Shown here: positions 1 through 64,000 of the stretch, one piece after another
Position numbering within the stretch: position 1 is the first letter of the stretch
Layout of the letters: every line of letters begins with the position of its first letter
From: Candidatus Sericytochromatia bacterium
GTDB taxonomy: Bacteria; Cyanobacteriota; Sericytochromatia; S15B-MN24; VGJW01
Assembly: GCA_035285595.1 (NCBI GenBank)
Contig: JAYKGV010000016.1
Span: 19,947-83,946 of the forward strand
DNA length: 64,000 bases
Reading direction: 5' to 3'
Translations under genes and position numbers: made by a program
Notes under the pieces: generated by a model
The model's database searches: none
The model's input: only the letters and a program-made list of their open reading frames with translations
Told to the model about the DNA's origin: nothing

Positions 1-58
1 GAAGAACGGCCACCGTCAGCCCTACACCCGGGTTCTGATCGAGGCCATCAAGGCCTGA
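1..58 (+). CDS. rplU: 50S ribosomal protein L21, C-terminal fragment (gene starts upstream of window)
   Basis: Frame 2 reads ...[18 protein letters not shown], matching the conserved L21 C-terminus (GHRQ-F/YT-V-I). It sits directly upstream of L27, as in the conserved rplU-rpmA pair. Confidence 0.7.
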
Positions 59-88
59 TTCGAGAAAGTACCAGAGGAGCAATACGTC

Positions 89-355
89 ATGGCACATAAG
101 AAGGGCGTCGGCAGCACGCGCAACGGGCGCGACAGCAACTCCAAGCGCTTGGGTGTAAAGAAGTTCGGCGGGGAGTTTGTCCTGGCCGGCAACATCATCA
201 TGCGGCAGCGTGGGACCCGCATTCTCGCGGGTGACAACGTCGGCGTCGGGCGTGATCACACGCTGTACGCGCTGGTCCCTGGTCACGTGGCGTTCCAGCG
301 CTCGGGTGCCGATCGCAAGAAGGTCTCCGTTCTTCCTCTGACCGTCGAAGCCTGA
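89..355 (+). CDS. rpmA: 50S ribosomal protein L27
   Basis: 88-aa product [62 protein letters not shown]... is a near-canonical L27 sequence. Confidence 0.95.
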
Positions 356-367
356 GTCCGGAGACAC

Positions 368-412
368 CGAGGGCCCACGCCGGCAAGGCAGTGGGCCCTC
401 GGTTCTACTTTG
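368..412. terminator. Intrinsic terminator-like GC hairpin between convergent rpmA and the 426-1049 gene (possibly bidirectional)
   Basis: cgagggcccac-gccggcaaggca-gtgggccctcg is an 11-bp perfect stem with a 12-nt loop, followed by ttctacttt. Confidence 0.55.
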
Positions 413-425
413 GGCGAGCTTGACG

Positions 426-1049
426 TCAGTCTTCGGTGTCGGGCGAATCGGGTTGTTGTCGACGGAGATAGTTGGCGAAGTCCGTAGCGGTGACGTTGGC
501 CACGAAGTTTCGGAAAGCTCCTTCATCTCCTTCGTCATCGGCCATGCCATGGGTCATGAGCGATCCCACGTCGATTTGCAGCAGGGCGCTTTCCGCGAGG
601 AGGGGAAGTCGGGAGGCCAAGGCGACTTGGATGGCTTCCAGTGCCGTCAGGCCAAGTCGCTGCAACTTGCCTGCGTTGTCCCGATAGACCAATGCGCCCA
701 CGATTAGTGCGCCCGATTGCAGAGTTGCCTTGATGCCGCCCAGCGGCTTCAGCTCCAGCCGCAGCGCCACCCCCCCGAGGCGTTCGATCAGGGGCACGAT
801 GCCTGTGGCCAGACGGTTGGGGCCCTGGGTGGGATCCAACGTGGCGGTCATCGCAATGATTTGCTCGAGGGCTTCGCGAGAGGTTTCGAGCACGAACCCC
901 GTGAGTTCCTTGCGTGAGCCAAGAATGAGGCCTTCCCGACGCTTCCCCTGGGGGTCCCGGGGCATCTCGAAGGCTCCCAGCAAGGCTACTCGGCGCAGTC
1001 GATGCGACACGTCAACTCCCGACAGGACACCATTCCTGTCGGGAGTCAT
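426..1049 (-). CDS. Hypothetical protein (207 aa), no confident family assignment
   Basis: Long ORF whose stop abuts the hairpin at 368-412. The hydrophobic/Ala-Leu-rich core is vaguely roadblock/GAF-like, but I could recognise no motif. Confidence 0.45.
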   Translation of the reverse strand: MTPDRNGVLSGVDVSHRLRRVALLGAFEMPRDPQGKRREGLILGSRKELTGFVLETSREALEQIIAMTATLDPTQGPNRLATGIVPLIERLGGVALRLELKPLGGIKATLQSGALIVGALVYRDNAGKLQRLGLTALEAIQVALASRLPLLAESALLQIDVGSLMTHGMADDEGDEGAFRNFVANVTATDFANYLRRQQPDSPDTED

Positions 1050-1085
1050 TTTATCACGCCGCGTTGAAGGTGTCCCTCCGACGGG

Positions 1086-1391
1086 TCACGCTTCCACGAG
1101 CAGCCGACGCTTGCGTGCGCCCTCGAGGCGCTCGCGAAGATGCTTGCCGGCGACCCAGACCGCTGCCTTGCGGGCAGGAATCTGGAGCAGGTTTCCGGTG
1201 CGCGGGTTGCGTCCTTCGCGGGCTGCACGCTCGCGGACATGGAAGGACCCGAAGCCCACCAAGGTGACTCTTTGTCCTCGGCTGAGCGCCCGAGTGATGG
1301 TGTCGAGAGCCGTGTTGAGGCAAAGGGCGATGTCTTTCTGGGGCATCCTTGTCTTTTGAGCGACGTGGCGAACGAGTTCTTCCTTGTTCAT
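1086..1391 (-). CDS. hup: HU/IHF-family nucleoid-associated DNA-binding protein
   Basis: MNKEELVRHVAQKT...TLVGFGSFHVRERAAREGRNPRTGNLLQIPARKAAVW fits the HU beta-arm consensus (GFG.F....R.AR.GRNP.TG). Start chosen at the ATG preceded by AAGGATG, not the longer ORF start at 1421. Confidence 0.85.
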   Translation of the reverse strand: MNKEELVRHVAQKTRMPQKDIALCLNTALDTITRALSRGQRVTLVGFGSFHVRERAAREGRNPRTGNLLQIPARKAAVWVAGKHLRERLEGARKRRLLVEA

Positions 1392-1553
1392 TGGGGCATC
1401 CTTGACGGAGTTGACCGCCATGAGGCGGCCGGTCGGGGTTTATTGCGTTACATTTCTTAATGAACGCATGTGGATTATCCATTGTGCCTGTGAGCGCGTC
1501 AAGCAGGCCAGAAGGTCGCGCGTGCTACCATGTCGGCCTCGGGAGGGTCCGGG

Positions 1554-2327
1554 ATGGCAGGGCATTCGAAGTGGGCGCAGATCAAGCGCACGAAGGCCAA
1601 GGTCGATGCGGCCAGAGGAGCCGTGTTCACCCGCATGTCTCGGGAGATCATCGTTGCCGCGCGACTAGGCGGGGGAGACCCTGCGGGGAACTTCCGCTTG
1701 CGGGCCGCCATGGAGGCCGCTCGCAAGGCAGGCGTACCCGGCGAGAACATCAAGCGTGCCGTGGCCAAAGGCATCGGTGTCGACGGGGCTGAAGTTCTGG
1801 AGGAGTTGCGGTACGAAGGCTATGGCCCGGGAGGAGCGGCGTTTCTTGTTCGTGCCTGTACCGACAACCGCAACCGGACAGCTGCTGACTTGCGAACCGT
1901 GTTCGGCCGACTTGGCGGCAACTTGGGCGAAACCGGTTGCGTCGGCTATATGTTTGCCGAACGAGGTGTCGTGCTTCTCTCCTCGGAGGAAGACCTCCTT
2001 CCGTCCGAGGAGGAGGTCCTCGAGGTGGCTCTTGAGGCGGGGGCAGACGATATTCGGTTGTCGACGGGAGCCTTTCTGGTGTTCTGTCCGGTGGCCGGAC
2101 TCGAATCGGTTTCCGATGCCCTGCGCGCCGCAGGATTTCCGGTCGCCTCGGTCGAGGTCCAGGATGTTCCGGATGTGCAGGTGACGGTCGAAGATCCGGA
2201 CCTAGGGCGCAAGCTGCTCCTGTTGGTCGAGCGTCTCGAGGAGCTTGACGATGTGCAGCGGGTGGCTGCGAACTTCGACCTTCCTGATGACCTGCTCGCA
2301 CGCCTGACCGCCGAAGACCAGGATTGA
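1554..2327 (+). CDS. yebC: YebC/PmpR-family transcriptional regulator
   Basis: MAGHSKWAQIKRTKAKVDAARGAVFTRMSREI...RYEGYGPGGAAFLVRACTDNRNRTAADLR are canonical YebC motifs. RBS gggaggg lies upstream of the ATG at 1554. Confidence 0.9.
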   Translation: MAGHSKWAQIKRTKAKVDAARGAVFTRMSREIIVAARLGGGDPAGNFRLRAAMEAARKAGVPGENIKRAVAKGIGVDGAEVLEELRYEGYGPGGAAFLVRACTDNRNRTAADLRTVFGRLGGNLGETGCVGYMFAERGVVLLSSEEDLLPSEEEVLEVALEAGADDIRLSTGAFLVFCPVAGLESVSDALRAAGFPVASVEVQDVPDVQVTVEDPDLGRKLLLLVERLEELDDVQRVAANFDLPDDLLARLTAEDQD

Positions 2328-3769
2328 CCGTGCGCTCACGCCGGCTCCCGGGACTGATGGCAACCGTGTTCCTGTGGATGTCGCCGGACGTGCGGCTGGC
2401 CGCTGCGGCGCCTGCCGTCCCGGGCGAAACGCTCATCCGGCAGGTCGGCCCCGAGGGGGTGACGATGCAGCTGCCAACGGGAGTTCAAGGCCGGCTCTTC
2501 CGGTTGCCCGGCGATCGTTGGGTCCTCGACTTGTCACCGGCGCGTTGGCCCACCGGGGCGTCGAGGCTCCTGGACGTGGGACCGGGGCGCCGGATCAGGC
2601 TCGGGCAGTGGCGACCGACGGTGGCGCGGCTTGTCCTCGAAGGCCATGGCCCCACCCCGCCGCTCTGGGTGTTGCGATCTCACCGGGATGGCCAACACGG
2701 TACTCTGCGTTGGTCTCTTCCCCGTGGCCGACATGCCGTGGCTGCAGGGAAGCCCACGCCAGGCCCTCGGCCCTCGCCAAAGTCAGCACCTGCGGCACGT
2801 CAGCAGCAAGTCGTGGTTCGTGACCCCAAGGGTCCTGACGAGGGCAGGGAAGAAGCGCGTGTGGCTCCTGAACCTGGCGTCACCCTGAGACGGGTCGGCC
2901 CACTCTGGTTGGTGCGCTTGACGGCGGATCGCACGACGCGTTACCGACTCGCGCGCCGAGGGCAGCGTCAGCGTTTGCACGTGACGACAGAGGGTGGCAA
3001 GGTGCCGCTCGCAGCCCCGCGTACCTTGGCAGATGCCGGATTTGACTTCAGGATCGAGACGGCCAGTTCCTCCGCCGACGGGACCGAGCTGGTGCTGCAG
3101 TGGCCTGCCACCTACCGTTACGAGGCTTTGCAGACGGCGGATGGTCTATCCCTCGTGCTTGGCTTCCAAGAACCTGGCGAGGCGCGCGACCGGCCTTGGC
3201 GGGTGACGGTCGACGCAGGACACGGGGGAGCGGATCCTGGCACCCGGGGATATTACGGGGATGCCGAGAAAACCCTCGCGCTCGAGTTGGCCCAGGCCTT
3301 GGCTCGGGCCCTCGAGAAGCGAGGGGCCCTGGTGCAGGCGACGCGTCAGTCGGACCAGACCTTGTCCTTGCACGGGCGAGTGGACATGGGGGAAGAGTTT
3401 CGATCGGACGCACTGGTGAGCATTCATCTGAACCACGCAGGCAAGCTTGGGACACATGGGGTCGAGACTTACTGGTACACGCCTTTCAGTACGATGCTGG
3501 CGCGACGTGTCCACCGCCGCCTCGTCGAGGCACTGAGAGCCCCGGACCGAGGCGTGCATCGGGAGAATTTCGTGGTGGTCAAGTATGGTCGTTTCCCTGC
3601 CTGTCTCGTGGAGGTCGGGTACATGTCGCATCCCGGGGAGGCACGGCTACTGAAGGATCCTTCCTATCAGCAGAGGGCGGCGGAAGGTATGGCGCGGGGC
3701 ATCCTCGAGGCTCTCGAGAGTACGAGATCCGCAGGAAGGAGAGGCAACGGTGACCGACGACAGCGCTGA
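2324..3769 (+). CDS. N-acetylmuramoyl-L-alanine amidase (Amidase_3 catalytic domain at C-terminus, N-terminal secreted/AMIN-like region)
   Basis: The C-terminal half carries DAGHGGADPGTRGYYG...EKTLALELA...ALVSIHLNHAG...ETYWYTP...VEVGYMSHPGEARLL, typical of AmiA/AmiC amidases. The start is uncertain: TTG at 2324 overlaps the yebC stop, and an alternative ATG lies at 2357. Confidence 0.8.
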   Translation: MTVRSRRLPGLMATVFLWMSPDVRLAAAAPAVPGETLIRQVGPEGVTMQLPTGVQGRLFRLPGDRWVLDLSPARWPTGASRLLDVGPGRRIRLGQWRPTVARLVLEGHGPTPPLWVLRSHRDGQHGTLRWSLPRGRHAVAAGKPTPGPRPSPKSAPAARQQQVVVRDPKGPDEGREEARVAPEPGVTLRRVGPLWLVRLTADRTTRYRLARRGQRQRLHVTTEGGKVPLAAPRTLADAGFDFRIETASSSADGTELVLQWPATYRYEALQTADGLSLVLGFQEPGEARDRPWRVTVDAGHGGADPGTRGYYGDAEKTLALELAQALARALEKRGALVQATRQSDQTLSLHGRVDMGEEFRSDALVSIHLNHAGKLGTHGVETYWYTPFSTMLARRVHRRLVEALRAPDRGVHRENFVVVKYGRFPACLVEVGYMSHPGEARLLKDPSYQQRAAEGMARGILEALESTRSAGRRGNGDRRQR

Positions 3770-4049
3770 GAGGGGTACGGAGGCATTGTCTGATGACCCC
3801 TTGGTAGCCAAGGTGTTGACCGCACTCGTGCTGGCCGCGGCCTTGATGCTCGGTGGGCTCGGCACCTGGGCCTGGGTCCATCGTCCACGCTCCGCCCCGG
3901 ACCTGACTACGGGGGGATCCGGTGCCCAGACGTTCCGTCTTGAGGCGCCGGAGGACGGCCCCGGAACCGGCGGCCATCAGGATGGACCGCCAGACCCTTC
4001 GTCGATGAACCGGAACGAGAAGGTCCGTCGGCTTTTCGGCAACATGTAG
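3750..4049 (+). CDS. Putative small membrane protein (99 aa), hypothetical
   Basis: One predicted TM helix (VLTALVLAAALMLGGLGTWAW), moderately high GC3, 20-nt overlap with the amidase 3' end. No homolog recognised. Confidence 0.3.
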   Translation: MTDDSAERGTEALSDDPLVAKVLTALVLAAALMLGGLGTWAWVHRPRSAPDLTTGGSGAQTFRLEAPEDGPGTGGHQDGPPDPSSMNRNEKVRRLFGNM

Positions 4050-4057
4050 CTGTCAGG

Positions 4058-5491
4058 TCAGGGCCTTCTGCCACCGCTGCCGTAACGTCCCCCGCCCCGT
4101 TGACCCTCTTCGGCATCTGCCGGCCGGGCCTCGTTCATGACCAGATTCCAACCGGTCATGTTGGCGAACCTCGAAGGCACGATGGCCGTGTCGACATCCT
4201 TCCGGATCTGTTCGAGGGAGACCCTGACGGCTTCGCCCGACCCTGAATCGGCCACGATTGCGAATTCGTCACCGTCTTCGTCTTGTCGAATCTCGACCAA
4301 GGTCACTTGATGGAGGACCTCTTTACCGCCTTGCTGGCCCGTCACGCTGGCCGGGACGGGGAAACCGGCGTCCAAGGCCTGACGGATCCCCCGCCACGCG
4401 AGGTCTCGGTTGATATCCGTGACCGGGACCGGAACGGCCCGATCGCCGGCCACTGCCTCGTAAAGCTTCTCGGCCTGGACCTCGGTGAGACCACCGGGCA
4501 CGCTGGCTGCACTTCGCGATGAGGCGGATGCGGTGCCCTCCGGGTCGTAGATTCCGTCCCCTCGACGTCCGCCGCCATAGGCGCCGCCGCCACGCCGGCC
4601 CCCGCCGTAGACACCGCCGCCACGGCGCCCTCCACCGTATCGGCCGCCGCCGATACCGTCGCCGTCACCTCCGTCATAGCGCTCGGCGTGCGCCATCAGG
4701 GCTTCTTGCAGAACGGCGTCGGTCGAAGAGCGACCGGACGTTTCGCCCTGCCAGTCAACGGGTGCCAGCTCGAGGAGGTCTTCGTTGGCAAGGCGCACCT
4801 TGCCTTCCCAGAGCAACCCGGTCGCCAGCCGCAGATATTCCGCGGGGTCCTGCTGGGCCATCAGGGTTTGCAAGGAAGCCACGACACACGTATTTGTCCC
4901 TTCGCCTTGGTAGACCTTGTCGGGATAGGCCACCTGGTTCACCAGATTGGCCAGTTGTCCTGCGGGTGACAGGCCACGATCCTTGAGTCCACCCGCCAAG
5001 GTGGGTGCCTGTGCTCGGGATGCCAACAGCTGCAGAATGGTTGGCGGAACATCACTTGCCCGGCCAGTCGGTGCCTTGCGCAGCAGCACACCTTCCTCGA
5101 GCAGCTTCGCCAAGGCCTGCTCCGTACCTTCGAGCGTGGCCCCCTCCAGCACCCCACCGAAGGTGCGTGCGAGCACGGCGTAACTCTCTCGATCGGGACC
5201 CGACAACTCCCTGAAGGCTTGCCTCTGAGGTCCCGACATGGCGGCCACGAACCCTTCGTGGGCCGACTTCAAGGGCACCGCGGCATTCTGCGCACGGGTC
5301 GTACGGGCTGCGAGAGTTTCTGCCGCATCGGCCTGATTGAAGCGCTTTTGAGCCTCGGCCAGCTGTTTGGCTTCTTGAATCTCTGCGGCCACCTCGAGCA
5401 TCTTGCGACTCTTGCCTTCGAGGCCCCGCTCCTGCGCGACGGGCTGCGGCCCGCCTACAAGCCCCTGCCACAGGCGTTCGGCCCAGGACAT
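4058..5491 (-). CDS. Hypothetical protein with a C39-like cysteine motif and C-terminal Gly-Arg-Tyr nonapeptide repeats; start uncertain (may extend to ~5770)
   Basis: Contains VYQGEGTNTCVVASLQTLMAQQ and a 9-aa period repeat GGGR(Y/R)GGGRRGGGVYGGGRRGGGAYGGGRRG. The 760-aa ORF in the track overlaps the divergent efflux gene, so a downstream start (ATG at 5491) was chosen. GC3 is high after 5491 and lower upstream. Confidence 0.5.
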   Translation of the reverse strand: MSWAERLWQGLVGGPQPVAQERGLEGKSRKMLEVAAEIQEAKQLAEAQKRFNQADAAETLAARTTRAQNAAVPLKSAHEGFVAAMSGPQRQAFRELSGPDRESYAVLARTFGGVLEGATLEGTEQALAKLLEEGVLLRKAPTGRASDVPPTILQLLASRAQAPTLAGGLKDRGLSPAGQLANLVNQVAYPDKVYQGEGTNTCVVASLQTLMAQQDPAEYLRLATGLLWEGKVRLANEDLLELAPVDWQGETSGRSSTDAVLQEALMAHAERYDGGDGDGIGGGRYGGGRRGGGVYGGGRRGGGAYGGGRRGDGIYDPEGTASASSRSAASVPGGLTEVQAEKLYEAVAGDRAVPVPVTDINRDLAWRGIRQALDAGFPVPASVTGQQGGKEVLHQVTLVEIRQDEDGDEFAIVADSGSGEAVRVSLEQIRKDVDTAIVPSRFANMTGWNLVMNEARPADAEEGQRGGGRYGSGGRRP

Positions 5492-5800
5492 AAGGCGGCG
5501 CAGCAGGGAGGGGGGCGAAGCTTGAGAGTCGGCCAGTGCTGGCGCAGCGGGCAGAGGAGCCGTGCGCTGGAAGGAATCCGTGGCAGCCTTGGGCAGACCA
5601 GAGGATTGGGCCGGAATCGTCTCCGCGGTGGGTGCGGGAGGAGCGATCGGGGCCGTCCCATTGATGCGCCTGACGTCGTTCAAAAGACCCAAGGTCTGGC
5701 TCCTGTCGGGAAAGCGTGGTTCGCCAATTCTTTCATGCGGTCGAAACACGGGTGCTGGACGGGGTTTTACGCGGATTTCATCATCTTTTGATTGAGCGCG

Positions 5801-5829
5801 GGACCGTCGCCCTCTGACGGTCCTACAAT
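5801..5829. promoter_or_regulatory. Inverted repeat (ggaccgtc-N7-gacggtcc) immediately followed by TACAAT, upstream of the efflux operon
   Basis: Perfect 8-bp inverted repeat at 5801-5808/5816-5823, then TACAAT at 5824-5829. An AT-richer stretch lies at 5761-5795 between two divergent genes. Candidate operator/promoter. Confidence 0.25.
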
Positions 5830-5894
5830 GGGGAGCCTGCCCCGGGGGGAGTCCCGGCCCGATGGGTCGGGGTGTCTCGAGGGAGGAGTCGCCC

Positions 5895-7034
5895 ATGTCG
5901 GCCTTCAAGGGCATTCGTGGAGCTTGGCGTGTGCTCCTCGTGGGCTGGGGCGTGTCCCAGTTGTGGGCGTGTCGTCCTTCGGAGCCTCCGGACGGGACGC
6001 CCGTGGAGGCTGAGCGTCCCGTCGCGGTCCGCATCGAGCGTCCTGTCCGACGTGAGGTGGCGAAGGAGTGGGTCCTGCAGGGGCATGTCCAACCGACCCG
6101 GGAGTGGAGAGCGGTGGCGCGCTTGGGCGGGCGCGTGGTTTCGCTTGCGCCGGAATGGATCAGGCTGACCCCCGGTGCCACTCTGGCCGTGCTCGAGGTT
6201 CCCGAGCTTGCAGGCCAGATCCAGCAGGCCAAGGCGGCGTTGGCCACGGCTGAAGCCGGTCGGGCCACCGCCGAGGCCAACCTGCGGCAGGCGCGCGATC
6301 TGGGGCGCCGCATGCAGGATCTGGCGGAAGGGCAAGTCATGAGCGACCAAGCGCGTGCCCAGGCACGAACGATGATCGACGTGGCGGAGGCGCAGCTCGC
6401 CCAGGCCAGGGCTGCCCGGCTGCAGGCGGAGGGTGCCCTGAAGACAGTGCAGGCCCAGGCCGACGAGTCTCACGTGCGCCTGCCTTCCGCCGGGGTCGTG
6501 ACCCAGCGTTTGGTCGAGCCTGGAGCCGCCGTGATGCCGGGTCAACCTCTGGCCGTGGTCGTCGAGGAGGGCACTCCGCACGTGCGGGTCGCCTTGCCCG
6601 AGCGTGCAGCCGCAGCCGTAGCGCCGGGGGCCATGGCCACGTTGGAGGCTGTCGCACTTCCCGGGGTGAAGATTCCCGCCCGGATCGAAGCGCTCGCTCC
6701 CGTGCTCGATCCAGGCACCCGCACGCGTCCCGTCCGAATCGCGCCCGTGGGGCGTCACGGCCTCAGGCCCGGCATGTCGGTTGAGGCTCGCCTGAAGGGC
6801 AAAGGCCATCAAGGATGGGTGTTGCCCCTCGGGGCGTTGGTCACCGAAGAGGGAGCGGAGGCCGTTTACGTCGTGAGGGACGGTCGTGCGGCCAAAGTCC
6901 CCGTCACCACTGGCTGGCGGGATGCCCGTCACGTCGAGATCGCCTCGGGTCTCGTGGGCGACGAAGGGGTCATTGTCCAAGGTGGAGATTTCTTGCGTAC
7001 CGGGGAGCTGGTGGCCACGGGAGACGCACGGTGA
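5895..7034 (+). CDS. RND efflux pump periplasmic adaptor subunit (membrane fusion protein, HlyD/AcrA family), probable lipoprotein
   Basis: The N-terminus has a lipobox-like LWAC. It is followed by coiled-coil segments and a beta-barrel/MP domain pattern typical of AcrA-like adaptors. RBS gggaggag lies before the ATG at 5895. Confidence 0.85.
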   Translation: MSAFKGIRGAWRVLLVGWGVSQLWACRPSEPPDGTPVEAERPVAVRIERPVRREVAKEWVLQGHVQPTREWRAVARLGGRVVSLAPEWIRLTPGATLAVLEVPELAGQIQQAKAALATAEAGRATAEANLRQARDLGRRMQDLAEGQVMSDQARAQARTMIDVAEAQLAQARAARLQAEGALKTVQAQADESHVRLPSAGVVTQRLVEPGAAVMPGQPLAVVVEEGTPHVRVALPERAAAAVAPGAMATLEAVALPGVKIPARIEALAPVLDPGTRTRPVRIAPVGRHGLRPGMSVEARLKGKGHQGWVLPLGALVTEEGAEAVYVVRDGRAAKVPVTTGWRDARHVEIASGLVGDEGVIVQGGDFLRTGELVATGDAR

Positions 7035-10000
7035 ACTTCTCGGAGCCCTTCATCCGGCGCCCTGTCCTGACGTCGATGCTGATGCTCGTGACGCTGGTCC
7101 TTGGTCTCATGGGCCTGGCGAGGCTCTCGGTCGACTTGTTCCCCGACGTGGAATTTCCGGTCGTCGTGGTGTCGGTGGCCTACCCCGGGGCCGCTCCACA
7201 AGAGGTCGAGGCGCTCGTGGCCAAGCCGATCGAAGAGGCCATTGCCGGGACGGCAGGGCTGAAGTCACTCAGCAGCACGAGCCGCGAAGGCGTGGCGATC
7301 GTGGTGGCCCAGTTTCGGCTCGATGCGAATCCCCAATCGGCGGCGGCGGATGTTCGCGACAAGGTGTCGGCACTGGGTGAGCGCTTGCCTGCCGATGCAA
7401 GGACTCCGGCCGTCCAGGTTTTCGATCCGGCCAGCGAGCCCATCATGACCTTTGCCTTTGCAGGGGGCCGCCCCGATGAGGTTTCGGTCTTCCTGCGCGA
7501 GCGTGTCCGCCCAAGGCTCGAGGCCTTGCCAGGTGTCGCCGCCGTTCGGCCTTTCGGTGACAGGACGCGCGAAGTCCAGGTGCGCCTCGAGCCTTCGCGG
7601 TTGGCGGCCGCCCGTGTCGCGCCGATGGCGATCCTCGATGCCTTGCGTGCGTGGAATCTCGACTTGCCGGGAGGGCGCATCGAGGAAGGGGGGCGCTGGC
7701 TGGCCCTGCGGACCCTCGGACGAGCCCGGACCGTCCGGGAGCTCGGCGATATCGGCGTTCGTGACATGAAGGGCGGAAGCGTACCTTTGTCCAGTGTCGC
7801 TCACGTCGAGGAGAGCTTCCGACGGCCTGTGACGGCGGCCCTCGTCGACGGCCGGCCCGCAGTGGTCTTCGGCATCGTCAAGGCGCAGGGAGCCAATGCC
7901 GTGCAGGTCGCCGCGAGGGTCCGCACCACTCTGGACGAGCTTCGTTCTGCGCTTCCAGAGGGCGTGCGTCTCGTGACGACCCGTGATCAGACAGAGTTCA
8001 TCCGGGAGGCCAATCTCTCGGTGTGGGAGCACACGGCCGTCGGGGGTCTCCTGGCCGTGGCCGTGCTTTTCTTGTTCCTGCGCAGCAAAGCGGCGACCTT
8101 CATCGGTGGACTGGCGATTCCACTCTCCATCTTCGGAACCTTCTGGTTGATGCAGTGGGCGGGATTCAGCTTCAATCAGCTCACGAACCTCGGGCTGTCG
8201 ATGGTCGTCGGCATTCTGGTCGATGATGCGGTGGTCGATCTCGAGAACGTCTGGCGACACCTCGAGCAAGGCAAGGAGCCCATCCGCGCCGCCATCGACG
8301 CGACGGCCGAGATTCAGCTTGCGGTGACAGCCACCACGCTCACCATCGTGGCCGTGTTCATTCCCGTAGCATTCATGGACGGCCTGATCGGGAAGTTTTT
8401 CGAGCAATTCGGGTGGACCGTTGCCTTTGCCGTACTTGTGTCCCTGTTGGTGGCACGTACCGTCACTCCGATGCTTTCGGCCCGCATGTTGCGTCCCGGG
8501 GCTACGGCCACCGCGACAGACCATGACACGGGCTTCGTCTGGGCCGGGCCTTATCGTCGCCTGCTCGCCTGGGCCTTGCGCTGGCGGCGTACGGTCCTGT
8601 TCGGAGCCCTGGCGGCCTTCGTGACGGGATTGGCCCTCGTGCCGTTCATCCCCAAGAGTTTTCTGGAACAGGCCGATGCGGGTGAGTTCATGCTGACCCT
8701 GAAGGCACCCAAGGGCAGTTCTCTACAAGAGACTCTGCATCTTGCGCGAGGCGTCGAGGGACTGGTCAGGGCTCGTCCAGAAGTCAAGACCGTGATGACT
8801 CAGGTCGGCTTGCGTGATCAGCCGGATCTCGCGCAGATTCACGCAGTCTTGCATCCGCGCGGCACGAGGCGTCTGCGTGATGTCGAGGTGGCTCAGGAGA
8901 TCCGGGATCGTGCCCAATCCTTGCCCGGTGTCAGGACTTCGATCATGGTCATCGGGGCGGTGGCTCAGGGTGACCAGAACTATCCCATCTATGTTCAGTT
9001 CCGTTCAGAGGACATGGGGGCACTCGCAGCCGCCACCGATCGGCTTGTGGCGGCATTGCGCCGGCATCCCGGCCTCACGGATCTGGACACCAGTCTCGGC
9101 ACGGCCCGGCCGGAGGTGCGGTTGCTGCCCGACCGGCTGCAGATGGCGGCCCGCGGTCTGAGTCCCGCGACGGTCGCCGCCACGCTGCGGCTGGCGACCG
9201 AAGGCGAGACGGCCACCTCTCTTCCGCTCGGGGGAGAGGATGTGCCGGTGCGGGTCATTCACGCTGCGACCGTGCGGGGAGATGCCTCGCGCTGGACGGA
9301 ACTCGAGGTACCGGGTACGGCAGGTCCGGTGGCGTTGGGCCAAGTCGTCGAGGTGCGGCGGGGAGCCGGCTATGCCGAGATTCAGAGGCTGGATCGTGGC
9401 CGGGTGGCCACGGTGGTCGGCAATCTTAGACCTGGCATGGCCTTGGGTGACGGGTTGGAGATCGTGGCCCGGGAGGTAAGACGCCTTGACCTTCCGCCCC
9501 ACCTCAGCGTGTCACTCGAGGGCCAGGCCAAGGACATGGCGGAGAGTTTCACGGGCCTCGTCCAGGCCCTTGGCCTGGCCATCCTGTTCATCTATGTGAT
9601 TCTTGCCGTCCAGTTCGAGTCGTTTCTGCATCCGTTCACCATCATGCTCTCGTTGCCCCTGTCGGTGGTGGGAGCCTTCTGGGCCCTGTTCGTCTCGGGG
9701 ACCGAGCTGGGGATTACGGCGATGATTGGCGTGATCATGCTGATGGGCATCGTGACCAAGAACGCTATCTTGTTGGTCGATGTCACCCTGACCTATCGCG
9801 CAAGAGGCATGAGCGTGGAAAATGCCTTGCTGGCAGCGGCACCCGTGCGATTGCGACCGATCTTGATGACCACGGCGGCCATGGTGATGGGCATGCTACC
9901 CATGGCCTTTCGCCTGGGCGCGGGAAGCGAGTACCGTTATCCCATGGCCATCGTGGTCATCGGTGGCTTGATCGTGAGCACCTTGTTGACCTTGCTGGTC

Positions 10001-10117
10001 GTCCCCGTCGCCTTCGCGGTGCTCGAAGGACTGGGGGACCGACTGCGACGTCGCTGGGGCTTTGCAGGAAATGCGAGGATCGTGGGTACGGTAGAGGGTC
10101 CACTTTCGACGCCATGA
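7031..10117 (+). CDS. RND family efflux transporter permease (AcrB/HAE1-like), ~1028 aa
   Basis: FIRRPVLTSMLMLVTLVLG...VDLFPDVEFPVVVVSVAYPGAAPQEVE...; 12-TM organisation with two large periplasmic loops. GTG start overlaps the adaptor stop (GTGA). Confidence 0.9.
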   Translation: MNFSEPFIRRPVLTSMLMLVTLVLGLMGLARLSVDLFPDVEFPVVVVSVAYPGAAPQEVEALVAKPIEEAIAGTAGLKSLSSTSREGVAIVVAQFRLDANPQSAAADVRDKVSALGERLPADARTPAVQVFDPASEPIMTFAFAGGRPDEVSVFLRERVRPRLEALPGVAAVRPFGDRTREVQVRLEPSRLAAARVAPMAILDALRAWNLDLPGGRIEEGGRWLALRTLGRARTVRELGDIGVRDMKGGSVPLSSVAHVEESFRRPVTAALVDGRPAVVFGIVKAQGANAVQVAARVRTTLDELRSALPEGVRLVTTRDQTEFIREANLSVWEHTAVGGLLAVAVLFLFLRSKAATFIGGLAIPLSIFGTFWLMQWAGFSFNQLTNLGLSMVVGILVDDAVVDLENVWRHLEQGKEPIRAAIDATAEIQLAVTATTLTIVAVFIPVAFMDGLIGKFFEQFGWTVAFAVLVSLLVARTVTPMLSARMLRPGATATATDHDTGFVWAGPYRRLLAWALRWRRTVLFGALAAFVTGLALVPFIPKSFLEQADAGEFMLTLKAPKGSSLQETLHLARGVEGLVRARPEVKTVMTQVGLRDQPDLAQIHAVLHPRGTRRLRDVEVAQEIRDRAQSLPGVRTSIMVIGAVAQGDQNYPIYVQFRSEDMGALAAATDRLVAALRRHPGLTDLDTSLGTARPEVRLLPDRLQMAARGLSPATVAATLRLATEGETATSLPLGGEDVPVRVIHAATVRGDASRWTELEVPGTAGPVALGQVVEVRRGAGYAEIQRLDRGRVATVVGNLRPGMALGDGLEIVAREVRRLDLPPHLSVSLEGQAKDMAESFTGLVQALGLAILFIYVILAVQFESFLHPFTIMLSLPLSVVGAFWALFVSGTELGITAMIGVIMLMGIVTKNAILLVDVTLTYRARGMSVENALLAAAPVRLRPILMTTAAMVMGMLPMAFRLGAGSEYRYPMAIVVIGGLIVSTLLTLLVVPVAFAVLEGLGDRLRRRWGFAGNARIVGTVEGPLSTP

Positions 10118-12063
10118 ATCCATCCTCATCTTTTCCCGAACCCGACCCCTACGCTTTGCTCGGGCTTGCTCGGGATGTTTCCGAGGACGAAGTCTGGGCT
10201 GTCTTCCACGCTCGGGCTGCTGCACTGGTTCGTGGTCGTTCCGGGGATGACTACACCCGGTTGCTCGATGCCTTGCAGATTCTGACCGATCCGCAACGTC
10301 GCGCGGCGCTTGACCGGCGTTTGGCGGGTGTCGAGGTCATGTCCCCGCCCGTCCAGGAGGCACCGCCGCCGCAGCAGCCGCGGGCGACCAGAACGCCCAC
10401 CTTGGTCTTGCGGAAGGGTCTGGACGAGATCATGGAGGAGGCACGTATCCGTGAGCTGGCCAAGAAGCTGGATCAGGAGGCATCCTCGGATACCCCGTCG
10501 CCGGGCCGGCTGGCGCTGAGGGCTTACCTAGCCTTCCGCCTGGACGACGAGTCCAAGGGATTTCAGTTGCTCAAGGCGGCTCTGGCCGCCGATCCCGCCT
10601 GTGCCTACGCCCATTACGCCTTGGCGGTTCATGTGCAGCAGCGCGGGCGTTCGGAAGATGCGTGGGGCATCCTGCAATGGGCCTTGCCGCATGTCGGTGG
10701 AGACAGGGATCTGTGGGTTCGCATCATGGATCTTGCCGCAAGTCTTGGTTGGCCGGACGGCCCGTTGCCCACCTTGATTGCGGCCATGGGCGAGTTCCCG
10801 GGGGATGTGCAGATGGCTGAGCTGCTCGTCCGACGCCTGCTGGCGCACGACCGAGGGACCGATGCCTTGGCACGGGTCAGGGAGGTCGTGACGGCCGTTC
10901 CCAAGGATCCCGGTGGGTGGCGTCTGCAGGGATGGGTGCAAGCTGCGCTCGGGGACGGGGCGGCGGCGGAGACCTCGTATCTGCGGGCACTGGAACTGGA
11001 GCCCCGGCACCCCGAAGCCCTGCGCGAGCTCTCCCGTCTATATGTCCAGGCGACGCACCCTGCAGCGGGTTCGTTGCTTGCCCGCGCCTTGGCTGTCCTG
11101 CCAGACGATGCCGGACTGTGGGGTTTGCAGGGCATTCACGCCCTGCAAAGCGGTGATCTTGGCGGCGCGGAACGTCATCTTTCACGCGCTCAAGCCCTGG
11201 CACCCACGTCTGCCGAGTTTGCCGGGCCGCTCGCCGAAACCCTCATTCGATTGGGCAAGGCGACGGAAGCCCTCGAACCGGCTCGGCGACTGGCCGCCAC
11301 GGACAAGGCTTCCGAGCGGGGGCCGTTCTTCGTCGGCGAGGCGTTGCACATGCTTGGACGTTTTGAGGAAGCCATCCCGTCTTACCTGCAAGCGCTCGAC
11401 CGCTGCATGGACCCCACGCCCGTCCTTTACGCCCTGGCCCGCTGTCACGCCGAGCTCGGCCGACCGGTGGAGGCTCTTGGATATCTGGAGAATGTCGCTG
11501 TGTCGGATCCGGAAGTGTGGGTCTTGCGGGCACGACTTCTGGGGGCGAGCGATCGGCAGGAGGAGGCCGGGGCCGCTTGGCAGGAGGTTCTGCGACAGGT
11601 TCCCGATCGGGCCGATGCCTTGCTGGGATTGGCGACCAGTCTTCTTTCCGGCGGAGACGAGACGGCGGCTTGGCCCTTGATCGACCGCTACATGGCGTCG
11701 TGGGGCCATGATCCTTCGGCTTTGGACGAGCTTGCAGCGATGTGGACCGGTCTCGGCCGCCATGATCTGGCCGTGGAAGCCTATCAAAGGGCCGTGGGCC
11801 GCAGCCCGGGGGAGCGGGCGCGTCACGAACGTCTTTGGGCGGCCATGGAACAGGCCGAGCAATGGCAGGCGTTGCATGCGACATTGACGCAGGCCATCCG
11901 CCTCTTCCCGGAAGATCCTGAGTTGGCCCTGCGTCTGGCGTCCTCGTATGAGCGGATGAACCTCGTCAGCGAGGCCGTGTTGGCGTACCGGCGCTACTTG
12001 CGCTTGGCTCCGCGATCGGCCGAGGCAAAATCCGTCCGAGCTCGTCTCAAGGCTCTTGAATGA
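10114..12063 (+). CDS. TPR-repeat protein with degenerate J-domain-like N-terminus, translationally coupled to the RND pump gene
   Basis: ATG overlaps the RND stop (ATGA). The N-terminus DPYALLGLARDVSEDEVWAVFHARAAAL...LLDALQILTDPQRRAALDRRL resembles J-domain helices I-IV without HPD. The remainder is TPR-like Ala/Leu repeats. Confidence 0.75.
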   Translation: MNPSSSFPEPDPYALLGLARDVSEDEVWAVFHARAAALVRGRSGDDYTRLLDALQILTDPQRRAALDRRLAGVEVMSPPVQEAPPPQQPRATRTPTLVLRKGLDEIMEEARIRELAKKLDQEASSDTPSPGRLALRAYLAFRLDDESKGFQLLKAALAADPACAYAHYALAVHVQQRGRSEDAWGILQWALPHVGGDRDLWVRIMDLAASLGWPDGPLPTLIAAMGEFPGDVQMAELLVRRLLAHDRGTDALARVREVVTAVPKDPGGWRLQGWVQAALGDGAAAETSYLRALELEPRHPEALRELSRLYVQATHPAAGSLLARALAVLPDDAGLWGLQGIHALQSGDLGGAERHLSRAQALAPTSAEFAGPLAETLIRLGKATEALEPARRLAATDKASERGPFFVGEALHMLGRFEEAIPSYLQALDRCMDPTPVLYALARCHAELGRPVEALGYLENVAVSDPEVWVLRARLLGASDRQEEAGAAWQEVLRQVPDRADALLGLATSLLSGGDETAAWPLIDRYMASWGHDPSALDELAAMWTGLGRHDLAVEAYQRAVGRSPGERARHERLWAAMEQAEQWQALHATLTQAIRLFPEDPELALRLASSYERMNLVSEAVLAYRRYLRLAPRSAEAKSVRARLKALE

Positions 12064-13102
12064 TCCGCCGAGCTTCGTTCGGCTGCAAGAGCGGCACACG
12101 TCGCATCGTGCGGCGCGCCAGATAACCGCGCGCCCGGGGGGCGGCCGAGTCTCCGGGTGCCAGTTCGAGAAAGCGGCGGAAGGCCTTGGCTGCCAGGTCT
12201 CCTTGGCCTTGACGATGAAGGGCCACCCCCAGGTTATAGTGTGCGGCGGCAAGTTCCGGGCGGGTCTTGAGCGCCTTGCGGCAAGCGGTCTCGGCATCCT
12301 TAGACTTGCCCAGCGAGATGAGCGCCAACGCCCGCCCGACCTCCGCGATGGCCGGATCCGCACCGGAACGACCCGCCGCCGTAAAGTTCTCGAGTGCGAT
12401 CGTGTGACGGCCTTCTTGCCAAGCCTTGGCTCCGTCCGCAAGGAGCTTGGCGGGTCCGGACAGGTGTGGGGCTCTTGGCGCCGGAGGCAAGGTGCGCCGC
12501 GGGCGCGTGCGTTCCCCGGGAACTGCCTCCGCCTCGGCCAAAAAGGGTGGTGTCAAGGTCGGAGCGGGATGCACCGGCCTTTCCGAACGGCTGAACAGCC
12601 CTACGATCACGAGGAGACCGCCAAGCAAAGGCAACAGCAGTGGCCAGGCCCCGGGGACGGTGGAGGGCGTCTGGGGTGGCGGGTGATTCGACCTACGGTC
12701 ACGCAGCGGCGTGACTTCGGGGGGCGAAGGAGCTGCTTCCGCAGTTTCGGGCTGCTGGAGGACCGGTGGAGGCGAAGGCGGCAGCGCGGAACTCCCTCGT
12801 GCTCGTCGCTCGGCTTCGTGGCGTTGCATTTCCCGCCGTCGGGCGAGCTCAGCGAGAATGTCCTGATCCGTCAGGCTTGCAGGCTGGGAACTCTGTGTGG
12901 CGGCCACTTCCGTGGGCGCCCCGAGGGTCGCGGCGATTTCAGCCAGCCTGGCCAGTGCAGCTTCGGCCCGTTCCCGGGTTTCCGGGGTCGTGGCCACGTC
13001 ACGTCGCCGTTGCCAGCGGACCCTTGCGGCATCCAAGGCTGTGCGAACCACTTCTTCACCGGCGGTTTCCGGCAGTCCCAGCAACTCGCGAGCGGTCATC
13101 AT
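12047..13102 (-). CDS. Bitopic membrane protein with J-like N-terminus, Pro-rich linker and C-terminal TPR repeats (last gene of minus-strand operon)
   Basis: Start ATGATGA overlaps the stop of the 13099-15168 gene. Features are MMTARELLGLPETAGEEVVRTALDAARVRWQ, the TM helix AWPLLLPLLGGLLVIVGLF, and C-terminal TPR-like AAHYNLGVALHRQGQGDLAAKAFRRFLELAP. Confidence 0.6.
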   Translation of the reverse strand: MMTARELLGLPETAGEEVVRTALDAARVRWQRRRDVATTPETRERAEAALARLAEIAATLGAPTEVAATQSSQPASLTDQDILAELARRREMQRHEAERRARGSSALPPSPPPVLQQPETAEAAPSPPEVTPLRDRRSNHPPPQTPSTVPGAWPLLLPLLGGLLVIVGLFSRSERPVHPAPTLTPPFLAEAEAVPGERTRPRRTLPPAPRAPHLSGPAKLLADGAKAWQEGRHTIALENFTAAGRSGADPAIAEVGRALALISLGKSKDAETACRKALKTRPELAAAHYNLGVALHRQGQGDLAAKAFRRFLELAPGDSAAPRARGYLARRTMRRVPLLQPNEARRIIQEP

Positions 13103-15168
13103 ACGGCCCACCACGTACCGTGGACGGGGCCACAGGTCTTGCAACGTCCCTTTGGCGCGGGCGCAAGGCATGAGGGGCAGGACGTTCTGGCTGCTTCGGA
13201 TTCGGCAAGGACCCGGGCCGTCCAGCCCAAGCGATCGAGGCGCGCCCACATGGTCGCGGCCCATGCGCCGGGAAGGCCCGGAGCCTGCAAGGCATGCAGG
13301 AGACGTGCCAGCTGTCTGGCCTGTTGACGGCCAGCTTCGCCTTCACGGTGCTGGAGGCCACGTTCGGCAAGGCTTCTCGTACGGGCAAGCCAGGCGGGGT
13401 TCGTCCTCAGTTGCTCTGGAAGCCGCCACGGTTCGCGGCCAGCGGCTACGGCGACCCAGCGTTCGTCCTCTCCGAGCAAGCGAAAGGCACCTCCCCGCCA
13501 GCAAAGACCCCCCAGCGCAAGCGCGATGAAGACCGTCACGGCCACCTCCGGGTCTACCCCTGGTGCAGGGGAGTCGGGCCGACCGCCCCACAGGAGCTGC
13601 CACCCAGGGCGCAAGGCCCTGCCGCCGTGGCCGGTGAAAGGATGTAGGTCGGGATCGTAGAGACCGCGGGCCGAGCGCGATCGTGAACGCTGCCCTGCCG
13701 GCGCCGTCGCGGACATGGCGGTGGCCCGCACGGCCCGTGCCGTCAAGGCCCCCATGAGGTCGGCGACCTGGGGCACCACGGGCAGGGCTTCCTCACCCAC
13801 GAGGCGCTGGACCCAGCCGGGACCTCCGGCGGCTTCCAGCAAGGCTTCCGGATGGTGGGCGGCAAGCCAGACAAGGGCATCTTCCACGGCGTGCTCGTGC
13901 TCGTGTTCCATGCCGGGCAGGGCTTCTCGGGCCAGGACAGGACCAAGGTGTGCCAGGCGTCTCCCGGCTTCCCGTTCAACCAAGGTGTGCCAGGTCCCTA
14001 GCGTCCGTATCATCCGTGCGACCTGATCCTGCAGGTCCTCGAGACACACCCGGCGGATCTTCATGGTCTGAAGTTCCGACAGGTCTCGCCACCAAGGGGT
14101 GATCCGACTCGTCACGCGAAGGACCTCTTCGGCCGCGAGAGGGGCGGGCAGGCCCAGAAAACGGCTGCGTCCGGGCTTCAGGCTTTCGAGGGCTTGCGAT
14201 ACCTCCCCTTCCGACCTGTCGAGGGCCTCGCGCAAGGCGGCTTCTCGTTCGAGGGACGCCTGGTGTCTCTCTATCAAGCCTGCGTGCAGGTGCTCCAGCA
14301 CACTCAGCCAGTGCGCCACGATGCCTGCTCCAGGACGCCCTTGGCCCGAGGACCATAACTCCGCCTGCAGCCCTTCTCTCAAGGTGTCCACTTGTGCACG
14401 CCTCAAGGAGTCGGGTGGCGACCATCCGGGCTCGAGGACGCTCCGTCGGACCTCCAACTCGGCAAGCAGCCACGATCGCAGACTTTCCCCCCGGACGGGT
14501 CCGGCCTCCTGCATCGCGCGGGCAAGGGTCTCGAGGTCGGCCTCGGCGGACTCTGGAACATCCACTCGGGCCCAGAGCCCAGCAGGAAAGCTGACCTCAT
14601 CCGTCGGGTTCTGTTCGAGCAAGTCTTTGAGCAGACGGCTCTCGAGGATGGCCTGGACGCGTTCTCGGTCGTGCCCGGAGATCACGCCCCGCCAGGAACC
14701 GCAAGGGACCGGGACCTCCGGGGTTGCGAGCAGGTCTCGGAGCAACAGGCTCGCGGCGGCGGAGACATCGGGCGTCCTTCTGCCCGCTTTTTCGCCTTCT
14801 CCGACCCAGGTCGAGGCCACGTCACGGGAGGCCTCGGTTGCCCAATCCCGGAGCATGTCGTGCAGGACGGCCTCTGGCGCCGAAGAGCACGATACGAGAT
14901 GCACCACGCCTTCCCCGACCGAGAGGATGCGTCTCCAATAGGCGTCCTCCCTGGCCAGGGTGCCTTGCAGGCCCGAGTCGCCGGGAACGTGGGTGACCCA
15001 GGGACCGGCCCACCAAGGACCATCAGGGTTCGTGCCCAGACGTTGTACGGGTCCGGGGAAGTCGAAGTCGACCCCCTCTCCGGTCAGCGCGACGAAGCGC
15101 GGCCGCGGAACCAGACCGGGCGTGACGGCCATGGCCAGCAAGGCGTCGAGGATACGCAGGACTTGCAT
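13099..15168 (-). CDS. Hypothetical protein (~690 aa) with one TM helix and C-terminal C4 zinc ribbon
   Basis: Ends ...CPSCLAPAPKGRCKTCGPVHGTWWAV* (CxxC-N9-CxxC). TM helix VAVTVFIALALGGLCW. Start chosen at the ATG at 15168, preceded by aaggaagg; a GTG at 15216 is an alternative. No family recognised. Confidence 0.5.
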   Translation of the reverse strand: MQVLRILDALLAMAVTPGLVPRPRFVALTGEGVDFDFPGPVQRLGTNPDGPWWAGPWVTHVPGDSGLQGTLAREDAYWRRILSVGEGVVHLVSCSSAPEAVLHDMLRDWATEASRDVASTWVGEGEKAGRRTPDVSAAASLLLRDLLATPEVPVPCGSWRGVISGHDRERVQAILESRLLKDLLEQNPTDEVSFPAGLWARVDVPESAEADLETLARAMQEAGPVRGESLRSWLLAELEVRRSVLEPGWSPPDSLRRAQVDTLREGLQAELWSSGQGRPGAGIVAHWLSVLEHLHAGLIERHQASLEREAALREALDRSEGEVSQALESLKPGRSRFLGLPAPLAAEEVLRVTSRITPWWRDLSELQTMKIRRVCLEDLQDQVARMIRTLGTWHTLVEREAGRRLAHLGPVLAREALPGMEHEHEHAVEDALVWLAAHHPEALLEAAGGPGWVQRLVGEEALPVVPQVADLMGALTARAVRATAMSATAPAGQRSRSRSARGLYDPDLHPFTGHGGRALRPGWQLLWGGRPDSPAPGVDPEVAVTVFIALALGGLCWRGGAFRLLGEDERWVAVAAGREPWRLPEQLRTNPAWLARTRSLAERGLQHREGEAGRQQARQLARLLHALQAPGLPGAWAATMWARLDRLGWTARVLAESEAARTSCPSCLAPAPKGRCKTCGPVHGTWWAV

Positions 15169-15197
15169 GCCTTCCTTTCCCAGGGCCACCAGCAAGG

Positions 15198-16529
15198 TCA
15201 CGGCGATTTTCTCCACCAACCACGGGCCTGGGCTCGAGCAAACCGCACCAGCCGTGCCCTGGCCTCGGAGCCGTCCTTTCCCAAGTGCGCTTCGCGCAGG
15301 TGCTGGCCCTCCCCCCAGGTCAGCCACCAGCCGTCGGCACGTTCTTCCCGCATGACGCTCGTAGCCTGCCATAGAGCCGCTCCCGGATCGGATGCACGGG
15401 GTCGCGTCGCGAGGGGCAAGCTGGGAACGACACGTTCCGGAGAGACCAGGGAAGGCCAGTTCCAGCCTCTTGCGGCCACGAGGTGCGCTTGGGACCAGGG
15501 AACGAACCATCGCCCGAGATGAACACCCCCATGTCGACGAAGAGGCGAAGGAGCCGAGGTCTCTTGGTGGCCACGAGGGGGTGGCGTGATGGGCATGCGA
15601 TCGCAGGCCTCCCAAGCCTCCTCGATCAGTCGCCAAGGTCCGGTCGCAGGCGGCAGGTACTTTCTCCTGAGCTGCCAGCCTTCCTCCCGGAGCCGTGCGT
15701 CCAGAGGGCGTTTCGCGAGGTCACGCGCCCGCACCAGTTGCAGCAGCACGCTTCGATCGTGCTGCTGCGCCTCATCGGCCAGTTCGGCCAAGGCCAGCGG
15801 TAGTCCTTCCTCATCGAGTTCGGGCCGAGGATCTTCTTCGCCCGGCAGGTCACCGACGATGCGAGACAGAGCGCGGGCCATCGCCTCGGTTCCTTCCGTC
15901 CGCCGTACGCCCTCCAGGTGAGCACGCAGGCTGTCCGCCATCCAAGCGAGAGGCCACCGGGCCGCGCGCCACGCTCGCAGCGCGGCCTCTCTTGTCGGCA
16001 ACGGTTCCTTCGGCCAAGGCCAAAGTGCGGTGCGCAGCAACTCTTCGACCTCCGGGGCAAGTTCGGCCTCTGAATCGAAGATCCTCCACGGACCGGGCAA
16101 GCCCGGGAGGCCCTCAGACCCGGGGTGGTGAATCTCGGGACCGGTTGAAGTGCCCACGGGGTGCGGGCGCAGACTGAGCGGCAGAGACGTCGGTGGCAGC
16201 TCGTCCTGTGCCCACAGGCACAGGGCGGTCTCAAGGATCAGCTCCGGGGGATGTCCCTTCTCGTCCACCAACTGATACACGGCAGGACCCGCCAAGCTGC
16301 GTCCCCGGGAGACCACGGCCAACACGGCAAGTGTCTGCGGAGCTTCCCGCAGTCGGAGATTCAGGGCACGTGGCGCCACCTCATCACAAGCCAGAAGGAC
16401 CACGGTTGTCGGTCCGGGGGAGTCGGGCCATCCCCGGAAGGCTGTCGTGCCGACCGGCAGCCGCGGCCTTGCCCGTTCGAGGGCCGCCTCGGCGCTTCGT
16501 CCCAACAGATGGACTTCCGGTGGCCTCAT
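15198..16529 (-). CDS. Hypothetical protein (443 aa)
   Basis: ATG at 16529 overlaps the stop of the upstream small membrane gene (ATGA). The reading frame is consistent over 1.3 kb; no motif recognised. Confidence 0.5.
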   Translation of the reverse strand: MRPPEVHLLGRSAEAALERARPRLPVGTTAFRGWPDSPGPTTVVLLACDEVAPRALNLRLREAPQTLAVLAVVSRGRSLAGPAVYQLVDEKGHPPELILETALCLWAQDELPPTSLPLSLRPHPVGTSTGPEIHHPGSEGLPGLPGPWRIFDSEAELAPEVEELLRTALWPWPKEPLPTREAALRAWRAARWPLAWMADSLRAHLEGVRRTEGTEAMARALSRIVGDLPGEEDPRPELDEEGLPLALAELADEAQQHDRSVLLQLVRARDLAKRPLDARLREEGWQLRRKYLPPATGPWRLIEEAWEACDRMPITPPPRGHQETSAPSPLRRHGGVHLGRWFVPWSQAHLVAARGWNWPSLVSPERVVPSLPLATRPRASDPGAALWQATSVMREERADGWWLTWGEGQHLREAHLGKDGSEARARLVRFARAQARGWWRKSP

Positions 16530-16804
16530 CCCCGTATCCATGCCGCGAACCACAGGCTTGTCCCTGCGACCGTGAAGCCCGTGGCCAACATGACTTGGGT
16601 CAGAGGAGCATGTCCCGGACAGAACGCCACGATGGCACCCAGGACCCCGACAAGACAACTTGCGGCGAGTCCCGCAAGGGCCGCCTCGAGCGGGCGCTCG
16701 GGAGCCTTGGACAGCAAGGCCCGCGGCAGGCCCCAGGCTACCCAGACCGCCGTGGCGAGGGTCGCGGCCGCGAGGGTGAGACGGGTGATCAGGACGTCAT
16801 CCAC
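16526..16804 (-). CDS. Small integral membrane protein (~92 aa), hypothetical
   Basis: GTG start overlaps the GNAT stop (GTGGATGA). Three predicted hydrophobic helices (LAAATLATAVWVAWGL; LAGLAASCLVGVLGAIVAF; VMLATGFTVAGTSLWFAAW). Confidence 0.4.
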   Translation of the reverse strand: MDDVLITRLTLAAATLATAVWVAWGLPRALLSKAPERPLEAALAGLAASCLVGVLGAIVAFCPGHAPLTQVMLATGFTVAGTSLWFAAWIRG

Positions 16805-17291
16805 GTTCGCGGGCCTCCTGGTCCTCTTCGAGGACCAACTCCACCGTGGCCTCCTTGAAGCCGGTTCGCCGGTACAGCGCACGCGCAGGAGTATTGTCGA
16901 CGTGCGTGAAAAGCCGCAAGCGCTTCATGCCCGACCTTGCGGCCAGCGTGCGGGCATCTTCGAGCAGCAGATGGCCGATGCCTTGGCCGCGATCCTCGGG
17001 ACGCACGGCCAGGACGACGATGAAAAGCTCCGCGAGACCCGTCACCGGATGATGGGAAGGCAAGGACCAGCAGAAGCCGGCCACCCTGCCGTCGCGCCGC
17101 TGGAACACCCGCACGTGTCCACCTTGTTCCGCGTACCATGCCCATTGGCTTTCGATTCGTTCTCGCACTTCACTGCGGGTCAATGAGGCGAGGTCGGGAT
17201 AACTGGACCGCACTGCCTGCTCGAAGAGATCCTTCAAGAGGGGCCCGTCCTGTGGGCCGGCCGGGCGTACGGTTCCTGCATCAACGTTCAC
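16797..17291 (-). CDS. GNAT family N-acetyltransferase
   Basis: LFIVVLAVRPEDRGQGIGHLLLEDARTLAARSGMKRLRLFTHVDNTPARALYRRTGF shows acetyl-CoA-binding motif A (R/Q-x-x-G-x-G/A) and motif B. GTG start lies 11 nt inside the upstream gene's 3' end. Confidence 0.8.
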   Translation of the reverse strand: MNVDAGTVRPAGPQDGPLLKDLFEQAVRSSYPDLASLTRSEVRERIESQWAWYAEQGGHVRVFQRRDGRVAGFCWSLPSHHPVTGLAELFIVVLAVRPEDRGQGIGHLLLEDARTLAARSGMKRLRLFTHVDNTPARALYRRTGFKEATVELVLEEDQEARERG

Positions 17292-20200
17292 GGGGCTTCA
17301 ATACTCCGGAAAGCCAGGTCCTATAGGGGCGTTCGCGATCCGGCGCCTGGTCCTTTCGCCAAGGTGCCCACGGCCGTTGCCACCGCACGCCACCTACAAG
17401 GTAGCGGTACCGACCGGGATGCTCCAAAGGCCATGGGTCCACAAGGTAGCGGACCTTGGGCTGATCCAGGTGTCCCACGACGCTCCAGTGCGCGTCCTGG
17501 TCCGAAATCGAGGCACGCAGCACGATGACTTGGTCGAGGGGTTCCTGCCAGCTCAGCAGCGTGCCTGCGGGGGCTTCGGCGAGCTTGACCTCCAGCTTTG
17601 CGGCTCGAGGTTGAGGCCAAGGCGGCAACACGTCTCTTGCGGCCCGCAACAGGGTGGGAGCCGTGACAAGGGCCGCGGCCACCGCGAGCCCCGTGAGCGT
17701 GCCGCGAACCCTGTGGAGCTGCTGCCGAAGCACCGGCAGATGATTCAGGGACGGGTTCAGCGAGGGCAGATCCAACAGAGGGGTCAGGGGTGCGAGGCCC
17801 TGGGGTGTCCGTAGCATGAAGCGACATTCACCCCGTTCTGGTGCATGGACAAGGGTCAAGGGACGATGCCCCTGGGGCACGAGAACAGGCTGGACCAGCA
17901 AGGCCCGGTCGCGTTGGCGACGCAATCCTCGGTCCTGCCACCAACGCACAGGATGGCGCCACGCGCTCGATGCGGGCCGCGAGGGTGCGGGCGGCATCCC
18001 TGCCATGCCGGGAGGGGCATCGCGTCGGACCGCCAGATGGGCATATGCCGCTTCATCCTCGTCCGCCTCCTCCAGCAAAGCCAAGCCTTCCTCACTGTCG
18101 AGCACGGGTGCTTCGGATGGAGGTTCCGTACGCACAGCCGCTTCGATAGGACCTTCGTAACCCTCCTCGGCCAGTAGCTTGAGCAGAAGTTCATCCTGAT
18201 CGTCGTCCATGCCAGGGAAGGTGAACGCAGGGGTGTCTGCCGCGGGAACTTCGTGGGGCAGGGGATCGAGGTCGTCGAGCCGCCGAGCCGCCTGTCGAGA
18301 GGGGCCAGGCAGCATCCAGCCGATCAGGCCCAGCTCGACCAGCCGTTCGAGATCGCCCGGGCCGAGACGTTGGATGGGGACCACGGCCATGATGCGGTGC
18401 ACGGTGATGCCTTCGGGGCCCCAGGCCGTGTCGCCCAGCAAGGCTGCTTCGCCTTGCAAGGGCCATTCAAGGTCTACCGGCAAGCTGATGCGATGGGCCT
18501 CCCCAAGCGTGTCGAGGCTGCGGAACCGTGAAAAAGCTGCCTCTGGCAGGTTGACCAAGGTTTCCATAGTGGTCTCGGGGGGGGCATCCGTCGTCTCCCG
18601 GACCTGGACAGCCTCTTGTGGCCCTGTCAGTAGCTCCGCATCCTGCTCGCTTTCCGGCAACGGAGGAGGGGCAGGGGTCGGTGCCCGGACAGGTTCGAAG
18701 ACCTCGTCCGGAGCCGAGCCCAGGACCGCCCGGAGCGCATCCAGATCCTCGAGGTCGCTCCAAGGCTCTTCTGGAATCTCCTGGGTGAGGGCGGCGGCCG
18801 CGGCGGGTGACGCAGGCGGCTGGGACTGCCCATCGGACGGTTGGACCTGCAGCGGTTCCAGCGGTCCGGTACCGTACCTTCGGAAAAGTGACTCCAGCTC
18901 GGGATCCTGATCGAGGTGAGCCACGGATTCGAGCAGAGCCTCGTCGATTTCGGCTTCCTGCCATGCATCCGTTTCCCTGTCAGGATCCGGATCCGGTCCG
19001 GAAGGCTCCTCGACGGCCGGCTGCGGGTCCGGTGCCACGTCCGCTCTCGGTGGCCAGTCTTCCTCGAGGCTCCTTTCAATCTCGTGGGGCTCGTCGGGGG
19101 CGGCCTCCGATATCAAGTCCTGATCGAAGGGTTCAAGCCTGTCCTTCGACTCTTGCTCCAGGTCTTCCGCGTCTTCAGGGCTTTCTTCGCTTTCGAGCCC
19201 GCTTTCGTCCTCGCCACGAAGCAGCGATGGCTCGAGCTCTTCGAGGCTCGGAAAATCCATTTCCCCGGCCAAGTACCGTACCAGCAAATCCTCCGGATCT
19301 TCGAGGCGCTCCAGCAGGTCCAACTGAGCGGCTTCGAGGACGAACACAGGGGCGTCGGGCAGGGGGAGGATTACGAAGGTATCTGGTTCGAGTCCCGATG
19401 GCTGCTCCAGGGGGCCGGCGAGAGCGGGATCCTCTTCTTCGGGCCGTTCGGGCACCCTCGTCTCTCGTGCGAACGCCTCTGGCCGTTGCGGGACCGGTGG
19501 GATCGGATCCGCAAGGTTCTGAGCTTGCGTCGGAGTCGCCACGGGAGAGACGGGATCTGCCAGATTGCCCACGATCTCCTCGAGGGTCACAGATGGCGGC
19601 TCGGGGGATGGAGCCTCGCTCTGAGGCTGAATTCTTGGCGTCAGCCCGCCCAGCCTGACCGCTTCCTCAATCTTCTCCGGGTCGTCCAGCGGCAGCCAGC
19701 CTTCCGGGGTGTCGACCGGGGGCCACGCATCGTCGGAGTCCTTGGAACGCCATCTGAAGCCCAGGCCGGGCAGATGGAAGGTGGGCGGCAGGCTACCCTC
19801 CGCAAGGAGGTCACCGGTTTGGGACTTTTCCGGCCTTTCCTCGGTACGTTTCCCGATGTTGTACCGCGCGGCCATCTTGTCCAGGCGATCGGTTCGGGAA
19901 CCGACCCCACCGCTCTTGGACCAGCCGTGGCCCGTGAAGGATTCCGGGGGGCGTTGTAGCGCGACAGGCTGTACCTTGGGCACGACCAGTCGGTTGCCGG
20001 CTTGTTGGCGGGCCTCGGCGAGCTGGGCATCGTAGGTTCTGCGCAGCTGCTCGTCCAACAGGAGCACGCCGGCCTCGTCGAGCAGCTCCATGGCAGATCG
20101 GGCGTCGTGCTGCAAGGATGGGTGATCGAGCCGACTTTGCCAGAAACTGCGATAGTTGGCGATGGCAGCGGAAAGATCGGCAATCGAGCCCTTTTCGGGC

Positions 20201-20643
20201 AATCCCAGCAGGGTGTAGTAATCCGGGACCTCGGCATTGCTCCCGAGTGGGGCGGTACCCGCCGTGAGGCCAACGATGGCCTCCTTGATGACGGCAGGAT
20301 CCCTGCTGGGGAGACTAACGACCCGCACACCCTCCGTGGCCATGCGCTCGATGAATCCGCGGGAGTCATTGAGGGGGGCCGTGGCTGGTGTTCCAGACAG
20401 CAGGCAGAGATGGGTCGAGGCCAGCAATCGGGGAGCCTCGGGTCCGAAGGCCACGCGAATCCCCCGTACGGTTTCATTCAGGACATCTTCCGTGCCGGCT
20501 ACGATGACCCCGTCCCAGGTCCGGCCGGAGCCGCAAGCATCGAGGAAGGCCTGCAGATTGCCGGGTTCGTGACGTAGGGCCTCGAATTGGCCTGGGGGCC
20601 AGGACACGGTCCGGGGCAATGCATCGAGTAAAAGCCAGGCCAT
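17281..20643 (-). CDS. Large (1120 aa) acidic/Pro-rich bitopic membrane protein with N-terminal globular domain, J-domain-like module and C-terminal extracytoplasmic domain
   Basis: A J-like module (DYYTLLGLPEKGSIADLSAAIANYRSFWQSRLDHPSL...LLDEQLRRTYDAQL) lies at 20028-20223. It is followed by ~650 aa of low-complexity D/E/P-rich sequence, the TM helix LTGLAVAAALVTAPTLL, and a ~130-aa C-terminal domain ending ...GRYRYLVGGVRW. Confidence 0.65.
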   Translation of the reverse strand: MAWLLLDALPRTVSWPPGQFEALRHEPGNLQAFLDACGSGRTWDGVIVAGTEDVLNETVRGIRVAFGPEAPRLLASTHLCLLSGTPATAPLNDSRGFIERMATEGVRVVSLPSRDPAVIKEAIVGLTAGTAPLGSNAEVPDYYTLLGLPEKGSIADLSAAIANYRSFWQSRLDHPSLQHDARSAMELLDEAGVLLLDEQLRRTYDAQLAEARQQAGNRLVVPKVQPVALQRPPESFTGHGWSKSGGVGSRTDRLDKMAARYNIGKRTEERPEKSQTGDLLAEGSLPPTFHLPGLGFRWRSKDSDDAWPPVDTPEGWLPLDDPEKIEEAVRLGGLTPRIQPQSEAPSPEPPSVTLEEIVGNLADPVSPVATPTQAQNLADPIPPVPQRPEAFARETRVPERPEEEDPALAGPLEQPSGLEPDTFVILPLPDAPVFVLEAAQLDLLERLEDPEDLLVRYLAGEMDFPSLEELEPSLLRGEDESGLESEESPEDAEDLEQESKDRLEPFDQDLISEAAPDEPHEIERSLEEDWPPRADVAPDPQPAVEEPSGPDPDPDRETDAWQEAEIDEALLESVAHLDQDPELESLFRRYGTGPLEPLQVQPSDGQSQPPASPAAAAALTQEIPEEPWSDLEDLDALRAVLGSAPDEVFEPVRAPTPAPPPLPESEQDAELLTGPQEAVQVRETTDAPPETTMETLVNLPEAAFSRFRSLDTLGEAHRISLPVDLEWPLQGEAALLGDTAWGPEGITVHRIMAVVPIQRLGPGDLERLVELGLIGWMLPGPSRQAARRLDDLDPLPHEVPAADTPAFTFPGMDDDQDELLLKLLAEEGYEGPIEAAVRTEPPSEAPVLDSEEGLALLEEADEDEAAYAHLAVRRDAPPGMAGMPPAPSRPASSAWRHPVRWWQDRGLRRQRDRALLVQPVLVPQGHRPLTLVHAPERGECRFMLRTPQGLAPLTPLLDLPSLNPSLNHLPVLRQQLHRVRGTLTGLAVAAALVTAPTLLRAARDVLPPWPQPRAAKLEVKLAEAPAGTLLSWQEPLDQVIVLRASISDQDAHWSVVGHLDQPKVRYLVDPWPLEHPGRYRYLVGGVRWQRPWAPWRKDQAPDRERPYRTWLSGVLKPRER

Positions 20644-20646
20644 AGG

Positions 20647-22512
20647 TCAGCGCCCCCAGGCATCCCAGGGCGGTCGTGCCCTCAGGCCGACTGCTGCCGT
20701 GTCCCAGGGTTGTCCCAGCAATCCGTGGCGGTCTTGCGGCAGGATGAGGTAGCGATAGATGCCTTCGGTTTCGACGTGGTCCTGGAGCGACCGGCGGGCG
20801 TCCAAGCGTCGCTCGCCTCCGAGCAGCACCGTCGGTCCCGGAGGATCCAGCGCCTCACGCAACACCCACAGCCCGTGGACGTCGGGATCCGGGCGCCGTT
20901 GCCCAAGGGAGATTGTCTGACGGTCCAGCGAAAGCCCGAGCGTGCCTTGAATGGGACGAAAGGCTCCGGTTCCCGGCCAATCCACGGCGACGGCCCGGGA
21001 CCAGTGCAGGGGTTGTCCGTCCGGGTCAAGCGCCGCCAGGCGATACCACAACCGGGTCGTGGGTGGGTCAGCTCCCAGCCTGGGGCGAGGCAGGGCCATC
21101 CGGTCGGTACCGGCGGGGATCATGTGCAGGCGCCGGCGATCCCCGGGCCTGCACTCGGCCCGGGTACAGGCATACAAGGCGAGGGCTTCTTGCCGGGCCT
21201 CCCAGCGAAGCAAGGGGTCCGTGCCCTCGCGCCGGAGAGCGAACGTGCCGGGACGCTCCATCCACAGGAGTGCAAGCCATCCAAGCAAAGCAAGGATCAC
21301 GCCTGTTCGGCGATCAACAGGAGCCAGCACCTCGGTGAACCCACGTGCGATGACCCGAGGCCATGGCTTGCGGGCTCCCTTGATCAAGCCTCCCGTGGCG
21401 GGATCGAAGATCGGCTCCGAGCGCCCGGGCCGGCGGGGCATCCGTCCCACCGACGGGCGTCGGAACATCACCGCTTCCGCACCCACGTCATCGACCACGA
21501 GGCAGGTCTGCCAGAGGTGAGGCATCAGGGCATCGTGCAAGCCTCCGTCTTCCCGTACAAGACCGCCGCCTGGCCGCAGGACGTAGGTCCCTACCGGCAC
21601 CATGGCCGTACCCGGGTGATGCGTGCCGGTATGCAGCAGGCCTTGCATGACCCGACGGGCCTCGGTGTGGTCGCCAGGTGGTCTGTCCCCCTCGTCTGCG
21701 AGCGGAACGGCCGCCAGGATCGTGACGTCGATCCGGCGTCGACCGTGGGTGTCGCCGGCCAAGGCCACGCGCCCGAGCAGCAGGCCACGCCGGGTGACGA
21801 CCGGAGGCCGGGGGTCGAGGGAGCGTCTGAGGCTGGTTGGCATGCACAGACGCAAGCGGGCATCCGAGCCAGGGACGAGCCACAGGTCGTCTGCCATGCG
21901 ACCGAGACCGACAGGGGCAAGGGGCCAGTGGGTCGTCGGGTCCGTCTCGGGGGCATCGGGTGCTTCGAGCGTCGCCCACGAGTCATCCTCGAGGGTGTCC
22001 GGATCAAGGGGAGAAGAAGTCGGCAAGCCTTCGCGGATGGGATGCTCGTCCCCGATGCCCAAGGTGTCGAGCGCCTCGCCGAGTGTTTCGTAGAGTCCCG
22101 CCAGATCAGCCACCGATGAGCCGTCGTCCGGCTCATCGGTGGCGACCGACCGTGGGGGTGGAGCTTCGGAAAAGGGCGTGTCCACCCGGTCCTGGATGGG
22201 CGAGGGCGGCAGGGCGCTGGTCGGAGTGGATGCCTGCGCCGGTGCGGGGGATTCATCCGTAGCAAGCCCCTCGCCATCCAGGACGAACCGGGAAAGCGCA
22301 GGGATGGCCGCTCCACCTTCCGGAAAGGCATCCTCGAGCGAGGACAACAGGCCCAGTCCGCCCTCAATGTCCGTGCCCCGGGCCTCCTCGTCGGTGAAGG
22401 CGGCCAGCAGGGCCTTACGTTCTTCGGCCGTCGTGCGAGCGGCTTCGAGCCCTCCGCCGGATTCGGGTGACGACGGGCCTGCCGCATCGTGGGAAGAACC
22501 AGCCGGAACCAT
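20647..22512 (-). CDS. Bitopic membrane protein (621 aa) with acidic disordered N-terminus, central globular domain, TM helix and C-terminal extracytoplasmic domain (first gene of operon)
   Basis: ATG at 22512 lies 53 bp from the divergent leuS start. TM helix [14 protein letters not shown]. The C-terminal domain ends ...[12 protein letters not shown], similar to the C-terminus of the downstream 1120-aa protein. Confidence 0.6.
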
Positions 22513-22565
22513 GGCCCTATTCTACCCTCGCGGGCAGGCTGGTACGATGGAGAGCTACGCCGGAG

Positions 22566-24998
22566 GCCCCATCCATGCAGGAACGTTACGATCCCCACGT
22601 CATCGAGCCGCGCTGGCAGGCCTACTGGGAGCAGCACGAGACCTTCCGGGTCACCGAGGATCCCGCGCGGCCGAAGTACTACGTCCTCGACATGTTCCCT
22701 TATCCCTCGGGAGCCGGGTTGCATGTCGGTCATCCCGAGGGTTACACCGCCACGGACATCGTGGCGCGCTACAAGCGGATGAAGGGCTTCAACGTGCTTC
22801 ATCCCATGGGATGGGATGCCTTCGGGTTGCCGGCTGAGCAGCACGCGCTGGCGACCGGCGAGCATCCGCGCGAGATCACCCGTCGCAACATCGACACCTT
22901 CAAGCGCCAGATCAAGTCCTTGGGATTTTCCTATGACTGGTCTCGTGAGTTCAGCACGACCGATCCGGGCTACTACCGCTGGACCCAGTGGATCTTCCTG
23001 AAGCTGGTCGAGCGCGGACTGGCCTATGTGGCGGAGGTGCCGGTCAACTGGTGTCCGGCTCTTGGCACGGTCCTCGCCAATGAGGAGGTCATCGACGGCA
23101 AGAGCGAGCGGGGTGGTCATCCCGTCGTGCGCAAGCCCATGCGCCAGTGGATGCTGCGTATCACGGCTTACGCCGATCGGCTCCTGGAGGACCTGTCGGA
23201 TCTGGACTGGCCCGAAAGCGTACTCGACATGCAGCGTCACTGGATTGGGCGTTCGGAAGGGGCCGAGATCACGTTTGGGATCAAGGGCCATGACTTGACC
23301 TTCGAGGTCTTCACCAGCCGTCCGGACACCCTGTTCGGGGCAACTTACTGCGTTCTGGCGCCCGAGCATCCCTTGGTGGCCCAGGTGACCACCGGGGCGT
23401 GTCGCGAGGCGGTCCTGACCTATCAGGCCGAGGCCGCCCGCAAGAATGACCTCGATCGCACGGATCTGGCGACTGAAAAGACCGGAGTCTTCACGGGAGC
23501 ATATGCCGTCAACCCGGCCAATGGAAAGACGATCCCGATTTGGATTGCCGACTATGTGCTGGCTTCCTATGGCACGGGAGCCGTGATGGCCGTCCCGGCC
23601 CATGACGTCCGGGACTGGGAGTTTTCGCGGGTGATGGGCTTGCCCGTGATGCGGGTCGTCGAGGGGGGAGACCTGGCTGAATCCGCATGGACGGGAGACG
23701 GCGCTCACGTGGCGTCCGGCTTCCTCGATGGCTTGGATGTCGCATCGGCCAAGCGCAGGATGATCGAGTGGCTCGAGCAGGAAGGATGTGGCCGCCGCAA
23801 GGTGAATTACCGCCTGCGAGACTGGCTGTTCAGCAGGCAGCGTTACTGGGGTGAGCCCATTCCCGTCGTCCACCATGGGGATGGCTCCTGGTCGGCGCTG
23901 GCCCCCGAAGCCTTGCCCCTGCGGCTGCCCGACCTCGAGGAGATCCGTCCGAGCGGTACGGGCGAAAGTCCTCTCGCTCTGGCGAAGGAGTGGGTGGAAA
24001 CCGAGGTCGAAGGGCAAGCGGTCCGACGCGAGACCAACACGATGCCCCAGTGGGCAGGGTCGTGCTGGTATTACCTGCGCTTCATGGATCCCCACAATGC
24101 CGAAGCGCCTTTCGGCAAGGACAAGGAAGCCTATTGGGGCCCCGTCGACCTCTATGTCGGGGGCGCGGAGCACGCGGTACTGCACCTGCTTTACGCCCGA
24201 TTCTGGCACAAGGTCCTGTACGACCTGGGCTTGGTCTCGACCAAGGAGCCTTTCAAGCGTTTGTTCAACCAAGGGATGATTCTGGGTGAGAATGGCGAGA
24301 AAATGTCCAAGTCACGGGGCAACGTCGTCAACCCGGATGACGTCATCAAGGCCTACGGCGCGGATACCTTGCGCATCTACGAGATGTTCATGGGCCCGCT
24401 CGAGGCCTCCAAGCCGTGGAACACCCAGAATGTCGCGGGTTCCCATCGCTTCCTCGAGCGGGTTTGGAAATTGGTCGTCGGACCCGACGGCCTGTTGAGT
24501 CCTGCCGTTCGCGACGTGGATCCGCTCGGGGCCCGGGATCTCGAGCGTGCCCTGCATAAAGCCATCGCCAAGGTCGGCGGAGATATCGAGGCCTTGCGGA
24601 TGAACACGGCCATCAGCGCCTTGATGATCTTCCTGAACGAGGCCTCGCGCGCCGAGGTTCTGCCGCGAGCGACCCTCGAGCGCTTCGTGCTTCTGGTCTC
24701 TCCTTTCGCGCCGCACCTGGCCGAGGAACTGTGGCAGCGGCTCGGACACCCGAGGAGTCTGGCGCATGAGCCCTGGCCGATCTATGACCCCGCGATGACG
24801 GTCGACGACATCATCGAGCTGGCCATCCAAGTCAACGGCAAGGTGCGTGGGCGTATCGAGGTTCCGGCCGATGCCCCCGTCGAGGTGGTCGAGAAGGCGG
24901 CCCTCGAGGATGCGGATACCCGGACTTGGTGCGAAGGGAAGACCATCGTCAAGGTCGTGGTCGTTCCCGGGCGCCTCGTCAACGTCGTCGTGCGCTGA
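22566..24998 (+). CDS. leuS: Leucine--tRNA ligase
   Basis: [26 protein letters not shown]...[55 protein letters not shown] with HIGH (HVGH) and KMSKS (KMSKSRGN) motifs. RBS ggagg before the ATG. Confidence 0.95.
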
Positions 24999-25923
24999 GG
25001 GCAGGCACGTCGCCGAGCATGCCCGCGGCCAAGGGCCACGCCATGCCGGCGACGATGAGCACCGTGCCGATCGCCTCGACGGGTTCCGGCCAGAGCCCCA
25101 TGAGCAGGATACCCAGCGCGATGCCGGCAACCGTTTCTCCTGGCGACGCGAGCGACACGATGGCGGGTCTCAGGGACCGGGAGGCCGCTTGGACCAAAGT
25201 GTGGCCGAGGACGGTAGGCACGAGTCCCAGGCCTGCCATCGCGGCCCAGCTGCTCCAGGGCAGGTCGAGGCGCCACAGCTGGGGGCCGCCGTGTCCGATC
25301 AGGTGCATCAGCCCAAGACCCGTCCCGACGGTGAGGGCAGCGCTGGCATAGATGACGCTGGCCGACGCAAGCACGCCGAGATGACGAACGGGGCGGAGTA
25401 ACGCAACGTAACCGCCGAAAAGGACCACGGCCAGCAGGATGCCGAGATCGCCCTCGAGCCGATGCTCTCCATGCCCCGCGCCCTGTGCCACTACCAACGC
25501 TCCCAGCGTCGCGAGGATCAGGCCGACGGTTTCGGTTCGGGTGGGCAGATGCTTGTAGACCACACCACAGACCAGCAGCACGGCCATCGGCTCCAGGCTG
25601 ACCAACGAGACGGCCGCAGGCAGAGACGTGTGGGCCAGTCCCCAGAGAAAGGCCGAGAAGTGCAGGCCCAGGATGGCACCCGCGGCGAGGACCCGCAGAG
25701 CCTCATGTCGGGGCAGGTCGCGCAGGGCCGGCCACAGGGTGCGATGACACGCCAGACCCGTGGCGAAAGCGGCAATCACCAAGCGGAAGAAAGCAGCTTC
25801 GAAGGGGCTGGCTGGGGTGGCAAGCCTCGCCATCGGACCGCTGGCACCGAAGGCCAGACTGGCCACCAGAAGGAAGACCCAGGCAAATCTCTCTTGCAGG
25901 TGTCCCGAGTCCCGGACCGGCAC
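24979..25923 (-). CDS. EamA/DMT-superfamily transporter (10-TM permease)
   Basis: Two EamA-like halves with multiple hydrophobic helices. Start set at the GTG at 25923 so that the first TM helix ([15 protein letters not shown]) is included and rsfS is not overlapped. The 3' end overlaps the leuS 3' end by 20 nt (convergent). Confidence 0.7.
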
Positions 25924-25927
25924 AAAG

Positions 25928-26284
25928 TCAGGCCGAGACGGCCTGCCAGGGTTCCATGCGACCCTTGCCCCACAGCTGCTCGAGAGCGTAGAACTCACGC
26001 ACTTCGTCTCGCATGATGTGCACGACAACCAGGCCGCAGTCGAGGAGAACCCAAGACGCCTCCTGCTGACCTTCCTGCTTGATGTCATTCATGCCGGCGA
26101 GGGCCCACTGCTCCAGGATGTGATCGGCAATGGCACGTACCTGGGCCGGGCTGCCGGCGCTACAGACGACGAAGTGATCGCACATGACCGAAACGTCCGT
26201 GAGGTCGATGCGCATGATGGCCCGGGCCTTCTTGTCATCGGCGGCTCGAGAGGCGATGTCGCAGAGTTCACGGGCGCGATCCAA
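25928..26284 (-). CDS. rsfS: Ribosomal silencing factor RsfS (Iojap family)
   Basis: DKKARAIMRIDLTDVSVMCDHFVVCSAGSPAQVRAIADHI...WVLLDCGLVVVHIMRDEVREFYALEQLW is canonical RsfS. A TTG start is inferred, with AAGGAG 10 nt upstream. Confidence 0.8.
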   Translation of the reverse strand: MDRARELCDIASRAADDKKARAIMRIDLTDVSVMCDHFVVCSAGSPAQVRAIADHILEQWALAGMNDIKQEGQQEASWVLLDCGLVVVHIMRDEVREFYALEQLWGKGRMEPWQAVSA

Positions 26285-26342
26285 GCGATGTTTTCTCCTT
26301 GAGGTCTGTGGAAGCACTTCCAGTATGACAGGAACCCCGACT

Positions 26343-26951
26343 TCACGGGGCGTTCCGATACAGGCCTTTGCGGCGAATCCGATCCTGTACGCCCGGGGCG
26401 AGATCGGTGGGTGTCTCTCCACGGGCAAGGGCCGCACGCACGGCGGTAGCCGAGACGGCTCGCGGGGGCATCGGGATGTGGTCCATCGGCAAGATCGCGA
26501 AGTTCCGGGACAGGGACGAGGCCAAATCCGGACGTTCGACCACGGCGAAACGGATGCGTCGGGCCAACTCGTCGATATCGCGCCATCCGGCCAAAGTAGG
26601 CAGATGTTCCGAACCCAGGGCCCACCACCAGGTCCCGCCGGGATGTCGTGCTTGCAGGAGCCGTACGGTGTCGATGGCCCAGGAGGGCGCGGGCCGGGCC
26701 AGATCGACGTCGCTGACGTGAACGCCCTTCAGGCCCACGGTTCCTTCCCGGCACATCTCGAGCCGATCCGCGTCCGACGCTCCAGGCGCTTGTCGCTTGA
26801 AGGGCGATCGTGCCGCCGGGATGATCCAGACGTCATCCGCGCCCCAGGCCAGCAGGGCCTCGACCACCGCGCGGTGACCTTCGTGGAAGGGATCGAAGCT
26901 ACCCCCGTACAAGACGCGCCAGGGGCGCGGCTGCGTGACCTCCGGCATCAC
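26343..26951 (-). CDS. nadD: Nicotinate-nucleotide adenylyltransferase
   Basis: VLYGGSFDPFHEGHRAVV is the (H/T)xGH nucleotidyltransferase motif. Position downstream of proA matches the conserved obg-proBA-nadD-rsfS arrangement. ATG overlaps the proA stop (ATGA). Confidence 0.9.
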   Translation of the reverse strand: MMPEVTQPRPWRVLYGGSFDPFHEGHRAVVEALLAWGADDVWIIPAARSPFKRQAPGASDADRLEMCREGTVGLKGVHVSDVDLARPAPSWAIDTVRLLQARHPGGTWWWALGSEHLPTLAGWRDIDELARRIRFAVVERPDLASSLSRNFAILPMDHIPMPPRAVSATAVRAALARGETPTDLAPGVQDRIRRKGLYRNAP

Positions 26952-28219
26952 GTGCGGACATGGCCCGAGCCGCGTCCGAGGGTTTTGATCGTCGTCAGCT
27001 CCCGCAGTCCCATCGGCCCTCTCGCATGGAGCTTCTGGGTGGAGATGCCGACTTCGGCGCCGAAACCGTACTCGCCTCCGTCCGTGAAGCGGGTCGAGGC
27101 GTTGACGTAGACGGCAGCTGCGTCGACTTCGCGCAGGAACCGCTCCGCACGCCCTTGGTCACGGGTCACGAGGGCTTCGGTATGGCGGGTACCATGTCGC
27201 GCCACATGGGCAAGGGCCTCCTCGAGGTCTGACACGATACGTACGCCCAAGACGAGGGAGAGGTGTTCGGTGTCCCAGGTCGCGTCCGTCGCCGGTTCCA
27301 TCGGGATGCCGGCTTGCCGGGCCGATGCCAAGGCTTCTGGGCATCCCAATAGTTGGACCCCTGCTCGAGACAGGCTGGTCAACAGCCGAAGGGGCTCGGG
27401 GAAGGCTCTGGTCAGGAGCAGGGTTTCGGCGGCGTTGCAGACGCCGGGGCGCTGGGTCTTGGCGTTCAGGACGATGGCTTCCGCCATGGCGGGGTCTGCT
27501 GAGTCATCGACCACGACGTGGCAGACTCCGACCCCCGTCTCGAGCACCGGGACTCTGGCCTCGGCCACGACCCGACGGATCAGATCGGCACCGCCTCGGG
27601 GAATCAGGACGTCCACGAGCCCTGTCTGACGCATCAGGACCCCCGCAGCCTCGCGCTCCGGACGATCCACAAGGGCCACGAGGTCTTCCGGAAGGCCGAG
27701 GTGTCCCAGGGCTTTGCGGATGGCTGCGACGAGGGCCCGGTTGGTCCCGAGGGCGGAGCCGCTGCCCCGCAGCACCAGGGCATTCCCACTTTTCAGGCAC
27801 AGGGCCGCTGCATCGATCGTGACATTCGGGCGGGCCTCGTAGATGAAGCCCACGACGCCGAGCGGCACCCTGACCTGACAGAGCTGCAGGCCGTCGGGCC
27901 GGGTCCAGCCCCTGACGATCTCCCCGAGGGGGTCAGGGAGGGCCGCGATGTCTCGCACGGCAGCGGCCAGCGCCGCCAGTCTCCTGTCGTCCAGCAGCAG
28001 CCGATCCAGCAGGGCTGGTGCCATGAGCCCTTGCCGGCCATTCGAGACGTCTTCGGCGTTGGCGGCGAGGATTTCCGTCCGGACGTCTTCCCTTTCCAGG
28101 ATGTCGGCCAGGGTCAGCAGAAGGTCCCGGCGCAAGCTGCCGTCCGTCCGTGCCAGAATGGGAGCGACATCGGCCACCCGGCGACAGAGGTCACGGACTT
28201 CGCTCTCGAGGGCATTCAC
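26948..28219 (-). CDS. proA: Glutamate-5-semialdehyde dehydrogenase (gamma-glutamyl phosphate reductase)
   Basis: Aldehyde dehydrogenase fold with characteristic ProA segments (…LLLTLADILE…VIPRGG…GVCNAAETLL…). ATG overlaps the proB stop (ATGA). Confidence 0.9.
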   Translation of the reverse strand: MNALESEVRDLCRRVADVAPILARTDGSLRRDLLLTLADILEREDVRTEILAANAEDVSNGRQGLMAPALLDRLLLDDRRLAALAAAVRDIAALPDPLGEIVRGWTRPDGLQLCQVRVPLGVVGFIYEARPNVTIDAAALCLKSGNALVLRGSGSALGTNRALVAAIRKALGHLGLPEDLVALVDRPEREAAGVLMRQTGLVDVLIPRGGADLIRRVVAEARVPVLETGVGVCHVVVDDSADPAMAEAIVLNAKTQRPGVCNAAETLLLTRAFPEPLRLLTSLSRAGVQLLGCPEALASARQAGIPMEPATDATWDTEHLSLVLGVRIVSDLEEALAHVARHGTRHTEALVTRDQGRAERFLREVDAAAVYVNASTRFTDGGEYGFGAEVGISTQKLHARGPMGLRELTTIKTLGRGSGHVRT

Positions 28220-29332
28220 GAGGCATCTCCTTGCGTGTCGAAGAGCACCATGTCGTTGCGATGAATGGCTTCTTCGGCGGTCATGTGGCCGAGAATGCCC
28301 GCGATGTCCTCGGTCGGATGTCCGGCGATCCGGCGCATGTCCTCGTCGCCGTAGTTGACCAGGCCTTGTCCCAGCAATCTCCCGTCCGGGCCGGACAAGC
28401 GCACCACGTCACCGGCCGCAAAGCTGCCCTCGACCCGACGGATGCCGGCGGGAAGCAATGACTTGCCTCGACCCTGCAGGGCCGTCACCGCACCCTTGTC
28501 CAGATGCAAGGTGCCTCGTCGACCATCGGCCGAGGCCAGCCAGCGTCGGCGTGAGGCCTGCTTGCCTTCGGGAGCCAGGAAACGTGTGCCCGTGACCTCT
28601 TGCCCGGAAACAAGATCGAGAATGGCGCGCGGGGCCCGCCCGGGCAGCAAGGTCATGGGAATCCCGGCGGCGGTCGCAAGCCGGGCGGCCTGGATCTTGG
28701 TCGTCATTCCCCCGGTCCCCAGATCGCTGCCCGCGCCACCCGCCATCGCCTCGATCTCCGGGGTGATGCGAGGCACCACATCGAGGCGTCGAGCGCCAGG
28801 TGCCGCCGGATGCCTGTCATACAGCCCGTCGATGTCGGTCAGGATGATGAGATGATCGGCATCCACCAGACCCGCCACGTGGGCCGACAAGGTGTCGTTG
28901 TCGCCATACCTCAGCTCGTCGGTGGCAACGGAGTCATTTTCGTTGATGATCGGCACCACGGGCGGGTGAAACATCAACAGACGGGCCAACGTGCCCCGGG
29001 CGTTGAGATAGCGCTGACGATCCCCGAGGTCGGCTCTTGTCAGCAGCAGCTGGGCGGTCGCGAGGCCGAGCGGAGCCAGAAGGGTTTCGTAGGCGTGCAT
29101 GAGCAGGCCTTGTCCTACGGCTGCTGCCGCCTGCTTGGTGGCAAGATCCGCAGGCCGACCGAGACCCAGCCGCGCCCGGCCTGTCCCCACCGCACCGCTG
29201 GTCACGAGCACCACGCGGTGGTCTTGGCCGACGAGTTCGCCAATCACTGAGGCCAATGCAAGCAGGAAGCGACCGTCCGGACCACTTTCCCGCGTGATCG
29301 TGCGGGTGCCGATCTTGACGACCAGAATCACG
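28216..29332 (-). CDS. proB: Glutamate 5-kinase
   Basis: VILVVKIGTRTITRESGPD...VVLVTSGAVGTGR...IINENDSVATDELRYGDNDTLSAHVA plus a C-terminal PUA domain. GTG start chosen just downstream of the obg stop. Confidence 0.9.
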
Positions 29333-29341
29333 GTCGGATGC

Positions 29342-30616
29342 TCAATCCACCCAAGTGAAAGCCAAGTCGGCCACATGCACGGTATCGCCATCCTTGGCGC
29401 CTAGCTCGCGCAACGCGTCGTAGATGCCGCTGCCTTTCAGGCCACGTTCGAAACGGTGGATGGCTTCCGGACTTTCAGGATCCCAGTGCGCGAGCAGGCG
29501 ATCCACCGTGGGGCCCGTGACCTCGAAGCCTTCCGGGATTCTGCGTGCGGTGAACGGCGCCTCCGGGGGGGGCTCGGGGAGTTCTTCCGGCAGGAAACGA
29601 GCCGGCTGGGGCAGCGTGGGCAGCGTGCGGCGCAAGTGATCGAGCAGGGGCTGAAGGCCTTGTCGGGTCGCAGCCGCTCCGGCAATCACCGTCACGCCTT
29701 GACCTTCCAGCACCTCTCGCACCCGGGCTTCGTTGGCCCGAGCCTCGGGCAGGTCGCACTTGTTGAGGAAGGCCACACGCGGACGGGCCGCCAACTCGGG
29801 GCTGTAGGCCCCCAGTTCGTGTTCGATGGTGGACCAGTCGGTCAGCGGGTCCCTTCCTTCGAGGCCTCCGGACAAGTCGAGGACGTGAATGAGCAGCCGT
29901 GTGCGTTCGACGTGGCGCAAAAAGGCATGTCCTAATCCCGCACCTTCATGCGCTCCCTCGATCAGGCCAGGGATGTCGGCCAGGATCATGGTGCCCCCAT
30001 CTTCGAAGCGGACCACGCCCAGCTGGGGTTGCAAGGTCGTGAAAGGGTAGTCGGCGATTTTGGGACGGGCGGCGGAGACCGCACTGATGAGCGTGCTCTT
30101 GCCTGCATTGGGGAGGCCTACCAGACCGACGTCCGCAAGCAGCTTGAGCTCCAGGGTCAGCTCACGGACGACGGGTGCGCCGCCAGGTTCGGAGTGGGTG
30201 GGGGCTCGATGGACCGGCGTCGCAAAGGCGGCGTTGCCTCGCCCCCCACGTCCGCCCTGAGCGGCCACCCAGCGATCGCCGGGATCGGCAAGATCGACCA
30301 TGACCCGGCCGCTGGCGGCGTCCCGGATGACGGTACCACAGGGAACCTTGACCACGCGGTCCGCTCCCGAGCGGCCCGTGCGGTTCTTCTGGCCACCGGG
30401 CTGACCATCCTCCGCCTCATAGTTGCGTCGAAGCTGGAAATCCAGCAGGGTCTGCAGATCCAGAGTCGCCTCGAAGACCACATCCCCACCCTTTCCGCCA
30501 TCCCCGCCCCAAGGGCCGCCATGTTCGACGTACTTCTCCTGCCGGAACCCCACGCATCCCGCCCCGCCTCGGCCGCTGGAGACCTTGACGAGGGCCTTGT
30601 CGACAAAAAGGCTCAT
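29342..30616 (-). CDS. obg: GTPase Obg/CgtA
   Basis: MSLFVDKALVKVSSGRGGAGCVGFRQEKYVEHGGPWGGDGGKGGDVVF is the Obg fold with its glycine-rich N-domain. G1 motif GLPNAGKST, G3 DIPGLIEGA, and a C-terminal OCT domain. Confidence 0.95.
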   Translation of the reverse strand: MSLFVDKALVKVSSGRGGAGCVGFRQEKYVEHGGPWGGDGGKGGDVVFEATLDLQTLLDFQLRRNYEAEDGQPGGQKNRTGRSGADRVVKVPCGTVIRDAASGRVMVDLADPGDRWVAAQGGRGGRGNAAFATPVHRAPTHSEPGGAPVVRELTLELKLLADVGLVGLPNAGKSTLISAVSAARPKIADYPFTTLQPQLGVVRFEDGGTMILADIPGLIEGAHEGAGLGHAFLRHVERTRLLIHVLDLSGGLEGRDPLTDWSTIEHELGAYSPELAARPRVAFLNKCDLPEARANEARVREVLEGQGVTVIAGAAATRQGLQPLLDHLRRTLPTLPQPARFLPEELPEPPPEAPFTARRIPEGFEVTGPTVDRLLAHWDPESPEAIHRFERGLKGSGIYDALRELGAKDGDTVHVADLAFTWVD

Positions 30617-31134
30617 GCGTCAGCGGCGCGCCCTTGGCGCATGGAGCCCAAGACCAGCATCACGATGCCGATGTTGATGCCGATGTCGGCGATGTTGTAG
30701 ATGGGGAACCAATTCTGGCCGTGCACGACCTGGATGAAGCCCCAGCTGATGTCGGGCCCGGGCCAACGCATATCGAACATGTCTGTGACCCCCGCGAACC
30801 GGATACGGTCCACGTAGTTGCCCACTGAGCCGCCCAGGAGCAGGCCGAGCCCGACCGCTTGCCACCATCTCGGAGCCGCGAGGCTGCGCTCGTGTGCCAT
30901 GATGAACACCACGACCACGCCTGCCACCAGTGCCAGGAACCCGACGTTCCCGGCCAGGATACTCCACGCTCCCCCTGTGTTCTTGACATGCGTCAAGGCC
31001 ATCCAGTTCTCCTTGATGAACGGAATGGAATAGGGCAGACCCTCGCTGGGCTGGCCGACCACGGCCAGGTGCTTTTCTGTCCATGCCTTGACAGCCATGT
31101 CGAAGCCGAGCCACGCCACGAAGACGGCGTACAT
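30613..31134 (-). CDS. lspA: Lipoprotein signal peptidase (signal peptidase II)
   Basis: WSILAGNVGFLAL...FPIYNIADIGINIGIVMLVL contains the conserved Asn-x-Ala-Asp catalytic box. Start set at MYAVFVAWLG rather than the long upstream ORF extension. The stop overlaps the obg start (ATGA). Confidence 0.85.
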   Translation of the reverse strand: MYAVFVAWLGFDMAVKAWTEKHLAVVGQPSEGLPYSIPFIKENWMALTHVKNTGGAWSILAGNVGFLALVAGVVVVFIMAHERSLAAPRWWQAVGLGLLLGGSVGNYVDRIRFAGVTDMFDMRWPGPDISWGFIQVVHGQNWFPIYNIADIGINIGIVMLVLGSMRQGRAADA

Positions 31135-31339
31135 CAAATGGCTGGCGAGCGGTGTGCGGTTGTCCACGGTTCCCAAGCTAGCACGCGCGACCCCTGAGGG
31201 CCAACGGCTCCCCGATTGCTGTTGAAGACTGGTGAAGCGCGGCACAAGGGCTTGATAGGCGGCCATCAAGACGGGGTAAGCCTAAAGGGGCGTCCATGCC
31301 TTTCTCCTGCCATCCCTTCGCGAAATCGAGGTCCCCGAC

Positions 31340-32056
31340 GTGTCCGCCAAGATCCTCGTGGTCGACGACGAACCCAGCATCGTCAAGTCCATCCAGTTCT
31401 CCTTGGAGAAGGAAGGCTACACCGTGGTCACCGCCACCGACGGAGCGCAGGCCGTCGAGGTCGCCCGCCGCGAGAAGCCGTCGTTGATTGTCCTCGACTT
31501 GATGCTGCCTACCCTCGATGGCTATGAGGTTTGTCGTCAGGTACGGCAGGAGATGCCTTGCCCCATCATCATGCTGACGGCCAAGGGTGAAGAGATCGAC
31601 CGCGTGGTCGGCTTGGAGGTCGGGGCGGACGAATACGTCACCAAGCCTTTCTCGCTACGTGAATTGCTGGCCAGAGTCAAGGCCCTGCTTCGCTTGGTGG
31701 CTCGTTTCCAGGAAGCCCGGGTGGCGACGCCGGACAAGATCGAGTTCGGGGACTTGTGCATCGACCTCACGCGGCACGAGGTCACGATGTCGGGCAAGGT
31801 GCTCTCCTTGACGCTTAAGGAGTATGAGCTGCTCAAGCTCATGGCGCTCAATGCGAACAAGGTTCTTTCGCGAGAGTATCTCATCACGCAGGTGTGGGGA
31901 TACGACTTCACGGGCGAAGGCCGGACGGTCGACGTTCACGTGCACTGGCTGCGCGAAAAGATCGAGCGTGATCCCAATAACCCGGTCCGGATCCAGACCG
32001 TGCGAGGTGTCGGCTATCGGTTCGAACGTCGGGTGCGTGCCGGCAGCGAGGCGTGA
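31340..32056 (+). CDS. OmpR/PhoB-family response regulator
   Basis: Receiver domain (KILVVDDEPSIVKSI...LIVLDLMLPTLDGYEV...IIMLTAKGEE) plus winged-helix trans_reg_C domain (VLSREYLITQVWGYDF...TVDVHVHWLREKIE). GTG start. Confidence 0.9.
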   Translation: MSAKILVVDDEPSIVKSIQFSLEKEGYTVVTATDGAQAVEVARREKPSLIVLDLMLPTLDGYEVCRQVRQEMPCPIIMLTAKGEEIDRVVGLEVGADEYVTKPFSLRELLARVKALLRLVARFQEARVATPDKIEFGDLCIDLTRHEVTMSGKVLSLTLKEYELLKLMALNANKVLSREYLITQVWGYDFTGEGRTVDVHVHWLREKIERDPNNPVRIQTVRGVGYRFERRVRAGSEA

Positions 32057-33444
32057 GCCCGGTTCTCCTGTTCGTCGGCATCTGGGCCGCTTTGGCCACG
32101 GTGCTTCTGGTCCTGCAGGCACGAAAACTCGGCAGGATGCACGCGGATCGAGCCACGGCGATCGCCTTGTTGGAGCAACTTGGCGATCGCGCCCTTGCCC
32201 ACGCGTGGGATCCTGGTGCCGAGGTCGTCGTTCCCCCTGATTTTCGGCCGGCCGTCGAGACCGTGCGGCGCCTCGGGGATCAAGTTCATGCCTTCCACTT
32301 GCTTAATGTCGAGCAACTGATTGTGGACCGGGCCGAGCTTCAAGCCGTGCTGTTCTCGATGTCGGAGGGCCTTGTCATCTACGACATGGAGCTGACGCCG
32401 GTGCTGACCAATCCGGCCCTTCGGCAGATGGCCCAGCCAGGGATCCACAGGACGATGTTTCTCGAGCCCCACACTATGTTCCACGCCCGATGGGAGGACC
32501 CGGAACAGTTCGAGGGCATCGAGTCGGCGATGCGGCTCGAGCCCACGCTTCCCCGGACGGACATCCTGGCCCTGAAAGAGCCGCGGCAGTGGCTCAAGCG
32601 GTATTCGTCTCCGCTCTTCAATGCCAAGGCCCAGCAGATCGGTCATGTGGTCATCTACCACGATGTCACGGCGGAGCGCCAAGCCGACCAGATGAAGTCC
32701 GAGTTCATCACCAACGCTTCTCACGAATTGCGTACGCCGGTCACCAGCATGAAGCTGTTGCTGGAGAGTGCGGTGGATGTGCTGGACGGGGTGCAATGGC
32801 CAGAAGGAGGGGCTCGTCCCGCTGATCTGGACATGCTGGAGGGATTCCTGCGGGACGCCGTGGCCGAAGGGGACCGGATGCATGTGCTCGTCAATGACTT
32901 GTTGGACGTTTCCAAGTTGTCCTCACAGCGTGCGGATCTCAACCTCCAGCAGGTCGAGGCCTTGCGTGTGATCGAAGAGGCGGCCGCGACGGTGATGCCG
33001 CAGGTGCGTCAGCGGGACCAGCAACTCTCTCTCGACTTGCCCGGCTCGGCACTTCTGGTGGTGGACCGGGTCAGACTGCGCCAAGTGCTGGTCAATCTGT
33101 TAGGAAACGCCGTGAAGTATACCCCGATGGGGGGCGAGATACTGCTGACCCTTGCTCATGGCCCCGAGGGTTGGTTTTTCACCGTCGAAGATAGCGGGAT
33201 CGGCATTCCAGAAGAGGATTTGCCCCACGTGTTCGATCGCTTCTATCGGGTCGGTCGGGACAGGACCCGTGCGGGAGGGCCGGGGGGCTCGGGACTCGGT
33301 CTGTCCATCGTCAAGGCGGCCGTTGAAGCCCACGGGGGCAGGATTCGGGCGGAACGGCGTGAAGAGGGCGGCACGAGGATGCAGTTTCTGCTTCCCGATC
33401 ACCCATCGTCCGTGTCGCCTCTGTCCGGAACATCGAGCCTGTAG
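32053..33444 (+). CDS. Sensor histidine kinase (HisKA + HATPase_c), cognate to upstream regulator
   Basis: H-box TNASHELRTPVTSMKLL, N-box VLVNLLGNAVKYTP, G-boxes EDSGIGIPEEDLPHVFDRFYRV and GGSGLGLSIVKAAVEAHGG. N-terminal TM. GTGA overlap with the regulator gene. Confidence 0.85.
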   Translation: MSPVLLFVGIWAALATVLLVLQARKLGRMHADRATAIALLEQLGDRALAHAWDPGAEVVVPPDFRPAVETVRRLGDQVHAFHLLNVEQLIVDRAELQAVLFSMSEGLVIYDMELTPVLTNPALRQMAQPGIHRTMFLEPHTMFHARWEDPEQFEGIESAMRLEPTLPRTDILALKEPRQWLKRYSSPLFNAKAQQIGHVVIYHDVTAERQADQMKSEFITNASHELRTPVTSMKLLLESAVDVLDGVQWPEGGARPADLDMLEGFLRDAVAEGDRMHVLVNDLLDVSKLSSQRADLNLQQVEALRVIEEAAATVMPQVRQRDQQLSLDLPGSALLVVDRVRLRQVLVNLLGNAVKYTPMGGEILLTLAHGPEGWFFTVEDSGIGIPEEDLPHVFDRFYRVGRDRTRAGGPGGSGLGLSIVKAAVEAHGGRIRAERREEGGTRMQFLLPDHPSSVSPLSGTSSL

Positions 33445-34121
33445 CCGAGGCCGTGCACGGTATGCAGGTACAGGGGGGAAAGTGGCTCGGGCTCGATCCA
33501 CTGCCGAAGTTTCACCACGTAGTTGTCGATGGTCCGGGTGTTTCGGACGGCCTCGCGCCCCCAGACCTCGTCCATGAGTAGCTCCCGGCTGACGACCGAC
33601 CCCCGGTGCCGCCACAGGCATTTCAGCAGCTCGAGGGCCCTCGCGGGTACGGGCTGTCGCTGGCCATCGCGCTGCAGTTCCATCCGGTCGAAGTCGATGA
33701 GGGCAGAACCGAGTCGGAACGGGCCTTGAAGTGGAACCGTGGGCAGTGGTCCTTGCGTGCGTCGCAGGACCGCCTGGATACGCCCCAGGAGCTCGAGCGG
33801 GCTGAAAGGCTTGACGACGTAGTCGTCCGCTTCATAGGTGAATCCGGCTACCCTATCGGCCTCCTGGCCCTTGGCCGTTACCATGATGACGGGCAACCCC
33901 GGAAGTCGTGCCCGAATCCCGCGCAGGACCTCGAAGCCGTTCATACCGGGTAGCATCACGTCCAACAGGACGAGGTCCGGCGGTGCCCCCGGGGCTGTCG
34001 CACAGGAAAGTCCCTCGGGGCCGGTGGTCGCGGCCACGACCCTGTGGCCCTGGCCCTCAAGCAGCTCAATCAAGCCCTGACGGATGGCCCACTCATCCTC
34101 CACGACGACGATGGTCGCCAT
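33399..34121 (-). CDS. OmpR/PhoB-family response regulator (second, convergent pair)
   Basis: MATIVVVEDEWAIRQGLIELL...DLVLLDVMLPGMNGFEV...VIMVTAKGQEADRV is the receiver domain; the C-terminal winged helix ends ...TVHGLGYRL. The 3' end overlaps the other kinase gene by 46 nt. Confidence 0.9.
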   Translation of the reverse strand: MATIVVVEDEWAIRQGLIELLEGQGHRVVAATTGPEGLSCATAPGAPPDLVLLDVMLPGMNGFEVLRGIRARLPGLPVIMVTAKGQEADRVAGFTYEADDYVVKPFSPLELLGRIQAVLRRTQGPLPTVPLQGPFRLGSALIDFDRMELQRDGQRQPVPARALELLKCLWRHRGSVVSRELLMDEVWGREAVRNTRTIDNYVVKLRQWIEPEPLSPLYLHTVHGLGYRLDVPDRGDTDDG

Positions 34122-34122
34122 G

Positions 34123-36069
34123 TCACGCGGCTCCTTCCAGGGGGGGCCAGAGGGGCCAGAGAACCACAAACCGACAGCCTCCCCCCGCGGGCTGCTCCAG
34201 GGTCACGGTGGCGTCGTGTGCGGCCGTGAATTCACGCACCAGTGCCAGCCCGAGGCCGCTGCCTCCTGGCCCATCAGGCGCAACGGCGCGGTAAAAGGGT
34301 TCGAAGACCTTCTTGCGATGCTCAGGGGCAATGCCCGGGCCCTGGTCCTCGATTTCGAGGCGAAGTTGACGAGGAGGGGCACCTACGGGTTGCAGCCGCA
34401 CGGTCACGAGGCGACCGCTGTCCGAGTAGGCGATGGCGTTGCCCAGCAGATTGAGCAAAACTTGCAGGAAGGCGTCACGGTCCGCCCGTAGGGGCGGAAG
34501 CTCCTCCGATGAGGGCTCGAGAACGAGTCGGAAGCCCTTTTCGTCCGCCGCAGGTTGCACGATGGCCAACGCATCCCGGACGGTGACGATGGCCTCGACC
34601 TTCTGAAAGTTGTAGGTTTTGGTACCGCGCTGGATGCGGGCGAAGTCGAGGACCCGGTCGATGAGGCGGCCCAGGCGTTCGCTCTCCAGAATGACGGTGC
34701 GGGCGGCACCGGCGGGATCCCGAGCCAGTCCGGAGGCGAGCAACTCCGCATAGATGCGGATGGCGGTCAGGGGGGTCTTGAGTTCGTGGGAGACACCGGC
34801 CACGAACGAAGCCTGCATTCTCGCGAAGGCCACTTCGCGTCCCAAGGCGCGGGCTATGGCCAGAGTCGCCGCAAGGACCGTGAGGATCAGCACCGCAAGC
34901 AGGGACCAGCTTCGGCGTTGTTGCGTTGCCAGGCGTTCATCCAGCAGGCCAGGAGGCCAGCGTACCGTGACCGAAAGAAAGTCCAGCGGCGCCTGCAGGG
35001 GTGCCGCGGCTAGGTCTGCCTCCGTGAGATCTCCCCAGATCAGATCGGGAACAGCCCTCGGATCCAAGCGCAAACGACGCACGCCATCCCTTGCGAGGTC
35101 TTTTCGCACGCCCTCCACATCCACTTGGAATCCGCCGTAACCTACCTCGGCCCGCCCGACCAGTCCGAACAATCGACGGGAGGCACCTTGGCCGATGACG
35201 ACCCAGGCCGGCGTGCGGAATTCCCGCTCCCGGATGGCGGGCCAAAGCTGATCGGCCACCATGCCTTGTCCGGTCGCCGCATGGGCACGGCTATCGCTGG
35301 TCCTGGCCATGCGCTCCAGATAGTCGAGATAGGCCGAGGCTTCATCTGGTCCCACGGCCGCCTCGATCCGGGGTACGAGGCGACTGCCCGCTCGGGTGTC
35401 GCCCGTCAAACGCACCAGTCGGAGGTCGGCCATCAGGCCATAGGGGATGCCGTCCTCGGATTTGTCCGTGCCTGCCAAGCGCGCCACTGCTCGATAGAGG
35501 GCGATGGCTTCCGCGGTTCGTCCCCCGCGTTCCGCCAGCCGGCCCATTCCGAAGGCTGCCTTGGCCCGGATGCCCGGATTCGCCGACAGCAACAGAACAC
35601 GTCGGTAGGCAGCTTCGGCGGACGCCACGTCCCGGCGGGCGAACTCGGCTGACAGGCCTTCCTGGAGGGCTTGGGCGACCTGTTCTGGAGTCGTCTGGGC
35701 CAGAGGGAGAGGCAGATCCGCCATTTTTCCAGGTGGTGCCAACGGTTGGGTTCCACCGAGTCGATATTCTCGATCGATCCAGAAGGGCTGGGTGATCCAG
35801 GGTCGTTCCTCGGCAAGATAAGGCCTGCCACGGCCTTGGCGTCCAAGGGGAGGCGAGAGCCGGGAGAGCCGGCGCCCCAGCTGGTCTCCGAGGTCGGCGG
35901 CCAAGGCCGATGCCTGACTCTGGCGGGCTTCGGCCATCGAGCGGATGAGCAAAGTGCGTTCCCGTTCCAGCTCGCGGATTTCCGCCATGACGAGAAGAAT
36001 CGTTGGCAACCCCACGAGCAGGGCAAGCAGTCCGAGGACCTTCCCGGATGGCTTGGCAAGCTGTCTCAA
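34123..36069 (-). CDS. Sensor histidine kinase with large periplasmic TPR-like sensor domain
   Basis: Signal/TM start MRQLAKPSGKVLGLLALLVGLPTILLV, a ~350-aa extracytoplasmic region, then a second TM. H-box VAGVSHELKTPLTAIRIY, N-box VLLNLLGNAIAYS, G-boxes DQGPGIAPEHRKKVFEPFYR and GGSGLGLALVRE. Confidence 0.85.
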   Translation of the reverse strand: MRQLAKPSGKVLGLLALLVGLPTILLVMAEIRELERERTLLIRSMAEARQSQASALAADLGDQLGRRLSRLSPPLGRQGRGRPYLAEERPWITQPFWIDREYRLGGTQPLAPPGKMADLPLPLAQTTPEQVAQALQEGLSAEFARRDVASAEAAYRRVLLLSANPGIRAKAAFGMGRLAERGGRTAEAIALYRAVARLAGTDKSEDGIPYGLMADLRLVRLTGDTRAGSRLVPRIEAAVGPDEASAYLDYLERMARTSDSRAHAATGQGMVADQLWPAIREREFRTPAWVVIGQGASRRLFGLVGRAEVGYGGFQVDVEGVRKDLARDGVRRLRLDPRAVPDLIWGDLTEADLAAAPLQAPLDFLSVTVRWPPGLLDERLATQQRRSWSLLAVLILTVLAATLAIARALGREVAFARMQASFVAGVSHELKTPLTAIRIYAELLASGLARDPAGAARTVILESERLGRLIDRVLDFARIQRGTKTYNFQKVEAIVTVRDALAIVQPAADEKGFRLVLEPSSEELPPLRADRDAFLQVLLNLLGNAIAYSDSGRLVTVRLQPVGAPPRQLRLEIEDQGPGIAPEHRKKVFEPFYRAVAPDGPGGSGLGLALVREFTAAHDATVTLEQPAGGGCRFVVLWPLWPPLEGAA

Positions 36070-37364
36070 GGCAAACCAGCCGTTCCGAGGCCCTTTTGGG
36101 CCAGAACCTTGAGCGGATTGCCCGAAGCATCGCGGCCGTCGGGGAAGAACTCGAGGAGTTGCTGCCAGGCCTGACGGGCTCCTGCAACGTCTCCTCGTGC
36201 CTCCCGCCGCCGCGCAAGCAAGGCGAGCGCTCGACCGCCCGCGCGTGTGCCATCCGGCCAGAGGTCATTGCGGCGATCGTCGGTCAGGATGTCTTCCAGA
36301 AGGCGTTCCCCATCTTCAAGAACGCTCGCGGCTCCTGTCAGCGCGCGGCCATCCAGGTTGCTGCGAGGATGTTCGCGCGCCAACTCCCGCAATGCGATCG
36401 CAGCCTCTTGTCGATCCTTGCCGTCGAGCCGGCTTTCCAACAGGGTCAGCCTGCGGGCCGCCCGTCGCCAAGTCTCGGCCGACAGGCCGCCGGCCATCGA
36501 ACGTGCCAGGCTCTCCAGGTCGAGACGGAGAGTGCCAGCCGACAATTCCGCATCGGCCAGTGCCTGCTGCAAAAGCTGGGTCGCGGCATCCGACCGGCCC
36601 AGCTCCCAAAGGCGCTGGCCTTGCTGCTTCCATAACTTGGCTCTGGTGGTGGCCGGCAGCCCACCGAGGCCCGGGGTTCTCGCTTCCAAAGCACGGAAGG
36701 CCTGGAGTCCTTCGTCCGCCGTGCATCGGGTGCCAAGCTCCAGGACAAGCTCTGCCATCGTGCCCGGTGGCATGGTCTCTCCGAATGCCACCACGAGTGC
36801 CAACTGCACCGAGGTCGCCCTGCGTGCCTGTCCGGCCTTGAGCAAGCGTCGACCGGCGGCATTCAGCCGTCGAGCGGCCTCCTGTCGTGCGAAAAGATCC
36901 ACCTGGGTCCGGAACGCGATTCGATCCTCCTCGGGTAGCAGGGCTTCCCAGCCTTGTCCCGGCCGCGTGGGTGACAAACCCCGCAGGTCCCCACCGAAAT
37001 CTTCGGAAGTACCGAGTCCCCCGGTCCGGACCCAGCCCGTCGCGGCCCGCAGGTGGGCGGAGCGTTCGTTTAATGCGGTGCGATAGGCGGCCCTCGCCGC
37101 CTCCTCCTGTCCGAGGACGGCGTAGTGGTCGCCCAGGTCCGCAGCGGCATCGGCCAGAACCTGTCCTGTGGCTTCCGGGATAAGGACTTCCAATCGGGAA
37201 ATGGCTCCCGGGAGATCGCCTTCGGCCACGGCCAGCAGCCGTGCTTCCGCAAGCTGACGCATCGGATGGTTCGGCTGCGGCTTTCCGACGGCCGGCAGAC
37301 CCGCCAGCAAAACGAGCCCGATCAGCCACCAAGGTAAATGGCTGCGCGGCGGAGTAAGGCTCAC
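36066..37364 (-). CDS. Secreted/periplasmic TPR-like protein (432 aa), hypothetical; co-transcribed upstream of the two-component system
   Basis: N-terminal signal peptide (LPWWLIGLVLLAGLPAVG), Ala/Leu/Arg-rich helical repeats. The stop overlaps the kinase start (ATGA). Confidence 0.55.
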   Translation of the reverse strand: MSLTPPRSHLPWWLIGLVLLAGLPAVGKPQPNHPMRQLAEARLLAVAEGDLPGAISRLEVLIPEATGQVLADAAADLGDHYAVLGQEEAARAAYRTALNERSAHLRAATGWVRTGGLGTSEDFGGDLRGLSPTRPGQGWEALLPEEDRIAFRTQVDLFARQEAARRLNAAGRRLLKAGQARRATSVQLALVVAFGETMPPGTMAELVLELGTRCTADEGLQAFRALEARTPGLGGLPATTRAKLWKQQGQRLWELGRSDAATQLLQQALADAELSAGTLRLDLESLARSMAGGLSAETWRRAARRLTLLESRLDGKDRQEAAIALRELAREHPRSNLDGRALTGAASVLEDGERLLEDILTDDRRNDLWPDGTRAGGRALALLARRREARGDVAGARQAWQQLLEFFPDGRDASGNPLKVLAQKGLGTAGLP

Positions 37365-37383
37365 CGCCTCTCCATGCCCCGCC

Positions 37384-38061
37384 TCAGGGGTCCATGAACC
37401 GGCGGATGCGCATCACCATAAGGTCGTTTTCGTCTGAAAAAGGGGCGGCCTGGAGCACGGAGATCATCTTGGACTTGGAGGTGTTGGGGAGGTTGATCAA
37501 GTCTCGATCCGTGGCGACCCTCATGGCCGCCCGGACACCCGGCAAACCCGCATCGTCGACGGCCGGAATCTCTTCGAACCAACCGCCCCTGAGCGCGAAG
37601 CGCGCAAGATCCAAACCTGGCCCCTGATCGCCCATGGCCCGAAAAAGCTGCGCCCTCTTTCCGACGCGGGCCAGACTCTCCGACAACACCCCATCCTCAC
37701 CCTTGCCCGCAGCGGGTGCCATGACGAGTTGGATGCCTTCTCGGTCGGGATTCCCGCCATTTCGTCCCAGCAGGCCCGAGATGAGACGGGCCCGTTGCTC
37801 GGGGCTGGCGGCGTCGATGAGATCGGGGCGCTTGCGAACGAGAGATTTGTACCCCGAAGGACCCGTACCCCCTATTTCCTGGTCGAGTTGCCGCTGGAGC
37901 TGCTGGCGAAGATCGTCACGAGTGGACAGCTTGACCCGATCTCGCGGAAGTGGGGCGGGCGCGGGAGCTGAGGCGGCAGCCGGAATCGGCCCGGCGCCGC
38001 GGCGCAGGAAAGGGATGGCAGACAGCCAGTTGGCAAGCGAAGGCAATGCTGGCATCGGCAT
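37384..38061 (-). CDS. Hypothetical protein (225 aa), Ala/Pro-rich N-terminus
   Basis: ATG overlaps the stop of the upstream repeat-protein gene (TGATG). No motif recognised. Confidence 0.4.
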   Translation of the reverse strand: MPMPALPSLANWLSAIPFLRRGAGPIPAAASAPAPAPLPRDRVKLSTRDDLRQQLQRQLDQEIGGTGPSGYKSLVRKRPDLIDAASPEQRARLISGLLGRNGGNPDREGIQLVMAPAAGKGEDGVLSESLARVGKRAQLFRAMGDQGPGLDLARFALRGGWFEEIPAVDDAGLPGVRAAMRVATDRDLINLPNTSKSKMISVLQAAPFSDENDLMVMRIRRFMDP

Positions 38062-39290
38062 CAGCCCGGGATCCGTGCGGCCATCCGCAGCAGTGCTGCG
38101 GCGTCGGGATGGGTCATCACGGTGTGAACCTTGTGGGCGGTGGTCCGGGAAAGTTCGAGCAGGCCACCGCCGGGTGTCGCCAGGACCTGGGAAACCTTCG
38201 AGACCCGCATGGTCCGATTCTCGGTCAAGAAGCCCGCCACCACTTTCTGGTCGATGACCCGGACGTGGCGGGTGCTCCGTGCGACTTCGCGCAGGGCCGG
38301 GGGGGCGGCGAGGGTACGCACGGACCTAGCGCCTGCCGTCACGCGCACGGTCCGGGTCGTGGCATGAGCCCCCTGGGTGACCGTTTGTGCAGCGGTTGGT
38401 GCGGCCGCAGCCACCTTGCGCGCCTTGGCTGCCTGCTGCATGGCCTGATTGACGGGTGCGGCCGTGGCGGCGAGTCGTGCCTTCTGGGCGAGTTCGCCAA
38501 CTTCTTGGGCTTTCTGGGCGGCCAGGGTGACCTTGCGTGCCTTGGCTGCCTGCTGCATGGCCTGATTGACGGGTGCGGCCGTGGCGGCGAGTCGTGCCTT
38601 CTGGGCGAGTTCGCCGACTTCTTGGGCTTTCTGGGCGGCCAGGGTGACCTTGCGTGCCTTGGCTGCCTGCTGCATGGCCTGATTGACGGGTGCGGCCGTG
38701 GCGGCGAGTCGTGCCTTCTGGGCGATTTCACCGACCTCCTGGGCTTTCTGGGCTGCGGTTGCGGCCTGCTTGGCCTTCCGGGCAACCTGTCCAACCTGCT
38801 GGGCGGCTTGCCCGGTGCGGGCGGCGCCCGTTGCCGCCTGAGATGCTCCGATAGCTCCACTCGCAGGCTTGAGGGCGCCTGAACCCAACATCATGGACCC
38901 GATCTCGAACATGCCTCGCCCGATCGCACGACCGGGTCGGCCTTCGCGGATGGCCTCCGCATAAGGTTCGGTGAAGGCGCGGACGACCTCTCCGGGCCGT
39001 GTCACCAAGGCGATGGGAAGCATGGCCAGACCCTTCACCGTCTCGATGGGGTGCGTGATCATATGGAAAGTGCCGCCCACCATGTCGCCAGCGCCTTGGA
39101 GCGCACCCACGACCACGTCCCCCACGAAGCCTCCGAGACCCTGGGGCTCTGCCGGCGGGCGTCTGCGGCGTGCCGTTGCGTCAATCTCATCCTGAGGTGC
39201 CGGACGCACGCCGTCCTGCGTCCGGTACACCCGACCGGCTTGCGGGGTCGGGCCCAGGACCTGGTTTAGGTCGCGCACGAGCTTGGGCAT
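38061..39290 (-). CDS. Hypothetical protein (409 aa) containing three near-identical 39-aa tandem repeats
   Basis: A central block (KVTLAAQKAQEVGELAQKARLAATAAPVNQAMQQAAKAR) is present 3 times. N-terminal ~150 aa are Gly-rich (GGFVGDVVVGALQGAGDMVGGTFHMITHP). It is the first gene of an operon that ends with the kinase/regulator pair. Confidence 0.6.
   Translation of the reverse strand: MPKLVRDLNQVLGPTPQAGRVYRTQDGVRPAPQDEIDATARRRRPPAEPQGLGGFVGDVVVGALQGAGDMVGGTFHMITHPIETVKGLAMLPIALVTRPGEVVRAFTEPYAEAIREGRPGRAIGRGMFEIGSMMLGSGALKPASGAIGASQAATGAARTGQAAQQVGQVARKAKQAATAAQKAQEVGEIAQKARLAATAAPVNQAMQQAAKARKVTLAAQKAQEVGELAQKARLAATAAPVNQAMQQAAKARKVTLAAQKAQEVGELAQKARLAATAAPVNQAMQQAAKARKVAAAAPTAAQTVTQGAHATTRTVRVTAGARSVRTLAAPPALREVARSTRHVRVIDQKVVAGFLTENRTMRVSKVSQVLATPGGGLLELSRTTAHKVHTVMTHPDAAALLRMAARIPG
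38370..38760. repeat. Tandem direct repeat, 117-bp unit x ~3.3, near-identical at nucleotide level, in-frame within the 38061-39290 CDS
   Basis: Plus-strand unit ...cttggctgcctgctgcatggcctgattgacgggtgcggccgtggcggcgagtcgtgccttctgggcgagttcgcc(a/g)acttcttgggctttctgggcggccagggtgaccttgcgtgc... recurs with only 1-3 substitutions per copy. Confidence 0.85.
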
Positions 39291-39523
39291 GGAAGGCTCT
39301 CCTGAAATATCCTATCCCCTCCGGAGGGGGCAGCCTTGTGACTGGAAGAGTTAAGCCTCTCCTAAATGTGGGTTTCTGCAGAGGCCTACGTGTGTTCTTT
39401 TCCGAAGCTTAGGCGACGCTTAACCATAGGGACGCAAGCCTCGTGGCGCTTCGCCGGACAACACCCTCGTGAGGGCACAGCCCGAGTCGTCACCCCAACC
39501 CAGCATTCCCCGGAGGAATCCCG
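39291..39523. promoter_or_regulatory. AT-richer intergenic region upstream of the flp pilin gene (and divergent from 38061-39290): candidate promoter/operator region with direct repeats and palindromes
   Basis: Local GC is visibly lower than the surroundings. Direct repeat aaGgCTCTCCTgAAAT (39293-) and aaGcCTCTCCTAAAT (39352-). Perfect palindrome CCCCTCCGGAGGGGG (39313-39327). TAAAT/TTGTGA-like hexamers. RBS ggagga 7 nt before the flp ATG. Confidence 0.35.
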
Positions 39524-39685
39524 ATGTCGCTGATCACCCGCCTTGTCCGTGAAGAAGAAGGCCAGAGCATGGTCGAGTACGGCATCATCGTGGCTGTCAT
39601 CGCGGCCGTCTGCATCGGCGGCTACAAGGCAGTGGGCGCTCAGGTCAACAAGTCGATCGACACCCTCATCAAGAACATGAAGTAG
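39524..39685 (+). CDS. flp: Flp family type IVb pilin (53 aa; not in the supplied ORF track, which lists only ORFs of at least 60 aa)
   Basis: MSLITRLVREEEGQSMVEYGIIVAVIAAVCIGGYKAVGAQVNKSIDTLIKNMK* carries the hallmark Flp motif G/QSMVEYGII (prepilin peptidase site G|XXXXEY) followed by a hydrophobic stretch. Strong RBS. Directly upstream of the prepilin peptidase and Tad genes. Confidence 0.85.
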   Translation: MSLITRLVREEEGQSMVEYGIIVAVIAAVCIGGYKAVGAQVNKSIDTLIKNMK

Positions 39686-39706
39686 CTTCGGATCCCGATT
39701 TCCCAG

Positions 39707-39746
39707 CCCGGGACGGCCGTGTTCTCACGGCGTCCCGGGCCTTTTT
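39707..39746. terminator. Intrinsic terminator/attenuator downstream of flp
   Basis: cccgggacggccgt-gttctc-acggcgtcccggg stem-loop followed by ccTTTTTc. Typical partial terminator after a pilin gene, allowing differential pilin versus machinery expression. Confidence 0.6.
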
Positions 39747-39756
39747 CCCGGGTACA

Positions 39757-40365
39757 GTGCTAGCCGTGATGCCCTTCTTCGTATCGGACCCCGTCCGCTG
39801 GACCGTTGTGCCGGTCTTGATCGTGGCTGTCGTGACCGACGTGCGTAGCCAGCGCATCTACAACTGGTTGACCTTTCCGGCCATGGGGCTCGCGGTCCTG
39901 GTTCGGGTGGGCTGGGGCTGGTGGACCGCGGGGGGGGCGCAAGCCGTGGAAGTCCTGGGGGATGTCCTGGGAGGATGGTTGGTCTTTCCCTTGGCTTTCC
40001 TGTTGATTGACGCGGTCTATGCGGGAAGGTGGGGACAGCTCAAGGGCATACGGGCCGGCGACATCAAATTGATGGCTGCGGCTGGAGCCTGGATAGGCCT
40101 GTGGCCCGCCCTGTCCGCCATTCTCGATACCGCACTCGTCGGCGGCGTGCTCAGTTTCTTGTGGGCCGCGCTGCACGGGTCCTTGGGGGGGGTCCTGCGC
40201 CAGGTCAGAGGATTCTTCGTGGCGATGGGCGCAGGCTTTCGCCAGCCTGCTTCCATGGTGGGGACCTCGCGTGCACCCCTCTTGCCTTACGCCCTTTCCA
40301 TCGCATTGGGGACCGTGGCAGCTTTGGCGTGGCCTCCCATCTGGCAATGGGGTGGCCAGGCATGA
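39757..40365 (+). CDS. cpaA: Prepilin peptidase CpaA/TadV (A24 family)
   Basis: Polytopic membrane protein VVPVLIVAVVTDVRSQRIYNWLTFPAMGLAVLV...GAGDIKLMAAAGAWIG with the conserved catalytic Asp pair. GTG start. Confidence 0.85.
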   Translation: MLAVMPFFVSDPVRWTVVPVLIVAVVTDVRSQRIYNWLTFPAMGLAVLVRVGWGWWTAGGAQAVEVLGDVLGGWLVFPLAFLLIDAVYAGRWGQLKGIRAGDIKLMAAAGAWIGLWPALSAILDTALVGGVLSFLWAALHGSLGGVLRQVRGFFVAMGAGFRQPASMVGTSRAPLLPYALSIALGTVAALAWPPIWQWGGQA

Positions 40366-41267
40366 AAAAGTCGAGGTCCGCGCCGAAGGGCCAGGCGATG
40401 GTGGAATTCGCCTTGGTGTTGCCCCTTCTGCTGCTGCTGACCTATGGCACGATCGAGATGGGTCTCGCGGTGCAGCGGCGCCTCGTCCTGACTGGAACCG
40501 CCTTCGTGGCGGCGCGCGTGGCGGCTGTTCACGGCGAGACGGCCGAAGCGGGGGTGCGTCGCGTGCTGGAACTCCACGCCGCCGACTCGGGTGCCGGTTG
40601 GATGTCCCGGGCCCGTGCCGACCTCGACCGAAGCTCGAGGTCCTTGACCCGGGTGACCGTGAGTTGCAGCGAGCAAGGCTTCACCTCCGCGCTTTCCGGA
40701 GCGATGGTCGCGACGGGTGGTCGACCGCCGGTCGCGCAGGGATGGGCGGTTTCGGCGGTCGTGCGTCCCGAGTTCGTTCCCGGGCGTCTGCGTCGAGGTG
40801 CGGCTCAGGCGCCCACGGATCTGCAAGTGGACTATCGAGTGTCCTTGCCTGGACTGGATCGCCTCAAAGGATTGGGAGAGGTGGTTCGCAAGTTGCCCGG
40901 CGGGGGCTCTGGCACCGAACTGGCCCTTGCGGCCGACCCGACGGTACAGGCCACGCTGGCCAATCCGATGGACCGCAACGGTTCTGTCTCCCCCAGCAAG
41001 CGCTACGTGGCACCCGAGAATGAGGATCGCGAGTTCCGCCAAGCGGGCAAGCTCGCCGACGGGCTTTCCCAGCTCGACAAAGTAGTCAAGGCCTTTTATG
41101 CCTCGTATGTCGTGGCAGCCACGGTACCTGGTTCGACCGGGGTCGATGCGACCTTGGCCGCCGTGGCCAAGGGCTTCGCGCAGGTGGACGGCACCCTCTC
41201 GTTGGCTGGAACGGCCGAGCGCTTCGACAAGGCCCAGAAAGCGTTCTTCGCGGGGACCGTCCGGTGA
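40362..41267 (+). CDS. tadE: TadE-like pseudopilin/pilus assembly protein
   Basis: The N-terminus MKKSRSAPKGQAMVEFALVLPLLLLLTYGTIEMG is the TadE/TadG signature (G|QAMVEF processed by CpaA). ATG overlaps the cpaA stop (ATGA). Confidence 0.75.
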   Translation: MKKSRSAPKGQAMVEFALVLPLLLLLTYGTIEMGLAVQRRLVLTGTAFVAARVAAVHGETAEAGVRRVLELHAADSGAGWMSRARADLDRSSRSLTRVTVSCSEQGFTSALSGAMVATGGRPPVAQGWAVSAVVRPEFVPGRLRRGAAQAPTDLQVDYRVSLPGLDRLKGLGEVVRKLPGGGSGTELALAADPTVQATLANPMDRNGSVSPSKRYVAPENEDREFRQAGKLADGLSQLDKVVKAFYASYVVAATVPGSTGVDATLAAVAKGFAQVDGTLSLAGTAERFDKAQKAFFAGTVR

Positions 41268-42136
41268 GGGACCGTCGCTCGCCCCGAGGGCAGTCGCTGG
41301 TTTATTTCACTCTGGTTCTGGCCGTGATCGTGGGTGTGCTTTACGCGACCTATGATCTGGCCCGGCTGACGACGGCCAAGATGCAGGCCCAGACGGCCGT
41401 GGATGCCGCGGCACTCGCCGGGACGGCCGTAAAGGTATCGATTCATCACACCCGGTCACTGGCCTATGCGGCGATGACGGGCCAGGCCACGCTTGCGCGG
41501 TTGAAATTCGCCAAGGCTCTTGCCGTCGTGGGCTCCAAACCGCCGTTGCCCGGGCAGCCTTATCTCGCTGCCGAAGAGTTCGACAAGTGGGTCGGCGAGG
41601 CCAATGCCCACGTGGCCCGATTGCGACGCCTCAGGGCGGGGCTCGTGGCTTACAACTCCTGGGTGGCCCGCGAGGGGCCGGCCGTCGTGGCTGATGCCGC
41701 TCGGCTTGCCTTCAATGCCAATGTTTCGGGCATGAACGCCGCGATGGGTGAAGGCACCGCCGCCAACGCCCGCAACCTCTCCCTCCTCGCCGGTCCCAGA
41801 AACTTGCCTGAAAACGGCGGTCAATTCGCTGCCGGGCGGTTCGTCGGGGGCGTAAACTACCCGGGTGAGGCGGCAGGTGCGGGAGGGGCCGCTGGCAAGA
41901 CTCTGGTCTGGGCCGAGCCCGTGTACCGTCCGCTGGGATCGGCGTTGCTCGGTGCGTCGCATCCTCTGGTGCTGCCTTCCGTCGCTGCGGCAGGCCTCGT
42001 CCCCGCGGGTGAGCTCAAGGCCGCGGAGCCTGGTTCGGGCGAGGCGGGTGCAGGAGGGGTCGGGCTGCGCTGGTACACCCCCCGCCTTCTTCAGGTGGGG
42101 GGGCTCAACGGATATCCACATGAACTGCTGCACTGA
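41264..42136 (+). CDS. TadG/TadE-like pilus assembly protein
   Basis: The N-terminus PRGQSLVYFTLVLAVIVGVLYATYDLARL...AQTAVDAAALAG is TadG-like (G|QSLVYF). GTGA overlap with the upstream gene. Confidence 0.7.
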   Translation: MRDRRSPRGQSLVYFTLVLAVIVGVLYATYDLARLTTAKMQAQTAVDAAALAGTAVKVSIHHTRSLAYAAMTGQATLARLKFAKALAVVGSKPPLPGQPYLAAEEFDKWVGEANAHVARLRRLRAGLVAYNSWVAREGPAVVADAARLAFNANVSGMNAAMGEGTAANARNLSLLAGPRNLPENGGQFAAGRFVGGVNYPGEAAGAGGAAGKTLVWAEPVYRPLGSALLGASHPLVLPSVAAAGLVPAGELKAAEPGSGEAGAGGVGLRWYTPRLLQVGGLNGYPHELLH

Positions 42137-42776
42137 TCGCAGCTCGCCCCGCGGCCAGGCGCTCGTCGAGATGGCGATCGTGCTGCCCGTCGGCGTGCTG
42201 TTGCTGCTGGTGGTGGGTTATCTCGGTAAGGGATTGCTGGAGCGCCAGCAGGTCGTGATGGCCGCCCGGCATGCGGCAAGGACCGCGGCTCATCAGGCCA
42301 TGGCGGGCTCTGCGGCCAAGATCACCGGTGCCGGTGTCCTGCAGTCGGCGACTGGCATGGCGGGTCGGACAGCTGCCGTCCGTGACCTGATTCCGGAAGG
42401 GATGGCCAAGGCCCCCGATTGGTCAAGCGCCGTCGCAGGCACCGCCACGACGCACTTGAGGCCCCGCCCGCTCGGGCCCGGAGCGATGGGTTACGTCGCC
42501 ACTCAGGTACAGCAGGTCGAGGGTCGAGCCATGACCTTCGGACTGGGATTCATCCTTTATGGAGCCAAGGCCGAGAGCCGCATGCGCCTGCTGGAGCCTC
42601 TGCGTCGCCAGGTGCAGGGCGTGGCTCGCCAGGTCGGTCGTCCACCGTCCGGGTTGGCGGCCCCCCTTGCCGTGTCAGCGCAGGCTTTCATGCCGGGTGA
42701 ACTGCCGGTTCACCATCCGCAGGTGGGGCTCCTTGAGCAGAACCGCTGGATCCGCGAGATTGTGGAGGGCCCATGA
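42120..42776 (+). CDS. Third TadE-like pseudopilin
   Basis: MNCCTDRSSPRGQALVEMAIVLPVGVLLLLVVGYLGKGLL is a TadE motif (G|QALVEMAIVLP). The chosen ATG overlaps the upstream gene by 17 nt. Confidence 0.65.
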   Translation: MNCCTDRSSPRGQALVEMAIVLPVGVLLLLVVGYLGKGLLERQQVVMAARHAARTAAHQAMAGSAAKITGAGVLQSATGMAGRTAAVRDLIPEGMAKAPDWSSAVAGTATTHLRPRPLGPGAMGYVATQVQQVEGRAMTFGLGFILYGAKAESRMRLLEPLRRQVQGVARQVGRPPSGLAAPLAVSAQAFMPGELPVHHPQVGLLEQNRWIREIVEGP

Positions 42777-43126
42777 CCGGGATCGTGCTCCTCGCGGCCT
42801 TGACGGGACAGCCGGAGATTCCCGGATGTACCGGGGTGACGGTGGGGGGAAAGGGGATAGCCCGCTGGGCTCGATTGTCGGGTCCTCCGGCCACGGCTCT
42901 CGACCGGTTCGATGCATGTTGGCGACGGGCAGGTTGGTCTGCCGAAGAAGAACCCGCGATTCTGGACGGCGGAGACGCGCCAGGCCGTTTGCGGTTGTGG
43001 CGCAGGGGGCCGTGGAGGGCCACGATCTTCGAGGCTCGGGACGCAGGCGGGCGTGCGCTATGCTTGGTCTTGATGGATCGTGGGTCCCCCGGTGGGGCCG
43101 TCCGACCTGCCCCGGGAGGGCCCTGA
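42773..43126 (+). CDS. Hypothetical small protein (117 aa) inside tad locus
   Basis: ATGA overlap with the upstream gene; the stop lies 3 nt before cpaB. No motif recognised. Confidence 0.4.
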   Translation: MTGIVLLAALTGQPEIPGCTGVTVGGKGIARWARLSGPPATALDRFDACWRRAGWSAEEEPAILDGGDAPGRLRLWRRGPWRATIFEARDAGGRALCLVLMDRGSPGGAVRPAPGGP

Positions 43127-43129
43127 ACG

Positions 43130-44179
43130 ATGTCTGATCTGAGATCGCGCTTGCGTCGCCCCGACGAGGGTCCTGTTGCCGACCCGTCGCCTGCGGCGTC
43201 GGGAAAGTCCTCGAGACGTGCCAAGCCTTCCTCCCGCCGTGGCGGAAAAGGTGTCCGGGAAGGTGGCCAAGCAGGAATCCTAGGTGGTTTCGACGTCAAT
43301 CGACGCCTGTTGCTGGCCGCAGGAGGTCTCGCGGGCCTCGCCGCCTTGCTCGCCGTGACCTATCTGTCCGATGCGTCGGACCGCATCGCGGGGAGCGGAG
43401 CCAAGATCAAGGTCTGGGTGGTGGCCCGCGATTTGCCTGCTCGACATGAGTTGCAGGAGGGTGATCTCGAGGAGCGCGAGGTGCCGGCCCTCTATCTTCC
43501 GGCCTCGCACGTTCCGGCGGGGCGCGCCATGGTCGGGCGGGTCACGACCACGCCCCTCTGGCCTGGCGAGGTTCTGGTCGAGGGACGGGCCGTGATTGCG
43601 GGGGCTGCAACCGGCGTCTCACCTCGTATCGGTGCGGGCGAGCGGGGTTTCGTCTATGTGCCGGATGGCTTGCAGGACGTGCCTCTGGTGCGGCCGGACG
43701 ATCGGGTGGACTTGGTCGCGACGGTGCCTGAGGCAGAGGGAGGCGGTCGGTTGGTATCTCGACCGGTTGTTCATGCCGCACGGGTTATCGGCGTCGGGGA
43801 TCGCTTCTCGACCGAGGCGACGGAGTCGGTCACAGGACCCAATGGGGCCGTCACCCTGGCGGTGCCCCAGGGGCGGGTGCAGTTGCTGGCGGTCCTGGCC
43901 GAGGCCGGTCGCCTGCACTTCATCCTCAGGTCTCCGGGAGACGTGGCGACCGGTGGTCAGCCGGACATCCGCGAGCTTGAGCGACTCGTATTGGGACAGG
44001 TGGCACGTCCTGCCGTCACCAAGCCACTGCCCCCGCGCACCGTGGTCAAGGTTGTCAGGGGGGCCGCCCCACCGCCTCGGATCGTGAGAATTCAGGCGCC
44101 ACCCGCAAAGCCTCCTGTTCGCAGGGTCCCCCAGGTCGAGATCTATAACGGGGCTTCTCGCCAAGGCGGAGGCAACTGA
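43130..44179 (+). CDS. cpaB: Flp pilus assembly protein CpaB/RcpC (SAF-domain protein)
   Basis: N-terminal TM (LLLAAGGLAGLAALLAV), then IKVWVVARDLPARHELQEGDLEEREVPALYLPASHVP...GERGFVYVPDG...GDRVDLVATV, typical of the CpaB SAF/beta-clip fold. RBS gggaggg. Confidence 0.8.
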   Translation: MSDLRSRLRRPDEGPVADPSPAASGKSSRRAKPSSRRGGKGVREGGQAGILGGFDVNRRLLLAAGGLAGLAALLAVTYLSDASDRIAGSGAKIKVWVVARDLPARHELQEGDLEEREVPALYLPASHVPAGRAMVGRVTTTPLWPGEVLVEGRAVIAGAATGVSPRIGAGERGFVYVPDGLQDVPLVRPDDRVDLVATVPEAEGGGRLVSRPVVHAARVIGVGDRFSTEATESVTGPNGAVTLAVPQGRVQLLAVLAEAGRLHFILRSPGDVATGGQPDIRELERLVLGQVARPAVTKPLPPRTVVKVVRGAAPPPRIVRIQAPPAKPPVRRVPQVEIYNGASRQGGGN

Positions 44180-44215
44180 GCAGGGCTGGCGGGGGTATAG
44201 AGGGGGGACGCAGCC

Positions 44216-45241
44216 ATGAGCCGACGCCATCTTGTCTTTCTTCTCGCCCTAGTTGCCGCCTTGGGCCCGTGGCCTTCCCGGTGGCCCGGGGGGGCCCCTC
44301 CGGCATGGGCCAGCGTAGCCGATTTGACCGTCCGCCAGGGGCATACTACGGTCTTCCGCGTGCCCCGAGGTGCAACCCGAGTGGCCATCGGCGACTCCGC
44401 GGTCGCGGCCGTGACGCTGATTCAAGATGGAACCGGCGAGAATCTCCTGATCGAAGGTCGAAAGCCGGGGCTGACCAATTTCCTGGTCTGGACGGCCGCC
44501 AGTCGCCAACCCTCCAACTATCGCCTCGAAGTGTTGTCCGGCCGCCGCACCGAGACCGTCGTGATTCGTGTTCAAGTCTGGGAGCTGTTGAACGGGAATG
44601 ACAGCCAGACGGGTATCCGCTGGTCCGAGGGCTTGGCGTTCCAGGAGGCGCCGCCTACCGCTCCCTTTGCCCTTGGTCTTCCGGTCCGGGCCGGCGTCCT
44701 TGAGGCTCGTCTCCAGGCCCTGGCTCAAGCGAAGCGAGCCCAGCTCGAAGCTTCGCCAACCCTCCTTGCCCTCTCGGGTCAGGAGAGCAAGTTCCTGTCG
44801 GGTGGTGAGTTGCCTGTGGTGGTCCAGACTCCCAACACCGTCGCAGTGGATTGGAAGCCCTTCGGGGTGGGCCTCAAGGTGACGCCCGTGGTCGAGGGAG
44901 AGGAAATCCTCCTGCGGATCAAGCCTGAGGTCTCCAGCATCGACAGGTTGAATGGGGTCCAGACCGGCAACTTCAATATCCCGGCCATTGCCACCCGCAT
45001 GGCCGAGACCCAGGTGGCTGTCAGGCCAGGGCAGGAGATTGTCCTGGCCGGCCTTAAGCGCCGTACGTTGCGTACGGTGGTTTCACGTGTGCCCCTTCTC
45101 GGGTGGGTGCCTTTATTGGGTGCGTTTTTCACGTCGACCCAGCAGGAGGAAGAAGAGGGCGAGCTGGTGTTCCTCGTGACCCCGACGCTTTTCAAGGAAG
45201 GCGAGGCCATGCCCGAGAAAGGCCATGGCAAGGCGCGATGA
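44216..45241 (+). CDS. cpaC: Secretin CpaC/RcpA (type II/III secretion system secretin family), short form
   Basis: Signal peptide. The C-terminal half ...FLSGGELPVVVQTPNTVAVDWKPFGVGLKVTPVV...ETQVAVRPGQEIVLAGL...VPLLGWVPLLGAFF is the canonical secretin domain. Confidence 0.8.
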   Translation: MSRRHLVFLLALVAALGPWPSRWPGGAPPAWASVADLTVRQGHTTVFRVPRGATRVAIGDSAVAAVTLIQDGTGENLLIEGRKPGLTNFLVWTAASRQPSNYRLEVLSGRRTETVVIRVQVWELLNGNDSQTGIRWSEGLAFQEAPPTAPFALGLPVRAGVLEARLQALAQAKRAQLEASPTLLALSGQESKFLSGGELPVVVQTPNTVAVDWKPFGVGLKVTPVVEGEEILLRIKPEVSSIDRLNGVQTGNFNIPAIATRMAETQVAVRPGQEIVLAGLKRRTLRTVVSRVPLLGWVPLLGAFFTSTQQEEEEGELVFLVTPTLFKEGEAMPEKGHGKAR

Positions 45242-47334
45242 CTGCGCCGCGCCTCACGGTGCTGCTGTCCGCCCGTGGTGGGACCGGTCGCAGCATTCTT
45301 GCGGGAAACCTGGCCCTCGCCTTGTTGCGTCGGGGGCGTCAGGCCGTCTGGTTGATCGATGGCGACGAGGTCTCTGGCGGTTTCCAGGCAGAGGCCTTCG
45401 ATTTGCAGGCGGGCCACGCGCACTGGGGGGAGTCCCTGCGTCACGGGACGCCCTTTTCCGAGACCCTCGTGCGTCACGGCTCGGGTTTGGACCTGTTGCC
45501 GGCACCGCCCATGGGGTGGGGCCAAACCTTGGACCCGGCTGCTCTTGCGGCCCGCCAGCGCGAGTGTGCCGCAGCTCACGTGGTACTGGATCTTACAGGT
45601 CCGGGCCTGCTGGCCGAGTCTGCCCTTGGCTGGCTGGATCTTGCTTCTTCCGTGGTGCTCGTGGTGCCGCCGGACATCCCGTCCCTGAGCGCGACACGGA
45701 ATCTGCTCGACCATTTGAGGTCCCAGCATGTGGCGCTTGATCGCGTCTTGCTGGTCGTCAATCGTGTGGGCGTCGTGCAGGATGTCACTCCGCGCGACGT
45801 GGCGTTCGAACTGGGGCTTGACCTCGTGGCCGCAGTGCCGTTCGACCCTGCCGTCGTGGCCTCGCTCAACCGTGGCGTCCCCTTATTGGCTCCGGCGTCG
45901 CCCCCGGCGACCGCCTTCGGCAAGGCCGTGCTCGGGGTGGCCCAGGCCGTGCAGGCTTCTCCGGTCGTGGACTGGGTTCCGCTGGCCGCCCGGCTTGCGC
46001 GACGCGCGGAGGGGACAACCCCATCCACGTCGGGAGATTCCACGGCCCTCGTCCCCATTCAGGTCGCGTGGAGCGAGGGGCACGCCGAGGTACGGCAGCG
46101 CCTCCACCGTTTGCTGGTGGAAGAACTCAAGCGATTGGAGCTTGGGCTGGAGCGTCTCGTGGATTCCCAGCATCGCCTGGAGGTCAGGCGGCAAGTCCAG
46201 CGTACGGTGGCCGAGCTCATAGAGGACATGCCCGAGACGGCGGCGATGGGTCGAGACGAGCGCACGGCCCTCGCGCGTGACGTGACGGACGAGGCCGTGG
46301 GGTATGGTCCGTTGGAGCGTTATCTGGCGGATCCGGCCATCAGCGAGATCATGGTCAACGGTCCCTCGCGCATCTTCGTCGAGCGGGAAGGTCGCCTGCA
46401 GTTGATGCCCGACTCCTTCACGGACGAGACGCAATTGCGGGTGGTGATCGATCGTATCGTGGCCCCGCTGGGTCGAAGAGTCGACGAGTCGAGCCCGATG
46501 TGCGATGCCCGATTGCCCGATGGTAGTCGCGTGAATGTCATCATCCCGCCCTTGGCTCTGCGCGGTGCCACGATCACCATCCGCAAATTCCCGCACCGCA
46601 GGATGACCATGGACCATTTGGTCCAGTTTGGTTCCTTGACTCCCGAGATGGCCGATTTCCTGCGACAGTGCGTGCGTGCCCGGTTGAACGTGTTCATCAG
46701 CGGGGGAACGGGCTCGGGCAAGACGACCCTGCTCAACGTGCTGTCGTCTTTCATTCCGGAAGAAGAGCGCATCGTGACCATCGAGGATGCCGCCGAGTTG
46801 CAGCTGGCCCAGACCCATGTGATTCCGCTCGAGGCCCGGCCGCCCAATCTTGAGGGTGTGGGGGCCGTGCCCATCAGGGATCTGGTCCGTAACTCGCTGC
46901 GCATGCGACCGGATCGGATCGTGGTGGGTGAGGTCAGAGGCGGCGAGGCGCTCGACATGCTGCAGGCGATGAACACGGGACATGATGGTTCTCTGGCCAC
47001 CGGCCACGCCAACTCCCCCCGGGACGCCATGGCCCGCATCGAGACCATGGTGCTGATGGCGGGGATGGATCTTCCTGTAAGGGCCATCCGCGAGCAGATC
47101 GCCAGCGCCCTGCATGTCGTCGTGCAGGTCTCACGGCTTTCGGATGGGTCGCGCAAGATCACCCGCATCACCGAAGTCACGGGCATGGAGGGTGAGACCC
47201 TGACCTTGCAGGATCTCTATTCGTTCGAGCAGACGGGAGTGGATGCCAAGGGCCGTGTCATGGGAGCCTTCCGTGCCAGTGGCCTGAGGCCCCGTTTCGC
47301 CGAGGTCTTCGAACGGGCCGGAGTCGGGCACTGA
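45238..47334 (+). CDS. cpaF: Fused CpaE/TadZ-like (ParA/MinD-type) domain + CpaF/TadA pilus-assembly ATPase in one reading frame (698 aa)
   Basis: N-terminal ~280 aa: LTVLLSARGGTGRSILAGNLALALLRRGRQAVWLIDGDEV... is a deviant-Walker-A MinD/ParA fold, as in CpaE. From ~aa 300: LKRLELGLERLVD...RIFVEREGRL...VFISGGTGSGKTTLLNVLSSFIPEEERIVTIEDAAELQL...RMRPDRIVVGEVRGGEALDMLQAMNTGHDGSLATGHANS are the TadA/VirB11 Walker A/B, Asp and His boxes. There is no stop codon between the two parts. ATG overlaps the cpaC stop (ATGA). Confidence 0.8.
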   Translation: MTAPRLTVLLSARGGTGRSILAGNLALALLRRGRQAVWLIDGDEVSGGFQAEAFDLQAGHAHWGESLRHGTPFSETLVRHGSGLDLLPAPPMGWGQTLDPAALAARQRECAAAHVVLDLTGPGLLAESALGWLDLASSVVLVVPPDIPSLSATRNLLDHLRSQHVALDRVLLVVNRVGVVQDVTPRDVAFELGLDLVAAVPFDPAVVASLNRGVPLLAPASPPATAFGKAVLGVAQAVQASPVVDWVPLAARLARRAEGTTPSTSGDSTALVPIQVAWSEGHAEVRQRLHRLLVEELKRLELGLERLVDSQHRLEVRRQVQRTVAELIEDMPETAAMGRDERTALARDVTDEAVGYGPLERYLADPAISEIMVNGPSRIFVEREGRLQLMPDSFTDETQLRVVIDRIVAPLGRRVDESSPMCDARLPDGSRVNVIIPPLALRGATITIRKFPHRRMTMDHLVQFGSLTPEMADFLRQCVRARLNVFISGGTGSGKTTLLNVLSSFIPEEERIVTIEDAAELQLAQTHVIPLEARPPNLEGVGAVPIRDLVRNSLRMRPDRIVVGEVRGGEALDMLQAMNTGHDGSLATGHANSPRDAMARIETMVLMAGMDLPVRAIREQIASALHVVVQVSRLSDGSRKITRITEVTGMEGETLTLQDLYSFEQTGVDAKGRVMGAFRASGLRPRFAEVFERAGVGH

Positions 47335-48200
47335 TGGATCCGCGCCTGCTGTTCGTTTTCCTGCTGGCTTTCCTCTCGGCCGGCCTTTTGGCCGTGGTGG
47401 TGGCGCGTCGTTATGAGGCCCGCCTGGGTCGATGGCTGGAGGGTTATCTGGCGCGTACGCGCAAGGCCCTCGCACGCACGCGCAATCCCTTGTCGACCGA
47501 GCGTTTCGCTCGCCAGCAGGCTGGTCTCGTCGGCCTCTGCGGCCTGCTGGGTTTCGTGCTGGGGGAGGGTTTGGCGAGCCGGGTCTTTCTGGCGCTGCTG
47601 GCTGCGGGGGTCGTCTGGAGCTTGTCGAATCGTTGGTTGGATGTGCAGTGGCAAAGGTATGTCAAGGAATTTGAGGAACAACTGCCCGATGCCGTGGGTG
47701 TCCTGGCCAATGCCGTCCGCTCGGGATTTTCGGTCCAGCAGGCCCTGGATCTCGTGACACAGGAGTTCGCCGATCCCATGGGAGCCGAGGTCCGCGAGGT
47801 CATGCAGGAGCTGACCATGGGCGTGCCTTTCGATCAGGCGGTCCAGAGCTGGTCCGATCGCATGAATCACGATGACCTCGACATCGTGTGCACGGCGCTT
47901 GTCATCCAGCGGCAGACGGGCGGCAATTTGGGCGAGATCCTGGACAACCTGGCCGGAACGATGCGGGAGCGTCGGCGCATCCAGGGGCAGATCCGCACCT
48001 TGACCACCCAGGGACGATTCTCGGGTTCGATCCTCTCCTTCCTGCCCGTAGGACTCTACTTTATCCTCCTGCTGATCGCGCCTGATCGCATGGGTGTGCT
48101 GTTCACCGAGCCTCTGGGGTGGGCGCTCGTGCTGATCTGCGTGGTGATGGTGACCACGGGCAGCCTCGTCGTGCGCAAGATCGTGGCCTTGGACGTCTGA
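47334..48200 (+). CDS. tadB: Flp pilus assembly inner-membrane protein TadB (T2SS-F domain)
   Basis: LPDAVGVLANAVRSGFSVQQALDLV...QRQTGGNLGEILDNLAGTMRERRRIQGQIRTLT is the GspF-like domain. TGATG overlap with the upstream gene. Confidence 0.8.
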   Translation: MDPRLLFVFLLAFLSAGLLAVVVARRYEARLGRWLEGYLARTRKALARTRNPLSTERFARQQAGLVGLCGLLGFVLGEGLASRVFLALLAAGVVWSLSNRWLDVQWQRYVKEFEEQLPDAVGVLANAVRSGFSVQQALDLVTQEFADPMGAEVREVMQELTMGVPFDQAVQSWSDRMNHDDLDIVCTALVIQRQTGGNLGEILDNLAGTMRERRRIQGQIRTLTTQGRFSGSILSFLPVGLYFILLLIAPDRMGVLFTEPLGWALVLICVVMVTTGSLVVRKIVALDV

Positions 48201-49120
48201 TGCCTGTCGCCCTGCTTTTCCTGTTGATTTTCGTGGCGGTCTTCGGGGCCACCCTTCTGGGCGTAGTGGCCTTTTCGAAGCCCCAGGCCCGATCTCAGGT
48301 GCAGGCGCGCCTCAAGCGGGTGGCTCGGCCTGGCGCTGGCATGTCGCAGCGTCCTCCGCGCGCAAAGACGGCGCCCTTGCGGGTGCTGGAGGACAGGCTC
48401 AAGCCGTTTGCGGTCGAGCGCTTGTCCGAAGAGCGGATGGCGGCCTTGCAGGCACGGCTCCTGATGGCCGGGGATGATCACACCACCCCGGCGCGGTTCG
48501 TGGCTCGGCAGTGGATCTTTGCGGTGCTTCTTCCTGTGGTGTTCCTGCTGGTGAACGGATCGGTCCTCGAGTTGCCCCAGACCGGAGTTGGGGTGGGGCT
48601 GGTGCTCGCCGGCGTGGCAGGATATAGATTGCCAGCGTCGCGTCTCGACCAGGCCATCGAGCTTCGGCAGCAAGCTATCCTGCGGCAACTGCCGACCACC
48701 TTGGACTTGTTGACCACTTGTGTAGAGGCCGGCATGTCCCTGACGGCGGCGATGCAAAAGATCAGCGAACGCATGCGTCCCCATCCCTTGCGGGAGGAGA
48801 TCGAGAAGACCCTGCGCCAGATGCAGTTGGGGCGCAGCAGAGGGGATGCGCTGCGTGAGCTCGGTCGCCGCGTCGGCCTGAAGGAACTCAACAGCGTGGC
48901 CATCGCGATGGTCCAGGCCGAGACGATGGGGGCTTCGATTGCCCGCACCCTGCGAATTCAGAGCGGCATCATCCGCGAGGCCCGCTGGCAGAGAGCCCAA
49001 GAGCAGGCTCAGAAGGCCCCGCTCAAGCTGGTCTTCCCCATCACCTTCCTGATCTTTCCGGTCATCTTCATCATCATCTTCGGTCCGCTCGTCCTGGGCA
49101 TCCTGACGGGGAAGGCCTAG
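48200..49120 (+). CDS. tadC: Flp pilus assembly inner-membrane protein TadC (T2SS-F domain)
   Basis: LPTTLDLLTTCVEAGMSLTAAMQKISERM...RQMQLGRSRGDALRELGRRVGLKEL...QAETMGASIARTL is the GspF-like domain. TGATG overlap with tadB. Confidence 0.8.
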   Translation: MPVALLFLLIFVAVFGATLLGVVAFSKPQARSQVQARLKRVARPGAGMSQRPPRAKTAPLRVLEDRLKPFAVERLSEERMAALQARLLMAGDDHTTPARFVARQWIFAVLLPVVFLLVNGSVLELPQTGVGVGLVLAGVAGYRLPASRLDQAIELRQQAILRQLPTTLDLLTTCVEAGMSLTAAMQKISERMRPHPLREEIEKTLRQMQLGRSRGDALRELGRRVGLKELNSVAIAMVQAETMGASIARTLRIQSGIIREARWQRAQEQAQKAPLKLVFPITFLIFPVIFIIIFGPLVLGILTGKA

Positions 49121-49121
49121 C

Positions 49122-49463
49122 ATGCCCAGCTTGTGGCTGGAGGATCGCCTCGTGGTGGCCCGGCTCGAGGAAGCCCGTACGCCGTTGGCGCGATTGCGAG
49201 GGTTGGGCCTCAGGCAGCGCCTCGAATTCGATCAAGGCCTGCTGCTGGTGCCGTGCAACAGCATTCACACCTTCTGGCCGTCCTTTCCGCTGGACGTGTT
49301 GTTCCTTTCCCGCGACTTCCGTATCCTTAGGATTCTTCATGACCTTCCACCGCGACGACTGTCCCCCGTGGTCTGGCGTTCCCGGCAGGTCTTGGAATTG
49401 ACTGCCGGAAGGGCTCGGCAACTCGGGCTCGAGGAGGACATGACGCTGAGGTGGGAGCCTTGA
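49122..49463 (+). CDS. DUF192 (COG1430) family protein
   Basis: GLRQRLEFDQGLLLVPCNSIHTFWPSFPLDVLFLSRDFRIL matches the DUF192 core (GL..R...G.LF...IHT.GM.FPLDV.F.D). Confidence 0.6.
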   Translation: MPSLWLEDRLVVARLEEARTPLARLRGLGLRQRLEFDQGLLLVPCNSIHTFWPSFPLDVLFLSRDFRILRILHDLPPRRLSPVVWRSRQVLELTAGRARQLGLEEDMTLRWEP

Positions 49464-51049
49464 GGTACCGCGGAACAGTCGTTGTGGCCGTGGCGGCCGC
49501 CGCAGGCCTCGGACTGTCCCAGGTGGCCGCGGCCCGGAACATCGACCCGGCGTCGGCCGGGGCATACCTTATAGAACGTGGTTTCCTGCCAGGAGTCTGG
49601 GGAGGCAGCGCTTCCAATCTTGCACGAGTATCTCGCTATGACGCGGCGTGGATTCTGGCTGCGTTCCTGGATCCTGCGGATCACGCGTTCATGGTGACGG
49701 CGTGGGCCGATGTCCCACCTGGTTTCTGGGCCTTGTCAGCGGTCAACCGGGTGACGGCTCGTGACCTGATGGAGGCCGATGGGGCGAATTTTTCCGGGAC
49801 GTCGGCCATCTCCCGGGGGGCTTTCATGGTGGCCCTCGACAAGGTCCTGCGTCTCAGGGCCGCTCCGTTGCCCGCGCCGCCCGAACGCCGCCTGGTCCTG
49901 ACGGATATCAAGGGCTTCTCCGGACAAGACGCGTTGCAGCGGGCTGCCAATGATTGGCTGCTGCTGGACAGGGGGGGGGCGTTCCGACCGCAGGAATATC
50001 TGACCCGCCAAGATGCGGTGTCATGGGTCTACAAGGCGGCGGCTCTGGTGGATCCGGGAGTGGCGGCGCGTCTGCTGGCTTACCTGCGACCTTCTCCGAC
50101 GCCGGTGCCGTCTGAGACTGAGAGCCTGCTGCCGACGCCTGGTCCCGGCTCGACGATGGCACCCCCTCCCACGCCCGTGCCAACACCTCGTTTCTCTCCC
50201 ACACCGGGCCCCTCAGTGACGTCGTTGCCCCGTCCGACCCCCGCGCCCCGCACGACTCCCGCGTGGTCTCCACGCGAAACGCCCCCCCCGTGGTTGATCA
50301 TGCCTTCCTGGGATCCGACGCCCGTCGTCGCTCTTCCCACCCCTTCGCCGGTCCCGACTGCCGTCGCGCCGCTGCCCACCCCCGTACCACAGGACAAGCC
50401 ACAGGGGGTGTCTGCCTCATCGCGCCCGGGATGGCGCTTGCCCAGTTTGGACTGGAGTCGTAGGCAGGGTGCGGCCTGGGTTGTCAGTGGCTTGGCGGTG
50501 GGGGCCGGTGATGGTCGAACCTTCCGCGACTTGAGCTTCTACTTGCCTGGCTCGGTCGATGCCGGTCTCTCACTCGAGGTCCCCGGCTGGGCCCTCGAAG
50601 CCAGGGCGCTCGGGCGCTGGTTTCCCGGTGCCGCGGCCGGCCTCGTCCAGTCGGAGGTCTCGGCGGATGCCTTCTGGTTGCCGCAGGCAGCCGCGTCGGT
50701 TCGTTCAGGGGTCGGCCTCGGACTCCAGCTGGGCTTGCAGGTGCCGACGGGCACGACCGATCCGGAGGCCGGGAGAACCTTCGTAGGTGCCGGTCCGTCG
50801 GCCGTGGTCAGGATGCCTCTGGGGCCCTTGCAGGCGTGGGCTTTGGCCCGAAGCCAAGTTGGGCTTGCCCTGTCGACTTCGGTCGGTCCCGGATTCGGAA
50901 TTGGCGGCGAACTTGGAGCGCGGTGGCCTTCCCCCTTGGGGCTGCCGGTGGATCCCGTGTTGTCGTGGCGACTGCAGGGTGTGTTGCGTTCCAGCGGCTC
51001 TCAGGATTGGGTCCAAGGGGTGGGTCTTGGTGTGGGCAGGAGTTTCTGA
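49451..51049 (+). CDS. SLH-domain protein with Pro/Thr-rich linker and C-terminal Gly/Ala-rich (beta-barrel-like) domain: candidate SLH-anchored outer-membrane protein
   Basis: Signal peptide (RYRGTVVVAVAAAAGLGLSQVAAA). Two SLH-like segments (YDAAWILAAFLDP...; FSGTSAISRGAFMVALDKVL; QEYLTRQDAVSWVYKAA). Linker PSPTPVPSETESLLPTPGPG...PTPVPQ. The C-terminus is rich in alternating G/A/S/V with terminal ...GVGLGVGRSF. GTG start. Confidence 0.65.
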   Translation: MGALRYRGTVVVAVAAAAGLGLSQVAAARNIDPASAGAYLIERGFLPGVWGGSASNLARVSRYDAAWILAAFLDPADHAFMVTAWADVPPGFWALSAVNRVTARDLMEADGANFSGTSAISRGAFMVALDKVLRLRAAPLPAPPERRLVLTDIKGFSGQDALQRAANDWLLLDRGGAFRPQEYLTRQDAVSWVYKAAALVDPGVAARLLAYLRPSPTPVPSETESLLPTPGPGSTMAPPPTPVPTPRFSPTPGPSVTSLPRPTPAPRTTPAWSPRETPPPWLIMPSWDPTPVVALPTPSPVPTAVAPLPTPVPQDKPQGVSASSRPGWRLPSLDWSRRQGAAWVVSGLAVGAGDGRTFRDLSFYLPGSVDAGLSLEVPGWALEARALGRWFPGAAAGLVQSEVSADAFWLPQAAASVRSGVGLGLQLGLQVPTGTTDPEAGRTFVGAGPSAVVRMPLGPLQAWALARSQVGLALSTSVGPGFGIGGELGARWPSPLGLPVDPVLSWRLQGVLRSSGSQDWVQGVGLGVGRSF

Positions 51050-51792
51050 TGGTTTTTCTACCGTGGACGGTTGCGGGCCTGGTGGTCGCACTTGCTTTCG
51101 GGGCGCCGCCACTTGTGGAGGGACGCCTGCGAGAAGGTCTGGCCGCTGGCGTGGCCGACGTGGGTCTGAAGGTGGGGAAGGTGGCTTGGACCCCGCGTGC
51201 CGCGACGCACGACACGTGGGGCGTGGTGGGTGACATGGAGGGTGATTTCCTGATGCCAGCCACAACGTCGGTGCCGCCCCTGGCTTGGGAACTTCGAGGC
51301 ATTCGGCTGGACATGGCCTCTATCTTCAGAGAACCTGCACTCGCCCAACCTGCGAGGTTACGATTTCAGATCAGACTCCGTGATGCGGAGGTTTTGCCGT
51401 TCCTGCGTGCCGAGGCCTCGTCCATGCTCAAGCAACTGCCTGCGGCGCTGCCCATGTCGCCCGACATCCGCATCAAGGATTTCACGCTTGCGGAAGGTCG
51501 CGTGCAACTGCAGATTTCGGCGACAATCCCGCTGGCTCCGGTGGCCCTGCCGGTACAAATTGGCCTGACGCCTGTCCTGTCCCCCGAGGGCCGGTTGGGC
51601 CTCGAGAACGTCTCCGTCCGCATGATGGGGCAGGAGTTGGCCCGTAATCTGCCCTTGCCCAAGCTCGTCGACGTAGCGTCCTTGCTGCCTGCCGAAATCA
51701 GTGAGCCACGGGTCGAGGAGTTCGTCATCGCCGACGGTTGGCTGAAGCTGACCGCCACAGCCCTGGTCCGGGATCTGCCTCGCAGTCCCTGA
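51049..51792 (+). CDS. Hypothetical protein (247 aa) with N-terminal TM/signal segment
   Basis: ATG overlaps the upstream stop (TGATG). MVFLPWTVAGLVVALAFGAPPLV is hydrophobic. No family recognised. Confidence 0.45.
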   Translation: MVFLPWTVAGLVVALAFGAPPLVEGRLREGLAAGVADVGLKVGKVAWTPRAATHDTWGVVGDMEGDFLMPATTSVPPLAWELRGIRLDMASIFREPALAQPARLRFQIRLRDAEVLPFLRAEASSMLKQLPAALPMSPDIRIKDFTLAEGRVQLQISATIPLAPVALPVQIGLTPVLSPEGRLGLENVSVRMMGQELARNLPLPKLVDVASLLPAEISEPRVEEFVIADGWLKLTATALVRDLPRSP

Positions 51793-51839
51793 GCCTGCGG
51801 GCGAATCTTGTGTGCGTCCACCTTTCCGGGCAGTGTGGG

Positions 51840-52427
51840 GTGCGTCACAGGAGGGGACCATTCTTGGGGATCCCGGGATTGTGGGTTGAGGGAAACGAGG
51901 CCCTGCCGTTGCGCGGTGCGGTCCTGCTGGTGGCCAACCATCGCAGCCCCTTGGACGTGTTGTGGCTGTCTCTCGCCAGCCCTCGGCCCGTGCATGTGGT
52001 GACGGCCGCATGGTTGCGTCTCTTCGGCTTGGGTTTATGGGGGCCCGGGATCGGGCTGCACCCTCTTCCGTGGCACGCTCGTCGGTCGGATCTGGTGCAT
52101 CTTGTCCGGCCGATGTGGGACCGAGGAGAGGTCGTTCTGGTGTTTCCGGAGGGCATGAGCGGGGTCATGTGGCCCGCGCCGAAGGGCGGCATGGGGCTTT
52201 GTCGCCTCGGAGCCGGTGCCTTGGTTCGCGAGGCCCGTCGCTCCTCTCATGGTTTGACGGTCGTGGTGGCCTACGTGCAGGCTCAGTGGTTGTCCTGTGG
52301 ACTGGCCTTGCCACCGGTGAGGATCGGCTTCAAGCGGCTCGGACCCTTGCCCGTCGCCCGGGATCGGGAAGACGACGATCATGTGGTCACTGTCCTGAAG
52401 CAGCAGATTCTCTCCTGCTGCGCGTGA
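51840..52427 (+). CDS. Lysophospholipid (1-acyl-glycerol-3-phosphate) acyltransferase-like protein (PlsC family)
   Basis: AVLLVANHRSPLDVL (HX4D-type block I) and VLVFPEGMSG (block III, FPEG). The start is uncertain between the GTG at 51840 and the TTG at 51864, the latter preceded by AGGAGG. Confidence 0.6.
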   Translation: MRHRRGPFLGIPGLWVEGNEALPLRGAVLLVANHRSPLDVLWLSLASPRPVHVVTAAWLRLFGLGLWGPGIGLHPLPWHARRSDLVHLVRPMWDRGEVVLVFPEGMSGVMWPAPKGGMGLCRLGAGALVREARRSSHGLTVVVAYVQAQWLSCGLALPPVRIGFKRLGPLPVARDREDDDHVVTVLKQQILSCCA

Positions 52428-52439
52428 CAGTCGATCTGT

Positions 52440-53732
52440 CTACAGGCGCCAGGTCGACTTGCTGCCGTCTGGACGAGTCAAGACGGGGTTGCCTTCCGCA
52501 TCGCTCGAGATGTCCGCAAGCTTGCCGCCGGGGACCGGGGCACCTTGATCATCCACCAGCACGACCTCGCCGGTCAGTTCGCTCGTGCCCGGCAAGTTGC
52601 GGGCCAACAGCGCCGCGTAGTCGTAGCGCATCACGACCTTGAAGCCATAGTCACCGGCCGCAGGGACCTGCAGGAACGTGAGCTGTGACTGGGCGCCTTG
52701 AAGATCGAACTCGAGGGTTTCCCGGATCTCCCCGGGGGTTCCGGTCTGGTTATCTGCCGCCGTCGGCGTGCAACCGGATCCGGCTGGGCAATTCTTGAGC
52801 CAGCCGCCGATCGTCAAGACCTTCTTGACAAGGTCGGTCCCGGCCGCCAGATCGAAGGCCAGCGTTTTGCCTTGGGCACCCGGCTGGGACAGGCTGCCCG
52901 TGACGGCGACCCTCCCGGGCAGCTGTACTTCTCGCTGATCCTGCAGGAAGGGCACCTTGTAGGCGGCGAAGGCCGATTGATCCACCGTCACGTCCACGAC
53001 CGTGCTCCCACCCTGATTCAGCACGGTACGCTCGGTCTTGCGGAGGCTCCGCGAAGGCGAAGCGTGAACGCCAAGGATCACGGAGGGCAAGGCCGTTTGG
53101 CCGGCGATCCATCCCTCTCCGGCCCATTCGAGGCTATGGGTCCCCGTAACGGCCACCGACGAGGAGCCCAAGCCCACGCTGGCCGTCCGGTACTCCAACT
53201 CGTCGCGGTAGGTTTCATCATCGCCGATGATCCGTGAAAGGGTCTTGTCGGCTTCGAATCCGGTCCCCGTCAGCCGGGCCACGTGGGGGGTGCCCGCCAC
53301 GGGCAGGCCGTTCGCGGGGAGCGTGGCGTCCATCTCGAGGTCGCTGGGGAAGGGCAAGAAGCCGAAGCGGTCTTTTTCCGCATCCAAGGCCACGGCGGCA
53401 AGAACTCTGCGCGCCCCCGTCAGGTTGTTGCCCATGGGCATCGTGAAATTGTTCCCCATGGGCATCGTGAAATTGTTGCCCATGGGCATCGTGAAATTGT
53501 TCCCCATCGGCATCGTGAAGTTGGAGCCCGAGTTGACCTCCTGGAAGGCGGTAAAGGCCCTGTCCACGTTCTGGGTCTTGGTCAGCTTTTCAGGGCTGAT
53601 GTCCGGCAGGGTGTAGCTGACCGTCCTGAGCGGCGTCGTGAGGGACGATGCCGTCGAGGTTCCAGGAGCCTGATTACAGGCGGCCAAGACGACGGAGCCC
53701 AATCCGAACAGGATGCGGCGCGATGGGACCAT
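52440..53732 (-). CDS. Lipoprotein (430 aa) with internal NFTMPMGN octapeptide tandem repeat
   Basis: The ATG at 53732 is preceded by aaggaa. Signal peptide plus lipobox MVPSRRILFGLGSVVLAAC. Four consecutive NFTMPMGN repeats. Confidence 0.6.
   Translation of the reverse strand: MVPSRRILFGLGSVVLAACNQAPGTSTASSLTTPLRTVSYTLPDISPEKLTKTQNVDRAFTAFQEVNSGSNFTMPMGNNFTMPMGNNFTMPMGNNFTMPMGNNLTGARRVLAAVALDAEKDRFGFLPFPSDLEMDATLPANGLPVAGTPHVARLTGTGFEADKTLSRIIGDDETYRDELEYRTASVGLGSSSVAVTGTHSLEWAGEGWIAGQTALPSVILGVHASPSRSLRKTERTVLNQGGSTVVDVTVDQSAFAAYKVPFLQDQREVQLPGRVAVTGSLSQPGAQGKTLAFDLAAGTDLVKKVLTIGGWLKNCPAGSGCTPTAADNQTGTPGEIRETLEFDLQGAQSQLTFLQVPAAGDYGFKVVMRYDYAALLARNLPGTSELTGEVVLVDDQGAPVPGGKLADISSDAEGNPVLTRPDGSKSTWRL
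53413..53512. repeat. 24-bp tandem repeat x ~4 (encodes NFTMPMGN)
   Basis: Plus-strand cccatgggcatcgtgaaattgtt(c/g) repeated four times, with the fourth copy slightly degenerate. In-frame inside the lipoprotein gene. Confidence 0.8.
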
Positions 53733-53790
53733 CGGGGGGTTCCTTTCGGGGGATACGAGCTTTGTCTTCATCATACCCAAGGTGGAGGCC

Positions 53791-54696
53791 TCAAGGTGAC
53801 GGAACGCCCCCTTGAGGGGCAGATTCCCCTCGAAGGAGTCGCGCCACGGTCCTTCCGACGGCCTCGAGGGTGGCGGGGGACAGCCGATCGTAGCCGTCGG
53901 CATGGGTGTGCCATGCGGGATCCTCCATGTCGATCAGGTCGACTGCGGGTATCCCTGCGGCGATGAGGGGCGTATGGTCGTCGAACATTTCAGCTCCGGC
54001 CCTGCCCGTGAAATGATGAGATGCCCCCTCACGGACGGCAGCGGTCTCCAGACGTTCCAGAAGCCACGGTGCGGACTTCAGTGACGCGCCCTCCCGCAGG
54101 AACCTCACATCCTTGCGCCCGACCATGTCGAGCACCAAGGCCCAGCGAGGGCGTTCTCGGGCCAGAGAGGGGGCGATGGCGCGACTCCCCTGGGCATAGG
54201 TCTCGGGAGATTGCCCGAGGTCCTCGCCGTCGACCAGGACGGTCGCCACGGACAGGTCACGGGGCAGCAGCGGCAGCAACTCCAGGAGTACGGCGACTCC
54301 GGAGGCTCCGTCATTGGCCCCGGGCCCCGGGCGCTGACGAGCGGCAGGCTCGGGATCGCGATCGCACCAGGGTCGAGTATCCCAGTGGGCCATGAGCACC
54401 ACAACGGCGGGGCCAGGGGGGCCTGTGCGCCCGATCAGGTTCACGCAGGAGACGGGCCGATCCTGCAGGGTACCCGTGAATCTCCTGACTTCCAGGCGCC
54501 CCCCCCTTCGTACGATTTCCTCCTTCAGCCAGGCTGCGGCCTGGCGATGAGCTGCCGTACCCGGGACCCTTGGCCCGAAGGCCACCAGTCGTCGTGCCAG
54601 CATCAGGGCCCGCTCGCCCTGGAATTCGGGCGAAGGGGAAGCGACGCTCCCGAGCCAGACACCCCACAGGACCAAGGCGATCGCGAGCGACCTCAA
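53791..54696 (-). CDS. M28-family zinc peptidase (aminopeptidase/glutaminyl-cyclase-like), secreted
   Basis: Signal peptide. Metal-binding blocks LMAHWDTRP, ANDGASGVAVLLELL, DGEDLG and DDHTPLIAAGIPAVDLID, characteristic of peptidase M28. Confidence 0.75.
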   Translation of the reverse strand: MRSLAIALVLWGVWLGSVASPSPEFQGERALMLARRLVAFGPRVPGTAAHRQAAAWLKEEIVRRGGRLEVRRFTGTLQDRPVSCVNLIGRTGPPGPAVVVLMAHWDTRPWCDRDPEPAARQRPGPGANDGASGVAVLLELLPLLPRDLSVATVLVDGEDLGQSPETYAQGSRAIAPSLARERPRWALVLDMVGRKDVRFLREGASLKSAPWLLERLETAAVREGASHHFTGRAGAEMFDDHTPLIAAGIPAVDLIDMEDPAWHTHADGYDRLSPATLEAVGRTVARLLRGESAPQGGVPSP

Positions 54697-55718
54697 ACCC
54701 CCTCCAACAGGGCCAGGGCCGTCTCGCGGTCTCGCTCGGCGGCAGCCGTTTCCAAGGCCTCCTTGACCGTACCCAAGCTGGCCGCACGCTCAACCAGCGG
54801 CAGGGCGAGGACTCCGGAAACGACGGCCAGCTTACGGGCACGGCGAGCTGCCGCTGACCAGTCCCGAGAACGTAACTCCTCCTGCAGCGGTGCGCTGAGG
54901 CGGGCAGGGTCCGTCGCCAGCATGGCCAATGCCGCCATCAGGTCATCATGGCCGACGAACAGCGCGGCCAAGCCCATCTCCGGAGCGGTCGTCCCGTTGG
55001 CCATGGCCTCGCGGATCTGGCGTAGCTGGGCAATCCAGCGCACGGCCAATCCCGTCGTACCGTGGGCCAATGCACCCGAAAGGACCAGTGCCGTACGGGC
55101 ATGGTCCAGCGCCAAAGCTGGGTCTTCCCGGGTGAAGAGGGCATCTCGCATCGCTTGCCAACAGGTCGCGAGACCGCTCGAAAGCGCCGGAGGGGACACT
55201 TCGGGAATTTTCCCGTGGCGAACATGCGTCAGGATGGCAAGGTCTCCGAGGACCTGTCCCGACAAGGCGTGACAAGCAGCGAATCTGTGGGCACGGGCAA
55301 GGGCCTGTCCTTCGTCGAGATGTCTCTCCAACTGGGACAGGCGACCGCGGAGCTCATCGAGCAGACCTGCCGCATCCCTTTCGATGGCGGCTGCCGAGGC
55401 CAAGGCCTCCTCACGCCGTCCGGCGTCCAGTGCGGTGGCCAGCGCCCGAGCACCCTTGACGGCTCGTGCGGCGCGGTGGACCGATGGATCGGCCAGTATC
55501 AGGCACGCTTCGGCCAATCCCACCGCCAAGGACAGGCTGGCAGCAGGGGCCTCGGACAACGCAAGCGGGGCCAGTTGGAGCTGCCAGGCCTGGATGGCCT
55601 TGAGACGGCCGGCAATGAGCGGTCGAAAGGGATCGGCCTCGGCCGCGATCCGCTCGAGGAGGAGTTGCACCTGCCGGGCCCGCTCAGGGCCCAGAGCCTC
55701 CTGCCACGCCGGGTTCAT
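54693..55718 (-). CDS. Hypothetical alpha-helical (HEAT/TPR-like) protein (341 aa)
   Basis: The ATG at 55718 overlaps the stop of the upstream mannosidase gene (ATGA). The stop overlaps the M28 peptidase start. Ala/Leu-rich helices. Confidence 0.5.
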   Translation of the reverse strand: MNPAWQEALGPERARQVQLLLERIAAEADPFRPLIAGRLKAIQAWQLQLAPLALSEAPAASLSLAVGLAEACLILADPSVHRAARAVKGARALATALDAGRREEALASAAAIERDAAGLLDELRGRLSQLERHLDEGQALARAHRFAACHALSGQVLGDLAILTHVRHGKIPEVSPPALSSGLATCWQAMRDALFTREDPALALDHARTALVLSGALAHGTTGLAVRWIAQLRQIREAMANGTTAPEMGLAALFVGHDDLMAALAMLATDPARLSAPLQEELRSRDWSAAARRARKLAVVSGVLALPLVERAASLGTVKEALETAAAERDRETALALLEGV

Positions 55719-58267
55719 GCGGGAGGGATCCGGACCAAGGTCAGGACGTCTCCTGCGCCGACGCTCCACGGGGCCTGAAGCCCCTCGATCGGGGTCTCGT
55801 CCAGCCGACAAGCCTGCCAAGCGCCCTCTTCGGGTCCGTCCCAGTCGACGGGGCGACCGGTAGGGTTGTGCACGCGGAGGATCGTTCCCGTGCCTGAGTG
55901 GGCCGGCTTGAGGGCCGACAACCTGAGGCCGTGGGGCAGCGGGCTCGTAAGCAAGGGGTCCGGAAGCGGCAGACCGCCGCACAGCGGCTGCCGGACGCCT
56001 CCGACCTGTTCGGTCACGAGCGTCCTGCGGGCTCGATCGAGGGCTCCCAGCGAGGCCCACCAGGCCGGAGTGTCGTCAGGGCGGTGTTGCCACCTGACAG
56101 CCACACGAGCGATCGCGGGTCCTTCGCACTGCGCTTCCGGAGTCGGAAAGGCCGGCCCGGCCCCGCCGCCCCGGGTCCTGAGATCATCCCGCGACAGCCA
56201 GCCCACGGCGCGGAGCAGGGTCAAGGCAACGGATCGACCACCTTCCGTGATCTCCGCCTCCGCCAAGCCACGGGCCACGACCTGCGCCCCAGCCGACGAG
56301 CCTTCAACCGCGACCCAGCCAAGGTGGGGAAAGGTCGGAGGCGTGGCTTCGGCGAGAGGTGCGACGGGCAGGGGGCCCAATCCCGTGCCGGGCTGGCGGG
56401 GCACGGCTCCGAAGGCCGTTTCCGACCACCACGCCTTGGCATCGGACAGGCCGGAGTCCACCACCATCCGCAGACGATGGTCATGGCTCATGTTCTCCCA
56501 GCGGGTTTCGAGCCAGAGCGTATCCTCGCCTGCCACGAGGCGCACGGTCGTGATGAGATCCGTACGGACCGCCGCCACCGTCCGGCCTTGCCGGTCCGGT
56601 GTGACGCCCACGGGAATCTTCAATTGATGGGTGATCACCAACTCCGCGGCAGCCGCAGACAGCGTCCGCACGTCATAGTCGACCATGGTTCCCTGAATCA
56701 GACGGTCGTGCGTCGGGGGTGAGTAAGTGTAGCTGTCACCGGCATCTCCGCCGTCCACGAACCGGAACAGGTCGGGAACCGTCAGGCCGAGGCCGCGATG
56801 TCGGACCTGAAGACGTCCCTCGGTAATCTCGAGGCGCAGCTGTCCGTTGTCGGCTCCTTCCGGCCATACCTCGAGCGCAGGAGTGGGCAAGGGTAACGGA
56901 CACCCTCCCGCCATGGCACGGAGATACAGGGGCTGGCCGATGGCCATCTCTGGCAGATAGGCCATGACCTCGAAGCGGGCAACCGGCAGGGTGTCGGGAT
57001 GGACGTCGATATCGCAGATGAAGTGACGATCGGACTTCCGCGAGACCGGCAGGGTGGACACACCCTCGAGATGGACCGTTTCCGGAGCCTCCCCGTCCTT
57101 GTCCGGCCACAGCACCTCGATCGGATGCCAGCCCGCAGCGGGCGCTCCCGCTGGGTCGAAGACCATGACTCCCGGTGCCACCTCGCGGGGGGCGAAGGTT
57201 CGCAGCACCCGTGCAGTGATCTCTTTGCCGAGGTTCTCGGCCTGGCTTGTGCGGGCCGCCATCTCCCGATGCACCGCGTCGATCGAGCAGCCGCAGATGC
57301 TGTCGTGGGGATGATTCTTCAGGACGAGCTCCCAGCCTTCGGCCCAGAATCCCGGAGCGACGGGTCTTCCGCCTCGTGCCGCCAACACCATCAAGGGCTC
57401 GACCGTGCGCTCCCATTGGTCTTCCAATGCCGCATTGGCCTGTTTCAGATAGGTTCTCGTGCTGGCCACGTCGGGCAGTAGATAGGCTCGCCCCTGATGC
57501 CGCAGCTCACCGTGCACGACAGGCAATGTTCCCTTGTCCGGCGGGGGCAAGGCCTCCTCGATCCGACCCAGACGTGCTCCTACCGCGGCGACCCGCTCCG
57601 GCAAGGCTGCGGAGGGAGCCAGATGATCACAACCGGAAAGCAGCAAGAGGGGCCGGTCCTTGCGGGACTGGGCGGCAAGGAATTTGTCGTGGGCTTCTTG
57701 CCTCTCGACCGCCGACGCATCCGACCACAGGTGAATGTTGCAATATCCTGTCGGCAGGAAGAGCGAGGCGAGGCCTCCACCCGAAAGATCCTCCCACCAG
57801 AAGTGATCATCGGGGGGATCCACGCCGCGCCACATCAGTGCCCGGTCCATGCCGAAGCCCCTGAGAATCAAGGGCAGCTGGGCGGGATGACCGAACTGAT
57901 CGGGAAGGTAACCCACCCCCGGCCCTTGCGCCCCGAAACGTTGCATGCGTGCGCGGCCGAACATCAAGTTGCGAATGAGGGATTCCCCGGAGACCAGGAA
58001 CTCGTCGGGCAGAATGTACCAAGGGCCGATGGCCAGGCGTCCCTCCCCCACCTGGTGGCGCAGGCGCGGCTCGTCCTCGGGATGGATTTCGAGATGGTCA
58101 TCAAGCAGCACCGTCTGGCCGTCCAGCAGGAAGTGCGGCAACTTGCCTTCCTCGAGCAGGTCGAGCACCCGTCGCACGGCATCGGCCAACCTGAGCCTGT
58201 AGCCCTGGAAGGTCCGGTACCATTCGCGGTCCCAGTGCGTGTGCGGAACGACGACGACATCTGTCAT
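55715..58267 (-). CDS. Glycoside hydrolase family 38 (alpha-mannosidase-like)
   Basis: MTDVVVVPHTHWDREWY is the GH38 N-terminal signature. DQFGHPAQLP and HPHDSICGCS motifs. Start set at MTDVVVV. Confidence 0.85.
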   Translation of the reverse strand: MTDVVVVPHTHWDREWYRTFQGYRLRLADAVRRVLDLLEEGKLPHFLLDGQTVLLDDHLEIHPEDEPRLRHQVGEGRLAIGPWYILPDEFLVSGESLIRNLMFGRARMQRFGAQGPGVGYLPDQFGHPAQLPLILRGFGMDRALMWRGVDPPDDHFWWEDLSGGGLASLFLPTGYCNIHLWSDASAVERQEAHDKFLAAQSRKDRPLLLLSGCDHLAPSAALPERVAAVGARLGRIEEALPPPDKGTLPVVHGELRHQGRAYLLPDVASTRTYLKQANAALEDQWERTVEPLMVLAARGGRPVAPGFWAEGWELVLKNHPHDSICGCSIDAVHREMAARTSQAENLGKEITARVLRTFAPREVAPGVMVFDPAGAPAAGWHPIEVLWPDKDGEAPETVHLEGVSTLPVSRKSDRHFICDIDVHPDTLPVARFEVMAYLPEMAIGQPLYLRAMAGGCPLPLPTPALEVWPEGADNGQLRLEITEGRLQVRHRGLGLTVPDLFRFVDGGDAGDSYTYSPPTHDRLIQGTMVDYDVRTLSAAAAELVITHQLKIPVGVTPDRQGRTVAAVRTDLITTVRLVAGEDTLWLETRWENMSHDHRLRMVVDSGLSDAKAWWSETAFGAVPRQPGTGLGPLPVAPLAEATPPTFPHLGWVAVEGSSAGAQVVARGLAEAEITEGGRSVALTLLRAVGWLSRDDLRTRGGGAGPAFPTPEAQCEGPAIARVAVRWQHRPDDTPAWWASLGALDRARRTLVTEQVGGVRQPLCGGLPLPDPLLTSPLPHGLRLSALKPAHSGTGTILRVHNPTGRPVDWDGPEEGAWQACRLDETPIEGLQAPWSVGAGDVLTLVRIPPA

Positions 58268-58316
58268 GCCGGCATCATAACCCGTCCGTGGCCAAGGCGG
58301 TCCGAACGTCTGGAAT

Positions 58317-60296
58317 TCAGACCGGGACATCCTCCATGTCCCAGACCTTCGCGGTCACGAACAGGTCGAGCAGGGCACGATCGATATGCCCCGCCTTCGC
58401 TTCGTCTTGCAGAATATTTATGGCCTTGGCGACCGGCAGCGCACGCTTGTAGGGGCGGTCCGCGGCCGTGAGCGCATCGTGGATGTCCGCGATGGCCATC
58501 ATCCTCGATTGGACAGGAATGGCCTCGCCAGTCATGCCGAGAGGATAGCCCGTACCATCCAGACGTTCGTGATGGGCACCGGCAATCTCGGGGATGCCGG
58601 ACAACTCCCGCGTCCAGGGGATCTGGGCGAGAAAGCGTTGCGTGTGCACGACATGGCGCTCGATCTCGAGACGTTCCGCAGGATCGAGACTGCCTCTGCG
58701 AAGCGAGAGCAACTTGACCTCGGCAGGTTCGAGGAGCGGCCGAGTCTCTCCCTCGAGGTCCTGCCAGCGGTATGCGGCGATTTGTTGGATCATCGCGAAG
58801 TCGCCGTCATCGAGCACGCTGGGTTCGTTGGCCGAGGTGATGGCGGCAAGCCAACGCTCCAACTCGGCCTCGGCCTCCGCGAGCGTTCGATCCATGTCGG
58901 CACAGCATGTCTCGTAGTGTTCCGGGCCTTGACGCAGCACCAGGTCGAGGCGACGTCGGGCGTCTTCGAGACGGCGTATGCCGCGCAGCATCGCGATGCG
59001 GTCCCGGATGCGCTCAAGGTGCCACGGGTATAGTTTCTTGGCTTTGACCAGCACGTCCTCACGCACGCCGACCTTGCCAAAGTCGTGGAGGAGCGAGGCG
59101 TAGCGGAGTTCACGCAGTTGTGAACGAGAAAATTGGGTGGTCGCCAGAGCTCCGGATGGACAGCGGTCGACCACGCGTGCCAGATTCACGGTCAGGCTCG
59201 CGACTCGGGCACTGTGGCCCGATGTGGTCGGATCACGACTCTCGATGGCGGTCACCGAGGCTTGTACGAAACCCTCGAACAGGTCCTCGATATTTCTGAC
59301 CAAGCGAGCATTTTCGAGTGCGACACCCGCCTGCGAGGCCAAGGCCGATGCGAAGGTGACGCAGCCTTCACTGAAGCTCGTCACGAGTCGCGCCACGTGT
59401 TCGGGACTGGTGAGCACCGCGGCCGGGTCGCGCTTGCGGTTGATCAACTGCACCACTCCCACCACGTCACCCAGACGATCCCGCATGGGGACCACCAGCA
59501 TCGACTGAGTCGTGTAGCCCGTCTTGTGGTCCCAGGCCCCGTCAAAGGCGAAGTCGGCGTCCGCGGGCAGGTGCGCGACATCCTCGATGAGCAGGGGCTC
59601 TCCCGTCAGGGCCACCGTGCCCGCGATGGATTTGCGGTCGAGCGCCACGGTGAATTCCTCGTAGGGAACGTGCAACGAGTCGTTCTGGGACAGTTTGAAG
59701 CGCAGGATCCTGCGCCCTTGCTCATCCTCCTCCGCGAGGTAGAGCGAGCCGGCATCGGCCTGGGTCACCTCGCGGCATTTTCGCAGGATGAGCGTCAGCA
59801 AGGCCTCGGGATCCCGCTCGGTGCTCAGCGCGAGGCCAATGCGGTGCACTTCTCGCAGGCGCTCGACCTGACGATCCCGGTCTTCACGGGCGGATTGTCG
59901 TTCCTGTCGAAGATGATGTTGGGCCAGGGCCGTGCGCAGGAGCATCCGCCAGTGGGCGGCTGGTGACCCATCGGGCAGCCAGCCCCACAGCAGCTCCTCC
60001 GGAAAGCCGTCCGCCGGGGGGATCAAGCCGGCTCCGCGGCCCAGCAGCAGGCCTCCTTCTTCTACGTGACGCTCGAGTTCCGGGCGCAGATCCCCAAGGC
60101 CAAGCAGATCTTCCGGCACGACCACGATGCCTGCGGTGGCCAGCGCGCCTACCAGGCCCCTCCGGCCTGCATACCGCCTCACGGGAATCCCGGGGCCGAG
60201 GTCCTCGGAACCCCAATTCGAGGCATCGTCCAGCCATACCACCCGGCCCAGGGGATGGGTTCCCCGGACGAGTGGCTGGGTCGAGGAGCTCGACAT
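58317..60296 (-). CDS. HD-GYP domain phosphodiesterase with GAF domain (probable c-di-GMP phosphodiesterase/signalling protein)
   Basis: GAF: TQADAGSLYLAEEDEQGRRILRFK...MLVVPMRDRLGDVVGVVQLINR. HD-GYP: TSGHSARVASLT...LRYASLLHDFGKVGV...IAGAHHERLDGTGYPLGM. Start uncertain (ATG at 60296 chosen; no clear RBS). Confidence 0.8.
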   Translation of the reverse strand: MSSSSTQPLVRGTHPLGRVVWLDDASNWGSEDLGPGIPVRRYAGRRGLVGALATAGIVVVPEDLLGLGDLRPELERHVEEGGLLLGRGAGLIPPADGFPEELLWGWLPDGSPAAHWRMLLRTALAQHHLRQERQSAREDRDRQVERLREVHRIGLALSTERDPEALLTLILRKCREVTQADAGSLYLAEEDEQGRRILRFKLSQNDSLHVPYEEFTVALDRKSIAGTVALTGEPLLIEDVAHLPADADFAFDGAWDHKTGYTTQSMLVVPMRDRLGDVVGVVQLINRKRDPAAVLTSPEHVARLVTSFSEGCVTFASALASQAGVALENARLVRNIEDLFEGFVQASVTAIESRDPTTSGHSARVASLTVNLARVVDRCPSGALATTQFSRSQLRELRYASLLHDFGKVGVREDVLVKAKKLYPWHLERIRDRIAMLRGIRRLEDARRRLDLVLRQGPEHYETCCADMDRTLAEAEAELERWLAAITSANEPSVLDDGDFAMIQQIAAYRWQDLEGETRPLLEPAEVKLLSLRRGSLDPAERLEIERHVVHTQRFLAQIPWTRELSGIPEIAGAHHERLDGTGYPLGMTGEAIPVQSRMMAIADIHDALTAADRPYKRALPVAKAINILQDEAKAGHIDRALLDLFVTAKVWDMEDVPV

Positions 60297-60329
60297 GGGA
60301 AGATGATAGACGAAAGCCCCACTGCTTGC

Positions 60330-61919
60330 ATGACTGATACGCTGCCCGCCACGTGCCTGGGCCACTCCATCCGCAAGGTGCTGCTGTCCTCGGCGGGAGG
60401 AGAGGTCAGGGCTTGGTCGTGGGAGGAGGGCCGTACCCTCCTCATCAGAGCAGGATACGGCTGGGTGGAGAGCGGTCTGCTTCCCGGAGAAGTCGTGCTC
60501 TTCTCGGGGCCGGTTCATCCCGGGGCCTGGTTCGCTGCCTGGGGCGTCTGGTTGGCCGGAGGGCGGGTGGCTTGGGTCGAGGATCCCGCCGATGTGCCTG
60601 CCGCCAAAGAGCATCTCGAGGCCAAGGCCTGCGTGGGCACGGCGGGGGAGGACCCGTGGGGCCGCATTCCGTCCGAAGAACTAGAGGAATGGGTATCGGA
60701 GGAACTCCAGCGTCGCGTGGGAGGGACTTCGCCAGAGGAAACCGCCCTGATTCTCGTGCCTCGCGGCCACGGGGGGCTCAGGGCCGACACGTTCTCCCAT
60801 CGTGGCTTGCTCGCTGCAGCACGATCCGTGGTCAGGCATGCCGGGCTTTCTTCCCGTGATCGCCTGCTCGTGGGCGTTCCCCCCGACCATCCTGCCGCCT
60901 GGGGAGTCATGTTGGCCTTTCTGGTTTCCGAAGCGTCCTTGATCCTGCCGTCCGCCGACCCCTCCTCGCCTTTCGCGGCGGAGAGGTTGGCCACGGTGTG
61001 GCTGACGCCCTCTACCCTTCCGGATCGCCGCGTGGCCATGCTCGAGGCCCGGATGACCGGCTTGGGAGGCAGTGTGGCCTTGCTGTCACGACTGGCTCAG
61101 GCCCAGGGGCAGGCGGCATTCCGAAGACGAGCTGGTTCCTTGCCCACCTCGCTCGTGCAGGCATTGGCCTTGCGTGCGGCACGGCAATGGTTGCTGGATG
61201 ATCTGGTCGAACACCTCGGCCCCTCCTTGAGGCTGGTACTGGCGACCGGGGATCGTCCGCTCGATCGGACGACCCGCATCTTTCAAGCGGCCGGCGTGCC
61301 GCTGGTGCGTGCCCTCGCCTCTCGCAGGACGGCAGGGTTGTTGTCGTGCGAAAGCCCGTGGGATGCGGATGGCGGCGACTTGGGTGAGTTGGGCGAAGAG
61401 TGGCGACACGAAGTGACGGATGCGGGGGACTTGCTGATACGTGGGGCGGGGTGTCTCACGGGTCGAGTCAAGGACCCTCGGGGCTACGAGGCCTTGTGTT
61501 TCGCGGGTTGGACGCGGGCCGGCATGCGGGTGGAGCTGGAGGGGCGCCGGGTGCGGGCGGTACGCCCCGAGGAATCACCGGAAGAGGCCCCGTGGCCTGT
61601 CACGGACTGGGCCGCAAAGCTCTGCGAAATGGGTGGAGTCACTGGTGTGACAAGGCTTGAGGGCGTGGGCTTGTTCATCGAGGCTCCGGCACGGACGCCC
61701 GGGTTGAACTGGTGGGGTGGTGGTGCCGAGCCCTTGACGCGGGGCGTACCTCATCCTGCAGTGACCCGTCGCTTGCTGGATCTGCTGGGAACCCCCGACG
61801 CAGAGCGCGAGGTCTTGGCGTGGCATGTGCTGGACAGGCTGCCTCGGACTTCGCTCGGGGCTCTCGACACTCGCACGTTGCGCCGTGAATTTCCTTTGCT
61901 CTCGAAAGGTAAGCCATGA
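60330..61919 (+). CDS. AMP-dependent synthetase/ligase-family (adenylate-forming) protein, divergent member
   Basis: Acyl-CoA-synthetase-like pattern: GEVVLFSGPVHPGAWFAAWGVWLAGGRVAWVED... with a degenerate core (GGTSPEETALILVPRGHGGLRADTFSHRGLLAAARSV). Start uncertain (ATG at 60330 or 60303). Confidence 0.6.
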   Translation: MTDTLPATCLGHSIRKVLLSSAGGEVRAWSWEEGRTLLIRAGYGWVESGLLPGEVVLFSGPVHPGAWFAAWGVWLAGGRVAWVEDPADVPAAKEHLEAKACVGTAGEDPWGRIPSEELEEWVSEELQRRVGGTSPEETALILVPRGHGGLRADTFSHRGLLAAARSVVRHAGLSSRDRLLVGVPPDHPAAWGVMLAFLVSEASLILPSADPSSPFAAERLATVWLTPSTLPDRRVAMLEARMTGLGGSVALLSRLAQAQGQAAFRRRAGSLPTSLVQALALRAARQWLLDDLVEHLGPSLRLVLATGDRPLDRTTRIFQAAGVPLVRALASRRTAGLLSCESPWDADGGDLGELGEEWRHEVTDAGDLLIRGAGCLTGRVKDPRGYEALCFAGWTRAGMRVELEGRRVRAVRPEESPEEAPWPVTDWAAKLCEMGGVTGVTRLEGVGLFIEAPARTPGLNWWGGGAEPLTRGVPHPAVTRRLLDLLGTPDAEREVLAWHVLDRLPRTSLGALDTRTLRREFPLLSKGKP

Positions 61920-62878
61920 CTGTCGAACTTCCCCCCACGACTCGGCTGACCCGGTTGCTGGGCATAAGGGTTCCGATCATTCAGGCCGGGATGATCTGGG
62001 TGTCCGGTGCCAAGCTGGCTGCGGCCGTTTCCGAGGCAGGTGGGCTGGGTGTGCTGGGAGCGGGCAGCATGCGGCCCGAGGTCTTCCGGGAGCAGGTCAC
62101 GAAGCTCAAGACCCTGACACTGAAGCCATGGGCGGTGAACCTGCCGGTGTTCTACAAGCACATAGACGACATCGTGCCCATCGCGTTGGCAGAAGGTTGT
62201 CGCATCTTCATCACCTCTGCCGGCAATCCGGCGCGCTGGACGCCTCGCCTGAAGGACGCGGGCGCCCTCGTGATCCACGTGGTCGCCACCGCCCGGCAGG
62301 CCGAGAAATGCGAGGCGCTCGGCTGTGACGCGGTGGTGGCCGAGGGCTTCGAGGCCGGCGGTCACAATGGTCCCGATGAACTCACCACAATGGTCCTGGT
62401 TCCTCAGGTGGTACGGTCGGTCTCTCTGCCCGTCGTGGCGGCGGGGGGCATCGTCGATGGTGCCACGATGCTGGCTGCTCTCGCCCTTGGCGCGGCGGGG
62501 GTGCAGGTGGGCACCCGCTTCGCGTGCACCCGGGAGTCGTCCGCGCACGAGCATTACAAGCAGGCCATCGTGGCGGCGGGGGAAACCGACACGGTCTTGG
62601 CGCTCAAGTCCTTGATGCCGGTGCGGCTGCTCAAGAATGCCTTCTGGGAGCAGGTCCGCCAGGCCGAGGCCCGCGGGGCCTCTGCCGAGGAGTTACAGGC
62701 GTTGCTCGGGTCGGGACGGCCGCGTCGTGCCATCCATCTTGGCGAGTTGGCGGAAGGGGAGATCGAAGTGGGCCAAGCCGTGGGAGCCATTCGGGACATT
62801 CCGGCGGCAGGTGCAGTCCTCGAACGGATGATGGACGAAGCACGGCTGATTCTCGGCGGACTATGCCCACGGGGGTAA
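61916..62878 (+). CDS. NAD(P)H-dependent flavin oxidoreductase, nitronate monooxygenase/FabK-like (NMO family)
   Basis: LLGIRVPIIQAGMIWVSGAKLAAAVSEAGGLGVLGAG...ITSAGNP...VVAEGFEAGGH...VVAAGGIVDG...VQVGTRF are canonical NMO/2-nitropropane dioxygenase motifs. ATGA overlap with the upstream gene. Confidence 0.8.
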   Translation: MTVELPPTTRLTRLLGIRVPIIQAGMIWVSGAKLAAAVSEAGGLGVLGAGSMRPEVFREQVTKLKTLTLKPWAVNLPVFYKHIDDIVPIALAEGCRIFITSAGNPARWTPRLKDAGALVIHVVATARQAEKCEALGCDAVVAEGFEAGGHNGPDELTTMVLVPQVVRSVSLPVVAAGGIVDGATMLAALALGAAGVQVGTRFACTRESSAHEHYKQAIVAAGETDTVLALKSLMPVRLLKNAFWEQVRQAEARGASAEELQALLGSGRPRRAIHLGELAEGEIEVGQAVGAIRDIPAAGAVLERMMDEARLILGGLCPRG

Positions 62879-62880
62879 GG

Positions 62881-62936
62881 TGCGCATCGTTTATGATGCG
62901 CAACGGCCAGGTGGCCCCGGATCGAGACCACCTGGC
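62881..62936. terminator. Two consecutive GC hairpins after the NMO-like gene (possible U-tract-less terminator)
   Basis: tgcgcatc-gtttat-gatgcgca (8-bp stem) and ccaggtgg-N14-ccacctgg. No U-tract follows, so this is speculative. Confidence 0.25.
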
Positions 62937-63031
62937 ACGTGTGGGGCTGCGACGGTGACGATGGCAGCGGCCTGTCAGAAGAGCCCGGCGAAGTTCCGGA
63001 TCATCGAATCCGAACCCGCCGGGCCCTGTGA

Positions 63032-63994
63032 CTACTGTTGGATTACGGGACGCTGTACGCCAAGGACGGACAGCTTTTCGCTGATCAGCTCGACCACTTG
63101 CTGAGCTTTATCCTGTTCCGGACCACTCTTGATGGCGGCCACTGCTCTCTTGGCCGCTTTCAGTTCTTCGGGCGCCTTATCGGCAGAGTACAGAGCCGTG
63201 CCCAGCCTTGCGACCACCTCTGCGTCATTGACGCTGGCTGCAAGTTCGACGAGATTACGCCAAACGTCCGCCTCTGCGCTGGGGTCCTGGACCTCGCTGG
63301 CCCAGTAGAGCAAGCCTTTGGACGTCAGCTTGGGCGGGGTGAGATTTTCCGGCCGCCAAGTTCCGAGAGGAGCAGACGCAGATAGATTGACGGCCTCGAT
63401 GACTGCCAACTTCGGTGCCTTGATCGATACGGGCTTCGGAGCCGCCTTGACCTTGCGCGCGCCCATCTGGGCGGCCACGGTGGCTCCGCTGGCCTCCTGG
63501 ACCCGGGTCACCCCCTTGGCCGAATCCCCTTGGAAGGCCCGACCTGCACCGCCCGCCGCCGCGGCGACAGACAGGCCATCACGCACGTTGGCTTGGAAGC
63601 TGGCCAAGGGCCGTCGCCCCACCTCCTTCACGTCCAAGTGGAAGGACACGAAGGTGGGACCTACCTTTTCGGTCTTGAGAATCCCCTGAGCCACGAACAC
63701 CTTCGGGGCGGCCTTGGCTGCCCACGGTGTCGCGTCGCTCTCGGTCGTGCCGTACGTCGAGGAAGTCGTGTAGCTCATGGCCTTGCCCGACTTGGGATCC
63801 TGCCAGTCCGAACGCAGCGTGCGACGGTACGTGACATCCTTGAGGAACTCGTCGCGCTGCTCCCACTTCTGGACCGTGTAGTCCTTGTAGGGGGTCTCGG
63901 TCCAGTCATAGCGGGTCTTGTCGACGCGTGTCGTCGCCATGGTCATCTGGATCCGCCCCTGGATCTTGGTGCTGTACACCGGGGCGTGATCCAC
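63032..63994 (-). CDS. Hypothetical protein (at least 320 aa); reading frame remains open to the window edge, so the true start may lie beyond 64000
   Basis: Long minus-strand ORF whose listed start codon is GTG at 63994. The next two upstream codons are sense codons. Lys/Ala-rich middle region; no motif recognised. Confidence 0.4.
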   Translation of the reverse strand: MDHAPVYSTKIQGRIQMTMATTRVDKTRYDWTETPYKDYTVQKWEQRDEFLKDVTYRRTLRSDWQDPKSGKAMSYTTSSTYGTTESDATPWAAKAAPKVFVAQGILKTEKVGPTFVSFHLDVKEVGRRPLASFQANVRDGLSVAAAAGGAGRAFQGDSAKGVTRVQEASGATVAAQMGARKVKAAPKPVSIKAPKLAVIEAVNLSASAPLGTWRPENLTPPKLTSKGLLYWASEVQDPSAEADVWRNLVELAASVNDAEVVARLGTALYSADKAPEELKAAKRAVAAIKSGPEQDKAQQVVELISEKLSVLGVQRPVIQQ

Positions 63995-64000
63995 CGCCTT

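What the first reader, a model, noticed from the sequence alone, without database searches (positions are those of the whole stretch)
45238..47334. CpaE/TadZ-like ParA-type domain and CpaF/TadA ATPase encoded as a single 698-aa fusion protein
In characterised tad loci cpaE (tadZ) and cpaF (tadA) are separate adjacent genes. Here the MinD/ParA-like domain (deviant Walker A GGTGRS, as in TadZ) runs straight into the VirB11-family TadA ATPase with no stop codon. No receiver-like N-domain is present, unlike many TadZ proteins. A fusion would fix a 1:1 stoichiometry of the localisation factor and the secretion ATPase. Alternatively, a sequencing or assembly error could have removed a stop.
Basis: partly seen in the sequence, partly recalled or inferred. 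Interest (0 to 1): 0.55.

Follow-up and report, generated by a model that had tools for sequence, protein, structure and literature searches.

The report
TadZ–TadA fusion pilus motor ATPase
The 698-residue gene is a real, evolutionarily conserved fusion of the Tad-pilus positioning protein (TadZ/CpaE, without its receiver domain) to the pilus motor ATPase (TadA/CpaF). The same architecture was described in Bdellovibrio in a July 2026 preprint, so this is a new member of a known kind.

Summary
Window 45238-47334 (+) is one uninterrupted 698-aa ORF inside a complete chromosomal flp/tad locus. Residues 1-245 form a MinD/ParA-fold domain whose Walker A (SARGGTGRS) has arginine at both lysine positions. 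Residues 260-278 are a disordered linker, and residues ~281-698 are a complete CpaF/TadA (E 1e-130 to Caulobacter CpaF).

A sequencing or assembly error is excluded:
- The closest relative (81% identity, Ca. Tanganyikabacteria/Sericytochromatia) is fused on 18 contigs.
- Dozens of 700-770-aa homologues at 42-63% identity are fused.
- Indels between relatives are multiples of three.
- dN/dS is 0.13-0.18 in the N-domain and linker.

The N-domain's nearest non-fused relatives are ~400-aa receiver+ParA proteins encoded directly upstream of cpaF, which is the CpaE/TadZ arrangement. No second tadZ-like domain occurs in the 64 kb.

The architecture is not new. A bioRxiv preprint (10.64898/2026.07.08.737194) describes an "atypical TadZA fusion ATPase" in Bdellovibrio bacteriovorus, also receiver-less, whose TadZ+linker region binds the polar hub RomR.

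What I can add: the window's clade of fusions is monophyletic (99% bootstrap), and a shared origin with the Bdellovibrio type is not supported (34% / 2.5%).

The most likely function is a positioning or scaffold module tethered 1:1 to the motor.

The parts
45238..47334 (+). tadZA: single 698-aa ORF fusing a TadZ-like domain to TadA/CpaF
   Evidence: Conserved as one ORF in relatives.
45238..45972 (+). N-terminal TadZ/CpaE-like MinD/ParA-fold domain (residues 1-245), with no receiver domain
   Evidence: The A1 profile hits 3EA0 at 2.7e-30 and archaeal MinD at 1e-23. The AF2 model has pLDDT 87.9, and Foldseek TM to MinD/3EA0/FlhG/FleN is 0.73-0.81. The domain matches the ATPase half of the REC+ParA genes upstream of cpaF in 42 loci.
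45268..45294 (+). Atypical Walker A SARGGTGRS (residues 11-19); signature Lys and P-loop Lys are both Arg
45352..45372 (+). Switch-I-like LIDGDEV (D41 nearly invariant, D43 invariant)
   Evidence: Conservation in alignment A1; coordinates.
45577..45597 (+). Walker B-like HVVLDLT (invariant D118). The invariant N175 of the NR motif lies at 45751-45771.
45973..46014 (+). Basic amphipathic helix after the ATPase domain (residues 246-259); possibly a retained membrane-targeting helix
   Evidence: AF2 predicts a helix at 246-259. Hydrophobic moment is 0.73. The family-wide signal is weak. This reading is inference.
46015..46071 (+). Disordered linker (residues 260-278), including the clade-conserved TALVP motif at 46042-46059
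   Evidence: pLDDT is below 50 for 260-278. Linker length varies from ~20 to ~70 aa among relatives.
46078..46299 (+). CpaF NTD1 three-helix bundle (residues 281-354)
   Evidence: AF2 helices at 281-300, 310-330 and 339-354. NTD1 is as defined for CpaF in PMC11300603.
46300..47331 (+). CpaF NTD2 and CTD ATPase core. Motifs: Walker A GGTGSGKTT 46702-46728, Asp box 46768-46800, Walker B 46909-46941, His box 46975-47013.
   Evidence: Residues 318-689 align to Caulobacter CpaF 111-482 at E 1e-130. The core motif residues are invariant in alignment A3, with coordinates.
39524..39685 (+). flp pilin gene (53 aa, motif G/QSMVEYG)
   Evidence: Translation; syntenic Flp_Fap gene in L081.
39757..40365 (+). 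tadV/cpaA prepilin peptidase (A24)
   Evidence: ORF; Peptidase_A24 at the same place in L081.
40362..42776 (+). Three TadE/TadG-like minor-pilin genes (40362-41267, 41264-42136, 42120-42776)
   Evidence: Pfam TadE/Tad hits; starts assigned.
42773..43126 (+). 117-aa gene of unknown function, conserved in synteny
43130..44179 (+). cpaB/rcpC
   Evidence: TIGR03177 at 4e-29, above its cut-off, and Pfam RcpC.
44216..45241 (+). cpaC/rcpA secretin
   Evidence: Pfam Secretin 1e-36 and T2SS-T3SS_pil_N.
47334..48200 (+). tadB (T2SSF platform protein)
48200..49120 (+). tadC (T2SSF platform protein)

Best explanation
This is a genuine tadZA gene in a chromosomal Flp/Tad pilus locus of a Sericytochromatia-like bacterium. 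A receiver-less TadZ/CpaE-type MinD/ParA domain is joined through a short amphipathic helix and a ~20-residue disordered linker to a complete TadA/CpaF motor ATPase. The join falls where free CpaF has its disordered N-terminal tail. Shown here: the domains, their homology, the intact reading frame, purifying selection on all three parts, and the absence of any other tadZ-like gene in the window. Inferred: the C-terminal part forms the hexameric motor that powers pilus extension and retraction. Also inferred: the N-domain binds nucleotide, because its Walker A glycines and Ser, switch-I Asp, Walker B Asp and adenine-binding Asn are conserved, but hydrolyses it poorly or not at all, because the P-loop Lys is missing as in TadZ. 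I infer that the N-domain dimerises and acts as the positioning and assembly scaffold of the machine. Fusion makes delivery of that scaffold to the motor obligatory and fixes the ratio at 1:1. Losing the receiver domain, which in Caulobacter is proposed to link CpaE dimers into a ring and to bind polar landmarks, would then be compensated by the covalent tether or by a separate partner protein, as RomR does in Bdellovibrio.
For: The ORF and domains are established.

Conservation:
- Dozens of 700-770-aa homologues cover 99-100% of the query.
- The 81%-identical P0121 occurs on 18 contigs, the three shown coming from three collections (ENA/JGI/NCBI, JGI, Logan), in a syntenic locus.
- The ORF is also intact in L084, where the annotation calls only 428 aa.
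- dN/dS is 0.13-0.17 (N-domain), 0.12-0.18 (linker) and 0.08 (CpaF).

TadZ affinity:
- In 42 of 80 genome loci the N-domain matches the C-terminal ATPase half of a ~400-aa receiver+ParA gene directly upstream of cpaF.
- The library-wide profile search gives the same architecture for the best non-fused hits.
- The best solved relative, 3EA0, also lacks the P-loop lysine.

Structure: the N-domain model has pLDDT 87.9. The full model has pLDDT 84.9, is disordered at 260-278 and has the CpaF three-helix NTD1. The CpaF part aligns to Caulobacter CpaF at 1e-130.

Functional precedent:
- Bdellovibrio TadZA is essential, its TadZ+linker region binds RomR, and it lacks the receiver domain.
- The Caulobacter in situ model places CpaE dimers around the CpaF hexamer (PMC13170226).
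Against: No experiment exists for this protein or its clade. ATP binding, dimerisation, membrane binding and localisation are all inferred. Fold and sequence searches place the N-domain about as close to MinD/FlhG/FleN as to TadZ-type structures, and the E. rectale TadZ structure 3FKQ is not among the top matches. The Caulobacter model has 12 CpaE per 6 CpaF, so a 1:1 fusion cannot reproduce that ring. Arginine at both lysine positions could mean loss of nucleotide binding altogether. A stand-alone tadZ elsewhere in the genome cannot be excluded from a 64-kb window.
Confidence: 0.85

Rival explanations
1. The fusion is an artefact: a sequencing or assembly error removed the stop codon or shifted the frame between separate tadZ and tadA genes.
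For: Most loci in other phyla do carry two separate adjacent genes. One relative is annotated as only 428 aa.
Against: The same single ORF occurs in the 81%-identical relative on 18 contigs, the three shown coming from different collections, and in dozens of more distant homologues. The 428-aa annotation is a start-site call on an intact 744-codon ORF. Indels between the window and its relatives are 3 and 6 nt, and dN/dS in the linker is 0.12-0.18.
Confidence: 0.01
2. The N-domain is not of TadZ/CpaE origin. It would be a MinD/FlhG/FleN-type ATPase recruited independently, with a different role such as regulating motor activity rather than positioning.
For: A single-sequence PDB search hits archaeal MinD best. 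Foldseek's top hits are Aquifex MinD, FlhG and FleN, with 3FKQ TadZ absent from the top 50. About half of the nearest library relatives have a canonical KGGxGK[ST].
Against: The nearest non-fused relatives are receiver+ParA proteins encoded immediately upstream of cpaF. The profile's best PDB hit (3EA0, 108.8 bits against 86.9 for MinD) shares the lysine-less Walker A. The domain sits exactly where tadZ sits in tad loci, and no other tadZ-like gene is in the window.
Confidence: 0.07
3. The N-domain is a decaying relic, a pseudo-ATPase with no function that is carried along by the essential TadA part.
For: Both Walker A lysines are replaced. Pfam scores for this sequence fall below the gathering thresholds. 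Some fused homologues have a strongly degenerate motif, for example DTREGLGQS in Elusimicrobiota.
Against: dN/dS is 0.13-0.17 across the domain. Seventeen columns are invariant, including nucleotide-binding positions G14, G15, G17, S19, D43, D118 and N175. The AF2 fold is confident. In Bdellovibrio the TadZ+linker region is needed for RomR binding.
Confidence: 0.05

Closest known systems
TadZA fusion ATPase of Bdellovibrio bacteriovorus (bioRxiv 10.64898/2026.07.08.737194, July 2026)
   Same: [quoted passage not shown] A Bdellovibrio sp. homologue (L026) aligns over residues 19-696.
   Different: Identity is only ~25% in the N-domain and ~54% in the CpaF part. The Bdellovibrio-type proteins mostly keep a canonical GGKGGVGK[ST], whereas the window has RGGTGRS. 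Bootstrap support for a common origin is 34% (CpaF core) and 2.5% (N-domain). The host is a Sericytochromatia-like bacterium, and it is unknown whether it has a RomR partner.
CpaE (Caulobacter) / TadZ (Aggregatibacter, Eubacterium rectale 3FKQ), stand-alone
   Same: Shared features are the MinD/ParA fold, a Walker A that has lost the P-loop lysine, a position directly upstream of tadA in a tad locus, and conserved nucleotide-binding residues.
   Different: The window protein has no N-terminal receiver/ARD domain, is covalently joined to TadA, and has arginine at both lysine positions. The proposed Caulobacter ring has 12 CpaE per 6 CpaF held together by REC domains (PMC13170226), which a 1:1 receiver-less fusion cannot copy.
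CpaF/TadA motor ATPase (Caulobacter, PDB 8RKD/8RJF/9E24)
   Same: Residues 318-689 align end to end with CpaF 111-482 at E 1e-130. The NTD1 three-helix bundle, NTD2, CTD and all catalytic boxes are present.
   Different: The disordered residues 1-79 of free CpaF (PMC11300603) are replaced by the TadZ-like domain, a helix and a ~20-residue linker.
3EA0, 'ParA family ATPase' of Chlorobium tepidum (245 aa, no receiver domain)
   Same: It is the best solved-structure relative of the N-domain family (2.7e-30). It is receiver-less, and its Walker A SAKGGDGGS lacks the P-loop lysine.
   Different: It is a stand-alone protein, and its function and locus were not examined here. My recollection that it is regarded as a TadZ homologue is unverified.

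Membership tests
TadZ/CpaE | MinD/ParA (SIMIBI) ATPase fold | tested here: met
   The profile hits MinD, FleN and 3EA0 at 1e-17 to 2.7e-30. The AF2 model has pLDDT 87.9 and Foldseek TM of 0.73-0.81 to these structures.
TadZ/CpaE | Atypical Walker A lacking the canonical P-loop lysine (K/RGGxGx[S/T]) | tested here: met
   The motif is SARGGTGRS. Within the fused family the position is R, T, S, C or A, and it is plastic in the nearest relatives. The consensus is quoted from the preprint.
TadZ/CpaE | [quoted passage not shown] | tested here: not met
   The Walker A starts at residue 11, so there is no room for a receiver domain. Stand-alone relatives carry a ~140-aa REC domain. Bdellovibrio TadZA also lacks it.
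TadZ/CpaE | Encoded in a tad locus immediately upstream of tadA/cpaF | tested here: met
   The domain is fused in frame to cpaF, with cpaB and cpaC upstream and tadB and tadC downstream.
TadZ/CpaE | ATP-dependent dimerisation with low ATPase activity, and a role as polar localisation or assembly hub | not testable with these tools
   These properties need biochemistry and cell biology. Only the conservation of nucleotide-binding residues was seen here.
TadA/CpaF (VirB11-type secretion ATPase of Tad pili) | NTD1 three-helix bundle, NTD2 and CTD with Walker A, Asp box, Walker B and His box | tested here: met
   Pfam T2SSE scores 3e-66, above its cut-off. The match to CpaF structures is 1e-130. 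The motifs were located and their core residues are invariant. The AF2 secondary structure agrees.
TadA/CpaF (VirB11-type secretion ATPase of Tad pili) | NCBIfam TIGR03819 (TadA family conjugal-transfer-associated ATPase) cut-off | tested here: not met
   The score is 341.7 bits against a cut-off of 373.15. From its name, that model describes a conjugal-transfer-associated TadA subfamily rather than Flp-pilus CpaF, so I do not read the miss as evidence against CpaF identity (my inference).
TadZA fusion (Bdellovibrio type) | Single ORF: receiver-less TadZ, flexible linker, TadA | tested here: met
TadZA fusion (Bdellovibrio type) | Common descent with the Bdellovibrio protein (orthology) | tested here: inconclusive
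   The NJ base tree joins the two fused clades, but bootstrap support is 34% (CpaF core) and 2.5% (N-domain). Mean N-domain identity between the clades (0.229) is no higher than to unfused TadZ (0.237).
TadZA fusion (Bdellovibrio type) | Binding of the TadZ+linker region to a polar hub (RomR) | not testable with these tools
   No genome-wide data are available for this organism, and no experiment exists.

The most novel reading that the evidence does not exclude
The Sericytochromatia-type fusion (the window's clade) arose independently of the Bdellovibrio TadZA, so tadZ-tadA fusion with loss of the receiver domain would be a recurrent solution. In that case these machines build a cytoplasmic assembly unlike the Caulobacter one. 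Three N-domain dimers, or six monomers, would be tethered to one hexamer, instead of a free ring of six REC-linked CpaE dimers. A retained internal amphipathic helix could hold the motor at the membrane.
Probability: 0.3. Interest if true: 0.5.

Novelty: new member of a known kind. Interest (0 to 1): 0.3.

Why it matters
TadZ/CpaE is the least understood core part of Tad pilus machines. How it contacts the motor, and at what ratio, is only now being modelled from tomograms. A natural fusion shows that TadZ and TadA work in direct physical proximity and that the receiver domain is dispensable in some lineages. Such fusions occur well outside Bdellovibrio: in Sericytochromatia and relatives, Omnitrophota, Elusimicrobiota and WOR-3. 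The window's clade is robustly monophyletic and possibly of independent origin. This widens a result so far reported for one predator and offers compact single-chain targets for structural work on the TadZ-TadA interface. For this particular gene the result is confirmatory rather than surprising.

Tried and rejected
- The exact-sequence look-up of the window protein found no record.
- The scan's "matches 5-696" at first looked like fusions in many phyla. ORF analysis showed most are two adjacent genes, a ~400-aa REC+ParA gene plus cpaF. My first reading of these as short receiver-less tadZ genes was wrong and was corrected.
- Foldseek on the N-domain model cannot separate TadZ from MinD, FlhG or FleN, and 3FKQ was not among the top 50 hits.
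- The TadZ structure paper (PMC3272108) is not held, and no paper mentions 3EA0.
- Fitch parsimony on the NJ tree suggested about 10 fused/unfused changes. Six of the seven 'unfused' singletons inside the window's fused clade come from records marked partial or from proteins shorter than 500 aa. I take them to be fragments or start-site miscalls like P0123, but none was checked individually. The three near the Bdellovibrio-type clade carry an FHA-like N-domain.
- NJ bootstraps could not settle single versus multiple origin.
- The hydrophobic-moment test for a retained membrane-targeting helix gave only a weak family-wide signal: 0.48 against 0.38 for the linker control and 0.40 for unfused tails.
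- I considered an internal start that would yield free TadA. The GTG that PGAP used in L084 is GTC in the window, so no conserved junction start exists.
- tRNA and Rfam scans of the window found nothing.
Full report
**Observation.** Window 45238-47334 (+) is a single open reading frame of 698 codons plus TGA. The ATG at 45238 overlaps the stop codon of the upstream secretin gene (ATGA). The start MTAPRLTV is shared with the closest relative. Pfam and NCBIfam place a T2SSE/TadA ATPase at residues ~317-645. They give weak MinD/ParA hits for residues 8-232: CbiA 1.8e-5, below the curated cut-off, and minD_arch 1e-10. The motif GGTGRS is at residues 14-19 within SARGGTGRS.

**Locus.** The gene lies in a complete, co-directional flp/tad cluster:
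- flp pilin (39524-39685)
- prepilin peptidase (39757-40365)
- three TadE/TadG-like genes (40362-42776)
- a 117-aa gene of unknown function
- cpaB/rcpC (43130-44179)
- the secretin cpaC/rcpA (44216-45241)
- the fusion gene
- tadB (47334-48200) and tadC (48200-49120)

A profile of the N-domain finds no other TadZ/MinD/ParA-like domain in any frame of the 64 kb, even at E<=10. Flanking genes are housekeeping genes (LeuRS, Obg, ProB) and an AcrB transporter, so the locus is chromosomal.

**Not an artefact.** A search of 5.8 billion proteins returned dozens of 700-770-aa proteins that cover 99-100% of the query at 42-81% identity. They carry both ParA/CbiA and T2SSE Pfam domains, and JGI already names several "CpaF family ATPase/MinD-like ATPase". 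The closest cluster (81% identity) contains MBM3258868.1 from Candidatus Tanganyikabacteria/Sericytochromatia. That exact protein is on 18 contigs, and the three places shown come from three collections (ENA/JGI/NCBI, JGI, Logan), always within the same gene order. One relative is annotated as a 428-aa CpaF, but its DNA has the same intact ORF, so the shorter protein is a start-site call. Between the window and two relatives, indels are 3 and 6 nt. dN/dS is 0.13-0.17 in the N-domain, 0.12-0.18 in the linker and about 0.08 in the CpaF part. All three segments are therefore translated and under purifying selection.

**What the N-domain is.**
- An alignment of 20 fused N-domains (A1) has 17 invariant columns. 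They include the Walker A glycines and Ser19, D43 (switch I), D118 (Walker B) and N175 of an NR motif. The P-loop lysine position varies.
- As a profile, A1 matches 3EA0 best. This is a 245-aa Chlorobium "ParA family ATPase" (2.7e-30) whose Walker A SAKGGDGGS also lacks the P-loop lysine. Archaeal MinD (1e-23), bacterial MinD and FleN follow.
- The AlphaFold model of the domain is confident (pLDDT 87.9, pTM 0.89). It superposes on MinD, 3EA0, FlhG and FleN with TM 0.73-0.81. Structure alone does not separate TadZ from MinD.

Context does separate them. In 42 of 80 genome loci recovered with the full protein, the N-domain matches the C-terminal half of a separate ~400-aa gene lying directly upstream of cpaF. 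The N-terminal ~140 residues of that gene are a response-regulator receiver domain. An exhaustive profile search of 1.84 billion representatives gave the same picture. After a handful of fused proteins and their fragments, the best hits are ~400-aa proteins matched at residues ~140-390, with Response_reg+AAA_31/ParA architecture. That is the CpaE/TadZ arrangement. The N-domain is therefore a TadZ/CpaE-type ATPase domain that has lost the receiver domain.

**Walker A.** In the fused family the motif is:
- xARGG[TVL]GRS in the window's closest subclade
- AKGG[QLV]GRS in the next tier
- KGG[VT]G[ACST]S in the many Sericytochromatia/Obscuribacterales-type proteins
- canonical GGKGGVGK[ST] in the Bdellovibrio-type proteins
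- degenerate in Elusimicrobiota

Among the 149 best library relatives, the P-loop position is K in about half. Otherwise it is R, C, T, S, A or V. Loss of the P-loop lysine is thus a family trait. Arginine at the signature-lysine position is the rarer feature of this subclade.

**Domain boundary.** The full-length model (pLDDT 84.9; pTM 0.62, consistent with two rigid modules whose relative orientation is uncertain) divides as follows:
- the ATPase domain to about residue 240
- a helix at 246-259
- a disordered stretch at 260-278
- three helices (281-300, 310-330, 339-354)
- the NTD2 and CTD of a secretion ATPase

Residues 318-689 align with residues 111-482 of Caulobacter CpaF at E 1e-130. 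In free CpaF, residues 1-79 are disordered and 80-149 form the three-helix NTD1 (PMC11300603). The join therefore sits where CpaF has its flexible N-terminal tail. This is what simple read-through of a tadZ stop codon into the adjacent tadA would produce. The linker is Pro/Ala-rich, varies from ~20 to ~70 residues among relatives, and ends in a clade-conserved TALVP motif. All CpaF catalytic boxes are present, and their core residues are invariant.

[quoted passage not shown] It has a ParA/MinD-like TadZ region with a K/RGGXGXS/T motif, a flexible linker and TadA, and it lacks the atypical receiver domain. According to the preprint, the gene could not be deleted, TadZ plus linker is necessary and sufficient to bind the polar hub RomR, and the protein moves dynamically between poles. 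The architecture is thus already described, although the passages I read do not survey its distribution.

Recent in situ work on Caulobacter fits six CpaE dimers around the CpaF hexamer. In that model REC domains link the dimers and a C-terminal amphipathic helix sits at the membrane (PMC13170226). A second tomography study also suggests CpaE contributes to the outer cytoplasmic ring.

**Distribution and origin.** True single-ORF fusions in the genome collection come from Bdellovibrionales/Oligoflexia, Omnitrophota, WOR-3 and an unclassified bacterium. Protein hits add Sericytochromatia, Obscuribacterales and Elusimicrobiota. One Vampirovibrionales genome has the genes unfused.

On a neighbour-joining tree of the CpaF core, the fused proteins fall into two groups:
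- Clade A contains the window and all Sericytochromatia-type proteins (99% bootstrap).
- Clade B holds the Bdellovibrio, Omnitrophota, Elusimicrobiota and WOR-3 proteins, with three FHA-like-CpaF proteins nested nearby (51%).

The union of the two clades has only 34% support. On the N-domain tree, clade A is again monophyletic (78%), but the two clades together reach 2.5%. Mean identity between their N-domains (0.229) is no higher than to unfused TadZ domains (0.237). A common origin with the Bdellovibrio protein is therefore unresolved, and an independent origin is plausible. These are simple distance trees, so a proper likelihood analysis is needed.

**Mechanism.** Shown: the fusion, its conservation, the TadZ-type origin of the N-domain, retention of nucleotide-binding residues apart from the lysines, and a complete motor. 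Inferred from the families:
- The C-terminal part hexamerises and drives pilus extension and retraction.
- The N-domain binds ATP with little turnover and dimerises, as TadZ does.
- The N-domain serves as the placement and assembly scaffold.

The fusion fixes a 1:1 ratio and guarantees co-delivery. With six N-domains per hexamer, at most three dimers can form, unlike the twelve CpaE of the Caulobacter model. Without REC domains, the ring contacts proposed there cannot exist. The tether, or a separate partner such as RomR in Bdellovibrio, would have to replace them.

The basic amphipathic helix at 246-258 (hydrophobic moment 0.73) sits where stand-alone relatives end in short basic/hydrophobic tails. 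It may be a retained membrane anchor, but the family-wide signal is weak.

**Verdict.** The architecture has a published precedent and is already recognised in automated annotation. I therefore rate it a new member of a known kind, of modest interest. The main open point is whether this clade represents a second, independent tadZ-tadA fusion.

Noticed in passing
P0001 and P0003 (1155-1156 aa); P0004, P0008, P0014 (816-959 aa), among the hits: P0001 carries three complete T2SSE/CpaF modules in one polypeptide, and P0004, P0008 and P0014 carry two. P0003, of the same length, was not scanned. They are covalently linked secretion-ATPase trimers or dimers that group with actinobacterial CpaF in the NJ tree.
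   Followed up: partly
L043 9506-11272 (Acidithiobacillus), L072, L077: Single ORFs with an N-terminal region that looks FHA-like by eye, fused to CpaF. Pfam found only T2SSE in the one I scanned (L043). They are another N-terminal fusion type and nest next to the Bdellovibrio-type TadZA clade on the CpaF tree.
   Followed up: partly
window 46042-46059 (residues 269-274): A small TALVP motif is conserved across the window's clade between the variable Pro/Ala-rich linker and CpaF NTD1. Its function is unknown. PGAP used the GTG of this valine as the start codon in L084, but the window has GTC there.
   Followed up: partly
window 45973-46014 (residues 246-259): A basic amphipathic helix (VPLAARLARRA, hydrophobic moment 0.73) directly follows the ATPase domain. 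It sits at the position where stand-alone CpaE-like proteins end in short basic/hydrophobic tails, so it may be a retained membrane-targeting helix. The family-wide signal is weak.
   Followed up: partly
window 49122-51792 (+): Three genes are conserved downstream of tadC in the window and in L081-L084: DUF192 (49122-49463), a ~520-aa protein with a hydrophobic N-terminus and a weak SLH hit (49451-51049), and a gene (51049-51792) whose L081 counterpart has a faint LmeA hit. They may be accessory parts of this tad system.
   Followed up: no
window 4058-6340, 13099-15636, 17281-20643, 20647-22512 (all on the - strand): Four long ORFs (621-1120 aa) have no Pfam match at 1e-4. I did not check whether they are real genes or GC-rich spurious ORFs.
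   Followed up: no
window 32053-33444 (+) and 34123-36069 (-): Two histidine-kinase genes (HisKA+HATPase_c) lie just upstream of the tad cluster. The second is also conserved next to the tad locus in L081. It could be a regulator of the pilus genes.
   Followed up: no
L084 6001-7287 (GCA_035286125.1, JAYKIS010000053.1): The public annotation calls only a 428-aa CpaF and leaves 810 bp unannotated, although the full 699-codon fused ORF is intact. Similar start-site miscalls may make such fusions look rarer than they are.
   Followed up: yes
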